Shown here piece by piece: positions 1 to 56,278 of a stretch of 56,278 nt of DNA. The notes beneath the pieces were generated by a model that saw nothing but the letters and a program-made list of their open reading frames with translations, was not told the origin of the DNA and searched no databases. The DNA is from a virus (taxonomy: Duplodnaviria; Caudoviricetes): positions 1 to 56,278 of the IMG/VR virus record IMGVR_UViG_3300008219_003867. One strand, written 5' to 3'. A program made the translations under genes and the position numbers. Each line of letters begins with the position of its first letter. Position 1 is the stretch's first letter.

Positions 1-204
1 AATTCTTATAGAGGCAAAACTGTTTATTCTTTGAGAGTTAAATTTCTAGATGAGTTGATAAGAAAAGAAATGAACCAATTAGATAAGAGTAACCAAAGAC
101 CAATTAAAGAAATAGAATACAAAAATAGTAGCAGCATTGTTCCCAGTAAGCCCTACGGGAAACAAAGCAGGATATCTGAATTAAGGAAGCTAGACAATGA
201 GTGA
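1..204 (+). CDS. 3' end of a hypothetical protein (truncated by window start)
   Basis: Frame 1 reads open from base 1 (NSYRGKTVYSLRVKFLDELIRKE...ISELRKLDNE) to TGA at 202-204, overlapping the recA-like ATG at 197. Not in the ORF track. Confidence 0.75.
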   Translation, partial: NSYRGKTVYSLRVKFLDELIRKEMNQLDKSNQRPIKEIEYKNSSSIVPSKPYGKQSRISELRKLDNE

Positions 205-1264
205 CGCAACATTAAAAGCAATTACAAAAAAGTATGGAAACATACTAATAAATGGAGCGCAGGTTTTTGAAGATCTAAAAGACATGAAGGTGATTCCCGT
301 AAGCCCAGCTTTGGATTACGCCCTTGGTGGTGGGTTTAGAGAGGGAACTTGGATTCAAATGATTGGAGATCCTAAATCTGGAAAAACCACCACGGCTTTG
401 CAATTTGCGGCCAATTGCCAAAAAGAAGAATATGGCGCAAGAGATATTTTTTACATTAATGTTGAGGGTAGATTAAGCACAAAAAACTTTGAGGGAATTG
501 AAGGATTGCAAGCAGACAAGATAACCGTAGTGCAGTCCGAAGAAGAACCCCTAAGCGCTGAACAATATCTTGGGGCGGTAGAAAAGCTAATTAAGTCATA
601 TCCCAATTGTGTTGTAATCATTGATTCAATCTCCAGCCTTATAGCCCAAAAAGATTTAGATGAAGAAGTTCGTGGCGATTACAGGCCCGGAGTCCCAAAG
701 ATTCTGTCTAATTTTTGTAAAAAGCTTAGTAGCGTTGTTCCCAAACAAAAGGCTATTATCATCATGGTCACACATTTTATAGCCAACACCGCTGGTATGG
801 GCAAAAAGAAGGTGGCAGACGGCGGCGTTAAGGTGAGGTATCAGGCAGATACGATTCTTGAGATAGCATGGATTCAAGCTTGGAAAGAGAAAAACGAAGG
901 TCGTCAAATAGGACAGGCCATGCACTGGAAGGTTATCACCTCTGCTCTTGGCGGCTTTGTTGGTGGCGAAGCAATTGGTTGGCTCAGATACGGCTTGGGG
1001 ATAGACAAGAAGCAAGAATTATTTGATCAAGCTAATGACTTCGATTTGATTTCTGCGGCTGGAGCGTGGTACACCTGCGACTTCCTTGTTGAAAACCCAA
1101 AACTAATTTCTAGACCCCTAAAGGAAAACAACATTGATCCCAAAGATAAAGAAAAGCTCACTAAGTTTGTTAAATTTCAAGGCCAACAAAAGATGCGCCA
1201 GTTTTTAGACGAAAATAAACTATGGGGCGCTCTTGAGAGTTCATTGAAGGAAATGTTATTTTGA
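197..1264 (+). CDS. recA: RecA/UvsX-like recombinase
   Basis: LDYALGGG motif, Walker A GDPKSGKTT, catalytic Glu region YINVEG, Walker B VIIDSIS, GG motif (DGGVKVRY), C-terminal AGAWY and FQG motifs, in RecA order. Confidence 0.9.
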   Translation: MSDATLKAITKKYGNILINGAQVFEDLKDMKVIPVSPALDYALGGGFREGTWIQMIGDPKSGKTTTALQFAANCQKEEYGARDIFYINVEGRLSTKNFEGIEGLQADKITVVQSEEEPLSAEQYLGAVEKLIKSYPNCVVIIDSISSLIAQKDLDEEVRGDYRPGVPKILSNFCKKLSSVVPKQKAIIIMVTHFIANTAGMGKKKVADGGVKVRYQADTILEIAWIQAWKEKNEGRQIGQAMHWKVITSALGGFVGGEAIGWLRYGLGIDKKQELFDQANDFDLISAAGAWYTCDFLVENPKLISRPLKENNIDPKDKEKLTKFVKFQGQQKMRQFLDENKLWGALESSLKEMLF

Positions 1265-1692
1265 GGGCAAAAGGTTTTGATGGCAGGGATCGAAATTGGA
1301 ACTTATCTAAGTGTGTCGTATCGGGGGATGACACTAGACCACGTTCCAATCTTCACATTCTTGCCAGAAAGGTCTTGCGAAAAGAATTCCCGTATGATAG
1401 AATCTTTGAGGAGGTTCCGCTTCCCGGTTCACACAAGCCATCAAGAAAATCTACTTTGTTCGTTGATTTCTTGATACCGTCAAGTTCTTTGGCGGTTGAG
1501 GTTCATGGGCGACAACACTTTGAGTTTGTCGCTCATTTTCATAGTGACATGCGGGGATTTAGAAAATCCAAAGCCAGAGACAGAGACAAGGTTAATTGGC
1601 TTGAAATAAATTCTATTGACCTTATCACATTAAGCTATTCGGAAACAGAAGATGAGTGGAGAAACAGAATTATCAATAGAGAAGCTGGATGA
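1261..1692 (+). CDS. Vsr/DUF559-like PD-(D/E)XK endonuclease
   Basis: FVDFLIP...LAVEVHGRQH...RDRDKVNWLEINSIDLITL matches the D...ExxG(x)xH...RD-K pattern of Vsr-like nucleases. TTG start overlaps the recA stop. Confidence 0.7.
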   Translation: MRAKGFDGRDRNWNLSKCVVSGDDTRPRSNLHILARKVLRKEFPYDRIFEEVPLPGSHKPSRKSTLFVDFLIPSSSLAVEVHGRQHFEFVAHFHSDMRGFRKSKARDRDKVNWLEINSIDLITLSYSETEDEWRNRIINREAG

Positions 1693-2143
1693 CTTCATTC
1701 AGCAACTGGAAGATTATGTTGCTGGTGAAGGTGTCATAAGCGTAAAGCCCAATCCAGAGGTTGAGCAAATAATCAACCTTTCTGGGTTTGAGTTAAAATC
1801 TTTAACACCAGAGGAATGCTGCCAAAAAGCATTTGTTGTTCAGGGGTACTGTAGCTTTCTACAAAAGGTATACAACAAACATCTAGCCAAGTTTAAATGG
1901 TGCGAAGAGTTCATAAACCACGCAGTTGCAAAAAGATCTGAGAATTTTGATAAATATACCAAATGGGAAGTTAAGGTACACTCTGTAATAAGAGAAGATG
2001 ATTTCGTCCAAAAAGTTTGGAGGGTTAAGAGGTTTGCAGAAGGTAAAGTAACATTGCTTTCTGATTCCATAAGAGATATAAGAAGACAAGCAGACACATT
2101 ACTAGAACTAAGCAGGAAAAGAAAAAATGACACCTATAGATAA
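1652..2143 (+). CDS. Helical hypothetical protein, possible UvsY-like recombination mediator
   Basis: Coupled ORF, looks all-helical. The C-terminal half resembles T4 UvsY by eye and it lies two genes from the recombinase. The coding call is firm; the function is tentative. Confidence 0.4.
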   Translation: MSGETELSIEKLDDFIQQLEDYVAGEGVISVKPNPEVEQIINLSGFELKSLTPEECCQKAFVVQGYCSFLQKVYNKHLAKFKWCEEFINHAVAKRSENFDKYTKWEVKVHSVIREDDFVQKVWRVKRFAEGKVTLLSDSIRDIRRQADTLLELSRKRKNDTYR

Positions 2144-2594
2144 AATTAAAGAAGGGATTCTTTGCAATGATATGGAACAAGTTATTCAAGGCTTTAAGCT
2201 TCTCACGGGAGAAGAAATCAGACCAGAAGGAAGAAAACCAGAAGGAAGAAAACCAGAAGGAGGAAAGCCAGAAGAGCCAATCGCAGAAAAAGCCGTGCAG
2301 TCACCAGTGCAGATGCGGTCGAAAGACTTAGATTTTTCTACAAAGCTAGAAGAAGATACTAACCACGGCAAGCGTGAACCAGTTAAGGCTCAAAAAAATC
2401 AATTTGTTGACGATGGTACGGAGGCGTTGGTTTCAGAAGATCCAGAACTGAAAACACCAAATGTTCCTTTAACGCAAAGGCGACCTCCAGCAAGCCTAGT
2501 TGAAGTAGTCTGCCATGTTTGCGGCGAGAAGGAAGAAATTAATGCTAAATACAAAGTTGGACAATTTCATCGCTGCGGTAAGTGTGTTGGCTAA
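2127..2594 (+). CDS. Hypothetical protein with PEGRK repeats and a C-terminal Zn ribbon
   Basis: RPEGRKPEGRKPEGGKPEE repeat; CHVC...CGKC at the C-terminus; TAATG coupling to the helicase gene. Confidence 0.8.
   Translation: MTPIDKIKEGILCNDMEQVIQGFKLLTGEEIRPEGRKPEGRKPEGGKPEEPIAEKAVQSPVQMRSKDLDFSTKLEEDTNHGKREPVKAQKNQFVDDGTEALVSEDPELKTPNVPLTQRRPPASLVEVVCHVCGEKEEINAKYKVGQFHRCGKCVG
2223..2274 (+). repeat. 15-bp in-frame tandem repeat (CCAGAAGGAAGAAAA), about 3.5 copies
   Basis: ccagaaggaagaaaa ccagaaggaagaaaa ccagaaggaggaaag ccagaag read directly. Confidence 0.9.
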
Positions 2595-4087
2595 TGGCAG
2601 AGCAGATCGCAAACACAGCTTCTGAGCGTGCTGTCATAGCCGGTTTGGTAAAGCATGGATCGGAAGCTTTCATTGATGTTGATGACATCATAAGCGTGAG
2701 TGTATTTACGCTTGAAGAAAATCAAATATTATACGCCTGCCTAACAAAAATATTTGAAACTAACAATGAAGTAGATTTTCCATCAATACTAAGTGCAGCA
2801 AAAGATGTTGGCCTAGACGCAGCATTTGAAAATAGAATATCGCCTGAACACGTTAGGGCGATAATGAACCTAGACATTGCTATTGAGAATGTAAGAAACC
2901 ATGCAATTAAACTCAAAAAATTAGAAATAGCCAGAGACGTTCGGTTAACAGCAAAGCGCGTTATAACCAACATCATAGATGTTACCGGAGACGAAACCGT
3001 TGATCAAATCATTAGCATTGGAGAAAAACCGTTTTTTGAGTTGTCTTCCTCGCTAAACAACAAAATTGAAGACAAGCCAGTAATCATTAGCGAGGATATA
3101 GAAGAATACATAAACCACTTAATAGAAAATCCAGCAGAGATGCTTGGCATAAGTAGCGGTTTTCCAAGGTTTGATAAATCAATTGGGGGTGGGTTTAGAA
3201 GGAAGTGCGTAGACCTTATTGCTGCCAGACCCAAGGTTGGCAAAAGCATGTTTGCTGACAATGTAGCTTTGCACATTGCTGGCAAGCTCAAAATACCAGT
3301 TCTCATGCTCGACACAGAAATGTCTAAGGAAGATCACGTTAATCGCCTCTTGGCAAACTTAAGTGACATTGAGATTAATGAAATTGCTACTGGCGGTTTT
3401 TCTAAATCTAAAGGTGGAAAAGAACGTGTTACACAAGCAGCGGAGGAACTTAAAAGCATTCCATATGATTATATTACCATTGCAGGAAAATCATTTGAAG
3501 AAACCCTTTCAATTATGAGAAGGTGGATTGTTAAAAAGGTTGGCTTTGATGAAAACGGAAGAACCAACCCCTGTATGATTGTCTATGACTACTTAAAGCT
3601 CATGCACTCAGACCAAATGTCTGATGGGTTAAAAGAATTTCAAATTTTAGGATTTCAGATTACACAGCTTCACAACTTTGCTGTTCAGTATGACGTTCCC
3701 TGTCTCAGTTTTGTTCAATTAAATAGGGATGGAATCACAAAAGAATCGACCGATGTTGTTAGCGGTTCTGATCGCTTGATTTGGCTTTGCAGTAGCTTTA
3801 CTATTTTTAAGAGAAAGTCAGACGAAGAAACGGCAGAAGATAATGGAGAAAGTGGAAACAGAAAATTAGTACCCATCGTAGCTCGTCACGGCGGTGGGTT
3901 AGCCGATGAGTTTGATTATATTAATATGAGCATGAGGGGCGAGTACGGACGCATAGACGAAGGCTTCACTAAGTCCGAATACATTTTGGCTGGCAAAAAG
4001 AAAAAAGAAGGCTTTGATAATAATGTAAACAGTGGTGAAGAGGGGTTTGTTTTAGAAGAAGAGATAGACCCGGAGAAGCCATTTTGA
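2594..4087 (+). CDS. dnaB: Replicative DNA helicase, DnaB family
   Basis: N-terminal SERAVIAGL, Walker A AARPKVGKS, LDTEMS, IVYDYL, FVQLNR, ARHG arginine finger. Start moved to ATG 2594 (TAATG overlap). Confidence 0.93.
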   Translation: MAEQIANTASERAVIAGLVKHGSEAFIDVDDIISVSVFTLEENQILYACLTKIFETNNEVDFPSILSAAKDVGLDAAFENRISPEHVRAIMNLDIAIENVRNHAIKLKKLEIARDVRLTAKRVITNIIDVTGDETVDQIISIGEKPFFELSSSLNNKIEDKPVIISEDIEEYINHLIENPAEMLGISSGFPRFDKSIGGGFRRKCVDLIAARPKVGKSMFADNVALHIAGKLKIPVLMLDTEMSKEDHVNRLLANLSDIEINEIATGGFSKSKGGKERVTQAAEELKSIPYDYITIAGKSFEETLSIMRRWIVKKVGFDENGRTNPCMIVYDYLKLMHSDQMSDGLKEFQILGFQITQLHNFAVQYDVPCLSFVQLNRDGITKESTDVVSGSDRLIWLCSSFTIFKRKSDEETAEDNGESGNRKLVPIVARHGGGLADEFDYINMSMRGEYGRIDEGFTKSEYILAGKKKKEGFDNNVNSGEEGFVLEEEIDPEKPF

Positions 4088-5139
4088 AAAAACTTACAAC
4101 AAAAGAATTGAAGAAGCTGTCAGACAAGATTGCTCAAAACATAGTACCCATACTTGGGCAGTTTGGTGTTGAAATAAATGATTTTGAAGACTATATTTCT
4201 TGTTCCTGTCCAATACACAAAGGCGACAACCCAAATGCTTTTACCATGAACACAGACTTAGAGCATCCCTACTTTGGCTTATGGAAATGCTGGACACAGG
4301 GGTGTGAAGAAGACAATGTTAATACGCCAGTTGGGTTGATTAGATTGTTGCTATCAGATATAGAAGACAAAGAAGTTACGTTTGACCAAACGGTTCAATA
4401 TTGCATGAAGCTAGTTGAAACTAATTTTGAAGATTTAAACAAAGAGTCTGAAAACGTGAACTTTAGTACATTTTCTAAGTTTGAAAAAGCCCTACAAAGA
4501 CGAGAAAAAAATAAGGCCAACGGTGTTGAGCGAGACAAGGTTAGGGCTTCCCTAAAAAGACCGGCCAAGTATTATATAGAGAGGGGATATTCAAAAGAAG
4601 TTTTGGATGAATTTGATGTTGGGGTATGCTTGGATTCAACTAAACAAATGCGAAATAGAGTAGTTGCCCCCGTTTATGATGATGATTTTGAGCGCATGGT
4701 AGGATGCGTGGGCAGAGTCATGCATGAGAACTACAAGGGGAAAAAGTGGGTCAATTCAAAAAATTTTTACTCTGGAGCTTGGCTCTATGGGTATTGGTTA
4801 TCTCAAGACAAAATTCGTGAAAAAAGAACAGCAATTCTAGTCGAAGGACAAGGCGACGTTTGGAGACTTTGGGAAGCCGATATAAAGAACGTGGTTGGAA
4901 TGTTTGGGTCTGGTCTTACAGACACACAAATAAGAATTCTGGAAACGTCTGGAGCCTTTACGCTGGTGTTGCTAACAGACAACGATGAAGCGGGGAATAA
5001 GGCGAGAAATTCCATACGCAAAAAGTGCGAAAGAACATTTAATATTATTGAAATAGAACTTTCTACCAAAGACGTAGGCGACATGTCTGTCGAACAAATT
5101 AATCAAGAAATTAAGCCGCAGATAAAGGAGCATATATAA
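4084..5139 (+). CDS. dnaG: DNA primase, DnaG-like (Zn finger + TOPRIM)
   Basis: CPIH...WKCWTQGC zinc-binding domain; GR and KWVNS motifs; TOPRIM ILVEGQGDV and LTDNDEAG; KDVGD. Confidence 0.92.
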   Translation: MKKLTTKELKKLSDKIAQNIVPILGQFGVEINDFEDYISCSCPIHKGDNPNAFTMNTDLEHPYFGLWKCWTQGCEEDNVNTPVGLIRLLLSDIEDKEVTFDQTVQYCMKLVETNFEDLNKESENVNFSTFSKFEKALQRREKNKANGVERDKVRASLKRPAKYYIERGYSKEVLDEFDVGVCLDSTKQMRNRVVAPVYDDDFERMVGCVGRVMHENYKGKKWVNSKNFYSGAWLYGYWLSQDKIREKRTAILVEGQGDVWRLWEADIKNVVGMFGSGLTDTQIRILETSGAFTLVLLTDNDEAGNKARNSIRKKCERTFNIIEIELSTKDVGDMSVEQINQEIKPQIKEHI

Positions 5140-5900
5140 TGACGAATATTTTAGGATTTTCTGGCGTTAAGCAAAGTGGAAAAACCACCTGCTGCAAATT
5201 TTTACATGGATACCAACTCAGGGTACATGACGTAGTTGAGAAATTTCTCATGGACGAAGAAGGCAACCTTATAGTAAATGCGATTCAGCTTGATGAAAAT
5301 GGAAAAGAGGTCGAAGGTCTTGGGTTTTTAGATATCGAAAGAAAAGACGCAGACTTTGTTGAATATGCAAATAGATCAATTTGGCCTTATGTTAGATCTT
5401 TTAGCTTCGCAGACCCGCTCAAGATTATTTCGATACAGTTGTTTGGATTAACTGAAGAGCAGTGCTATGGAACAGATGAGGAAAAGAACACGCCCATAAA
5501 TATTAAATGGGAAGATGTCCCTACGGGTGAGGATTCAGGGGGCTTTATGACGGCCAGAGAATTCTTGCAGTATTTTGGAACTGACATTTGCAGGAAAATC
5601 AAATCTAACATTTGGGTTGAGAGTTGTATTAACAGGATGCTAGAAAGCGGAACCGAGCTTGCAATTGTGCCAGACGTTCGCTTTCCAAACGAAGCAGACG
5701 CCATCAAGAAAGCCGGTGGTAAAGTTATTCGATTAACTAGGTCTCCATATGATGACCAGCACGAAAGCGAAACGGCATTAAATGATTATGAAGGATTTGA
5801 TCATGTGCTAGATAACGCAAACACCAACTTAGACGAAACCAACAGATCACTAATGGAAGTTTTGAGGGACTGGGGATGGTTGCAAACAAAAGGATCATAA
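5139..5900 (+). CDS. Deoxynucleoside monophosphate kinase (T4 gp1-like)
   Basis: P-loop GVKQSGKTT, SFADPLK, TAREFLQYFGTD, DVRFPNE, HESE motifs. Confidence 0.88.
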   Translation: MTNILGFSGVKQSGKTTCCKFLHGYQLRVHDVVEKFLMDEEGNLIVNAIQLDENGKEVEGLGFLDIERKDADFVEYANRSIWPYVRSFSFADPLKIISIQLFGLTEEQCYGTDEEKNTPINIKWEDVPTGEDSGGFMTAREFLQYFGTDICRKIKSNIWVESCINRMLESGTELAIVPDVRFPNEADAIKKAGGKVIRLTRSPYDDQHESETALNDYEGFDHVLDNANTNLDETNRSLMEVLRDWGWLQTKGS

Positions 5901-6439
5901 GCGTCCCTTGGGATTACTCAATGATAGAGCGCGCCCAAAAGAAAGCCAAAAAATTGGGAGCGATAAGAAATTCAATTCTCCGAGGGGGTGGAAACCTTGC
6001 GGGGTATTTGGGAGAAGAGGCCGTTGCGTCATACATTAATGCAGAAATTATTAGCTGCAATGACGGCGACGATAAATACAATTACGATATCTGGAAGGAC
6101 AAAACACGAATAGAAATAAAAACGAAAAGAAGAACAGTTCCACCTTTAGATTATTACGACGTGTCGGTTGCAAAGACCAGCAGACACCAAAGACCTGATT
6201 TATATATTTTTGCAAGCATTGAATTTGAAAACATGGCGATGGAAAATGGAAAACGTACCTATCGCGGCATCAAAAACATTTGGATTTTAGGGCAGGCAGA
6301 GCCTGAAGATTATTTTGCAAGAGCCAAGATTTGGCAAGCTGGAGATGTTGATATAACAAATGGATTTAAAACTCATGTAGATATGTATAACCTGCCCATA
6401 TCGGAAATAGAACCGCTAGATGATAATTTGTTACCATAG
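5876..6439 (+). CDS. Putative PD-(D/E)XK restriction-endonuclease-fold protein
   Basis: GYLGEEAV helix followed by YD...IEIKT. Confidence 0.6.
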   Translation: MVANKRIISVPWDYSMIERAQKKAKKLGAIRNSILRGGGNLAGYLGEEAVASYINAEIISCNDGDDKYNYDIWKDKTRIEIKTKRRTVPPLDYYDVSVAKTSRHQRPDLYIFASIEFENMAMENGKRTYRGIKNIWILGQAEPEDYFARAKIWQAGDVDITNGFKTHVDMYNLPISEIEPLDDNLLP

Positions 6440-7433
6440 AAGCAGCAGCATAGGAACCCTAGACTTCTGCGAACAAAAATTTTTCCTACAATACAATCTG
6501 TCTTTTAAAGATAAGACTAATAAAAAGGCTTTGATGGGTACAATTACTCATAAGGTAATGCAAACACTTGGCGATAAAAAAATCGCTATGGAAAAGGGTT
6601 TAGGCTTTGTAGAAGATGATGAAACAGGAAAGAAGCTATCTCTTGAAGAATGTGATAATATTGAGCTTCTTAATGACATAGCGTTTGATTACTACAGTTC
6701 GTCTTTTCCAGAAGTCAACATTACAGAGGCTGATCGCAGAGCTTGCAAAAGATGGGCAGATAAAGCGGTAGCTTATAACGACGGAGCGCTTGACCCTAGA
6801 AATCAAAACGTTTTTGCCACCGAGTTGTTCTTTGATTTTGAAATCAAAAAGCCTTGGGCGAAGTATTCTTATGAACTTGACGGGAAAACAATTGAAGGTT
6901 ATTTGGCAATCAAAGGAACCGTTGATCTTATAGTAGAACATTCGGATGGGTACTATGAAATAATAGATTACAAAACTGGAAAGAGAATAAACTGGGCAAC
7001 AGGAGAAGAGAAAACACACGAAAAACTACAAGGCGACACCCAGCTACTTTTGTATTATTACGCCTTGAAAAATATGTACCCAGACCGTGAATTTTCAATA
7101 AGCATTTACTACATAAATGACGGTGGTTTATTTTCGATGGCTTTTGATGAAGATGATTACGAAAAGGCAGAAGAGATACTTAAGAAAAAATTTGAACAGA
7201 TAAGAAACATACAGCATCCACGACTGCTTTCCAACAAAAATCTGCATTGGAAGTGTCAGAAGCTTTGCAAATTTAGCGAACCCTACAAAGACACAGGCAA
7301 AAGTTTATGCCAACACATACGTGATGAAGTCGTGAAAAAGGGCATAAACACAGTTGTTGAAGAATATGGAGATATTGACAAAATTACCACCTATGGCGAC
7401 GGCGGTGGTAGATTAGCGGATAAGAAAAAATGA
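6420..7433 (+). CDS. Cas4/RecB-like PD-(D/E)XK exonuclease
   Basis: SSS...FCEQKF, GTITH, KGTVDLI, IIDYKTG, QLLLY, plus C-terminal Cys cluster (CQKLC...C) that could form an Fe-S site. Confidence 0.85.
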   Translation: MIICYHRSSSIGTLDFCEQKFFLQYNLSFKDKTNKKALMGTITHKVMQTLGDKKIAMEKGLGFVEDDETGKKLSLEECDNIELLNDIAFDYYSSSFPEVNITEADRRACKRWADKAVAYNDGALDPRNQNVFATELFFDFEIKKPWAKYSYELDGKTIEGYLAIKGTVDLIVEHSDGYYEIIDYKTGKRINWATGEEKTHEKLQGDTQLLLYYYALKNMYPDREFSISIYYINDGGLFSMAFDEDDYEKAEEILKKKFEQIRNIQHPRLLSNKNLHWKCQKLCKFSEPYKDTGKSLCQHIRDEVVKKGINTVVEEYGDIDKITTYGDGGGRLADKKK

Positions 7434-9343
7434 ATTGGACACCATTACACCTGCACACACACTACAGCCTCTTAGACGGCCTCTCGAAGCCCTCACAGGT
7501 CGCCTCGCGCTGTTCGGGGTTGGGCTTTGAGTCCTGCGCCCTAACCGATCACGGCACCATATCGGGCGCTGTGGCCTTTACGCAAGCTTGTCGTTCTAAG
7601 AATATTAAGCCAATACTTGGATGCGAGTTCTACCTAAGCCCAGCCGATTGCACAATTAAGAACGAAGAAAATAGAAAGCTTAGTCATCTTTGCGTGTTGG
7701 CTAAAAACAAAAACGGTTGGAACAACTTAATCCAAGCTGTTTCAAAAAGCAACGATGAAGAAAACTTTTATTACAGACCTCGTCTTGATTTGAATACTCT
7801 TGGTCAATTTGCAGGTGGCGACTTGATTGCCTTTAGCGGCCATCTTGGAAGCGACTTGGCCAATGTTATATTTGCCGATGTAAAATCAGCCTACGCCGCC
7901 CCAACAGAAGAAGAAGCCAAGAGATACGTTCATCCAGAATGGGTGGAAAATGCTTTGTCTTTGGCGAATAAATATCGAGACATCTTTGGCAAAGAAAACT
8001 TCTTCATTGAAATACAAGCCATAGATCAAGAAAATTCTCCTGCCGCTAGCTTAGTTGCACAGGGGCTAAGATACATAGCGAAGAAATATGACTTTCAAAG
8101 CGTGGCTACAGCAGACTCTCACTATCCAGAAAAACAAGATGCTGGTGATCAATTACTACTGCTCTGCTCCGCTATGAAAACCACCCTGCGTGGGATCAAG
8201 AAAAAGCTACAAGAAAACAAAGACGTGGCTTTCGGTGGGTTTATGAAATCAAACAATTTTCATATTCCCTCACTTGAGGAAATACAGGCCGTTAATCAAC
8301 CACACGAAATTGCGGCCACTATGCAAATTGCTGAAATGTGTGAAGACTATGACATTCTTGGTCGCCCCATGCTTCCACAATTTACCTGTCCTGAAAATCA
8401 ATCAGAAGAAGAACACCTTCGCCATCTTTGCAGAGAGGGTTGGACAAATAGACTTGTCCCAACTGGAAAAGTTAATACTATAGAAACGAAGGAGCTATAC
8501 ACAGAGAGGGTAAAAAAAGAGCTTGACGTTATAAGCCAAGCCAACCTGTCTGGGTATTTTCTCATTGTTAGAGACATAGTTAATAGCGTTCATAAAAAGA
8601 GCTACATTCCGGGGCCGGGAAGAGGTTCTGCCGCTGGATGCTTAATTTCATACTTAGTGGGGATAACCCAAGTAGACCCAATTGAATATGGCCTAATCTT
8701 TGAAAGGTTTTATAACGCTGGTCGCAACACTGATGATCACATTTCCCTTCCCGACATTGATATTGACGTACCAGCTTCAAAACGAGACGATACCATAAAC
8801 TACATAAGAAATAAATACGGCCCAGAAAGAGTCGGTCAAATGGTCACATTTGGGAGGCTACAAGGACGCAGCGCCCTCAAAGAGGTTTTGCGCATGAATG
8901 AAGCTTGTGGTTTTGATGAAATGAACACAATCACAAAAAGCCTACCTCACGAACACGAAGTTTCTGACCAATTAGCGGAGATGGATGATCCATCGGTAAT
9001 CAAATGGACTCTGATGAACCAACCAGAAACACTAAGGGATTATTGTAGATTAAATGACGAGGGCCAATTAGAGGGCGATTATTCCAAACTCTTTGCTCAA
9101 GCAATGAGAATAGAGGGAACTTTTAAATCTCAGGGAAAACACGCAGCGGGCGTTGTTATATCTTCCCACAAGCTGGACGAGGTCTGCCCAATGGTTAGAG
9201 ACAAAAAGGGTTCTGAAAAAATAGCGGGAATGGAAATGAACGACCTTGAGTCTATGGGTCATGTAAAATTTGATATACTTGGAATTTCACTACTGGACAA
9301 AATTATGGGCGTAAGAGATCAACTTGAAAGCGAAAATGTCTAA
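7430..9343 (+). CDS. dnaE: DNA polymerase III alpha, N-terminal half (PHP + palm + thumb)
   Basis: LHLHTHYSLLDG, ALTDHG, ATADSHY, GRGSAAG, LIFERF, PDIDID, KHAAGVVI, KFDILG; stops about 20 aa after the third catalytic Asp. Confidence 0.96.
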   Translation: MNWTPLHLHTHYSLLDGLSKPSQVASRCSGLGFESCALTDHGTISGAVAFTQACRSKNIKPILGCEFYLSPADCTIKNEENRKLSHLCVLAKNKNGWNNLIQAVSKSNDEENFYYRPRLDLNTLGQFAGGDLIAFSGHLGSDLANVIFADVKSAYAAPTEEEAKRYVHPEWVENALSLANKYRDIFGKENFFIEIQAIDQENSPAASLVAQGLRYIAKKYDFQSVATADSHYPEKQDAGDQLLLLCSAMKTTLRGIKKKLQENKDVAFGGFMKSNNFHIPSLEEIQAVNQPHEIAATMQIAEMCEDYDILGRPMLPQFTCPENQSEEEHLRHLCREGWTNRLVPTGKVNTIETKELYTERVKKELDVISQANLSGYFLIVRDIVNSVHKKSYIPGPGRGSAAGCLISYLVGITQVDPIEYGLIFERFYNAGRNTDDHISLPDIDIDVPASKRDDTINYIRNKYGPERVGQMVTFGRLQGRSALKEVLRMNEACGFDEMNTITKSLPHEHEVSDQLAEMDDPSVIKWTLMNQPETLRDYCRLNDEGQLEGDYSKLFAQAMRIEGTFKSQGKHAAGVVISSHKLDEVCPMVRDKKGSEKIAGMEMNDLESMGHVKFDILGISLLDKIMGVRDQLESENV

Positions 9344-9560
9344 ACAGAATAAAAGCTACCGGCAAAACATCAAGAACGGAATCGAAGAGGGAAGATATAC
9401 GGAGTATAAGGGTCTTTCTATCTGTAGAATAAATGATTTTTATCCACTAATGAATGGAAAGATTAGATACCAAGTGCATTCATATTTTTTTAGTCAATTG
9501 TACGAAGACATTGATGATGCACTAGATAAATTTTTTGAAATAAGAAGGAAAATTAGATGA
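9336..9560 (+). CDS. Small hypothetical protein (74 aa) between the polymerase halves
   Basis: ATG 9336 overlaps the dnaE-N end; stop overlaps the exonuclease start (ATGA). Confidence 0.75.
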   Translation: MSKQNKSYRQNIKNGIEEGRYTEYKGLSICRINDFYPLMNGKIRYQVHSYFFSQLYEDIDDALDKFFEIRRKIR

Positions 9561-10240
9561 ACTATAGAGACATAATTGTATTCGATTTCGAGACTGGCTC
9601 TCGCAATCCAGACAAGACACAGCCAGTTCAAATCGCCGCCGTAGCTATACACGGAAGAAAGCTAACTGTTCAACCAGAGGGATACTTTGAAAGTTTAATT
9701 CGTCCTATCTTAGACGACGAAGAAGCCATCGAAAAAGGGTTAGACCCAATAGAGGACGAGGCTCTCGCGGTAAACGGTAAAACAAGAAAAGAGCTAGCCA
9801 AAGCTCCCGCTGCTAGAACTGTTTGGAAAAAGTTTACCAACTTTGTCAACAGGTACAACTTTAAAGGCACTCCTTACTACGCACCGGTCGCCGCTGGATA
9901 CAACATAGTAGGATTCGACATGCCTATTGTTCAGCGAATGTGTGAAAAATATGGCCCGACTGACAAGAAAACAGGGAAGCAGACCCTGTTTAATAAAATC
10001 CACAGAGTTGATGTAATGGACAACGTTTGGATGTGGATGGAAAATAATGCCGATGTAAAATCTCTGAGCATGGATTCAATGCGTGATTTATTTGGAATAA
10101 GTAAAGAAAACGCCCATGATGCCCTGCAAGATGTCAAAGACACGGCAAATTTGATGATAGGCTTTATGAAGCTTCATAGACGTATTGCGCCAAAGATTAA
10201 ATTTGAAAAGGCTTTTGCAGATGGAAACCTCCACATTTGA
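9557..10240 (+). CDS. DEDDh 3'-5' exonuclease (DnaQ/epsilon-like)
   Basis: ExoI VFDFETG, ExoII AGYNIVGFD, ExoIII AHDALQD. Confidence 0.92.
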   Translation: MNYRDIIVFDFETGSRNPDKTQPVQIAAVAIHGRKLTVQPEGYFESLIRPILDDEEAIEKGLDPIEDEALAVNGKTRKELAKAPAARTVWKKFTNFVNRYNFKGTPYYAPVAAGYNIVGFDMPIVQRMCEKYGPTDKKTGKQTLFNKIHRVDVMDNVWMWMENNADVKSLSMDSMRDLFGISKENAHDALQDVKDTANLMIGFMKLHRRIAPKIKFEKAFADGNLHI

Positions 10241-11813
10241 TGTTCTCGATCTCGATTTTTACGACGAAAAAACTTGGGACTTAATATGCTCAGGAAAGAC
10301 GAAGGGTGTCTTTCAATTAGAAAGCAACCTTGGAAAGTCTTGGGCTAAACGTGTTAAACCTCGAAACATAGAAGAGCTTGCCGCTTTAGTTTCGATTATT
10401 AGACCGGGAACACTAAAGGCCATTCAGGATGGTAAGTCAATGACCCAAAGGTTTGTTGACCGAAAAAATCTTAAAGAAGAAATAACGTATCTTCACCCAT
10501 CCCTTGAGCCAATCTTAAAAGGAACCCAAGGGGTTCTCGTTTATCAAGAGCAGTCTATGAAAATTGCCCAGCAGCTTGCTGGTTTTGATCTTCAAGAAGC
10601 CGACAATCTTCGTAAAGCCATTGGTAAGAAAAAGGCAAACCTCATGGCTAAAGTAAAGAGGGCTTTCTTGCGGGGGGCTGTTAGTAAAGAAATACTTACA
10701 AAAGAAGAGGCCGAAGAAATCTTTAGCTGGATCGAAAAATCCAGTAGATACGCTTTCAATAAATCCCATGCTGTTTCTTATGCCATTTGTGCATATTGGA
10801 GCGCTTACGCTAAAACTCATTACCCTCTTGAGTTTTATTGCAACTACCTTCTTCATTCTTCTGGCAAGCCTGACCCACAACAAGAAGTAAAAGAGCTTGT
10901 TAATGATGCTAAAAATAGTGAAATTTACATAAGCCCTCCCTCAATACAGTCTATCAATGCTTTAACTGATATTATTGATCGCAAGATATATTTCGGTCTT
11001 CTTGACGTTAAGTCTGTAGGTATGAAGCAAATAGAAAAATTTAAAGATGAAATTAATGCCATAGAAAAACAAATAGGGAAAAAATTATCTGATTGGTCTT
11101 GGTATGAATTCCTTATATTGGTTTCTTCAAGGGTTAACTCAAGAATGCTTGTAGCATTAATATCAATTGGCTTTTTTGCCCACCTTCCAGAATCAAGAAA
11201 GCAAATGCTGGATGAATTTGATACTTGGGGAAGTCTAACAAAAAAAGAGCAAGAATGGGCTGTTAACAATTATAATAAGTATAAAGATCTTATAAGTTTA
11301 CTAAAAAAGATGTCGCCCACTAAAAAAGAGGGTGGCGCTGCTTTTAATACTAGAAGATCAGGAATAATATCCGATTTAGTAATTCACTGTGAAAATCCAT
11401 CACATTCAATGAAAGACGACCCAGAATGGGTCATAAGGACAGAAGAAAATTATCTTGGGGTTGCATTGACATACTCAAGGGTAGAAACCTACGACACAAA
11501 ACTCGCAAACACAACGATTAAAGAGTTTTTGAACGGTAAGAGAAACGGCGTTAAGATGGCCGTTACTATATCGGAAGTTAAAAAATATGTGACCAAAAAA
11601 GGAAAAATGAAGGGTGTCGAAATGGCATTTATGTGTGTTGAAGATCACACTGGTGCTTTGGATTCGATCACAGTTTTTTCGGAAAAGTGGAAAGAATATA
11701 AAAACATTTTATACGAAGGAAACAACGTAATATTAGTAGGCCAGAGTTCTAAAAGCAAACGATACCAAATAGACGACGGCATGATTGTAGACGACGTAAT
11801 AGAACTAAGTTGA
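10221..11813 (+). CDS. dnaE: DNA polymerase III alpha, C-terminal half (fingers, HhH, OB fold)
   Basis: GVFQLES, IIRPG, GVLVYQEQ, EADNLRKAIGKK, YAFNKSHAVSY, YAKTHYP, VKSVG HhH, MAFMCVEDHTG OB fold. Start set at ATG 10221. Confidence 0.95.
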   Translation: METSTFDVLDLDFYDEKTWDLICSGKTKGVFQLESNLGKSWAKRVKPRNIEELAALVSIIRPGTLKAIQDGKSMTQRFVDRKNLKEEITYLHPSLEPILKGTQGVLVYQEQSMKIAQQLAGFDLQEADNLRKAIGKKKANLMAKVKRAFLRGAVSKEILTKEEAEEIFSWIEKSSRYAFNKSHAVSYAICAYWSAYAKTHYPLEFYCNYLLHSSGKPDPQQEVKELVNDAKNSEIYISPPSIQSINALTDIIDRKIYFGLLDVKSVGMKQIEKFKDEINAIEKQIGKKLSDWSWYEFLILVSSRVNSRMLVALISIGFFAHLPESRKQMLDEFDTWGSLTKKEQEWAVNNYNKYKDLISLLKKMSPTKKEGGAAFNTRRSGIISDLVIHCENPSHSMKDDPEWVIRTEENYLGVALTYSRVETYDTKLANTTIKEFLNGKRNGVKMAVTISEVKKYVTKKGKMKGVEMAFMCVEDHTGALDSITVFSEKWKEYKNILYEGNNVILVGQSSKSKRYQIDDGMIVDDVIELS

Positions 11814-11838
11814 CAAAAACTTCAGGCTTGCATACCAT
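11810..11838 (+). promoter_or_regulatory. Sigma70-type promoter upstream of ssb
   Basis: Perfect TTGACA (11810-11815), 17-bp spacer, TACCAT (11833-11838) in one of the few intergenic gaps. Confidence 0.6.
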
Positions 11839-11877
11839 TCATTATCGGTTTTGAGTCTTATTGAAAAAAGGGAAAAA

Positions 11878-12237
11878 ATGGCTAACACTATTTCAAACTA
11901 TTGTCGTTTCATTGGAAGATTAACTGACACCCCAAAAATAGTAGACTTTGAGAACACGACTCTCTGCACGTTTACTTTGGCTGTTAGTGAGTACAGAAAA
12001 GAAAAAACAGGGGAAAAGAAAAAGAGTGTAAACTTTTTTGACTTTGAGGCGTGGGACTCAGGGGGAACAACAATATCAAAATATTGCCAAAAGGGGGATA
12101 TAATTGATTTAGTTGCCTCCGCAAGAAACAATTCTTGGACTGATAAAAATGGCAACAAAAGATTCTCAACAAAATTCAGGGTCAAAGAGTTCAAACTCTT
12201 CAACACCCAAGAAAGTCAAAAACAAGAAGCTAACTGA
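11878..12237 (+). CDS. ssb: Single-stranded DNA-binding protein
   Basis: IGRLTDTP, FTLAVS, FFDFEAW, YCQKGD, SWTDKNGNKR: bacterial-type SSB OB fold with a very short tail. Confidence 0.92.
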   Translation: MANTISNYCRFIGRLTDTPKIVDFENTTLCTFTLAVSEYRKEKTGEKKKSVNFFDFEAWDSGGTTISKYCQKGDIIDLVASARNNSWTDKNGNKRFSTKFRVKEFKLFNTQESQKQEAN

Positions 12238-12712
12238 TAATAAATCAGAGACACAAGAAGAGCTTGAAGAAAAGCTGATCCATGAAAACTATGGGTTGGT
12301 TGTTTCTCAAGCTCTTTGTTTTTTGGATGACAATAATTTTGAGGATTACATTCAGGCCGGTTTGATTGGCCTCCTCAAGGCCATTAGAACTTATGACGAA
12401 AACAAAGCTAAGTTCAGCACGTTTGCAAGTGTTTGTATAAGAAACGCAATTTCTACCCTGAACAAAAAAGTGAAAAAGCTTGGAAGCCAAAACCTTAGAG
12501 GCGTGCTAGAGCATGATAAAATTTATAATAGCAAAGAAAACATAGAGCATTATCTTCCAGATTTCTTGTCAGAAGAACACAAGTTTATAATAAAGCTTAA
12601 AATTCAGGGATATACAAATGCTGAAATAGGAAGTTTTATGTCATGTACAAAAAAAGATATAAAATGTAAAATAGAGATAATCATTAAACTGCTACAAGAA
12701 TATAACACATGA
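12149..12712 (+). CDS. RNA polymerase sigma-70 family factor (region 2 + region 4 only)
   Basis: ENYGLVVSQA...EDYIQAGLIGLLKAIRTYD...KFSTFASVCIRNAI (region 2); LSEEHKFII...GYTNAEIG HTH (region 4). Start uncertain. Confidence 0.88.
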   Translation: MATKDSQQNSGSKSSNSSTPKKVKNKKLTDNKSETQEELEEKLIHENYGLVVSQALCFLDDNNFEDYIQAGLIGLLKAIRTYDENKAKFSTFASVCIRNAISTLNKKVKKLGSQNLRGVLEHDKIYNSKENIEHYLPDFLSEEHKFIIKLKIQGYTNAEIGSFMSCTKKDIKCKIEIIIKLLQEYNT

Positions 12713-14337
12713 GAAAAAAAAGAATACTTTTCTGCGGCGAAGCCACCTATTTGAATACTGGCTATGCTACATACATGCGTGAAGTAATGACTCGCCTGCA
12801 CGCTACAAATAAATATGAATTAGCAGAATTTGCTAGCTATGGAGATCATCAAGATCAAAGAATGTCTTCCGTACCTTGGACGTTCTATGGAAACATGCCA
12901 ACGACAGATGAAGAAAAAGAAAAGTATGAGTCTTTGCCAACAAATCAATTTGGCGAATATAAATTTGAATCTGTGTTGCTAAATTTTCTACCAGACATAG
13001 TTTGTGACATACGTGATTTTTGGATGTTTGAATACCAAGAGCGATCCCCCTTTAGGCCATATTTCCATTGGGTTATTATGCCAACCGTTGATGCAGCCCC
13101 ACAAAACGAACAATGGCTAGCTACATTTGCAAACGCTGACGGCGTATTTAACTACTCAGACTGGGGCCATGACATTCTAATGAATGAATCTAACGGCGTT
13201 ATAAAATGTCTAGGTAGCGCAGCCCCATCAGCCGACGCAGCTTACCAACCGGTTTCAGATAAGAAGCTACACAAGAAGAGTATGGGGTTTGATCCTAACA
13301 CAAAATTTGTTGGGACTGTAATGAGAAACCAAAGGAGAAAGCTCTTTCCAGACTTGTTTGAATCCTTCAGGATGTTTTTGGACAAAAGCAAAAGAAACGA
13401 TGTCTTGTTATATTGCCATACTAGCTATCCTGATTTGGGATGGGATATACCCAAGCTTCTCAATCGTTACAAACTTTCAAGCAAGGTTGTATTCACATAT
13501 GTGTGCAATGAATGCAAGAGTGCTTTTCCGTCTTTCTTTTCTGACGCAAGAAGAAAATGCCCAGAGTGTGGTAATTTTTCCGCTGGGCTGTCAAGCGTCC
13601 AAAAGGGTGTGTCCTATGAATATCTATCAAGAATAATGAATTTGTTTGATCTATATATACAATATGCAAACAGCGAAGGGTTTGGCTTACCACAAGTAGA
13701 AGCTGCCGCCTGCGGGGTTACTGTTGCTAGTGTTGACTATTCTGCAATGAGCAGCGTTATCAGAAAACTAGAAGGATACCCGATAAAAGTAAAAGCCCTA
13801 TACAACGAACTTGAAACAGGGTGCGACAGGGCTGTCCCAGATAACAGGTCTGCTGCTAATATAATGCACAGATTTTTTAAGCTAACCGAAGAAAAGCAAA
13901 ATAGTCTTGGGAAAAGATCTAGAAAAAACTTTGAGAAATATTACCAGTGGGACGACGCTGCAAAAAAATGGGGGGACTATTTTGATTCAATAGAATTAAG
14001 GCCAATTGGAGAAACTTGGAAGTCTCCCCCAAGAATTCACCAGCCAGCTAAAAAGGCTTCTGCTGGTTTATCCTCTTCGGAGTATGCTAGGTGGTTAATA
14101 ACAGAGGTTCTTGGAGAGCCAGAAAAACTAAATACTTATTTTGAATCAAGACTCATTAGGGACTTGAATTATGGGATGTATGTCGAAGGTACTGGCGAAT
14201 CGTACCTAAACGAAGATTCTTACAAATTCGTTAAGCCGGTGTTTGAGCCGTTTGGTGAAAATGAGTCGTATAATATGATGTTTAATCTATGTAATAGAAG
14301 AAACACATGGGAGTCAATTAGAAGGGACAGAGTATGA
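12709..14337 (+). CDS. GT-B (GT4-like) glycosyltransferase with inserted Zn ribbon
   Basis: TGY acceptor loop, RNQRRK, EGFGLPQVEAAACG (Ex7E); CNEC...CPEC insertion. Confidence 0.88.
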   Translation: MRKKRILFCGEATYLNTGYATYMREVMTRLHATNKYELAEFASYGDHQDQRMSSVPWTFYGNMPTTDEEKEKYESLPTNQFGEYKFESVLLNFLPDIVCDIRDFWMFEYQERSPFRPYFHWVIMPTVDAAPQNEQWLATFANADGVFNYSDWGHDILMNESNGVIKCLGSAAPSADAAYQPVSDKKLHKKSMGFDPNTKFVGTVMRNQRRKLFPDLFESFRMFLDKSKRNDVLLYCHTSYPDLGWDIPKLLNRYKLSSKVVFTYVCNECKSAFPSFFSDARRKCPECGNFSAGLSSVQKGVSYEYLSRIMNLFDLYIQYANSEGFGLPQVEAAACGVTVASVDYSAMSSVIRKLEGYPIKVKALYNELETGCDRAVPDNRSAANIMHRFFKLTEEKQNSLGKRSRKNFEKYYQWDDAAKKWGDYFDSIELRPIGETWKSPPRIHQPAKKASAGLSSSEYARWLITEVLGEPEKLNTYFESRLIRDLNYGMYVEGTGESYLNEDSYKFVKPVFEPFGENESYNMMFNLCNRRNTWESIRRDRV

Positions 14338-15452
14338 AAGTCCTTTACGTGGGTTGTTACAGAGATGGTACAGGGTGGGGACAAGCCGCTACAGACTACA
14401 TACTAGCTATGGATTCAGTTGGTATTAATGTTGTTCCCCGTCCAGTAAAATTAAATCAAACACAAATTACCATCCCTAAACGAATTGCCGAACTGGAAGA
14501 GAAGAGCGGTTCAGGAGCATCTGTTTGTATACAGCATGTTTTGCCCCACATGATGGAATACAGTTCTAAGTTCGACAAGAATATAGGACTTTATGCTACG
14601 GAGACTAGTAATTTTATCGACTCTGGCTGGTCTAGAAAAATCAATATGATGGACGAAGCTTGGGTTATTAACAATCAAATGTTTCACGCCTCAAGAGAAA
14701 GCGGAGTAGAAGTTCCAATTAAAGTCGTTCCACATGCTTCCGATTTTTCAAAATTTGAAAGAGGGTATGACAAAACAAATTTTCCAAGCGCAGCGGGCAA
14801 CTTCGTTTTTTATACCATCGCAGATCTAAACAAAAGAAAAAACCTAGAAGCCTTCATAACAGCATTTCACGCTGAGTTTGACCCATCTGAACCAGTATCC
14901 ATACTAATTAAATCATCTAGGTATGGACTATCAGAAGAAGAGACAGCGTTAAAGATAAGAGATATTTGTAATGAGATTAAAATTGGGCTAAAGAAATTCC
15001 CCAGTATAAATGATTATAAAGAAGACCTTATAGTAACAAGCTTTATTAGTGAAGAGGACATATACAAGATTCACAACAGTTGCGACTGTTTTGTTATGCC
15101 AAGCTATGGGGAGGCTTGGTGTATACCGGCTTTTGATGCTATGGGATTTGGCAAAACTCCGATTTGCACCAACGTCGGGGGAATGGCCGATTTTATTGGC
15201 CACGGGGGATTTTTAATCGAGGGCGCAGAGGAACCAGTGTCTGGCATGCTGGAAACGTTTAACAATCTTTTTACTGGAAATGAACTTTGGACTTCCATCA
15301 ATATAAGAGAATTGATGAGTTGCATGAGACACGTTTACGAAAAGCGAGACGCATTGAATAAAATGCGACAAGAGGGACTCAAACAAGCCCACAAATACTC
15401 GCATAAGAACATTGGTAACTTAATAAAGGATCTGTTAAATGCCAATAGTTAG
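14334..15452 (+). CDS. GT-B (GT4-like) glycosyltransferase
   Basis: TGWG, KRKN, DCFVMPSYGEAWCIPAFDAMGFG. Confidence 0.88.
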   Translation: MKVLYVGCYRDGTGWGQAATDYILAMDSVGINVVPRPVKLNQTQITIPKRIAELEEKSGSGASVCIQHVLPHMMEYSSKFDKNIGLYATETSNFIDSGWSRKINMMDEAWVINNQMFHASRESGVEVPIKVVPHASDFSKFERGYDKTNFPSAAGNFVFYTIADLNKRKNLEAFITAFHAEFDPSEPVSILIKSSRYGLSEEETALKIRDICNEIKIGLKKFPSINDYKEDLIVTSFISEEDIYKIHNSCDCFVMPSYGEAWCIPAFDAMGFGKTPICTNVGGMADFIGHGGFLIEGAEEPVSGMLETFNNLFTGNELWTSINIRELMSCMRHVYEKRDALNKMRQEGLKQAHKYSHKNIGNLIKDLLNANS

Positions 15453-16458
15453 CCCCCTATCTTATATTATTAGAGCCGCCACTAGGAAGCCAACTGAGAA
15501 GTTAAATATTCTTACTTTCCCAACGCATGAGCGTTATGAAAGCATGCTGGCTAAAACTGGTCATAATTTCTATGCGTATAGGGCCGAGGGCATCAAGGAT
15601 TGGAATGAAACCTACGCCAAGCTTCCAGACAACTACCACCTTCTTGACCCAGAACTTGAGAGCAATCAAATTCCAGAATATATAGACTTTGATCTAGTTC
15701 TTTCCCAAAACAAGTTTGGTCAATTCCAAAAAGCCGTAGAGTTATCAAGCGTTTTACACCTGCCATTGGTCAGTTTAGAACACACTCTTCCAATGCCCCA
15801 ATGGGGCGAAGGCATGCTTGATCAACTTAGAAACATGAGAGGGCATGTAAACCTTTTTATATCCCAATACAGTATTAATGCTTGGGGGTGGGAAAGCAAA
15901 AACGACACCAAAGTAATTACCCACGGAATCGACACCGATTTGTTTTGCCCCAAAGAAGGAGAAAAAAGTGACGAGATTTTGTCCGTTGTCAACGATTGGA
16001 TAAACAGAGATTGGTGTTGTGGTTTTAGTATTTGGCAAAGGATAATCAACAATCTACCACATAAGGTTGTGGGAGATACTCCGGGGTTATCAAAACCAGC
16101 ACCCTCAACCGAAGAACTTGTGTCAAATTACCAAAACAGCAGGATATTTTTGAATACATCAACGATATCTCCCGTTCCAACGGCTTTAATGGAGGCTATG
16201 TCTTGCGGATGTGCCGTGGTTTCAACAGAAACCTGCATGATTCCAGAAGTTATAGAAAACGGAGTTAATGGCTTCATAACAAACGACGAAAAGCAAATGG
16301 AACAACATCTTGTTGACCTGTTAAACGATGAGGATATGGCAAAAGAAATCGGAGACAACGCAAGGAAGACAATAGTAAACAGATACTCAGCGGAAAAATT
16401 TGTAGATAAATGGCAACACATACTTTACACAGCATCAAATATAGTTTTTAAGGGATGA
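15439..16458 (+). CDS. GT-B (GT4-like) glycosyltransferase
   Basis: HGIDTDLF, PTALMEAMSCGCAVVST, EVIENGVNGFI, IGDNARKTI. Confidence 0.88.
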   Translation: MPIVSPLSYIIRAATRKPTEKLNILTFPTHERYESMLAKTGHNFYAYRAEGIKDWNETYAKLPDNYHLLDPELESNQIPEYIDFDLVLSQNKFGQFQKAVELSSVLHLPLVSLEHTLPMPQWGEGMLDQLRNMRGHVNLFISQYSINAWGWESKNDTKVITHGIDTDLFCPKEGEKSDEILSVVNDWINRDWCCGFSIWQRIINNLPHKVVGDTPGLSKPAPSTEELVSNYQNSRIFLNTSTISPVPTALMEAMSCGCAVVSTETCMIPEVIENGVNGFITNDEKQMEQHLVDLLNDEDMAKEIGDNARKTIVNRYSAEKFVDKWQHILYTASNIVFKG

Positions 16459-16459
16459 C

Positions 16460-16924
16460 ATGAAGATTAGAATTACCGTTGGAGAAAAAGATAAGCTGAA
16501 TGGCTATGTCAATATAGATCCAATTACAAAGTTTGACGATCTATCTGTAGATGTTAGAGATATAAGCGAAGTAGTTTCAGATTCAGAATGTGTCGAACTT
16601 ATATCTGAAGATGTAATAGACTACCTTGAAAAAGAGCAGTCCATTCAAGCGTTGTCCGGGTGGATTAAAAAAATAAGGCACGGTGGCAAAATTATTGTAA
16701 CATCAGTAGACGCTTACGGGGTCGCAAAGTCTTTTTATAGAAAAGAAATAGACATAGCAACCTTTAACAAAATTATACATGGAAATTTTTTATCGTCTTG
16801 GGATGTTCGCCTTAGTCACACAACCATAGAAGAATTGTGTGAACTATTTGAAAGCAAGGGTCTGAAAATTACCAAAAAGCGCATCAACGGAATTAAACTA
16901 ATAGTAGAAGCTGAGAGATCCTAA
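16460..16924 (+). CDS. Degenerate class I SAM-dependent methyltransferase-like protein
   Basis: GYVNID...DVIDYL...WIKKIRHGGKIIV follows the small Methyltransf_11-type layout, but the GxG motif reads TVGE. Confidence 0.55.
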   Translation: MKIRITVGEKDKLNGYVNIDPITKFDDLSVDVRDISEVVSDSECVELISEDVIDYLEKEQSIQALSGWIKKIRHGGKIIVTSVDAYGVAKSFYRKEIDIATFNKIIHGNFLSSWDVRLSHTTIEELCELFESKGLKITKKRINGIKLIVEAERS

Positions 16925-17778
16925 TGAACGACCCTAATAAAATTAATGAGTGGGATGAGTCCACAATGAAAATAAACCAAGAGGGGCTATCTTCATTACC
17001 CGAACAGAAGTCGTTGTTAACTTCTTGCAAGGACTGCTGCTTTGCAGTAAAGAAGGGAAAAACTCAAACTGATTGTTTGCTTGGTAGGATTGATAAGTTC
17101 GAGGCGCAAAATATTGAAGTTGTCGGGGCAAAAGACGAAGAAGATAACAAATTTCTTATTTTAAAGGCTTGGTGTTCTGCTTATAGAAACGATATTTGGA
17201 AAACGGCACACAAAGACGAAGATTTAAAAGAAGCTCTGAATAACGAAATATACCCAAAGGTTAACTTTTTGATATTGGCCAAGGATGGTCTAAACGAAAT
17301 TGAAGTAACAGTTAATTCGATTTTGAACCAAGAAAAGTTCAAGGCTAAACAAATTATAATAGTCACTTGTGATGACGATATTTATTTTGAAGCCATACAA
17401 AAGTCAAGATCCCTCTTGGAAGATTCTGGCCTGCTCTTTAAAGTTCAGGGGGTAAGAGGCGACATACCCAACCTTGCTATTATAGATGAGGTTTTTGCGA
17501 ATTTTCATAATGGATTTTATAGCATTTTTGAATGTGGAAAAGAAGTGCCAAAAGATTTAATTTCTGTATTACATTCAGCCCTAAATGACAACCTTGAAAA
17601 GGTTGGTTATATAAAACCCTACGATGGAATTAATGGAATGACGGCTCAATGTGTTTTACATAAATTTTTATACGGAAACAAAGACATCACGCTAGAAGAA
17701 AAACTTATAGATGGCGAGGAAATGGACAAAACAGGTAAAGAAAACTCTCTTGTAAGAACATGGGATGAATTAAGATGA
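16924..17778 (+). CDS. Cys-cluster domain fused to a degenerate GT2-like domain
   Basis: CKDCC...C...C N-terminus; PKVNFLILAK...TVNSILNQ...QIIIV resembles a GT2 start; no clear DxD at the usual position. Confidence 0.5.
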   Translation: MNDPNKINEWDESTMKINQEGLSSLPEQKSLLTSCKDCCFAVKKGKTQTDCLLGRIDKFEAQNIEVVGAKDEEDNKFLILKAWCSAYRNDIWKTAHKDEDLKEALNNEIYPKVNFLILAKDGLNEIEVTVNSILNQEKFKAKQIIIVTCDDDIYFEAIQKSRSLLEDSGLLFKVQGVRGDIPNLAIIDEVFANFHNGFYSIFECGKEVPKDLISVLHSALNDNLEKVGYIKPYDGINGMTAQCVLHKFLYGNKDITLEEKLIDGEEMDKTGKENSLVRTWDELR

Positions 17779-18560
17779 AACTTCCTTTGGTTACTATATT
17801 AATAGCAAACTATAACGACGAAGAGTATTTGGACAGGGCAATAGAAAGCGCTGTAAATCAAGACTACCCCGGCCCGTTACAGATTTGCATTGTAGATGAT
17901 GGTTCTACTGATGGCTCTTGGGATGTTATTGTTCCCTACATAAACCACCCAGCCAAGGACGCCCATTCACATTTAGATGTAACGTTTTCCAGAGTTCTTG
18001 CTGGTAGGTTTGGAAACACTAAAGTAATAGCAATAAAAAATGAAAATAGCGGCCCAAGCCAAGCCAGAAACATTGGTATAGAATACACACTAAACGATAC
18101 TGATATTTATGCCATCTTAGATTCCGATGACGAAATGTATGAAAATAAAATATCGGAGTGTGTTCCGGTTTTTGAAAAAGGCGATGGGATGATCGGCGTT
18201 GTTTATGCCGACTACGATACTTTTCACACAAGCACCAAGAAAAGCATTAGAGAATACAAAGAACCGTTTAATAAAAAGCGACTAGTTCGTGAATGTATTG
18301 TTCATAGCGGATCTTTGATATCCAAGGAGGCTCTAGAAGCCGCCTACGAAGATACAGGATACTATGACAAAACAATGCGCACATGCGAAGACTATGACCT
18401 TTGGATGCGAATAAGTGAAAAATTTATTATAGCCCACGTTCCAAAATCATTAACAATGGTTAGGGTTACAGGAGATAACTCCTCTTTTATTGTCAACCAA
18501 GAAATTTGGCAAAAAAACTGGGCAAGGGTTATGCAAAAAGCGCAGGAAAGATATGCCTAA
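17775..18560 (+). CDS. GT2 family glycosyltransferase
   Basis: VTILIANYN, IVDDGSTDGS, NSGPSQARNIG, ILDSDD, CEDYDLWMR. Confidence 0.95.
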   Translation: MKLPLVTILIANYNDEEYLDRAIESAVNQDYPGPLQICIVDDGSTDGSWDVIVPYINHPAKDAHSHLDVTFSRVLAGRFGNTKVIAIKNENSGPSQARNIGIEYTLNDTDIYAILDSDDEMYENKISECVPVFEKGDGMIGVVYADYDTFHTSTKKSIREYKEPFNKKRLVRECIVHSGSLISKEALEAAYEDTGYYDKTMRTCEDYDLWMRISEKFIIAHVPKSLTMVRVTGDNSSFIVNQEIWQKNWARVMQKAQERYA

Positions 18561-19260
18561 TAGGTTTACATCAGCAATTAAAAAAGAGGGTGCTGGAACA
18601 AGTCCTGATAACCCGCTAACAGTGATAATACCTGCGGCTGGAATCGGGCATAGGATGAAATCATATGGCCCAAAATGTTTGCTTAAGGCCAACCAAAAAG
18701 AAACAATATTACAAAAGGCAATATCCAACATAAAAAGAGAATATCCGCATTCTGATATTATTGTAATAGTTGGCTTTGAGTCTGACAAGGTAATGAAAAC
18801 CCTACCACATAACGTAAGAGTTATAGAAAATACCAAATACGAAGAAACAAACATAGTAGAAAGCATAAGGATCGGAATAAACGCATCGGCCAACAAAAAG
18901 CTGTTAATAATATATGGAGACTTGGTTTTTAATGTTTATTCAATAAGGAATCTAACATCAAGTGGATCATGCGTAGTAGTAGATTCCCAGTCTAGATTTA
19001 AAGATGAAGAGATTGGAGTCACTATTGTTAATGGCGACGTTACAAATTTTGCCTATGGACTTACAAGCAAATGGTGTCAAATAGCATATTTTGAAGACGC
19101 CCCTTTTGACGCATTAAAAGACCTATGTTCAGACAGAAGACGTAATAAACTGTATCCTTTTGAATTGTTTAACATCATTATTAATAGTGGAATTTCTATA
19201 AAAGCAAAAGAGCCAAAAGGGATGTTAATAAGAGAAGTAGATTCACTAAGGGATTTATAA
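18553..19260 (+). CDS. Nucleotidyltransferase (NTP_transferase, LicC/sugar-phosphate type)
   Basis: IIPAAGIGHRMKSYGPKCLL, IIYGDLVF, EVDS. Start set at ATG 18553. Confidence 0.85.
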   Translation: MPNRFTSAIKKEGAGTSPDNPLTVIIPAAGIGHRMKSYGPKCLLKANQKETILQKAISNIKREYPHSDIIVIVGFESDKVMKTLPHNVRVIENTKYEETNIVESIRIGINASANKKLLIIYGDLVFNVYSIRNLTSSGSCVVVDSQSRFKDEEIGVTIVNGDVTNFAYGLTSKWCQIAYFEDAPFDALKDLCSDRRRNKLYPFELFNIIINSGISIKAKEPKGMLIREVDSLRDL

Positions 19261-19421
19261 TGACGGCTTATTCAACTTACTGGGCGTATATAAACAATAA
19301 TTACAAATGGTACGCTTGGTATTATTTAGACGGAAAAGTTAAAATAAAGCTGGGGCCATTTTACACACAAGACGAAGCTCAAGAAGCGGTAGAACAATAT
19401 GAAAATCCTTATCTCAAGTGA
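19260..19421 (+). CDS. 53-aa AP2-like small protein (absent from ORF track)
   Basis: MTAYSTYWAYINNNYKWYAWYYLDGKVKIKLGPFYTQDEAQEAVEQYENPYLK; TAATG-coupled to the upstream gene and fills the gap exactly. Confidence 0.7.
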   Translation: MTAYSTYWAYINNNYKWYAWYYLDGKVKIKLGPFYTQDEAQEAVEQYENPYLK

Positions 19422-20445
19422 CGGCCCCCACGCGCATTACTACATAAGAATGTCTTGGGGTAAAGTTTTTGCAGACTCAGGACATCAGGTAAGAATGTGG
19501 GAAATAAACCAAGAGTCTGCCTTTGATGCATTCGACGAGTTTGAACCAGATCTTTTTATGGGTCAAACATACAATTTAGATAAAGCGGTCTTTAAGTGTA
19601 TTAAAGAAAGACCCCATATGAAGGTTGTTTTGCGAGCCTCTGACTGGGGGGATATACAAGACGATATAGACCTTGATAAATATCCAATACTTGTAGCCCA
19701 AGAAGAAGAAAAGAAACTACTTGAAAAACTAAAGAAAGAAACCGGAAAACCAGATTTTGTTCACAATCATTACCATGACAACTGGATTAATCAGACGCAC
19801 GGCAAGTGGAACGATATAGGCATTAGGCCCGTTTCCCTAATGCATGCCGCTGATATATTTGACTTTTATCCCCAGCAAGCAGTAAACCTTCTTAAATGTG
19901 ACATAGGGTTTGTTGGTGGGTATTGGCCATACAAGGCTATTAACCTTGATAAGTATTTGATTAGTCTATGCAATCCAGTTGGCAAATATAATATAAAAAT
20001 ATTTAGCGGCTCTAGTTGGCCAGTATGTCAACATCTTGGAAAAATTGATAATAACAATGTCGGAGCTTTATTTTCATCTGCTACGGTTTGTCCAAATATA
20101 AGTGAACCACACTCTCAAGATTTTGGATATGATATAATTGAACGACCGTTTAAAATATTAATGAGCGGGGGTTTTTGCATATCTGACTATGTTGAGTCTA
20201 TGGCCAATGACGTATTTACTAATGATGAAATTCTTTTTGCAAAAACTCCTGAAGAATTTAAGCAATTAATTGATTTCTACATTAAAAATCCCGAAAAAAG
20301 AATGAAACACATAAAAGCTGGTTATGAACTAGTTGCACAAAACCATACCTATTTTCATAGAGTTGCTAAAATATTTTCAGAATTGGGTTTAAAGCGGGAA
20401 TCAGACCTTTGCGAGGAAACAATGATGAAACACTTTGGGGATTAA
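19399..20445 (+). CDS. CgeB-like (Glyco_trans_1_2) glycosyltransferase
   Basis: HAAD, CDIGFVG, CPNI, ERPFKILMSGGFCISD, HTYFHR. Confidence 0.82.
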   Translation: MKILISSDGPHAHYYIRMSWGKVFADSGHQVRMWEINQESAFDAFDEFEPDLFMGQTYNLDKAVFKCIKERPHMKVVLRASDWGDIQDDIDLDKYPILVAQEEEKKLLEKLKKETGKPDFVHNHYHDNWINQTHGKWNDIGIRPVSLMHAADIFDFYPQQAVNLLKCDIGFVGGYWPYKAINLDKYLISLCNPVGKYNIKIFSGSSWPVCQHLGKIDNNNVGALFSSATVCPNISEPHSQDFGYDIIERPFKILMSGGFCISDYVESMANDVFTNDEILFAKTPEEFKQLIDFYIKNPEKRMKHIKAGYELVAQNHTYFHRVAKIFSELGLKRESDLCEETMMKHFGD

Positions 20446-20446
20446 A

Positions 20447-21400
20447 ATGACAGTTGTAATTACAGGTGGAAATGGGTTCGTTGGAAGAAACCTAATTAGA
20501 AAGCTATACAAAAATAAGCTTGTCTTTGGAGACATAATCAACATAAGCAGGAAAAACTTTGTCTCTCCTTTTGTAAGCCATTCGTACAGATGTGATTTAG
20601 GATTTACTGACGATTTTGATGCTCAGTTTGAATGTCTCAAATTCGTAATGAATAAGCATAGGCCGGAATATATATTTCATCTTGCTGGCAAGGCTACCGT
20701 TAAAATGGACGGAAACGAACCCTTCGAGATCATTCAAGACAACATCTTAAGCACACAGAAGGTTTGCCAGTGGTCGCCTAAAGACGCTAGGGTTGTTTTG
20801 GCTTCTTCCGTAATCGTTTATGGTGATTGGCTATTCAATCCTCCACCCTCTGGAGATCCTAGATACGAAGAATCCTACAAAACAGAACCAACTTCTATTT
20901 ACGGAATGACAAAGCAGGCTTCCGAAGGAATACTCAGGTATTACACCAGTATAGGAAAAATAAGCGGGGTGTCGGCTCGTATGTGCGCGACTGTTGGTCG
21001 TGGGTTAACCCACGGGGTTGTTTATGATTTTATTAAGAAGGTTCTAAATAACCCCACGCTAGAAGCTTTAGGAAGCAAGCCGGGGTCTACCAAGCCGTAT
21101 TGCTACATAAACGACTTAGTTGATGCTCTTATGATATTATCAATGAAGAAGGATGTTGATTTAGAATATAACATAGTTCCTGATGACGAAATTAGCATCG
21201 AAGAGGTTGCTAAATCAGTAATGATAGGCTTAGGTGTTTCTAAAGATATAGAATGGCTTGGGGATGCTGCCAATTGGAAAGGCGACAATAAATTAATTTC
21301 GGTTAATAACGACAGGCTAAAAAGCATCGGGTGGGTTCCGCGATATAATTCTAGGCAAGCGATTATACAAGCCGTTAAGGACTCAAGAATAAAAAGATGA
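20447..21400 (+). CDS. NAD-dependent epimerase/dehydratase (extended SDR)
   Basis: TGGNGFVG, HLAG, ASSVIVYG, YGMTK. Confidence 0.92.
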   Translation: MTVVITGGNGFVGRNLIRKLYKNKLVFGDIINISRKNFVSPFVSHSYRCDLGFTDDFDAQFECLKFVMNKHRPEYIFHLAGKATVKMDGNEPFEIIQDNILSTQKVCQWSPKDARVVLASSVIVYGDWLFNPPPSGDPRYEESYKTEPTSIYGMTKQASEGILRYYTSIGKISGVSARMCATVGRGLTHGVVYDFIKKVLNNPTLEALGSKPGSTKPYCYINDLVDALMILSMKKDVDLEYNIVPDDEISIEEVAKSVMIGLGVSKDIEWLGDAANWKGDNKLISVNNDRLKSIGWVPRYNSRQAIIQAVKDSRIKR

Positions 21401-22406
21401 AAATACTCTTCAATCCTCTAATGCCAATAGACCTCAATATGGCAAACATGGTGTCAGATTATCAATCCGACATGATATTTCATGGCTTGGTCAAAAATCT
21501 AGGAAAAAATGTTCATACAGATTATGATTTATGGTGGCATCATAAAAGCGAAAAAGAGAAAAACCCACAACGCTTTAGGGAAATTTGGGGCAAGGGTTTT
21601 ACCATGTATGGCCTTCTTGATAAAGAAGAGTACACGTATAGTTCTTCAGATGATGTAAATGCATATGACGCAGTAGTTATCCCCATACATCACACCATGA
21701 ACAAACAAGATGCATACTTGAAAAAGCTACTAGATTTTTTTATAGAAGCAGGATACGAAAAAAATCAGCTAATAGTTATAGACGGCTGGGATCAAGAATA
21801 CATAAATCAGGACTTGGCTGGCTTATGCACATATTACAAAAGAGAAATGAAAGATCACCATGAAGAGCATGCTTACCCAATTTCTTTTGCCATGCCTAAA
21901 GAAAAAATACGACAACTAGACGACTCAAAAAGAAACGTTGCCTTTGCTCCGTTAATACCGGTCAATCAATCTGTTGACCCCTCATACATGTCTACATATA
22001 TATATGGTACGGAAGAAAGCTATTATGATATGTACCAAACAGCCTATTTTTCATACACCTCAAAAAAGGGTGGCTGGGATACCCTCCGTCATTATGAAAT
22101 CATAGCTAATGGCTCTATTCCCTTTTTTGTTGATATAGAAAATTGTCCTAAGCACACGCTTTGGGATCTTCCGAAGAAGACTTTGTTGCAAGCAAGAAAC
22201 ATACTGGGAGGAAGGCCAAACCTTCAGAAGGGGTCTGGAGAGGTCAGGCGCTTCCTCACTGTGGGGTGATTGCTAAAGACAAACCCGGAGAGCTTGAAGA
22301 CTTTCACGAAATTTTATGGCAACATTACAGAGATGAAATTTATGTTTGGTTAAATGACAGGGCGACAACAGAAGTGTTGGCCAGCTACGTTTTGGGGAAA
22401 ATATAA
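21397..22406 (+). pseudogene. Glycosyltransferase-like gene split by an apparent -1 frameshift near 22200-22260
   Basis: ORF 21397-22269 (DYQSD, IDGWD, KKGGWDTLRHYEIIANGSIP) overlaps a -1-frame ORF ending TTEVLASYVLGKI, whose stop is TAATG-coupled to the next gene. Could be a true lesion, recoding or a sequence error. Confidence 0.55.
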
Positions 22407-23119
22407 TGTTTGGGATAAAAAAAGCGTACTGCCTGTGTTTAGACAAGAGGGAAGAGCATTGGGTTGATCTAAAGCAGCAGTGCGAATCCAAAGGATTGGA
22501 ATTTAATCGCTTTCTAGTTGGCGAGGGTAAAATTTTTGATTTGCAAGAGTATGACAAGATAGACATAGAAAACCCGCCTATTGACAACTGGGGATATGGT
22601 GGCCATGAAACAAACACAGAAGAAGAGATAAAGATAAAGAAAATAAAACACTGCAATGCATTTTTGTCACATCAGGCTATGGCAAAAAAAGCCCTAGAAG
22701 ATGGCGACGAAAAGGTTTTGTTTTTAGAAGATGATTCTTATTTTACCGAGAGGTTTGATCAAGTAGTTAGAAGAATAGCGCCTGAAATTGAAAAAATAAC
22801 CTACGACATGCTTTATTTAGCTTGGTGGATTGGGGATGAAGGCGATGAATTTAACGACCGCGTAGAAAAAATATGGGAAGAATCAGAGTCTATAGGAGTA
22901 GGAAAAGTAACTAGGGTTGGTGGATTGCACGGAGTTATAATTTCTAGAAAAATCTTAGACATCATAACTAGGTTAGAACCAATTAACCCCATAGACTCAC
23001 AGTTGTCTAAATTTTTTCACGATAAAATAGACTCACATTTTATTGCCCCCAAGATTATTCACGACAAAGGTATTTTCAGCGAATGTGAACAAAATATAGT
23101 GGTAAGAACAAAGCTATGA
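22406..23119 (+). CDS. GT25 family glycosyltransferase
   Basis: YCLCLDKREE, AFLSH, VLFLEDD, YDMLYL, GLHGVIIS, PID. Confidence 0.85.
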   Translation: MFGIKKAYCLCLDKREEHWVDLKQQCESKGLEFNRFLVGEGKIFDLQEYDKIDIENPPIDNWGYGGHETNTEEEIKIKKIKHCNAFLSHQAMAKKALEDGDEKVLFLEDDSYFTERFDQVVRRIAPEIEKITYDMLYLAWWIGDEGDEFNDRVEKIWEESESIGVGKVTRVGGLHGVIISRKILDIITRLEPINPIDSQLSKFFHDKIDSHFIAPKIIHDKGIFSECEQNIVVRTKL

Positions 23120-23466
23120 AAAAAATAAAGTCTTTTTTTGAAATAAATATTAGATCTGAAATGGCAGAGTGTGTTTCAATAAGACCGAGTAAGATTGAGG
23201 GAATTGGAATTTTTGCCAACGAAGACATTGAAGAATCAACAACTATTCAAAAAACACACTTCAACCACAAAGAACACGGATGGATAAACCTAATTCCAAA
23301 TAATAAATTTAATCACTCAAAGCTCAATGCTAATTGCATGCTGATAGAAAACAATCAATACAAAGAGCTTATTACTTTGAGGTCAATAAACAAGGACGAA
23401 GAAATTTTAGTTAACTATAATGACTGCCCAGAATTAGAACTTCCAGAAGAAGGATGGGTCGAATAA
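23116..23466 (+). CDS. Minimal SET-domain methyltransferase
   Basis: SKIEGIGIFA, FNHS...N, RSINKDEEILVNY. Confidence 0.88.
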   Translation: MKKIKSFFEINIRSEMAECVSIRPSKIEGIGIFANEDIEESTTIQKTHFNHKEHGWINLIPNNKFNHSKLNANCMLIENNQYKELITLRSINKDEEILVNYNDCPELELPEEGWVE

Positions 23467-23524
23467 CCTCAAGGCGGTTATTATATATAAGCACGTTAGA
23501 TCACGAAAAACAGGACACATAGCT

Positions 23525-24460
23525 ATGGCAAAAATATTGGTTACAGGCGGCGGGGGGTATGTTGGAAACGTTCTTTGCCGACAGCTTCTTGATAAAGGAT
23601 ATCAGGTTAAGTGTTTGGACAACTTTAATAGAGGACAGTGTGATGCTATCATTCCACTGGCAACAAACCCAAACTTTGAGTTTGAATACGGAGACGTAAC
23701 TGTTTCTGCACAGATGAACGAAGCGGTTAAAGGGTGCGATGCGATTATCCATTTAGCGGCAATTGTAGGGTTTCCAGACTGCGCCGCCCAACCAGCATTA
23801 GCAGAGGTTGTTAACGTTGAAGGAACAATGAATGTTATCAATGCCAGAAACCTCTATTCTAAGAACGTACCGCTTGTTTATGCGTCCACAGGCAGCGTCT
23901 ACGGCAAGGTAGAGGGGATTTGCACAGAGGAGTCCCCACTAAACGCCGTGTCGCAGTACGGCGTAAATAAGCGCGTTGCAGAGGAAATGGTATCTAGCGA
24001 AGAAAACGCCGTTTCTTTCCGTTTTGCCACCGGATTTGGAGTTAGCCCATCAATGCGGGTGAACCTGCTTGTAAATGATTTTGTTTATCAGGCAGTTACA
24101 AATAAGATGCTCACTATTTTTCAGGCAGATTTTCGCAGAACCTTTATTCATGTTCGTGATATGGCTAAGGCTTTCACGATGGGGTTTGAAAATATGGGAA
24201 ACTGGAAGCACAAGGTTTATAACGCGGGGGCAAACCATCTCAATTGGACAAAAAGGGAGTTAGCGGAGTATGTTAAGGAGCATACTGGATGTTTTGTTCA
24301 TTATGAAGAAATTGGTGAAGATGCCGACCAAAGAGATTACGAAGTTAGTTATGATAAGCTAGATTCCGAAGGGTTCTCTTGCAGCGTAGACATGAAAACC
24401 GGTATACAAGAATTGATTAAGGTAACGCCTATTTTACAGATAAGGCATCAATATTCATGA
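23525..24460 (+). CDS. NAD-dependent epimerase/dehydratase (extended SDR)
   Basis: TGGGGYVG, HLAAIVG, ASTGSVYG, YGVNK, RTFIHVRD; AGGA RBS at 23512-23515. Confidence 0.93.
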   Translation: MAKILVTGGGGYVGNVLCRQLLDKGYQVKCLDNFNRGQCDAIIPLATNPNFEFEYGDVTVSAQMNEAVKGCDAIIHLAAIVGFPDCAAQPALAEVVNVEGTMNVINARNLYSKNVPLVYASTGSVYGKVEGICTEESPLNAVSQYGVNKRVAEEMVSSEENAVSFRFATGFGVSPSMRVNLLVNDFVYQAVTNKMLTIFQADFRRTFIHVRDMAKAFTMGFENMGNWKHKVYNAGANHLNWTKRELAEYVKEHTGCFVHYEEIGEDADQRDYEVSYDKLDSEGFSCSVDMKTGIQELIKVTPILQIRHQYS

Positions 24461-25410
24461 TAGATATTAAAGGTTCGACAATTTTGGTAACGGGCGGTGA
24501 GGGCTTTCTCGGCACGGCAATATGCAAAAAGATCGCAGAAAAGGGAGCTACCCCACTTGTTTTGAAGCATAGGGAAGTAAATCTTCATGATCTTCAAGCA
24601 ACAATACACTTCTTGACTGCTCATAAACCAAGTTTTTGTATACACGCCGCTGGCTATAATGGGGGTATAGAATTTAACCGAATGTATCCAGCAGACATTC
24701 TCTACTCAAATACGGTCATGGGGCTAAATCTTCATCACGCATGTGAATACACCGGTGTTAAAAAAATCCTATCAATTATGACATCATGCGCTTATCCAGA
24801 CACGGGAATGGACGTACTAAAGGAAGAAACCTTTTGGGATGGCCTTCCCAACAAAACAATTAGAGCGCACGGTATTGCAAAAAGGATATTGCAAACAGCG
24901 TCGGAAGCGTATAATGATCAGTATGAGTTAAGTGCAGCCACTGTTTGTGTAACCAATCTATATGGGCCAAATGATACTTTTGATTTAGTTAGGACTAAAG
25001 TTGTTGGTGCGCTTATTAGAAAGTTTGTAGAAGCGAATATAGAAGAAAAAGACGAAGTTGAGTGCTGGGGAACGGGAAACCCAATGAGGGAATTTATGTA
25101 TGTTGACGACGCTGCCGAGGCGATTATTCAAGCCTTTCAAAGTTATCATGATTGTTCTCAACCATTAAACATTGGAACAGGAAAAGAAATCAGTATAAAA
25201 CAACTTGTTGACTATATTTCTAAAGCCGTTAATTATAAGGGAGAGGTACTTTGGAATACAGAAAAGCCAGATGGCCAAATGAAGAAACTTTTGGACACAA
25301 CCAGAATGAAAGACTTTGTAAAAATTACCCCGATAGATGTTGAAGAAGGCATTAAACATACCGTACAATGGTATAAAGCAAACAAAGAAGAGGCTGATGC
25401 AAAGAAATAA
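24457..25410 (+). CDS. GDP-L-fucose synthase (Fcl/WcaG)-like SDR with altered active site
   Basis: TGGEGFLG, GGIEFN...PAD, TSCAYP, TNLYGPND, WGTGNPMREFMYVDD, KPDG; the YxxxK motif reads HGIAK. Confidence 0.85.
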   Translation: MIDIKGSTILVTGGEGFLGTAICKKIAEKGATPLVLKHREVNLHDLQATIHFLTAHKPSFCIHAAGYNGGIEFNRMYPADILYSNTVMGLNLHHACEYTGVKKILSIMTSCAYPDTGMDVLKEETFWDGLPNKTIRAHGIAKRILQTASEAYNDQYELSAATVCVTNLYGPNDTFDLVRTKVVGALIRKFVEANIEEKDEVECWGTGNPMREFMYVDDAAEAIIQAFQSYHDCSQPLNIGTGKEISIKQLVDYISKAVNYKGEVLWNTEKPDGQMKKLLDTTRMKDFVKITPIDVEEGIKHTVQWYKANKEEADAKK

Positions 25411-25879
25411 CCAAATAGGGTTCTTGGTAGAAGACACATCTTCTAGTCAGCTATCATTTAATCTTATAAAAAATATAAACACCTACTTGGAAGACAAAAG
25501 CTGTGACTTTACAGTGTTTTTTGAAAACTCTTCCGCAAGTGTTCTAAACCCCAATTTTGCTTTGATGTCGATTAATGAAGTGTGGAGTTTTAATGGTGCA
25601 TTAATTGCAACAAATATTGCCACAGCAAGATCGCTTAGTAAATGCTTTGCGACTAAGAAAAAGTTTTTTTACGTTTGGGATATTGAGTGGACTAGAGAAA
25701 GAGTGAAATCTGTCACGCCTTATGAAATGACTGTTCAAGCTTTTTCAGACCCAGACATAAAATTGATAGCAAGGAGTGAGGATCACGCTAGGGCAATAGA
25801 AAACTATTGCAATAGAAAAATTACCGATATAGTAAATGATTTTAACATAGAAAAATTAGTGAGGATTACAAATGAGTAG
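25397..25879 (+). CDS. Hypothetical protein, possibly a stand-alone GT-B N-terminal-like domain
   Basis: Rossmann-like alternation (IGFLV, FTVFF, LIATN..TA, FFYVWDIEW, LIARS); overlaps both neighbours. Start set at ATG 25397. Confidence 0.55.
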   Translation: MQRNNQIGFLVEDTSSSQLSFNLIKNINTYLEDKSCDFTVFFENSSASVLNPNFALMSINEVWSFNGALIATNIATARSLSKCFATKKKFFYVWDIEWTRERVKSVTPYEMTVQAFSDPDIKLIARSEDHARAIENYCNRKITDIVNDFNIEKLVRITNE

Positions 25880-26660
25880 CGCTTTTATTAACAAGTACAA
25901 AGAATATATCATAGAACAATATACTGAGGAAAAGAAAAGCACCTATGAAATAGCTCAGGAGCTTAAAACTTATCCCAATAAAATTCGTAGAACTTTAAAT
26001 ACCCTTGGGGTTCCGCTTAGAGACAAGAGTTTAGCGCAAACCGTTGCTATTAAAAGCGGCAGACATGAACACCCCACAAAGGGAAAGAGACGAACGGAAG
26101 CCGAAAAGGTTGCAATCAGTAATGGCATGGCCACGTACTGGGACAACATGGAAGACGAGGAACGAGAAAGGCGATCAGAGCTATCAAGAAAACAATGGGA
26201 AGAAATGTCCGAGGAAGAGAAGGCAAACCTTCGCAAATTGGCGGCTGAAGCTGTTCGTAGAGCAAGCAAAGAAGGCTCCAAAATTGAAAAATTTATACAT
26301 GAGGGGTTGACAAAGGCTGGATATGGGGTTATCTTTCATAAGCGAGGATTAGTAGCAAACGATAAATTGGAAGTTGATCTATTTGTTCCGGCCTTAAAAA
26401 CGGCCATTGAGATCGACGGGCCAGCCCACTTCTTACCAATTTGGGGTCAACAAAGCCTAGATAGACATATTCGCTCAGACGCTCAAAAGGCTGGGTTGCT
26501 TATCAATCGTGGATTTGTTATACTTCGGGTCAAGAATATTATTCGTAACCTCTCTCAGAAAAATATGAGAGACACGCTTAGTAGTATTATTGAGCAATTA
26601 GAAAAAATCGAAAAAGACTTTCCACCTATTACAAAACGACTTATTGAAATTGAAGCATAG
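25872..26660 (+). CDS. HTH + NUMOD3-like + Vsr-like endonuclease (homing-endonuclease-like)
   Basis: STYEIAQELKTYPNKIRRTL HTH; KGKRRTEAEKVAIS; SKIE...VDLF...AIEIDGPAH...D..K. Confidence 0.72.
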   Translation: MSSAFINKYKEYIIEQYTEEKKSTYEIAQELKTYPNKIRRTLNTLGVPLRDKSLAQTVAIKSGRHEHPTKGKRRTEAEKVAISNGMATYWDNMEDEERERRSELSRKQWEEMSEEEKANLRKLAAEAVRRASKEGSKIEKFIHEGLTKAGYGVIFHKRGLVANDKLEVDLFVPALKTAIEIDGPAHFLPIWGQQSLDRHIRSDAQKAGLLINRGFVILRVKNIIRNLSQKNMRDTLSSIIEQLEKIEKDFPPITKRLIEIEA

Positions 26661-27580
26661 TGTATAGCGAAAAAACAATAAAAGAGCTTAAACAAATTTT
26701 GGAAGAACATAATTGTGCCATTCCAAATGGCGCAAAGAAAAAAGATTTAGTTGATTTAGTGGAGGCTATCATGGCTAAGGACGAAGATTTTGTAACGATG
26801 CAAAACGCCGGTGCGGTAGATTTGTTTGAAGAAGTATTTGAAGAAGAACAAGAAACTGATGCCGCAGACAAAGAAGCTAGCCCCGCTGAAGATGAGGATA
26901 GACCCTCAATATTTAGCGATGAATGGGGTGAGTATGTAATGGCCCACTTTAAGCCTAATGAATTGGTGGATAGAAATCCCATATGCGCTGGCCTGCGAAG
27001 GGTTGCCGAGCTTTTACTTGGTGACATCATTGAGTCTGGCCCTTCGGAAGTTTTCCCAGCAACAGACACTAATGGCCCCGGCAGAGCTACTGTGGTTTTT
27101 AGCGTTACATTTAATTGGATGAACAGTGGCGTAGCTAAAACCTTTAAAGAGGTAGCAGACGTATGGCACGGCAATACTGATGATTTGTTTTGCGCACACC
27201 CCGTTGCCACGGCGTCCACTAGGGCAGAAGGCAGAGCCTTAAGAAAAGCTCTAAAGCTCAGGTGTCTTGCGGCAGAAGAGCTTGCCAAGAAAGACATCGT
27301 TGAGATTGTTCAACAGGCCGTTAAGCAGGCTCCTACATCCGGCGAATATGAATCTGACAAAAGAATTAGTAGTCAACAAATTCATTTCATAGACAATAGA
27401 TGCAACCAATTAGATATTGACGTTTTCTCCTTTATTAATATAGGAGAGGGTGAGTATTCAAACATCAATGATGTTAATAAAGACAGCGCCAAAAAGATGA
27501 TTAAAGTTCTAAATAGTTATCAAAATGGTGGTGAAATTCCCGATAAAATTAAAGGCTATAAGATAAACTGGAGAGAATAA
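26660..27580 (+). CDS. HeH/SAP-like domain fused to a Rad52/Sak-like single-strand annealing domain
   Basis: TIKELKQILEEHNC...KKKDLVDL (HeH/SAP pattern); acidic linker; GLRRVA...ATVVFSV...ATASTRAEGRALRKAL; C-terminal SSQQIHFI...AKKMI. GTG start overlaps the upstream TAG. Confidence 0.6.
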   Translation: MYSEKTIKELKQILEEHNCAIPNGAKKKDLVDLVEAIMAKDEDFVTMQNAGAVDLFEEVFEEEQETDAADKEASPAEDEDRPSIFSDEWGEYVMAHFKPNELVDRNPICAGLRRVAELLLGDIIESGPSEVFPATDTNGPGRATVVFSVTFNWMNSGVAKTFKEVADVWHGNTDDLFCAHPVATASTRAEGRALRKALKLRCLAAEELAKKDIVEIVQQAVKQAPTSGEYESDKRISSQQIHFIDNRCNQLDIDVFSFINIGEGEYSNINDVNKDSAKKMIKVLNSYQNGGEIPDKIKGYKINWRE

Positions 27581-27909
27581 TGAAAGTTACTTATACTTCT
27601 GGAAGAACTAGCGTAGAAATTGAAGGCGACACACAGGTTGAAGTTTTTCAACAGTTGGCCAATTTCCAAGAAATTTTTGCAGAGAACATGTGCGGAAAGT
27701 GTGGAAGCGAAGATGTTCGTTTTCAAGTCCGAAATGTAGATGACAATCTATATCACGAAGCAAAGTGTACGGGTTGTAATGCCAAGCTTGCCTTTGGTGT
27801 CATGAAGAAGGGTGGAAGACTCTTCCCCAAGCGCAAGGACAAAGAGGGCAAGTGGCTTCCCGATGGCGGTTGGGTTAAATGGAACCCTGACACACAAAAA
27901 GAAGAATAA
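27580..27909 (+). CDS. Zn-ribbon hypothetical protein
   Basis: CGKC...CTGC; TAATG-coupled on both sides. Confidence 0.8.
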   Translation: MKVTYTSGRTSVEIEGDTQVEVFQQLANFQEIFAENMCGKCGSEDVRFQVRNVDDNLYHEAKCTGCNAKLAFGVMKKGGRLFPKRKDKEGKWLPDGGWVKWNPDTQKEE

Positions 27910-28559
27910 TGGTTGACATACTTAAGATGCAGGCTGAACAAGCGCGCTTGTTCAGAAATCAAAATCGTCAATTTAGAGAAGCCCTGTTTTCTTCTTTGGT
28001 GCATCTGAAACCAAAGTATTGCTTGGAAATAGGAACTCACATCGGTCAATCAACCGAGGTTTTTCAAAAATACTTTGATGAACACCAGCCTGATGGTGTT
28101 GTTGTCACTGTTGATATACATAAGTATAAAAACATTGAATCAAAGAATGTTAAACAGTTAATTGTTCACCCCCATGTTAACAATTCATCGGATTGGCATT
28201 ACGTCAAAAACGAAGAACTCCTTGATCATAACGTAGATTCGGTTGTAAAAAATACCGAATTAATAAAAGAGTCGATAAGGAATTTTTCTGCAAACCAATT
28301 TGATTTTTGTTTTCTAGACGGCGACCATCAAAGAGAGTCTGTTATTAAAGACTTTGCTATTTCAAGAAGTCTATTAAAAGAGCCTCAATACATATTGTTT
28401 GATGATACCGAGGACGATGGTGGTGGGCATGACTCTGTAGATGTATATAACGAAATTGTAGCCGAAGAAAAATATAACATCTACGATTTCTCTAAAGAAT
28501 GGAATGTCTATTGCGGCTGCGCTCTAATATGGAATAAAAAAACCCCGACAGTTCGGTGA
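27909..28559 (+). CDS. Class I SAM-dependent methyltransferase (Methyltransf_24-like)
   Basis: LEIGTHIG, VTVDI, FDFCFLDGDH, ILFDD. Confidence 0.88.
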   Translation: MVDILKMQAEQARLFRNQNRQFREALFSSLVHLKPKYCLEIGTHIGQSTEVFQKYFDEHQPDGVVVTVDIHKYKNIESKNVKQLIVHPHVNNSSDWHYVKNEELLDHNVDSVVKNTELIKESIRNFSANQFDFCFLDGDHQRESVIKDFAISRSLLKEPQYILFDDTEDDGGGHDSVDVYNEIVAEEKYNIYDFSKEWNVYCGCALIWNKKTPTVR

Positions 28560-28575
28560 CACCAAACTGACGGGG
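28536..28575 (-). terminator. Rho-independent terminator ending the - strand operon
   Basis: - strand reads CCCCG-U-CAGUUUGGU-GUC-ACCGAACUG-U-CGGGG followed by U7, 18 nt after the stop of 28594-29304. Confidence 0.85.
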
Positions 28576-28593
28576 CTGGTAGAGCGATAATTA

Positions 28594-29304
28594 TTATAGA
28601 TATTCTAGCTCTACATATAACCCATACTGGGTCTTGCTTCCAATGCTATCCGGTGATGCCGATATTCCGACATACCAATCATGCTGATAGTATTGGCCTG
28701 TATTAGCAGATCCGTTGCCAGCGTATTGACCGCTTGGCCCCGGAGACTGCGCCAAGGGAACATAAATTCCACTACCACCGACCGTATTTGTACCGGCTGG
28801 TAATCTAGCAGACGGGTTCTTAGACCCGATATACGTTCCCTGTGCGTCTGATCCAGTATGTGATGCGCTTCCCCACCAAGTTGAATCGCCAGATCCTTCT
28901 ACGGAATATGAGACTGAGGGGTGTAGCATTTCTACAACCCTAGTAATAACTCCACTTGCGGGGAAATTTTTATTGTTTCTGTCAAATATCCTTAGCTTTG
29001 TATTTTGCGTTCTTACGGCGCTATCATTGCTAAATCTAACATTTAACGTAGCTTTTGAATTAGGAATAAACAGAAGTCCAGTGGCGGGAACAACCCCCGC
29101 AGCAAAAGACTTTGTGTCGGTAGAATATTTCATATTATTACCAGCACCACCATTGCTAGTGCCGTTACCGTCAGTAATAAATGTTGTGTCTTGCCAGTTG
29201 TTTAGTTGAACCGACTGCCCAAAAGATCCGCCAAAAAACCCCAGACCAGAGCCTGAGAGGTTATTTATGGAAGTGCTTCCAGCAAAGAAACTTATGGATG
29301 CCAT
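28594..29304 (-). CDS. Gly/Ser/Thr-rich probable virion structural protein
   Basis: 236 aa, beta-rich composition, strong SD, terminator directly downstream. No family recognised. Confidence 0.6.
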   Translation of the reverse strand: MASISFFAGSTSINNLSGSGLGFFGGSFGQSVQLNNWQDTTFITDGNGTSNGGAGNNMKYSTDTKSFAAGVVPATGLLFIPNSKATLNVRFSNDSAVRTQNTKLRIFDRNNKNFPASGVITRVVEMLHPSVSYSVEGSGDSTWWGSASHTGSDAQGTYIGSKNPSARLPAGTNTVGGSGIYVPLAQSPGPSGQYAGNGSANTGQYYQHDWYVGISASPDSIGSKTQYGLYVELEYL

Positions 29305-29312
29305 GTCTTAAT

Positions 29313-29318
29313 CTCCTT
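29313..29318 (-). promoter_or_regulatory. Shine-Dalgarno AAGGAG
   Basis: ctcctt on +, 8 nt upstream of the ATG at 29304. Confidence 0.8.
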
Positions 29319-29330
29319 AGAGCTTAAATT

Positions 29331-29347
29331 CTATATTATTATACACC
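29331..29347 (-). promoter_or_regulatory. Candidate late promoter GGTGTATAATAATATAG
   Basis: Contains TATAAT with no recognisable -35; sits in a 44-bp gap just upstream of the SD. Confidence 0.4.
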
Positions 29348-29348
29348 A

Positions 29349-29966
29349 TTACTCGAAAAAGCCTTTTGTTTTATTTTGATTGGCTTCTTCTTTTTTATAG
29401 GGAAATAGCTTGTTTAACTTACTTTGCCTTTCCCTGCATCCGCAATCCTTATTGATAGCATCAAACACTGTATCTATGACCTTTTTAACGCCAGTGACCT
29501 TAGTTATTTTTGCTAAAGTATCTCCTAAACCTCTTGATTCGGACGGTATATCAGTATCGCCCATAAAAAATCCGGTATCTTTTTCTATTTTAAAAAATCC
29601 TGTTTGCTCCTGAACCTCGTTTTCTTCGCCTCCTCTGTAGCCTTTCGATACCATTATTTGATTTAATGGATCTTGCATTGGCCCCTCTCCGTTTTCCCAC
29701 ATTTCAAAATAGGCCATCCTATTTTTGCATAAGCCGTGTAGTGATTTACTTTTTATGCACTGGTGTCTATTACAAAATATACTTCCTGAACCTTCCTCCA
29801 TCTTGCATTGACAGGGCGTTGCTGGTGGTACATTTGGTTCGGGGTAATCCCTAACCTTTTTGCCCCCACTTATTACCTTGTCAAAAACTTGAGGCTTACT
29901 TCTTTTTGGATGTCTATTTTCTAAAGTGTTGACATCTTCCTGTTCACTGTTAAAAAAGCCCTTCAT
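29349..29966 (-). CDS. Hypothetical phage protein with two Cys clusters
   Basis: CQC...CNRHQC...C N-terminal cluster; C-terminal GLGDTLAKIT..TG.KK...DCGC..RQ..LN.LFPY motif that I recall from uncharacterised aquatic phage proteins; AAAGGA SD upstream. Confidence 0.8.
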   Translation of the reverse strand: MKGFFNSEQEDVNTLENRHPKRSKPQVFDKVISGGKKVRDYPEPNVPPATPCQCKMEEGSGSIFCNRHQCIKSKSLHGLCKNRMAYFEMWENGEGPMQDPLNQIMVSKGYRGGEENEVQEQTGFFKIEKDTGFFMGDTDIPSESRGLGDTLAKITKVTGVKKVIDTVFDAINKDCGCRERQSKLNKLFPYKKEEANQNKTKGFFE

Positions 29967-29976
29967 TGTATTCCTT

Positions 29977-32900
29977 TTATTCGTGAATGTTTACGTGAAG
30001 TATCGAATTTCCGGGTATTCCATGAACTAATTCCATATCATTCAAATGCGGCCCCATGTAGTGATGCCAGCATTTGTCTGAGCATTTGTGGAAGTTCAGC
30101 GGCCCCTTATCATTGCAACATATCTGATCGAAATTCAAATAGAAGTCCATGCTTGTAGGCTTGTCGCTATTTCCTTGTCTACAATTATTTTCTGGTGGAG
30201 GATATCCTACTATTATATCAAATGCCCCACCGTGTCTACTCCATACCGCTCGCCAATTTGGATCTGCGTATTTATCATAATCTTTATTTTCTTTTATAGA
30301 AACGTCTACCTGCGGCGAGTATATAACACCCTTATGGTTTCTTGGAGAAAGACCAATGCCAACATCGTGACCCATTGCGATTGCTTCTGGGGAAGATAAG
30401 TTCGATAGCTTATCCATCATTGTTACGACATTCATCTTTCTTTCGTCCAATGAAATGCTTTGTGGAGCGCCTTTATAAACAAGTTCTCCACCACCAATTT
30501 CAGTGCAATGTTCTGGCGTGTAATAATCTCCCGCGATTGTTGGATTTACACATTCAAAATTATAAATAGCCGTTCCGGTTCTGCTTACCCCCCAATTGCC
30601 TCCTAACTCATCGCATTCTTGCTTGCTGGTTTTTGATCCAATCATCCCCTGTACATGACACACTCCAGCTAATGAATATTCAGCGCACTCATCAGCATTG
30701 TTTATGCCTCCTATGGGATTTCCAACAAACACACCACCGATGCGATCACATCGCTGCTTTGTGGCTGCTTCTTCTGTAACATTACCATCTTCAATTCTAT
30801 AACAAGTCCCTGCATCAGACCAGTAAGTACCTAAGCATGTTTTATATTCTTGTATAAAATGACAATTATCACTTATCGCACAAAGCTCATAAGCCTGACT
30901 ACTTTCTTGATTGGTGGGTTCGCCGCCTTCAGCAAAGCTATCGGGAATTTCTTGATCTAATCTTGAAAGGTCTATACACCTACTTCCACTGCTATCTTCT
31001 TCCCATGTATTAGAAGTGATGTCTCTGCACTCTTCTTCGGTCATGTCCACTTCTTCGTCATTCTCATCAAAACATTTCCCTACCTTAAGCCAAGCAGCCC
31101 CTCTTGTTGCGTTACACGCGACCGCTCCTAAAGATGATAAAGGAACAGAACTACCTGTGAAGCCACCGTCGTTGGTTACTCTTTTGGGCGTGTTTGATAA
31201 ATCAAACTCCCAATCCGTAGCAATACCGGCTGCTGGTGTTGGCTTATAGGCGTCTAGGTTTGACCTTAATTGACTAGCGTCATGAATTGTTAATTCCATT
31301 TCTTGATGAATGGCAAATTCATTTGCGGCTGTAATTTTACCGTACCAAGCCCACCCGTTTTCTTCACAGTCTTTTTGGTTGTCATATTCAGCATATTGAC
31401 AGCCTCGTTTTCTAGCAACGTAATTTCCATCAACTGGGCCAAGAGGACATTTCATCTCTCTTGTTTCTTTTCCTTCACTGTCAACAACAATAGTTTCCAC
31501 ACACTCGAAACATTGCCCCTGTGGAAAATCTTCACTCGGCGGCTCACATGGGTTTTGTAAGTAGAAACCGTTTAATCTACAACCAACAGGACAGCCTTCA
31601 ATAAAGCCCTCCTGTTTAAACCGTATCTCCTTGGGCTTTAAGTTTAGTGGATCTTCATATTCACCTTTATCATCTATTGTATTGTTTGCTTTTCCAACAA
31701 CCCATGTTCCACCAAACATTTCTTCACAAACATGCTTATCCCCGTTTCCTATTACGTCCTCTCCACTTGGGTCATCAAATATTTGAATCCATTGACCTTT
31801 AGGCTTAAAGACCAAGGGCAGCGCATCTTCCGCGCCGATAGCCATCGCCCTTTGATCGCTAGAGGCATCACAATCTGCTTTATTATTTATAATACCTTTA
31901 GTTAGGTCTTGGTCTATATGAACCCATTTTGAATTTATTATTTGGGTGTCAATGCATTCACCTTTATTACACTCATTTATGTCATCACCTTGTGACCCAG
32001 AGCAATAACCCATCCTTGCCCCCTTACAGGTTGCTGGATAAGCCACGCTTCCACTAATTACAAGCTTCTCAGCATCAGCTAAGTCATGAGGGTATTTTGT
32101 TGTAACTTTTGTATATAAGAACTGAGGAACCCAAAAATGCTTTGCTTTTTCACAATCCTTCTTGGTTTCGTAATAAGGATTGATGCAAGTTCCATCCGAA
32201 TCTGAATATACATTATCAAACCTGTCAATTTGAACAGGCTCAAAAGGCCATATCTCTGGTATGGGTGTACTCATTCCTCCTGCCATAGCCTCTTCTGTAA
32301 ATCTAAACATCCTATTTAGATTATCCATTGTTGGCATAGGCCCAACTCTTCCGGGTTGATTAAGGGAAAGAGCAGGGTCTTTTCTTAAGCTCTCCGTGGG
32401 TATACCCCCCAATAAAGGATTGGGTGAATGTGGGCCTCCTCTAGGCCACGGGCTATAGGCGGTTGAGTGCGTTTGATGATCGACAGGCCAAGGTTTTAAA
32501 CCATAAGGCTGCGGTAGATCGTACCTTAGCTTCATGTTCATATCAGTAAGCAAGCTCGCATTTGGCAAGCCATATGATGATCTATCATAGATTCTTAAGT
32601 GTCTATTCTTCCTTGGGTTTTTGGTTATAAGCGGTGCGATATTCGCAACCCTTATTTCCATAAACTGACACGCAGCGCCACCACGACCCCTGTCTCCATA
32701 TTGGTCAACTATTGGGTTGTCTCCGCGTGGAATACCTTGGTGGTTTGTGTAAACAATGTCTGTAGAACCGCTAGCCGACGTTGCTTTTTCGGTGCAGGTT
32801 CTGGCCCCGGTTATAATTGTGCCACCGGCTGGTAAGTATGGATTTCTGGATTTGTTATTTCTTGAGAAACTACCAAAAGTATCAAATTCAGCATCTGCTA

Positions 32901-35900
32901 ATTCTGCTAGACCAATACCAACGGGGGTTCCACTTTCATAATCACATCTTATGCCACCGTATGTTGGGGCGTAGGCTGGAACAACCAGCGTTCCTTCACC
33001 CGTTATAGGATTAACGTCTTTTATATAGTGAACAGTGAATTGTTCTGCTGGCTTTGATGGAAGGGGATCAAAACCGGTTGTGTTACATCTATGTGCAATA
33101 TCTCCACCTTGAGAGCAAGCAATAGCTCCGTTCCAAAGTGGCCCACTTATAAACAGGGCTTGATCCCTCCCCTTGTAGGTACAGCATTCTGTGCCGTGAC
33201 ACGGCCCCTTTGGGCCGCAATATTGATGCGTCATACACCTTCCTGCGAAGGCAAAGACTCTTTCTGTTATGGTTGGTTCTCCCGGTGGAGACAGTTCTGT
33301 GTCTGGGCCGTGTACACTTTTAATTAACTGTCTTTTAGATATACAGGGCAAGCCGGGAAAACAAGGTGGAGATCCAGAAATGCCGCTATCAACTCTTCCA
33401 ACCCTTAACCCCTCAGACCCTATGAAATCTGTAAATGTGCAGTTTGTTATTTCTGACCATATTTGAATACCATTATCTCTATAGTTGGTGCTTCCCTGTG
33501 GCCCAAAACCACCATCAACAACGTCGCCACTATTATAAGCGGCTATTGATGGTATAGAGTTTCCACAGCCCATTACCACCCTAATAAAATGCCCATCATT
33601 GGTTGCAGTTGGCGGTTTTACATTTCTATGCTGAAACAAACGATTTTTATCACGTTTTCCGGTATGAGGGACGCCGGTTTCCCTAGCTTCTCCATCAATC
33701 AATATTCCCCACATCCCCATTTGAGGCATATCGCATCCATCACAGTCAGCATTGACGGCAACAATTTCTGTTGGAGAAATATAATCAACATCTGGAACCG
33801 TTGGCCCAGTTGCTCTACAATGTACAGGCCAGTGGAACCTATGTACCCCAAAGCCGTTGTCTGTTGCTTCGCATTGTTTTAAACCAACCTCATTCATTAA
33901 CGTCCATTCTGATCGCCACACAACCCCATCATATTCTAATGGCACGTCAAGCGTCCCAAGGCCGGGGCATGTTGAGTCGTATGGCTGAACAGAATTTCCT
34001 AAATCATAACAGGATTCATCAGCATCTGTCGTTATTCGTGTAGGCCCACAACCACCAGCCCCGCTTTTCCATTCTTCGGTGTTAGCATCACAGTCTGATT
34101 CTACTGTGCCGTCTTTTCTTCCTCTTCCGGCTCCTAATCCTTTTTCTACCCATGTGGAAGTAGCTGAAGCTTTACAGGCTTGTTCACCAAGGCCGTTCCT
34201 TACACCGAATTCATCTACACAATGAGCAAGGGTGTAACACCCGCCAGCATTGTTTACTCCCACATCTCCGTCTTCGTTCACGTCTCCATTGAAATCACAG
34301 CTTCCCAGCTTGCCTTCGTCGTATACATATTCACCTTCATATTCATACGGGACATTGTGTGGGAAACAAGCACAAGGTTCAAAATGCCAATCAACCCCAA
34401 CTTCTTGCCCATAGGGATCAAATAGCTTACTACAGGTTGCCTTTACGTTTCCGACATGTTCAACATCTCCTACTTTTACGTCTTTTGACCCACAAGCTCC
34501 AATGTGGAATCTCACATCTTGACACTTTGGATAAGGAAAATTGCGATTTAGAAGTCTATTATCATGCTCGTTTACGGTTCTTTCACACAGGGTAGTATCT
34601 TCACAGCAGTTATTTCCTGCATAATCCAATAACCCCATTTCTCTCGATTTTACATTTCCGGTTTCTGCATGAGTTTTTATCTTGTGTCTGGAACTATATA
34701 CGTCTGAGCATCTTCTACAATTTGTAGTTCCAGCAACGTTAAGGCGTGTTCTAATGAACATATCACAACTTTGTGGATTTGGTAGTGGCGTAAATGTACC
34801 CCCTTTATTGTCTACGCAATCATCTTGCCTATAGGCAACAAGCAATTCTCCGTCCCTATGACAGTGACCAAAAGTTATACCACCTTTCCATGTATAAACT
34901 GGGCCAAGACAGTCTTGCTCGGACACATTAACAGTCTCACCAGTTGACGTTAATACACATTTTCCGGGGGAGGTGTCAATAAACTCACTTTCACAAACAG
35001 CAACATCTCCACCCATCCAGCCCATATCACACCCATGATGTGCATCGCTACAACAATAGCCATCATGACTTGCTTTTCCCGTTACATCACTAATCTTAAC
35101 TGAGTCATCTGCCGTTGGTGCATCACAAGGATCCATTCTGCAACCAATATGATTTAATATTTCAGTTGGTTGATCTATAATTGTTGCAGTAAGGCTTCTA
35201 GGCATAAAATGATCACAACATACGGGACATATGCCCTTTTGTTCAATTTGTACATAGTAATCGTTTGCTCTTTCTTCCCATTTATATCCCGGCCCACCCC
35301 ATCCGAACCTGTACATTGAGTCTAGTTCTGCTTGGCTAAGGTGGCCTACATAACCAGCTTCTACACCAACGTCTCCATTTGCAGCGTGACCCCAATAGAT
35401 AAAATCACCAGTGAATGGACACACTTTCCAAACACCCACCGCTGGCTTTCCTTTGCTGCCTCCTTCAATTGCTCCACCAGTCATTAGCTCATTACTGGAT
35501 TTAAAGTCGTTTTGAATCCAGCAGCCTTTAAAAGCGTTTAAATCATCGCCATCTTTTAAGGCTTCAGTATCAACACATTCAGCATATTGTGTCTTGGCAT
35601 ATCCAGCTTTCCAAGTTCCACCCATACGAGTGCATTGGTCTTCGCTACTTGCACCAATATCATCGCCATTAAAGTCTAAACACTTGCCATTTCTTTTTTG
35701 GCACTGTTGTTCTACTTTATCAAAGTCCTTAGCATTATTTATAATTGATTTATGATTGTCTCTGTTGGCATCAATGTCATAGCACTGGTTCACATATTCT
35801 TGATTTCCGTCTGTGTAACCTTTATCGGGGTAAAAACGCCTGAAGGTTTTGGCAAGCAGGACGCACTCGTCTCTTGTAAACATAGACTTATCAATACCAA

Positions 35901-38900
35901 AATGATTGTCTATAATTGTGCAAATTCCAAAGGTGGAACATCTGTCTGCCGCTCCTTCTGCGCCTGACCAATTTCCATTTGTCCACGTCAGCGGCGCTCC
36001 ATCCTTATTGTATCCCGTGCATTCATGTTGTTTTAGTGTTTCAACTTTAAGATCGTTTGCATAGCAGGCAAACGCTGTGCAATCGAGTTGTGTTTTGTTG
36101 TTTTGCGAATCTATGTCGCACTCACCTTCGGTCAGTCCATAATTATTAACCCAGCGATAATTGGTAAGTTCTACGTCTTCTAGGCACATTGCCTTCGTGG
36201 TTAGATCAACTACAATATTGTCTTCGCTATTTACACAGTATTCTTTCTTTTCAAAGGGTTCAATGTAAGGGAGGCCAACATGTCTATCGTCATTAGTCTC
36301 TGCTGTTACAACAGACCACTTAGGCTCTGTAACAACTGCCTCATAGGGATAGCCAGCATTTTTTACGCAAACCATCCTACTTTCGTCTGGACATTCTGTA
36401 GTATCTAAATTTGTTTTGTTTTGTATTGTTCCATCAACTGGATGTTTATCGCATGTGAATAAATCAAAAGTATCAAGTGTTACATTTTTAGCTACAAAAG
36501 CCTGCATCGGAGGGGGGTCTTTTCCTAGTATGCGTTCCCCCTCACAAGCATAAAACTTGTCGGAATCGCAAAAGGTTGAAAAGGTGTTTCCTACTTTACC
36601 ATCCCATGTTGATCCACACCCCATCTGGCTTTCTGGATTTTCCCACAGGTAATTTACACACGTTCCGTTGCCAGCGACATCGAGGCAGCACGCAAATTTT
36701 TCTCCATCACATGTTTCTCCAGCAGAGAAGTCAAAAGAAGGATGTTTTACAAACCCCTCTGGGCAAGTACCATCCGAGTTTTTCGGCGCGCATTTATCTT
36801 TAGAGGCTTCGCATGAACCCCCATCAATGCATTCAGACCCGTCTGCTCTTTTATCTTTACATGATCCTAATGTACAGCCCTGCCTGTCTAGTCCCGGTAT
36901 TTCATTGCCATTTTTATCCATACATACTGAATCTTTAGGGCATACAGAATCTGGCCACATTGGTTGTTCACAATCGTCCTCACACTGGTTGTATATCTTC
37001 TCTTCCCACTGGGTTTCTTGCCACTCTCCTGTAGTCATAACATTGGCGGCAAAATTGCCAGCGACATTGGAAATATTAACAAGGTCGCCATCTTTTAGCA
37101 GGTGGTTTCTAGAGGTGATTCTAATTGGACTATCATTGCTAGCATACTGAATCCTTCTTTGTTGAGAAGTTCCCAAGCAATGGTCGTTAACATAGCTGAC
37201 CATCTCACCCTTGGGGAAAAGCCCAGTGTGATGCCAATAAGTCATGGAGTTGCCTACCTCTGACCCTCCAGTCCCCAACAACCCCGGCTTTGCCCCCCAT
37301 ATAACTTCTATCCCTGCCGCGTCTCCGACTGTATAACAGTCTTCTTCGGTATCAACCAAAGGCACTTCTTCGCCAAAGATGTCAAGTTCCGGTATATACG
37401 CAAAACAGGCAGGCTTTTTAAAGCCGCCTTCTATTTGGCTTAGATCGGTAAATCCTGTACTTAAAGGCCCATCAACTCTCACCCTAACTACTTCGTTTTC
37501 TCTTGCTGGATAAGTATTTCCTTGACCACCAACAGTCCCCACCTGCTTCCCTAAAACAATGTCTATAAGGTCTTCCGGTATATCTTCAACAATCGAACAC
37601 TCTTCATTCAATAGTCTATCAGGATGTATGTTGCAGCCCTCTGACCATGTGCCACCAGCACATGTGTTGCTCATTTCGCATTCGCATTCAACTTTATTAG
37701 TCGCTTCTCTCCATATGCATTCTTCCTCTCCTGACCAATTGCCCTGTCTCCATACATACAATTTAGATAAACAGGAAGCGATGTTAAAGTCTCTAATAAG
37801 TTTTTGACCGATCCATTTACCACCAGCCCTTGCGCAATCTTCTTCATTATCGTGTCCTCCTCTGTCGCAGTAGTATTCATGATATTCCTTTCCACCGGTG
37901 TCATAACATTGGAATTTTTCGCATTCTTCCCTTGAACTGTTTGCTCCCGCATTAATATCACATATGGGTGGCTTTATAACTTCTGATAAATTGGTACATA
38001 TTTGTTCTGAGCATTCTTCAGTCCATTCGCAACAAAATTTAGTCGCCGCCCCAGCGTCCGTGTCCGCTTCTAAACAATCACCATCGTAAAATGTGCCGTC
38101 TTCTTTTATGCAACTACTTGCGCTACCGCAGCCACCCTTAGATATTGGCTCGCACTCTCGACAACTTGGATCGTTTACTGTGGCATCGTATGGAACCCAC
38201 CCAACCCACATGGCTCCATTTCCGTAACCACAATCACCCCTTCTCAGGAAGCCAACATGACTATCAACATAGTCGAGTGCCGCCTGAGCTATTCTTTCAC
38301 AATGACCTCCCGGCTTAACGCTAAAAGTACCATCTCTACCAACATTAAGTTCATCCCACGCGGTAAAATCGTGATACATGAAATAATCTATGCCGTAATT
38401 CCAAAACCAATGACCACCACCATTTCTATGGCCCAATTTGTGATCTACGCACCCCTGCCAATATCTTTTGTCAGAAACGGCTTGCTGGAAGGGCTTGGCC
38501 CTATTTTGCTTTTCTTCGGAGGGCTTAAAGGGTTGTGGTTGTATATTGAACCCGTGAAGAACCTCTGCCCCCTTAGCGTTGGCAAGCCGTCTAAATTCTT
38601 TACCAGATGCATAATAAACATACTGATCGCAACCAAGGCCACCTTGACCACCATCTTCTATTCCATCCCAGTTTGCGTCTGGATTCATGCACCATTCAGG
38701 ATACTGGGTTGAAAAAGGTATTCCGGGGAAACCTCCTGAAATATTCCCAGCCCCAGCGACGGCATTGTCCATTGCTCCAACTTTTGCGGCAATATTGGTT
38801 GCGGGGTTTCCGTACTCATACGCTCCCATTCTCTCATCCCACATTGGTTCTGGCTCTTTCCAGCCAGATCTTAATTGGGTTTCACTTTTCAGTGTTAGAT

Positions 38901-41409
38901 TAAAGTTAGAGCAGTTTAAGAATTGATCTACCGGAAGATATAGAACTACTTCTTCGCCGCATGTTGTATCAAAGTAATTGTCCGCTTGTCCTATTAATTG
39001 ACTGGGGTCTGGTCTTTTCTTGCCTTCTTCCATGCAAGAACCCCAGAAATTGCACGGCCTAATGACAATAGTCCAATAGCTTTCGGTGTCTGGAAAGAAT
39101 ATTTGCCTGTCAAATTGATTTCCGATAGAGGTGCAACCTGCCCCTCGAAGATCTCCAATAAAGCCAGAGTTCGCACTTGGGGATAGAATCACTTCTGAAT
39201 AAGGGGTGAAGCACACCGTATTTTTTCTTGTGTTGGCAGCGCCCCCTGAAATTTGAGGGGTGTGGAAAGGATGAGATTGATCTAAGATGGTGCCGCCACA
39301 ACAAGACCTTCTTTCGTATTCCCAATCAACCCAATCGTTGGGCATCCATACATTGTGATACCATATTCCATCCGCTGCTTCGCAGCCGCGTTTTGATGAA
39401 TAGGAAGTCCAGCTTCCCCCCTTCCAAACCTCTCCTGTTGCGTTGCAATACGCTTCGGTGTTATCTAATTTAACACCATCCTTATAGCAGGCTAGTGCTT
39501 CACAGGCGGGCTGTGTCGTATTATTTTCAGGATCTAAGCTACATTCGCCAGCAGCAAAGTCTTCTCCGTCAGAGTTTTTGCATTTAGCCTTTTCATTTCC
39601 AAGGTGTTCTAGACAGTTTCCTTTACTTCCATGTACCCATACCGTTCCACTTGGGGCGTCTCGTTCATGAACGTTTTCGCAGTCCTTTTTATTTTCGCAA
39701 CAAGGCTCTATCCATGTTTCAGCATCCGAATCTCTACACTCTTGTTCTGTCATTGCTCCCGGTGGAACTTTATGCCCTATCTCATCAAGGCAGTAGCCAT
39801 CCGATTCATATGGCGTTTCTTCTACCCATTCGGCTCCATCAATAGCGAGGCAATTAGTTTTAGTATATACTTTTTTACTGCCCCAGTTTCCATTTGTCCA
39901 AAGCTCTCCGGTTCCCGTACAAGACCCTTCATCTTTTCCTGTTTTAACATCGTTTGAATAGCAGGCCAACTCTGTACAGTCTTCTTCTGTTGTGTTGTTA
40001 TCGGTATCTATATCGCAAATGCCAGCCTCTTTAGTACAGGAACCTTTTACTGCACAATAGGGTGATAATGGAGTTCCAGATAGATCCGCTATACCAGAAA
40101 CGCCTGTTTCTTCGGGAGGGTAGCAAGCGCCAAAACCTTCACATTCGCTCTTATCATCATAGAGCCAAGTTTCTGCCTCGCTTTCGCCAGTCCAAGTCCC
40201 TCCAGCGGCTGAACAGCTTTCTGGGTTGTCATAACCTCCATCAATGCTGCATCCAAAGTGTTCGCAGTCTTCTTTATTCCTTTTTGATGTATCGGTACAC
40301 TCTTGCCGTATTCTTTTTCCTGTGGCTGAATTTCTACACCAAGGACGTTTCTTTATTGGCACAGCCCCATCTTCTATACATCCACCCTCTCTAGCGCCGA
40401 CATCTGAATAAGTAATCTCTGCATCTGCAACATTTTCAGCTACTTCTTCGTCTGTTCCATTTTGTATGCTATAACCAACAAGAAGATTGTCTTCGTCTAT
40501 TTTTATTCTTTTTTCTGCTACTTTTATGTTCATGCGAGCAGAAGCAACGTTTGCAGAAAATTGCGTCTGTTGTACTTCAGTACCAATTAAATCTTCAACA
40601 GGATCTCTATCTGTTACATCGTTGTTTGTCCAATCAGGCTCATATTGATTCCAATAAGCGTCTGGCCCATGTACAGCCTTACATGAAGGATCGTCTTGAA
40701 TGGCCCCGCTAAACTCTTGTAGTACACCATCCCCATTAAAACAAGCCGTATATAGCCCTACCTTCTTTGAAGACTTTAGCATTTCAGTGCCGTCAGTAGG
40801 AAGGGTTTCATTATACCCTTTTGGTACTAACCAAGTGTCTACACCCCTTCTTGGCCACACATCTCCAGTCAAAGCCTTGTCGTATTTATATTCATCTCTT
40901 GGAGCGAAGCCGTCTCCTACCTGATAACTACTATCTAATTCTTTATATTTATTATTAGCATGGTGGCATTCGGATGGTTTTCCATTTGGAAGGGTGCTTA
41001 CTTTACATGGATCGCAGGCATAATCGAGAACCCCATCTGCATTGTGGGAACAGCACCTACTACCTCTCCAAGCGCCTCTAGAATATTTAAGATGATAGAC
41101 TTCACCTACGCCACTTTCAATATCGCTTCTGGCTTCCCACCTGCCATCTGGTGTTCTAAGTATTGTAACGGCTATCTCAGGAGGAAGGGTGCATTTATGG
41201 CCTGCTAGATTGCTACACCCTGTGTCTATACAACCACACCCCTCTGTGCAGAACCTCCCCTTCCTCCTGTCTTGTAAAGAAAGGGGGTCATCTTGAGGTA
41301 CTTCATCCGAAACATCTGGCATCCATGATGGCATGCCAGTGCGTTCATTTTTAAGGGATGTACTATAACGAGGGTTATAGGTTGTGTCCCAAGGGTCGCC
41401 TATTGCCAT
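29977..41409 (-). CDS. Giant (3810 aa) cysteine-rich repeat protein, probable virion fibre/adhesin
   Basis: 11.4-kb uninterrupted ORF, very rich in Cys, Gly, Asp and Glu; dozens of C-x(n)-C-x3-GG-x-W modules; two interrupted E1-FCCH-like beta domains. Function inferred from operon position. Confidence 0.75.
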   Translation of the reverse strand: MAIGDPWDTTYNPRYSTSLKNERTGMPSWMPDVSDEVPQDDPLSLQDRRKGRFCTEGCGCIDTGCSNLAGHKCTLPPEIAVTILRTPDGRWEARSDIESGVGEVYHLKYSRGAWRGSRCCSHNADGVLDYACDPCKVSTLPNGKPSECHHANNKYKELDSSYQVGDGFAPRDEYKYDKALTGDVWPRRGVDTWLVPKGYNETLPTDGTEMLKSSKKVGLYTACFNGDGVLQEFSGAIQDDPSCKAVHGPDAYWNQYEPDWTNNDVTDRDPVEDLIGTEVQQTQFSANVASARMNIKVAEKRIKIDEDNLLVGYSIQNGTDEEVAENVADAEITYSDVGAREGGCIEDGAVPIKKRPWCRNSATGKRIRQECTDTSKRNKEDCEHFGCSIDGGYDNPESCSAAGGTWTGESEAETWLYDDKSECEGFGACYPPEETGVSGIADLSGTPLSPYCAVKGSCTKEAGICDIDTDNNTTEEDCTELACYSNDVKTGKDEGSCTGTGELWTNGNWGSKKVYTKTNCLAIDGAEWVEETPYESDGYCLDEIGHKVPPGAMTEQECRDSDAETWIEPCCENKKDCENVHERDAPSGTVWVHGSKGNCLEHLGNEKAKCKNSDGEDFAAGECSLDPENNTTQPACEALACYKDGVKLDNTEAYCNATGEVWKGGSWTSYSSKRGCEAADGIWYHNVWMPNDWVDWEYERRSCCGGTILDQSHPFHTPQISGGAANTRKNTVCFTPYSEVILSPSANSGFIGDLRGAGCTSIGNQFDRQIFFPDTESYWTIVIRPCNFWGSCMEEGKKRPDPSQLIGQADNYFDTTCGEEVVLYLPVDQFLNCSNFNLTLKSETQLRSGWKEPEPMWDERMGAYEYGNPATNIAAKVGAMDNAVAGAGNISGGFPGIPFSTQYPEWCMNPDANWDGIEDGGQGGLGCDQYVYYASGKEFRRLANAKGAEVLHGFNIQPQPFKPSEEKQNRAKPFQQAVSDKRYWQGCVDHKLGHRNGGGHWFWNYGIDYFMYHDFTAWDELNVGRDGTFSVKPGGHCERIAQAALDYVDSHVGFLRRGDCGYGNGAMWVGWVPYDATVNDPSCRECEPISKGGCGSASSCIKEDGTFYDGDCLEADTDAGAATKFCCEWTEECSEQICTNLSEVIKPPICDINAGANSSREECEKFQCYDTGGKEYHEYYCDRGGHDNEEDCARAGGKWIGQKLIRDFNIASCLSKLYVWRQGNWSGEEECIWREATNKVECECEMSNTCAGGTWSEGCNIHPDRLLNEECSIVEDIPEDLIDIVLGKQVGTVGGQGNTYPARENEVVRVRVDGPLSTGFTDLSQIEGGFKKPACFAYIPELDIFGEEVPLVDTEEDCYTVGDAAGIEVIWGAKPGLLGTGGSEVGNSMTYWHHTGLFPKGEMVSYVNDHCLGTSQQRRIQYASNDSPIRITSRNHLLKDGDLVNISNVAGNFAANVMTTGEWQETQWEEKIYNQCEDDCEQPMWPDSVCPKDSVCMDKNGNEIPGLDRQGCTLGSCKDKRADGSECIDGGSCEASKDKCAPKNSDGTCPEGFVKHPSFDFSAGETCDGEKFACCLDVAGNGTCVNYLWENPESQMGCGSTWDGKVGNTFSTFCDSDKFYACEGERILGKDPPPMQAFVAKNVTLDTFDLFTCDKHPVDGTIQNKTNLDTTECPDESRMVCVKNAGYPYEAVVTEPKWSVVTAETNDDRHVGLPYIEPFEKKEYCVNSEDNIVVDLTTKAMCLEDVELTNYRWVNNYGLTEGECDIDSQNNKTQLDCTAFACYANDLKVETLKQHECTGYNKDGAPLTWTNGNWSGAEGAADRCSTFGICTIIDNHFGIDKSMFTRDECVLLAKTFRRFYPDKGYTDGNQEYVNQCYDIDANRDNHKSIINNAKDFDKVEQQCQKRNGKCLDFNGDDIGASSEDQCTRMGGTWKAGYAKTQYAECVDTEALKDGDDLNAFKGCWIQNDFKSSNELMTGGAIEGGSKGKPAVGVWKVCPFTGDFIYWGHAANGDVGVEAGYVGHLSQAELDSMYRFGWGGPGYKWEERANDYYVQIEQKGICPVCCDHFMPRSLTATIIDQPTEILNHIGCRMDPCDAPTADDSVKISDVTGKASHDGYCCSDAHHGCDMGWMGGDVAVCESEFIDTSPGKCVLTSTGETVNVSEQDCLGPVYTWKGGITFGHCHRDGELLVAYRQDDCVDNKGGTFTPLPNPQSCDMFIRTRLNVAGTTNCRRCSDVYSSRHKIKTHAETGNVKSREMGLLDYAGNNCCEDTTLCERTVNEHDNRLLNRNFPYPKCQDVRFHIGACGSKDVKVGDVEHVGNVKATCSKLFDPYGQEVGVDWHFEPCACFPHNVPYEYEGEYVYDEGKLGSCDFNGDVNEDGDVGVNNAGGCYTLAHCVDEFGVRNGLGEQACKASATSTWVEKGLGAGRGRKDGTVESDCDANTEEWKSGAGGCGPTRITTDADESCYDLGNSVQPYDSTCPGLGTLDVPLEYDGVVWRSEWTLMNEVGLKQCEATDNGFGVHRFHWPVHCRATGPTVPDVDYISPTEIVAVNADCDGCDMPQMGMWGILIDGEARETGVPHTGKRDKNRLFQHRNVKPPTATNDGHFIRVVMGCGNSIPSIAAYNSGDVVDGGFGPQGSTNYRDNGIQIWSEITNCTFTDFIGSEGLRVGRVDSGISGSPPCFPGLPCISKRQLIKSVHGPDTELSPPGEPTITERVFAFAGRCMTHQYCGPKGPCHGTECCTYKGRDQALFISGPLWNGAIACSQGGDIAHRCNTTGFDPLPSKPAEQFTVHYIKDVNPITGEGTLVVPAYAPTYGGIRCDYESGTPVGIGLAELADAEFDTFGSFSRNNKSRNPYLPAGGTIITGARTCTEKATSASGSTDIVYTNHQGIPRGDNPIVDQYGDRGRGGAACQFMEIRVANIAPLITKNPRKNRHLRIYDRSSYGLPNASLLTDMNMKLRYDLPQPYGLKPWPVDHQTHSTAYSPWPRGGPHSPNPLLGGIPTESLRKDPALSLNQPGRVGPMPTMDNLNRMFRFTEEAMAGGMSTPIPEIWPFEPVQIDRFDNVYSDSDGTCINPYYETKKDCEKAKHFWVPQFLYTKVTTKYPHDLADAEKLVISGSVAYPATCKGARMGYCSGSQGDDINECNKGECIDTQIINSKWVHIDQDLTKGIINNKADCDASSDQRAMAIGAEDALPLVFKPKGQWIQIFDDPSGEDVIGNGDKHVCEEMFGGTWVVGKANNTIDDKGEYEDPLNLKPKEIRFKQEGFIEGCPVGCRLNGFYLQNPCEPPSEDFPQGQCFECVETIVVDSEGKETREMKCPLGPVDGNYVARKRGCQYAEYDNQKDCEENGWAWYGKITAANEFAIHQEMELTIHDASQLRSNLDAYKPTPAAGIATDWEFDLSNTPKRVTNDGGFTGSSVPLSSLGAVACNATRGAAWLKVGKCFDENDEEVDMTEEECRDITSNTWEEDSSGSRCIDLSRLDQEIPDSFAEGGEPTNQESSQAYELCAISDNCHFIQEYKTCLGTYWSDAGTCYRIEDGNVTEEAATKQRCDRIGGVFVGNPIGGINNADECAEYSLAGVCHVQGMIGSKTSKQECDELGGNWGVSRTGTAIYNFECVNPTIAGDYYTPEHCTEIGGGELVYKGAPQSISLDERKMNVVTMMDKLSNLSSPEAIAMGHDVGIGLSPRNHKGVIYSPQVDVSIKENKDYDKYADPNWRAVWSRHGGAFDIIVGYPPPENNCRQGNSDKPTSMDFYLNFDQICCNDKGPLNFHKCSDKCWHHYMGPHLNDMELVHGIPGNSILHVNIHE

Positions 41410-43223
41410 TATAGTCCTGCTGTTTGTGGATAGTCATCATCAGGCCCGCAGTCTTCTGCCGTAGCAAATCCTTGGGCGAAGAATTTTTTAGAACAAGCGG
41501 CCATCTCACCTCTATCGCATCCTGCATGTGAAAGAATTTCCATTCCGTAAAACTCCGCTTGCAATATTATATGGACAGGTATTGCTTCTTTTACTGTTAC
41601 TGTAGTTCCAGAAGTTTGACCACAACTAGGATCAATCATTCGTTCATATTCATAAACTATTCTCTTACCAGTATCATAACTGAAAAACGCATCCCCTACC
41701 ATTAAGCCTTGACCTAGAGGATTTTCGATAAATATCTTTTCGTACATCATAGCCTTTGCATGCTGCGTCCAAGTTTTATCTTCACCAATTTTTCTGTTAA
41801 CAAACTCTTTTTCTCCAAAATAACTAGAACCCCATCCATGACACGGGTTTCCAGCCCTTCTTGATCCGGGCGCTCCACCTTGTACCTTTCTAAACTTATC
41901 AGTACATTCAGTAAGCGTGTTTGGCTTGCCAACCACTTCATCAATTGGCCTTAATATGATAGCATCATAAAAGGGTGCGCATCCATCTTTAAAATCTGAA
42001 CAAGCAGTTAGGTGTCCCAAAGTTCTACATCTACCGCACCAGTTGTGGTCTTCTGGGTCGTATATTTCAATATCTGGATAGTATATACTTGTTGGAAAAT
42101 ACGAAGTGTGTGTGCAATCATGTGTTGGGCATGGGTTTCTGTAAAGCCTTCCCGGTGCATTTACATTTCCACCAACACCAAAGTTGAATGAATTATTTCC
42201 ATCTAGACCAGCTTGTGGCAATATACACTTAGTAGCCTTAGATAAATATATACCGTTGTGTTTACCACCAACCCAAACCTTTCTTTGGTGATCCCATCTT
42301 AAATCAACAGGCCCAACCTTCCATTGGTCAGGTCTTCTCATGTGGACTGGTATAAAGTGCTTATGGTCTTCTTGCATACCAGACACGCTTTTTGCCTGCA
42401 TCGGGGGTGGAACATATCGCTGTCTTCCATAATTCGCAGCCCCCGGCTCATTATGCCTATACTCAGCATCGAATCTAAGGTTGGGAACCGGGTTTTCATA
42501 TATATCATAGCCCCAACCAGCCATTACCATTGGCCCCCTAAGTCCTATTGGCCTTGCGGTGTTTTTTTGTTTTGTTGGAGCATCAACCAGCGTTGCAACG
42601 TCTGTTGAAAACCCACCACCAACAGCCACCTGACTTGGATTTGTGAGTGTCTCGTTTTTATTAAGCCGCGCAATGAAGTGACCAGAAGCAAACGGATTTA
42701 AAGATATAGACGTAATAAAAGCTGGCCCCGGAGCGTTGACACCTAGATCTTCATGTTGTCCAACTTCCTTAAAAGCAACGCGGTCATCAACACCGCCTTC
42801 TTTAGCTGTGCTATAAGGTCTTTCAAAAGCTGGAAATCCGGTATCATCTAATGGTCTATTTAAGTCTGAGTCTTTACCGCCGTCGTTTCTTACTTTGAAA
42901 GCTGTGTCATAAGGCACAAACAAACCATCTAAAGACATGCCCGCAGATTTTTTCCAAGAGTCATCCCCTCCAAATTGAGACATATAGGTAACCGCTGGGC
43001 TTGTCATGGTTGTTGCGGTGGAGTCCAATATTTTCATTGCCCCCCCACCCTCAACCGGATGATTATCCCAATACATAACCTTATTTTGACCATCTCTAGC
43101 AACAAGATTAGCATTAACGCTATACATACTTGATAGCATCAGATGGCTATAATCAGCTAAGTCGGTCTTTTCTCTATCTTCTGCGCCGCCTTGACCAGCG
43201 TATGTTATTTGGTTTCCAGCCAT
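41409..43223 (-). CDS. Hypothetical tail-region protein with a Cys-rich C-terminal half
   Basis: 604 aa, TAATG-coupled on both sides; the first half has no Cys and the second half has many. Confidence 0.7.
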   Translation of the reverse strand: MAGNQITYAGQGGAEDREKTDLADYSHLMLSSMYSVNANLVARDGQNKVMYWDNHPVEGGGAMKILDSTATTMTSPAVTYMSQFGGDDSWKKSAGMSLDGLFVPYDTAFKVRNDGGKDSDLNRPLDDTGFPAFERPYSTAKEGGVDDRVAFKEVGQHEDLGVNAPGPAFITSISLNPFASGHFIARLNKNETLTNPSQVAVGGGFSTDVATLVDAPTKQKNTARPIGLRGPMVMAGWGYDIYENPVPNLRFDAEYRHNEPGAANYGRQRYVPPPMQAKSVSGMQEDHKHFIPVHMRRPDQWKVGPVDLRWDHQRKVWVGGKHNGIYLSKATKCILPQAGLDGNNSFNFGVGGNVNAPGRLYRNPCPTHDCTHTSYFPTSIYYPDIEIYDPEDHNWCGRCRTLGHLTACSDFKDGCAPFYDAIILRPIDEVVGKPNTLTECTDKFRKVQGGAPGSRRAGNPCHGWGSSYFGEKEFVNRKIGEDKTWTQHAKAMMYEKIFIENPLGQGLMVGDAFFSYDTGKRIVYEYERMIDPSCGQTSGTTVTVKEAIPVHIILQAEFYGMEILSHAGCDRGEMAACSKKFFAQGFATAEDCGPDDDYPQTAGL

Positions 43224-46200
43224 TATGATTTACCTGTTTGATATTGATCTATTCCACGTTTTGTTCTTTTAATTTGCTCTTCTGTTCTTGCAAGATTGGC
43301 AAGAAGATCTCTCTGGCTTTTTCTTATTCTGTCTTCATATGTTTTTGTTAGATCTCCAAATTTTCTGTTTGTAGTAAAGTTATAGGTTGTTGTTAAACCT
43401 CCAGTTCCTATCTGAACACTAACGTCTGTGATATACGGCCCTTTTACTATTTCACCAGCAGCGTTTGTGTATGTTAATTGCGTCCCAAAAGCATAAGCTG
43501 GTATTCCCGTTAATTGAATATTTCCGGTTTCTTGAGTTCTATTTTGAGCCTTGCCAATTGTAGATTTGACCCTTGCCATAGCAGCTTTTCCCATTTCCTT
43601 TTCCCCACCAAAAGCTGCTGGATGGAACGCTTCATCTATTTGGAAATCGGGTTTTCCAAAGTCCCAACCTGCGGCCCAAGCCCCCCACCTATAGTGTCTA
43701 CTTTGTTGAGGAACGGCTGCATGCCAAGGTTTATATACAGCCGCCTTAAAAGAACCCTTCTTCATATCAGGCGCAACACTACTATTAGCAATGATCCTAG
43801 CACCCCAAGCCACAATGTTTTGTTTTGCTATACTCAGGGGATCCCAGCCCATTAACCATGCCTGCAACAAGCTGTTTGCATTTTTAGCATTTAATAAAGG
43901 CACGCACATGTGGTTCTTCTCGCCACCCACAGAATCATGTAGCTTTTTAGATTCATCCGTTTGTGAATAAAGAGCGGCTGCTGGAAGTGTTACCAGCGCG
44001 TATGGTTTATATGCAGCGTAATCAGTTAATATTTCTTTAGGGAATGCTCCAGTTATTCCCTTTGTTACCACGGGTCTTTCGTTTAATACTCTTTGTGTAC
44101 TTTGGTTCGCGTTTGTTATTGCGTCTGCGACTGGATCTCCGGTATTTACATCTTTTGGTGGTTTTGGCCCAACCACTGCAATTGTTGCTAAATCTTCTAG
44201 TTCAGCAGCGGTTTCACCCCCCTTGGGGAGTTCCATAGGACTACCAGCTAAATATTTTTTATACTGAAGCTCATGGTGAACTTCCCAATCTGGCCTCTCT
44301 GTTAGCCAGTGTGTTTTTGGGTCTATTTGTGTAGGCACAAATACCTTGCCGCCCCAGTTATCGTGAGGGCCAGCATTAAATGTCGTCTGGTAAAAACTTT
44401 CTGCATCAAAAGCACTAAAACTCACGGGTACGGCATTTCCAGAGAATCTTTGCCATTCTTTTTCTGGGAATATAACAAAGGATTTTAAATTTCCGTCATC
44501 AGTCCAAAAGTTCATGTTTTGTGGATAGCCAGCGTTAACAGCTTTTGACTCTTGACTACCAAAGTTATATTCTATATCCCCTCCGGGCCATCCAGCAGTT
44601 GCAACTTCCCATCTATTAATTTCTTGGATTGGCTCAATCCATATATCTCCGTTGATTATTTCACATGTGTATTTGTCGGGGCTTACTCCATTTGTACATC
44701 TTCCAACGCCCATTTTGTGGAACCACTCGCTTTGTAGGCCGTGTGTACCCCAATCAAAACCAGCATCTTCGCAACCACCTTTACCCTTATAGCTTGGGTT
44801 TGTACATGTTACGGTTGATGGTGGATTAAAAGGAAGCGGCACTAAATACTTTCTTCCGTAGAATTGGGTAGCGACATGTGCAACCTTTTTATACGCAAGG
44901 TCTACCATCATGCTCGTTTTCTCATACACTGACATGACAGTATTCGTACTAGGATCTCCACATGGCTCACCAACAGTCGCCTTTGCTTTTCCGGGGGAGG
45001 GCTTGGTGCTAGGAACATGCACTCCCCTTCCAGCAAACCCAGTTAAAGCATTTGCCGCATCTACATGCGCCCCGCTCATTCCACCTTCTATGATAACATC
45101 GTCTTCCGTTGGACACCAATCTCCCCAATAGTTTCCGGGGACTGGATTTTGATAATACATGTGGCAGGGAAGGTACGGCTGAAGCTCTCTCATAAAATAC
45201 AGCCAAGATTCTTTACTAGCCGCAGCATGTCTTAATTCTGTTACTGTTGCATAATGGAAGTCTTGGAATTGCTCGCCGGGATCATTATGTTCTGGTTTGG
45301 GGCCACCATAATAATCAACTTGTCCTAAATCTATAGGAATGGTTGAAGTTCTACATTTTAGAGGCAAGCCTCTTCCGCTCTTAAGATCTACGGGTGCGTA
45401 GACCATCCTCCCTCTTGTTTCAAGATCCTTATCGGTAGCTGGACTACCCTTTTGGTAACATTCTCTTGGGTCGTTGGTTGGGCCACCATCACCATCTCCC
45501 GGCGGGCCTTGATCTTCTGTATCTTCTACACCCTCGTTTTCTTCAATCGAGAACATATGGCAGTCGCCTTTTAGTCTCTGTCTTGTTTTTACATATCCCG
45601 GTGCTGGAATATCTTCTGGCGCTAATTCTATGCCATAGTATGGGTCTTTAAGTGCGTAGCCAAGAGAGGCTCCAGCGGCGTCGGTAGCATTATCTGGAAA
45701 TACGTTTTCAGGAATATTTTTCCATTCGGCTTCGCCGGGGTATTTTTCTTCACAGTCTTTATATGTTACCGCATCGGTTCTACTACCGTCTGGGAACACC
45801 AAGCCTGTCGGTGTTGTAATTTTCGTTGTAGCTATACAGCCATGTTGCCAATCAAATCTAAAAGTAAGAGCTATGCATTCATCTGAATAAAGACCGCCAC
45901 CGCTTTCATAGTCATTTTCATCTCCTTTTACCCAATTTCCCCCGGATGGTTTCCACGCTTCTCCAGCGCCTGTACAATCAGCCTGTACTTTGCCGAAAGC
46001 TCCAGCACACTGCGCTGTGTGACAATCTGTCTCGGTAGGGTTATCTTCAGTATTAATATCACAATGATCACTCTCTGCTATGTCGCCATTTTTGTTAATT
46101 CTAAAAGAGTCTCTTATTACTTCGGGGGTAAGCATTTTTCCACCATCCACACAGTCTTGCGCGCTTTGCACCATATGGACGGTTCCGTTGGCTAGGTTTG

Positions 46201-49200
46201 ATGACCATTTATCGTGATCTTTTGTGGCGGGGTCACCTCTAACATAGGACGTGCTAGTGACTGTATCCTCGAAGTCTCTTGTATAGAATGCTACTAACCT
46301 ACCTCCCCCTTCTGCCACTGGTGGGTCTGCTGGATCACCGTTAGCATCCACTTCAACCTTAAAACATCCAAACTGACATCCCCATGCGCTATGAGCTATA
46401 TTATTTCCTGAGCCAGCTAGCGTACCGAGTTCATCGGTTATGTCTCCACCATCAGGATCACGACACGCATTCCACGCCACACAGTGGGGTCTAAATTTAT
46501 ATAAGCCCTTATCAGTCAGTCTTATTGTCGCACAGTCTGATTCTGCGCCACTTTTTTCGACGTTACATTCGCATATATTTGGCATGTTCTCCCAGTCTGT
46601 TTGTGCAGCCCCAGTGTCAGGATCTTCGCATATGCCAAGTGCTGGATTCCACCACTCTATTCCACTAAAAACACCTTCTACTGGATTAAAGTCTCTATAA
46701 GGGTCATCATCCCAAGCGAAGCCTTTAATTGGCTTACCTTCAACAGTATTGTCTACTATATCAAGGAGTGGATTGGTTGCTTCAATAGCCTGCGGAGTCT
46801 CAGACTGCCATGAGTAGTCTTCTCCCAATGCTTCACAAGCTTGTTTGTCTGCTGGTTGGGGTGTGACTACAACAGGCCCAGAGACTTTGTTTTCTGTACA
46901 TTCACCATGCAAGCTCTTGTTAGCTCCACCTTCCGTGTGTTCATATTCGATATAACCCCAGCATGGGAATATATCTAAATAGCCAGAATCGCGCGAATAT
47001 ATGGCCTCCCATTCTCCACCACCTGCTGAACATGAGTCTTCATCCCCCGCCTTTCCCCAAGTATTTCCACCATTAACACAATCTCCTTTGTTTACATCGC
47101 CTGTGTTTCCTCCAGAGTCGTTACTACAATATTCATCTTCTGGAGTATTACCAGAAAAAGCACAAGCCCCAGCATCCGCTTGGTGCAAAGAACCCACCCT
47201 ATTAAACTGAAATGGGTCTGCTTCGTCGTTTGTAGGGCCAGAATAATCTTGAGGCCAATACCAAGGCAGGTAATCATCATTACTAACAGAGGGGAGGTTT
47301 TGCTCAAAATCTGGAAAAAGCAAAGGATCGGTTTCTCCAACTTTTCCATAAGGATTCCAACCAAGATCCGTCCCGTCTAAAAAGGTGTCTTTTGGTGTGT
47401 CTTGGTTTGTAAGAGTAACCCCATCTATTTCTACATTAGGTAGGTATTCTGTTAATATAGAGTCTTTGCCCTCTGTTGGTGCTGGATTGCTCCCTGTTGT
47501 ATTAACCTCTTTCCATATGTTTGTTGCATCTTCAGCAAGACATGCTGGCTCATCTACCATGCCCAATACTTCATCGTCGGAAGTGTCAAAGCATTTGTAG
47601 CCTCTTGTTGATTTATCTAAATACTTGTTACTTGTCGCATTATAGAATAGCTCTTTTCTAAGCCTTCTATCGCCAATGGGTGTAACGCCTACAACCCTTG
47701 TTCTAGGCCCACCCAATAAAATCTTGCCCTCTATTGGATCAGTAAACTCATATCCAAGAGTTGAACTAACAAGCGTGGGATTATTTTCCACGTCTATAAA
47801 CGGGCCTTCTGGTGGTACTTTTTGAGATAGATCTACAGCATCGCTTAAAGCATCCTTGTCTATAGTTACGTTTCTGGGGACAATAACAACCTTGATAATA
47901 CCCGAATAATTTTTTATTAGTTCATAGTCTTCCGGGTTAACAAAGTTTTCGTCAACTAGCTTTTTTGTTATTGGCTCCAGCATTACATAAAAATCAGAGG
48001 CCGCAACTTCACAAACTTGTTGTATTATTGCAAGGAGAGACATCGAATCTCCGGGGACTCGATAATCGGATGGCACAAAACCCGATGTTCCATCTATGTC
48101 GCCACTGTGGTCTTTATGGGTGAGTTTAAGAAATTGTTCCAAATCTACTAAATACCTATGTGCAGAACGACTAGGGTCATCGGTATTGAAATCATCGAAT
48201 GGTTCTTTGTATATCTCTGCGAAGGGTGCTTTAACATCCAAGAACCTAGTATCTACAGAATAGGTCATTGGGCCACCAAAAGGCTCTTGCTTATCTGTGT
48301 ATGTTCTGACTGTACCCTTTAACATTTCTCTTAGGGCTGGAAGTATACCAAATGCATGCTTCCCTCCATTTTCTACCATCTCGCCGCCATGATTATCAAT
48401 GCAATCTTCTGTTTTTTCGTCTTCGTTGTTTCCTACGGTATCAACCACTGCGCCATTTTTAACACAGTTTGTGCTTGACCAATCTGTATTAAAGTTTCTA
48501 TCGGGAACATTCCAAAGCATTCCAGATTCTGTTCTATCGGATTTATTAAAGCCGTGATGTTCGTAATACCCATAGACATTTAATATGTTGTAATATCCAT
48601 TCCAACCCTCTTCGTATGCTCTTGTGCTATCTACCACTTTGTAAAAGTCGCTAGGTGAAACCCTAGACGCAAACCCATTTAGGATAACCGTAGTGTTTTC
48701 TAAAACGGTTCGGGGGTCTGCTACGCTTACAGAATAGGTTAGCCCAGACGTAGAAAACCTCTTTTCGTATTTGGTCATTATGCCCGGAAATGAGAACGCT
48801 TTGGGACAATTTCTCTCAAGGACACAATCCGCATCTATATCCTTGCCGTCATAATAATGGAAGAAAACAGGCTCCCCCGGATCTGGCATGTAGGCTATAT
48901 CTCCAAACGTTGAATATATATGCCCCATTCCAGTTTCAGGATTTCCCGGTTCAGCCCCGCCTGTTGAGTCAATGGAGTATTTCTCTAACAGCCCTACTGG
49001 AAAAGCGTCTGGACTCCAGCTATGATAACCTTCTGTTATAGCATCCCTAGTTCCAGAAGGCGTTAAAAATGACTTTGTATTAAATTCATCCTTGACTAGG
49101 TTTACAGTTAAACTTGATCCATTTCCGTTAAACCCTAGATTTGAACTCCAGTCCATGATGGACATGCCCAAAAAGGTTTGCTGAAAAATACCCAATTCTA

Positions 49201-56278: not shown

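Follow-up and report, generated by a model that had tools for sequence, protein, structure and literature searches.

A giant cysteine-rich protein encoded among the tail-tip genes of a marine long-tailed phage: probably a distal tail structure hardened by disulfides

A marine tailed phage of a widespread but uncultured lineage carries an 11.4-kb gene for a single protein of extreme cysteine content. We propose, with moderate confidence, that this protein is a structural component of the distal tail, that its cysteines are mostly structural and disulfide-forming, and that it is made without an export signal; it would probably be a disulfide-hardened device at the end of the tail. The window analysed here is the whole stretch of DNA, 56,278 nucleotides long, a 56-kb fragment which represents about 37% of a phage genome of roughly 150 kb. 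The lineage is represented by 68 RecA-related metagenome loci on contigs of up to 157 kb.

The giant ORF (P0001) begins with ATG and encodes 3810 residues, and the first-pass annotation was exact on both its coordinates and its length. Since the ATG overlaps the stop codon of the upstream 604-aa gene (TAATG), and since the N-terminus MAIGD[PF]WD is kept across homologues, we consider this start to be real. The protein is Gly/Asp/Asn-rich, modular in composition and Cys-rich. Neither a Sec/Tat-type signal nor a transmembrane segment was found by Kyte-Doolittle hydropathy: the 19-residue maximum was 0.99 anywhere in the chain and 0.32 for windows beginning in residues 1-60, which bears out the earlier statement that there is no hydrophobic N-terminal signal. 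The same holds across 22 family members, in which the N-terminal window maximum was at most 0.84.

Cysteine makes up 197 of the 3810 residues (5.17%), whereas the remaining 36 ORFs of at least 150 aa contain 233 Cys in 14,295 residues (1.63%). At this background rate 62 Cys would be expected (binomial p 2e-43), and thus the density is as extreme as first described. The second most Cys-rich ORF reaches 3.41%. The supposed abundance of CC pairs, on the other hand, did not hold, as the 10 pairs observed are the chance level for such a Cys content (10.1 +/- 3.0 in 500 shuffles). A Cys-Cys distance of 6 was enriched (16 vs 7.9 expected). Cys is also the best-conserved residue type, with a mean column identity of 0.73, followed by W (0.58), while His is poorly conserved (0.35). 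Of the 197 Cys, 66 are invariant in 20/20 sequences, and 109 recur in 18 or more.

This richness is a property of the whole family. The 20 giant homologues, which are 28-60% identical to P0001, contain 3.8-5.2% Cys, and 20 of 23 further representatives contain at least 3.1%. The family is an orphan one, with 27 representatives among 1.84 billion proteins. The giant protein matched no family in Pfam (E <= 1) or PHROGs (E <= 0.01), and Pfam recognised none in seven distant relatives (among P0068-P0080). When aa 1-3000 were compared by tblastn with 50,697 phage records, no match appeared, so the family has no cultured member there, and no relatives were found among 185,579 species genomes. The PDB sequence-profile search with aa 2440-3160 gave nothing meaningful (best E 0.37), and the ESM Atlas offered no usable match for aa 340-700 or aa 680-1115.

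Structure prediction was of limited use. The AlphaFold2 model of aa 2440-3160 (11 sequences) had a mean pLDDT of 37.4 and was unusable; that of aa 2700-3135 (34 sequences) reached a mean pLDDT of 58, with model residues 90-230 and 360-410 alone reasonably confident, and contains, at about aa 2790-2930, a putative beta-barrel of moderate model confidence. Foldseek comparison of the modelled parts within aa 2440-3160 with PDB and BFVD returned nothing at E <= 0.001. The best hits of a wide VIA-align search were generic barrels resembling EF-Tu domain 2 (Z 4.9, below a meaningful level), and the modelled part covers about 20% of the chain. A complex prediction for three copies of aa 1-210 scored 0.00, the fold of this segment itself being uncertain, and speaks neither for nor against such an assembly. 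Thus, across Pfam, PHROGs, PDB profiles, Foldseek and VIA-align, no fold or family match identifies the protein as a hub, a fibre or a lysin.

The gene lies downstream of the tape measure within a tail morphogenesis block, as the fifth gene after the tape-measure gene and on the same strand (Table 1). In long-tailed phages, tail-tip or baseplate proteins are the products of the genes at this place. Only the C-terminal end of the tape-measure protein is inside the window, but its counterparts in two relatives, G001 and G002, match tape-measure PHROGs (E 1.5e-30 and 9.8e-27). Both relatives share the gene order TMP-1115-785-2034-604-giant-205-236, and seven of these eight genes match by BLASTP at 1e-5, the TMP end weakly. 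No Pfam or PHROG family was found for the 1115-, 785- and 2034-aa neighbours, and their PDB sequence searches (E <= 1) gave 0, 2 (E 0.26) and 0 matches, none of them significant. The phage context assumed at first is well founded, since the relatives encode a terminase, a tape measure, an MCP-like protein and an S74-chaperone tail fibre; in G001 the terminase, MCP-like and S74 fibre genes lie upstream. The head and tail proteins of G001 contain 0-0.7% Cys, in agreement with the statement that tailed-phage virions are usually Cys-poor, and because the other virion proteins of the lineage are so depleted, the giant protein breaks the lineage's own rule, which we count against its being a disulfide-bonded tail component.

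A large glycan-synthesis cluster on the opposite strand converges on the tail-tip block. N-glycosylation of the giant protein by this adjacent glycosyltransferase cluster was considered and dropped, as its 29 sequons are not enriched over chance (24.7 +/- 4.1).

Table 1. Genes of the tail-tip block and segments of the giant protein (positions in the window; aa, residues of the protein)
Feature	Position	Strand	Support or remark
Tape-measure protein (TMP), C-terminal end, open at window edge, 0 Cys	55035..56276	-	weak G002 match, E 6e-9
Block gene 1, 1115 aa, 0.81% Cys, orphan	51684..55031	-	
Block gene 2, 785 aa, 2 hairpin-motif copies	49327..51684	-	
Block gene 3, 2034 aa, 2.1% Cys, 4-Cys module at aa 1087-1132, 6 hairpin motifs	43223..49327	-	
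Block gene 4, 604 aa, stop overlaps giant ORF start	41409..43223	-	
Giant Cys-rich ORF, 3810 aa, 197 Cys	29977..41409	-	20 giant homologues
Conserved N-terminal domain, aa 1-200 (MAIGDPWD..., 10 Cys, no signal peptide)	40810..41409	-	52-73% mean column identity
Variable region, aa 340-680	39370..40392	-	alignment; holds three ~45-aa 4-Cys module copies
4-Cys module copies inside variable region, aa 369-410, 463-509, 621-667			
Conserved core, aa 680-1110, without known family	38080..39372	-	alignment
4-Cys module copy, aa 1148-1203	37801..37968	-	within insert seen in few homologues
Conserved segments, aa 1390-1700	36310..37242	-	alignment
4-Cys module copies, aa 1762-1814 (strong) and 1875-1938 (weak)	35596..36126	-	
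Conserved core, aa 2000-2130, with invariant CPVCCDH cluster (possible metal site)	35020..35412	-	
Largest conserved core, aa 2440-3160, with NADCDGCD (invariant CxxC)	31930..34092	-	
Conserved C-terminal domain, aa 3650-3810	29980..30462	-	alignment
Downstream protein, 205 aa, 3.4% Cys	29349..29966	-	matches phrog_32048 (function not known)
Last block gene, 236 aa, Cys-free	28594..29304	-	72-77% identical in relatives

BLASTP self-comparison revealed no long internal repeats in the giant protein; only short modules recur. The first is a 4-Cys module of about 45 aa with Cys spacings of about 13, 4 and 12-14 and with neither CxxC nor His, of which there are five strong and two weak copies here, 0-4 in the homologues and two in the 2034-aa neighbour. 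The second is a 2-Cys hairpin motif, present in 11 copies (2.0 +/- 1.4 in shuffles) and also found in the 2034-aa and 785-aa neighbours. Lineage-specific inserts contain 5.9% Cys. Inserts with at least four Cys, which are not independent of each other, have even numbers in 26 of 27 cases and exactly four Cys in 15, while the small inserts divide into 38 even (2 Cys) and 44 odd (1 or 3 Cys), a split that we count against the disulfide reading. Many of the 49 variable Cys columns form matching pairs, a co-variation that is confounded by clade structure.

Could the cysteines mainly bind metals (Zn, Fe/Fe-S), with the protein, possibly still a tail protein, folding in the reducing cytoplasm and needing no oxidation? 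The first-pass annotation had offered metal binding as one option, and several observations speak for it. Several invariant clusters, namely C2061-P-V-C-C-D-H2067, C2556-D-G-C2559, C132-D-P-C135 with C148-H149 and C54-x3-C-x-C-x4-C, resemble knuckles; we count the conserved CPVCCDH, CDGC and CDPC...ECH clusters, which look like metal sites in the sequence, against the disulfide reading. Metal sites form under reducing conditions, and a cytoplasmic origin without an export signal favours them. The even Cys counts of the larger inserts, many with exactly four, suit disulfide pairs and 4-Cys metal sites alike. However, the paired CxxC/CxxH knuckles which are the hallmark of zinc ribbons and zinc fingers showed no excess over 500 shuffles: CxxC occurs 6 times against 9.2 +/- 2.9 and CxC 3 times against 9.6 +/- 2.8, so that metal binding is weakened as the main explanation, although the few knuckle-like clusters still speak for it locally. 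The module spacings, devoid of His and of knuckles, the poor conservation of His, and the lack of any zinc-finger or zinc-ribbon Pfam family at E <= 1 point the same way. Because CxxC is not enriched and the Cys reside in repeated modules shared with neighbouring tail genes, disulfides fit better than zinc, and we regard predominant metal binding as unlikely.

For the preferred disulfide reading, the following course may be envisaged. The giant protein would be made in the host cytoplasm, without an export signal, and built into the tail, at the tip or baseplate, together with the proteins encoded next to it. Its conserved Cys, roughly 200 in number and located in the conserved cores and in the repeatedly inserted 4-Cys and 2-Cys modules, would pair into intramolecular, and possibly also intersubunit, disulfides. 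These may form upon contact of the particle with oxic seawater, or sooner, should a PDI-like phage thioredoxin with a WCPHC site catalyse the reaction, and would harden an exposed and very large device for adhesion or penetration. Oxidation after lysis, an option also named at first, and catalysed oxidation are both compatible with the sequence. The sequences show the gene, its Cys content and conservation, the orphan family, the place after the tape measure, the modules and the lack of a signal; we infer from them the presence of the protein in the virion, the disulfide state, the time at which oxidation occurs and the role in adhesion or penetration. The C-terminus is conserved in the alignment, in contrast to most receptor-binding tips, and we count this against the present reading.

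As stated at first, there is no evident oxidase nearby: no Erv1/Alr, DsbA, thioredoxin or glutaredoxin gene was found in the window. A phage-encoded thiol-oxidation pathway outside it, which had also been suggested, received mixed support. In six of 12 related records there is a tandem pair of thioredoxin genes, one with a WCGPC site and one with WCPHC, a DsbA/PDI-type site; six of the seven PDB matches of the latter are PDI-family domains. On the other side, Erv1/Alr (PF04777) was found in 0/10 related records including the window, all of them fragments (24-64% complete by CheckV), and DsbA in 0/5, likewise fragments. Since the thioredoxin pair lies about 9.5-10 kb upstream of RecA in the relatives, here it would fall beyond the left end of the window. 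A class I ribonucleotide reductase is encoded 4 kb away from the pair, and this is the ordinary explanation for phage thioredoxins.

Poxviruses run a cytoplasmic disulfide pathway which consists of the Erv-type oxidase E10R, A2.5L and the thioredoxin-like protein G4L. The phage would be similar in that virus-made virion proteins acquire disulfides in a reducing cytoplasm and in that its relatives encode thioredoxin-fold proteins, one with an oxidising-type site; it differs in the count of Erv1/Alr genes given above and in the ribonucleotide reductase near its thioredoxins. One may speculate that the lineage runs its own oxidative-folding system for the giant tail-tip protein in the bacterial cytoplasm, in which the WCPHC thioredoxin, paired with the canonical WCGPC one, would form and shuffle roughly 100 disulfides before lysis, as a bacteriophage counterpart of the poxvirus pathway; the disulfide-locked device might afterwards be opened at the host surface by reduction, along the lines suggested for phages Pam3 and Milano. 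We consider this distinctly doubtful. An active-site parallel is Patrx2 of Pseudomonas aeruginosa, described as an atypical cytoplasmic CPHC thioredoxin with a redox potential of -170 mV and weak reductase activity, which forms and isomerises disulfides in vitro. Patrx2 and the WCPHC paralogue have in common a CPHC site in a small cytoplasmic thioredoxin, whereas the phage gene is seen in relatives but not in the window, and a similar activity of its product is putative.

We also considered that the protein is an internal pilot or cargo comparable to the T7 core proteins or the N4 virion RNA polymerase. It would be packaged in the lumen of the head or tail and ejected into the cytoplasm or cell envelope, where the reducing milieu would keep its Cys as thiols or return them to that state. 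Giant size and orphan sequence are typical of ejected proteins, and both are seen here. The N4 enzyme, of about 3,500 aa and of known fold, is a particle-associated phage protein whose one chain exceeds 3,000 residues, as would hold for the giant protein, and the two genes before the giant ORF have a cytoplasm-like Cys content of about 2.1%. A Peptidase_M23 insert, which would suit an ejected wall-degrading protein, is present in 2 of the 20 homologues (P0011 and P0012), after the position matching about aa 1665; the domain is not in P0001, in which Pfam found nothing at E <= 1 and to which this segment aligns as a gap. M23 domains are also typical of tail-tip lysins, and we count the insert in favour of the tail-tip reading. 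The motif NADCDGCD faintly recalls the NADFDGD motif of RNA polymerases, but in NADCDxCD invariance is limited to D2555 and D2560, and one relative has NADCGNCD instead. As the middle Asp is absent from both the invariant and the 90%-conserved columns, we rejected the polymerase (double-psi beta-barrel) reading; unlike the N4 enzyme, the protein matched no polymerase by Pfam, PDB profile or fold search (the models being poor). Moreover, its gene follows the tape measure among tail-tip genes, not head genes, the lumen of the tube is taken by a tape measure of 2,350-2,520 aa, and a protein with many disulfides as cross-links, or one folded around them, could hardly thread the tail channel. Ejection is therefore, in our view, quite improbable.

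Finally, a late protein outside the virion, either an assembly scaffold or an exoprotein released at lysis which would oxidise outside the cell and act on host surfaces, polysaccharides or competitors, would agree with the failure to match any structural family, with a Cys-rich, Gly/Asp/Asn-rich modular composition like that of secreted adhesins or enzymes and with the converging glycan cluster, but is very improbable given a gene translationally coupled inside a conserved tail-tip block, modules shared with its neighbours, an extreme N-terminus as strictly conserved as a docking end, and the cost of 11.4 kb in a genome of about 150 kb.

Other long-tailed phages also have tail-tip genes downstream of the tape measure, among them those for Dit and Tal of lactococcal phages, gpJ of lambda and pb3 and pb4 of T5, and some Tal proteins carry a C-terminal M23 domain. 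The giant protein resembles them in gene position, in its large and modular build and in the M23 domain of two family members. However, it is three to four times longer and Cys-rich, its family has the M23 domain as an internal insert and not at the C-terminus, and none of these proteins matched it in sequence or fold.

Closer in chemistry are the disulfide networks reported for baseplates, tail fibres or adhesion devices of the phages Milano (Agrobacterium), Pam3 (a cyanophage) and Jabs (Mycobacterium). In Pam3 and Milano, treatment with a reducing agent (combined with guanidine HCl in Milano) frees the fibres or permits contraction, and the structural proteins of Milano contain 2.1% Cys. Virion parts rich in Cys are thus uncommon, yet have precedents. 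The likeness consists in cytoplasmic assembly without export and in many structural disulfides, which here are predicted from the protein sequence. In those phages the Cys are distributed among proteins of ordinary size and known fold, whereas here one orphan chain of 3,810 aa holds 197 Cys (5.17%), largely in small modules. No sequence relation to the Milano, Pam3 or Jabs proteins was found.

The giant-protein family represents a large block of sequence space wholly without annotation: neither Pfam nor PHROGs nor the fold searches gave a match. If our reading is true, it would be by far the most Cys-dense, and among the largest, of the tail proteins described for tailed phages, and it would extend the disulfide-locked phage tails known from recent cryo-EM to an extreme case built with small mobile Cys modules. 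It would also raise the question of how a protein needing about 100 disulfides is folded in the reducing bacterial cytoplasm, for which the PDI-like thioredoxin encoded by relatives may be a candidate.

The giant ORF's cysteine excess is confirmed and lies far outside what chance would give. The ORF occupies positions 29977..41409 on the minus strand, begins with ATG and encodes 3810 aa, exactly as the first-pass annotation had it. We counted 197 Cys, i.e. 5.17% of the protein, in comparison to 1.63% in the remaining ORFs (233/14,295 residues; 36 ORFs of at least 150 aa), at whose rate only 62 would be expected (binomial p 2e-43); 46% of the window's cysteines are found in this protein, which makes up 21% of its residues. 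The start codon is sound: homologues have the N-terminus MAIGD[PF]WD in common, and the preceding gene's stop shares a base with the ATG (TAATG). The earlier interpretation, which we find partly supported, had drawn on a cysteine excess, the lack of an export signal and 'many CC pairs'. The first two stand: Kyte-Doolittle hydropathy revealed no signal-like or membrane segment (19-residue maximum 0.99 over the whole chain, 0.32 for windows beginning in the first 60 residues). However, the 10 CC pairs present are what chance gives (500 shuffles, 10.1 +/- 3.0).

The window, 56,278 bp long, is the entire record, carries no terminal repeat and has a completeness estimate of 37%, thus the full genome would be about 150 kb. 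Its minus strand holds eight orphan genes. We found 11 related viral contigs and examined two over their whole length, G001 (97.6 kb) and G002 (92.6 kb); both share the three-gene DnaE/exonuclease/DnaE layout, in which one polymerase ORF bears PHP and NTPase domains and the other finger and HhH domains, with a 227-aa exonuclease between them. Upstream on the same strand, G001 encodes a large terminase, an MCP-like protein and a tail fibre that bears an S74 chaperone domain. The gene order TMP-1115-785-2034-604-giant-205-236 (TMP, tape-measure protein; other genes by length in aa) is retained in both contigs; of these genes the 236-aa one is best conserved, at 72-77% identity with its G001 and G002 counterparts. 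In Caudoviricetes, tail-tip and baseplate genes come after the tape measure. The phage is therefore long-tailed, and its giant gene, fifth after the tape measure, is in the tail-tip/baseplate position. Taking the customary value of about 1.5 A of tail per tape-measure residue, the TMP length predicts a tail of roughly 350 nm, which would be very long in a phage with a genome of about 150 kb. The best-supported reading is a giant distal-tail structural protein with mainly disulfide-forming cysteines; the rivals to this placement are a protein that is ejected or internal and a late product outside the virion. The lineage has no cultured relative (identity to any GenBank phage does not exceed 24% for the terminase and 34% for DnaE), and it is common in marine metagenomes, with 68 RecA-related loci on contigs of up to 151,741 and 157,242 bp.

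Features of the window, of related contigs (G) and of their stretches or metagenome loci (L)
Feature	Location	Strand	Remarks
RecA, DnaB, primase, dNMP kinase, PD-(D/E)XK nuclease	window	+
DnaE-type polymerase, split in 2 ORFs around DnaQ/RNase_T-like exonuclease	window 7430-9343, 9557-10240, 10185-11813	+
Sigma-70 region-2 protein, 199 aa	window 12113-12712	+	between polymerase genes and glycan cluster
Glycan-synthesis cluster, ~13 kb	window 12709-25410 and 27909-28559	+	converges on tail-tip block
HNH/homing-endonuclease-like gene	window 25872-26660	+	0 Cys
Protein with N-terminal HeH/LEM (SAP-like) DNA-binding motif	window 26660-27580	+	after HNH-like gene
Last tail-tip block gene, 236 aa	window 28594-29304	-	Cys-free, Gly/Ser-rich; no family match
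Tape-measure end, 5'-open ORF	window 55035-56276	-	weak match (E 6e-9) to C-terminus of G002 protein
Tape-measure protein, 2,346 aa	L014 12585-19625 (G001)		Cys-free; tape-measure PHROGs E 1.5e-30
Tape-measure protein, 2,522 aa	L036 100-7668 (G002)		no Cys; tape-measure PHROGs E 9.8e-27
1,876-aa protein	L035 54-5684 (G001 73453-79083)		nearly Cys-free; between capsid-like gene and tail genes
Tandem thioredoxin pair	L023 1158-1740 (G002)		also G003, G004, G005, G008, G010
Thioredoxin pair, metagenome loci	L046, L047, L060, L069, L076, L089
212-aa protein near thioredoxins	L023 2312-2950 (G002)		duplicated motif DPKTGACWEGY[EQ]RVPNTKKGEPGSC
Conserved cores of giant protein	aa 1-200, 680-1110, 1400-1500, 1600-1700, 2000-2100, 2450-3150, 3200-3350, 3650-3810

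Repeated stretches of the 1,876-aa G001 protein match PHROGs annotated as 'tail spike' and as 'virion structural protein'; it may be a large head/neck decoration or fibre. The HNH-like and HeH/LEM genes stand at the end of the plus-strand unit. The glycan cluster encodes four GT1-type glycosyltransferases and one GT2, a nucleotidyltransferase, three sugar epimerase/dehydratase-like proteins, a 2OG-Fe oxygenase-like protein and a CmcI-like methyltransferase; N-x-S/T sequons are not enriched in the giant protein (29 vs 24.7 +/- 4.1).

Cysteine is the most conserved residue type of the giant family (mean column identity 0.73 vs 0.58 for Trp): 66 of the 197 are invariant in 20/20 sequences, and 18 or more of the sequences retain 109. 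The rival explanation that they bind metal was weighed against their spacing. CxxC occurs 6 times (9.2 +/- 2.9 expected) and CxC 3 times (9.6 expected), while gaps of 6 (16 vs 7.9) and of 11-14 are enriched; such spacings argue against zinc knuckles as a general theme. Two small modules recur instead. The first, of about 45 aa, has four cysteines and no His (C-x13-C-x4-C-x12-14-C...W-x2-G-x-W); it is present in 5 strong and 2 weak copies, in 3 copies in the closest homologue, and in 0-4 in other homologues; the neighbouring 2034-aa protein has 2. The second, a two-cysteine hairpin (C-x8-20-C-x2-5-G-x1-2-[WF]), occurs 11 times vs 2.0 +/- 1.4 in shuffles, and also 6 times in the 2034-aa and twice in the 785-aa protein. 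Between the cores lie variable stretches common to few homologues. Lineage-specific inserts contain 5.9% Cys, and the Cys-bearing ones (n=109) have an even count in 64 cases and an odd one in 45, rising to 26/27 even among those with at least 4 Cys, although these counts come from non-independent inserts, and short ones have ill-defined edges. Variable Cys columns are lost in pairs, a pattern confounded by clade structure. A Peptidase_M23 insert follows the position of aa ~1665 in 2/20 homologues and is absent from the window protein.

Searching 5.8 billion proteins with a word index retrieved 21 giants of 3,004-4,216 aa: the window's own protein, 19 that are 28-60% identical to it, and P0022, whose match covers only 3% of the query. 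A marine <0.22 um fraction is the source of some cluster members. With a profile of the best-conserved core, only 27 of all 1.84 billion representatives were matched at E <= 0.001. High cysteine content is a family trait: the 22 listed giants have 3.8-5.2%, and 20/23 further representatives reach 3.1% or more, the 3 exceptions being short fragments or weak matches. No Pfam or PHROGs match was found in the giant protein, nor any Pfam family in 7 distant relatives; 50,697 phage records and 185,579 species genomes contained no relative, and full-text searches on Cys-rich phage virion and tail proteins turned up no paper that describes the family. AlphaFold2 gave a mean pLDDT of 37 for aa 2440-3160 (11 sequences) and 58 for aa 2700-3135 (34 sequences); in the latter, confident stretches, mostly beta, were limited to model residues 90-230 and 360-410. 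Foldseek against PDB and BFVD gave no match at E <= 0.001, and a wide VIA search reached a top Z of 4.9, to generic small barrels.

A phage-encoded thiol-oxidation pathway outside the window had been offered as one possibility. Erv1/Alr was found in 0/10 and DsbA in 0/5 related records, all of them fragments; however, thioredoxin (PF00085) is present in 6/12, every time as two adjacent genes in the order WCGPC then WCPHC (6/6). Across the lineage the pair lies ~9.5-10 kb upstream of RecA. WCPHC is encoded ~9.4-9.9 kb before RecA in 9 of the 68 metagenome loci; 6 of these also have WCGPC next to it, and in the other 3 the partner's position would fall past the locus edge. By this distance, the pair would lie just beyond the window's left end in this phage. 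The WCGPC protein has 106 PDB sequence matches, mostly canonical thioredoxins, and the WCPHC protein has 7, of which 6 are PDI-family domains and the last is a DsbD. In the records reaching that region, the pair is ~4 kb from a class I ribonucleotide reductase; thioredoxins beside a reductase are the ordinary phage arrangement, and this proximity disfavours a dedicated oxidation role. Patrx2, a cytoplasmic CPHC thioredoxin with a redox potential of -170 mV, is weakly active as a reductase and in vitro both forms and isomerises disulfides (PMC12830090). The redox-active helpers co-expressed in a trxB suppressor strain for oxidative folding in the cytoplasm included CPHC variants of E. coli thioredoxin (PMC3526497).

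We infer both the presence of the giant protein in the virion and the state of its thiols. It would be made without export, and its oxidation could take place upon release or be aided by the PDI-like thioredoxin. Disulfide-bonded tails are known: in Pam3, fibres are disulfide-bonded to Cys-rich wedge regions and freed by DTT (PMC9942802); in Milano, sheath, baseplate and fibres contain a disulfide network, with 2.1% Cys in structural proteins vs 0.9% overall in T4 (PMC10811340); and Jabs has ~1,700 disulfides, adhesion device included (PMC13419713). The giant protein's Cys density is 2.5 times that of the Milano structural set as reported there, whereas the other virion proteins of its own lineage are Cys-depleted (0-0.7%). 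On this reading it is an orphan and a novel, extreme form of something already known in phages, the tail component stabilised by disulfides.
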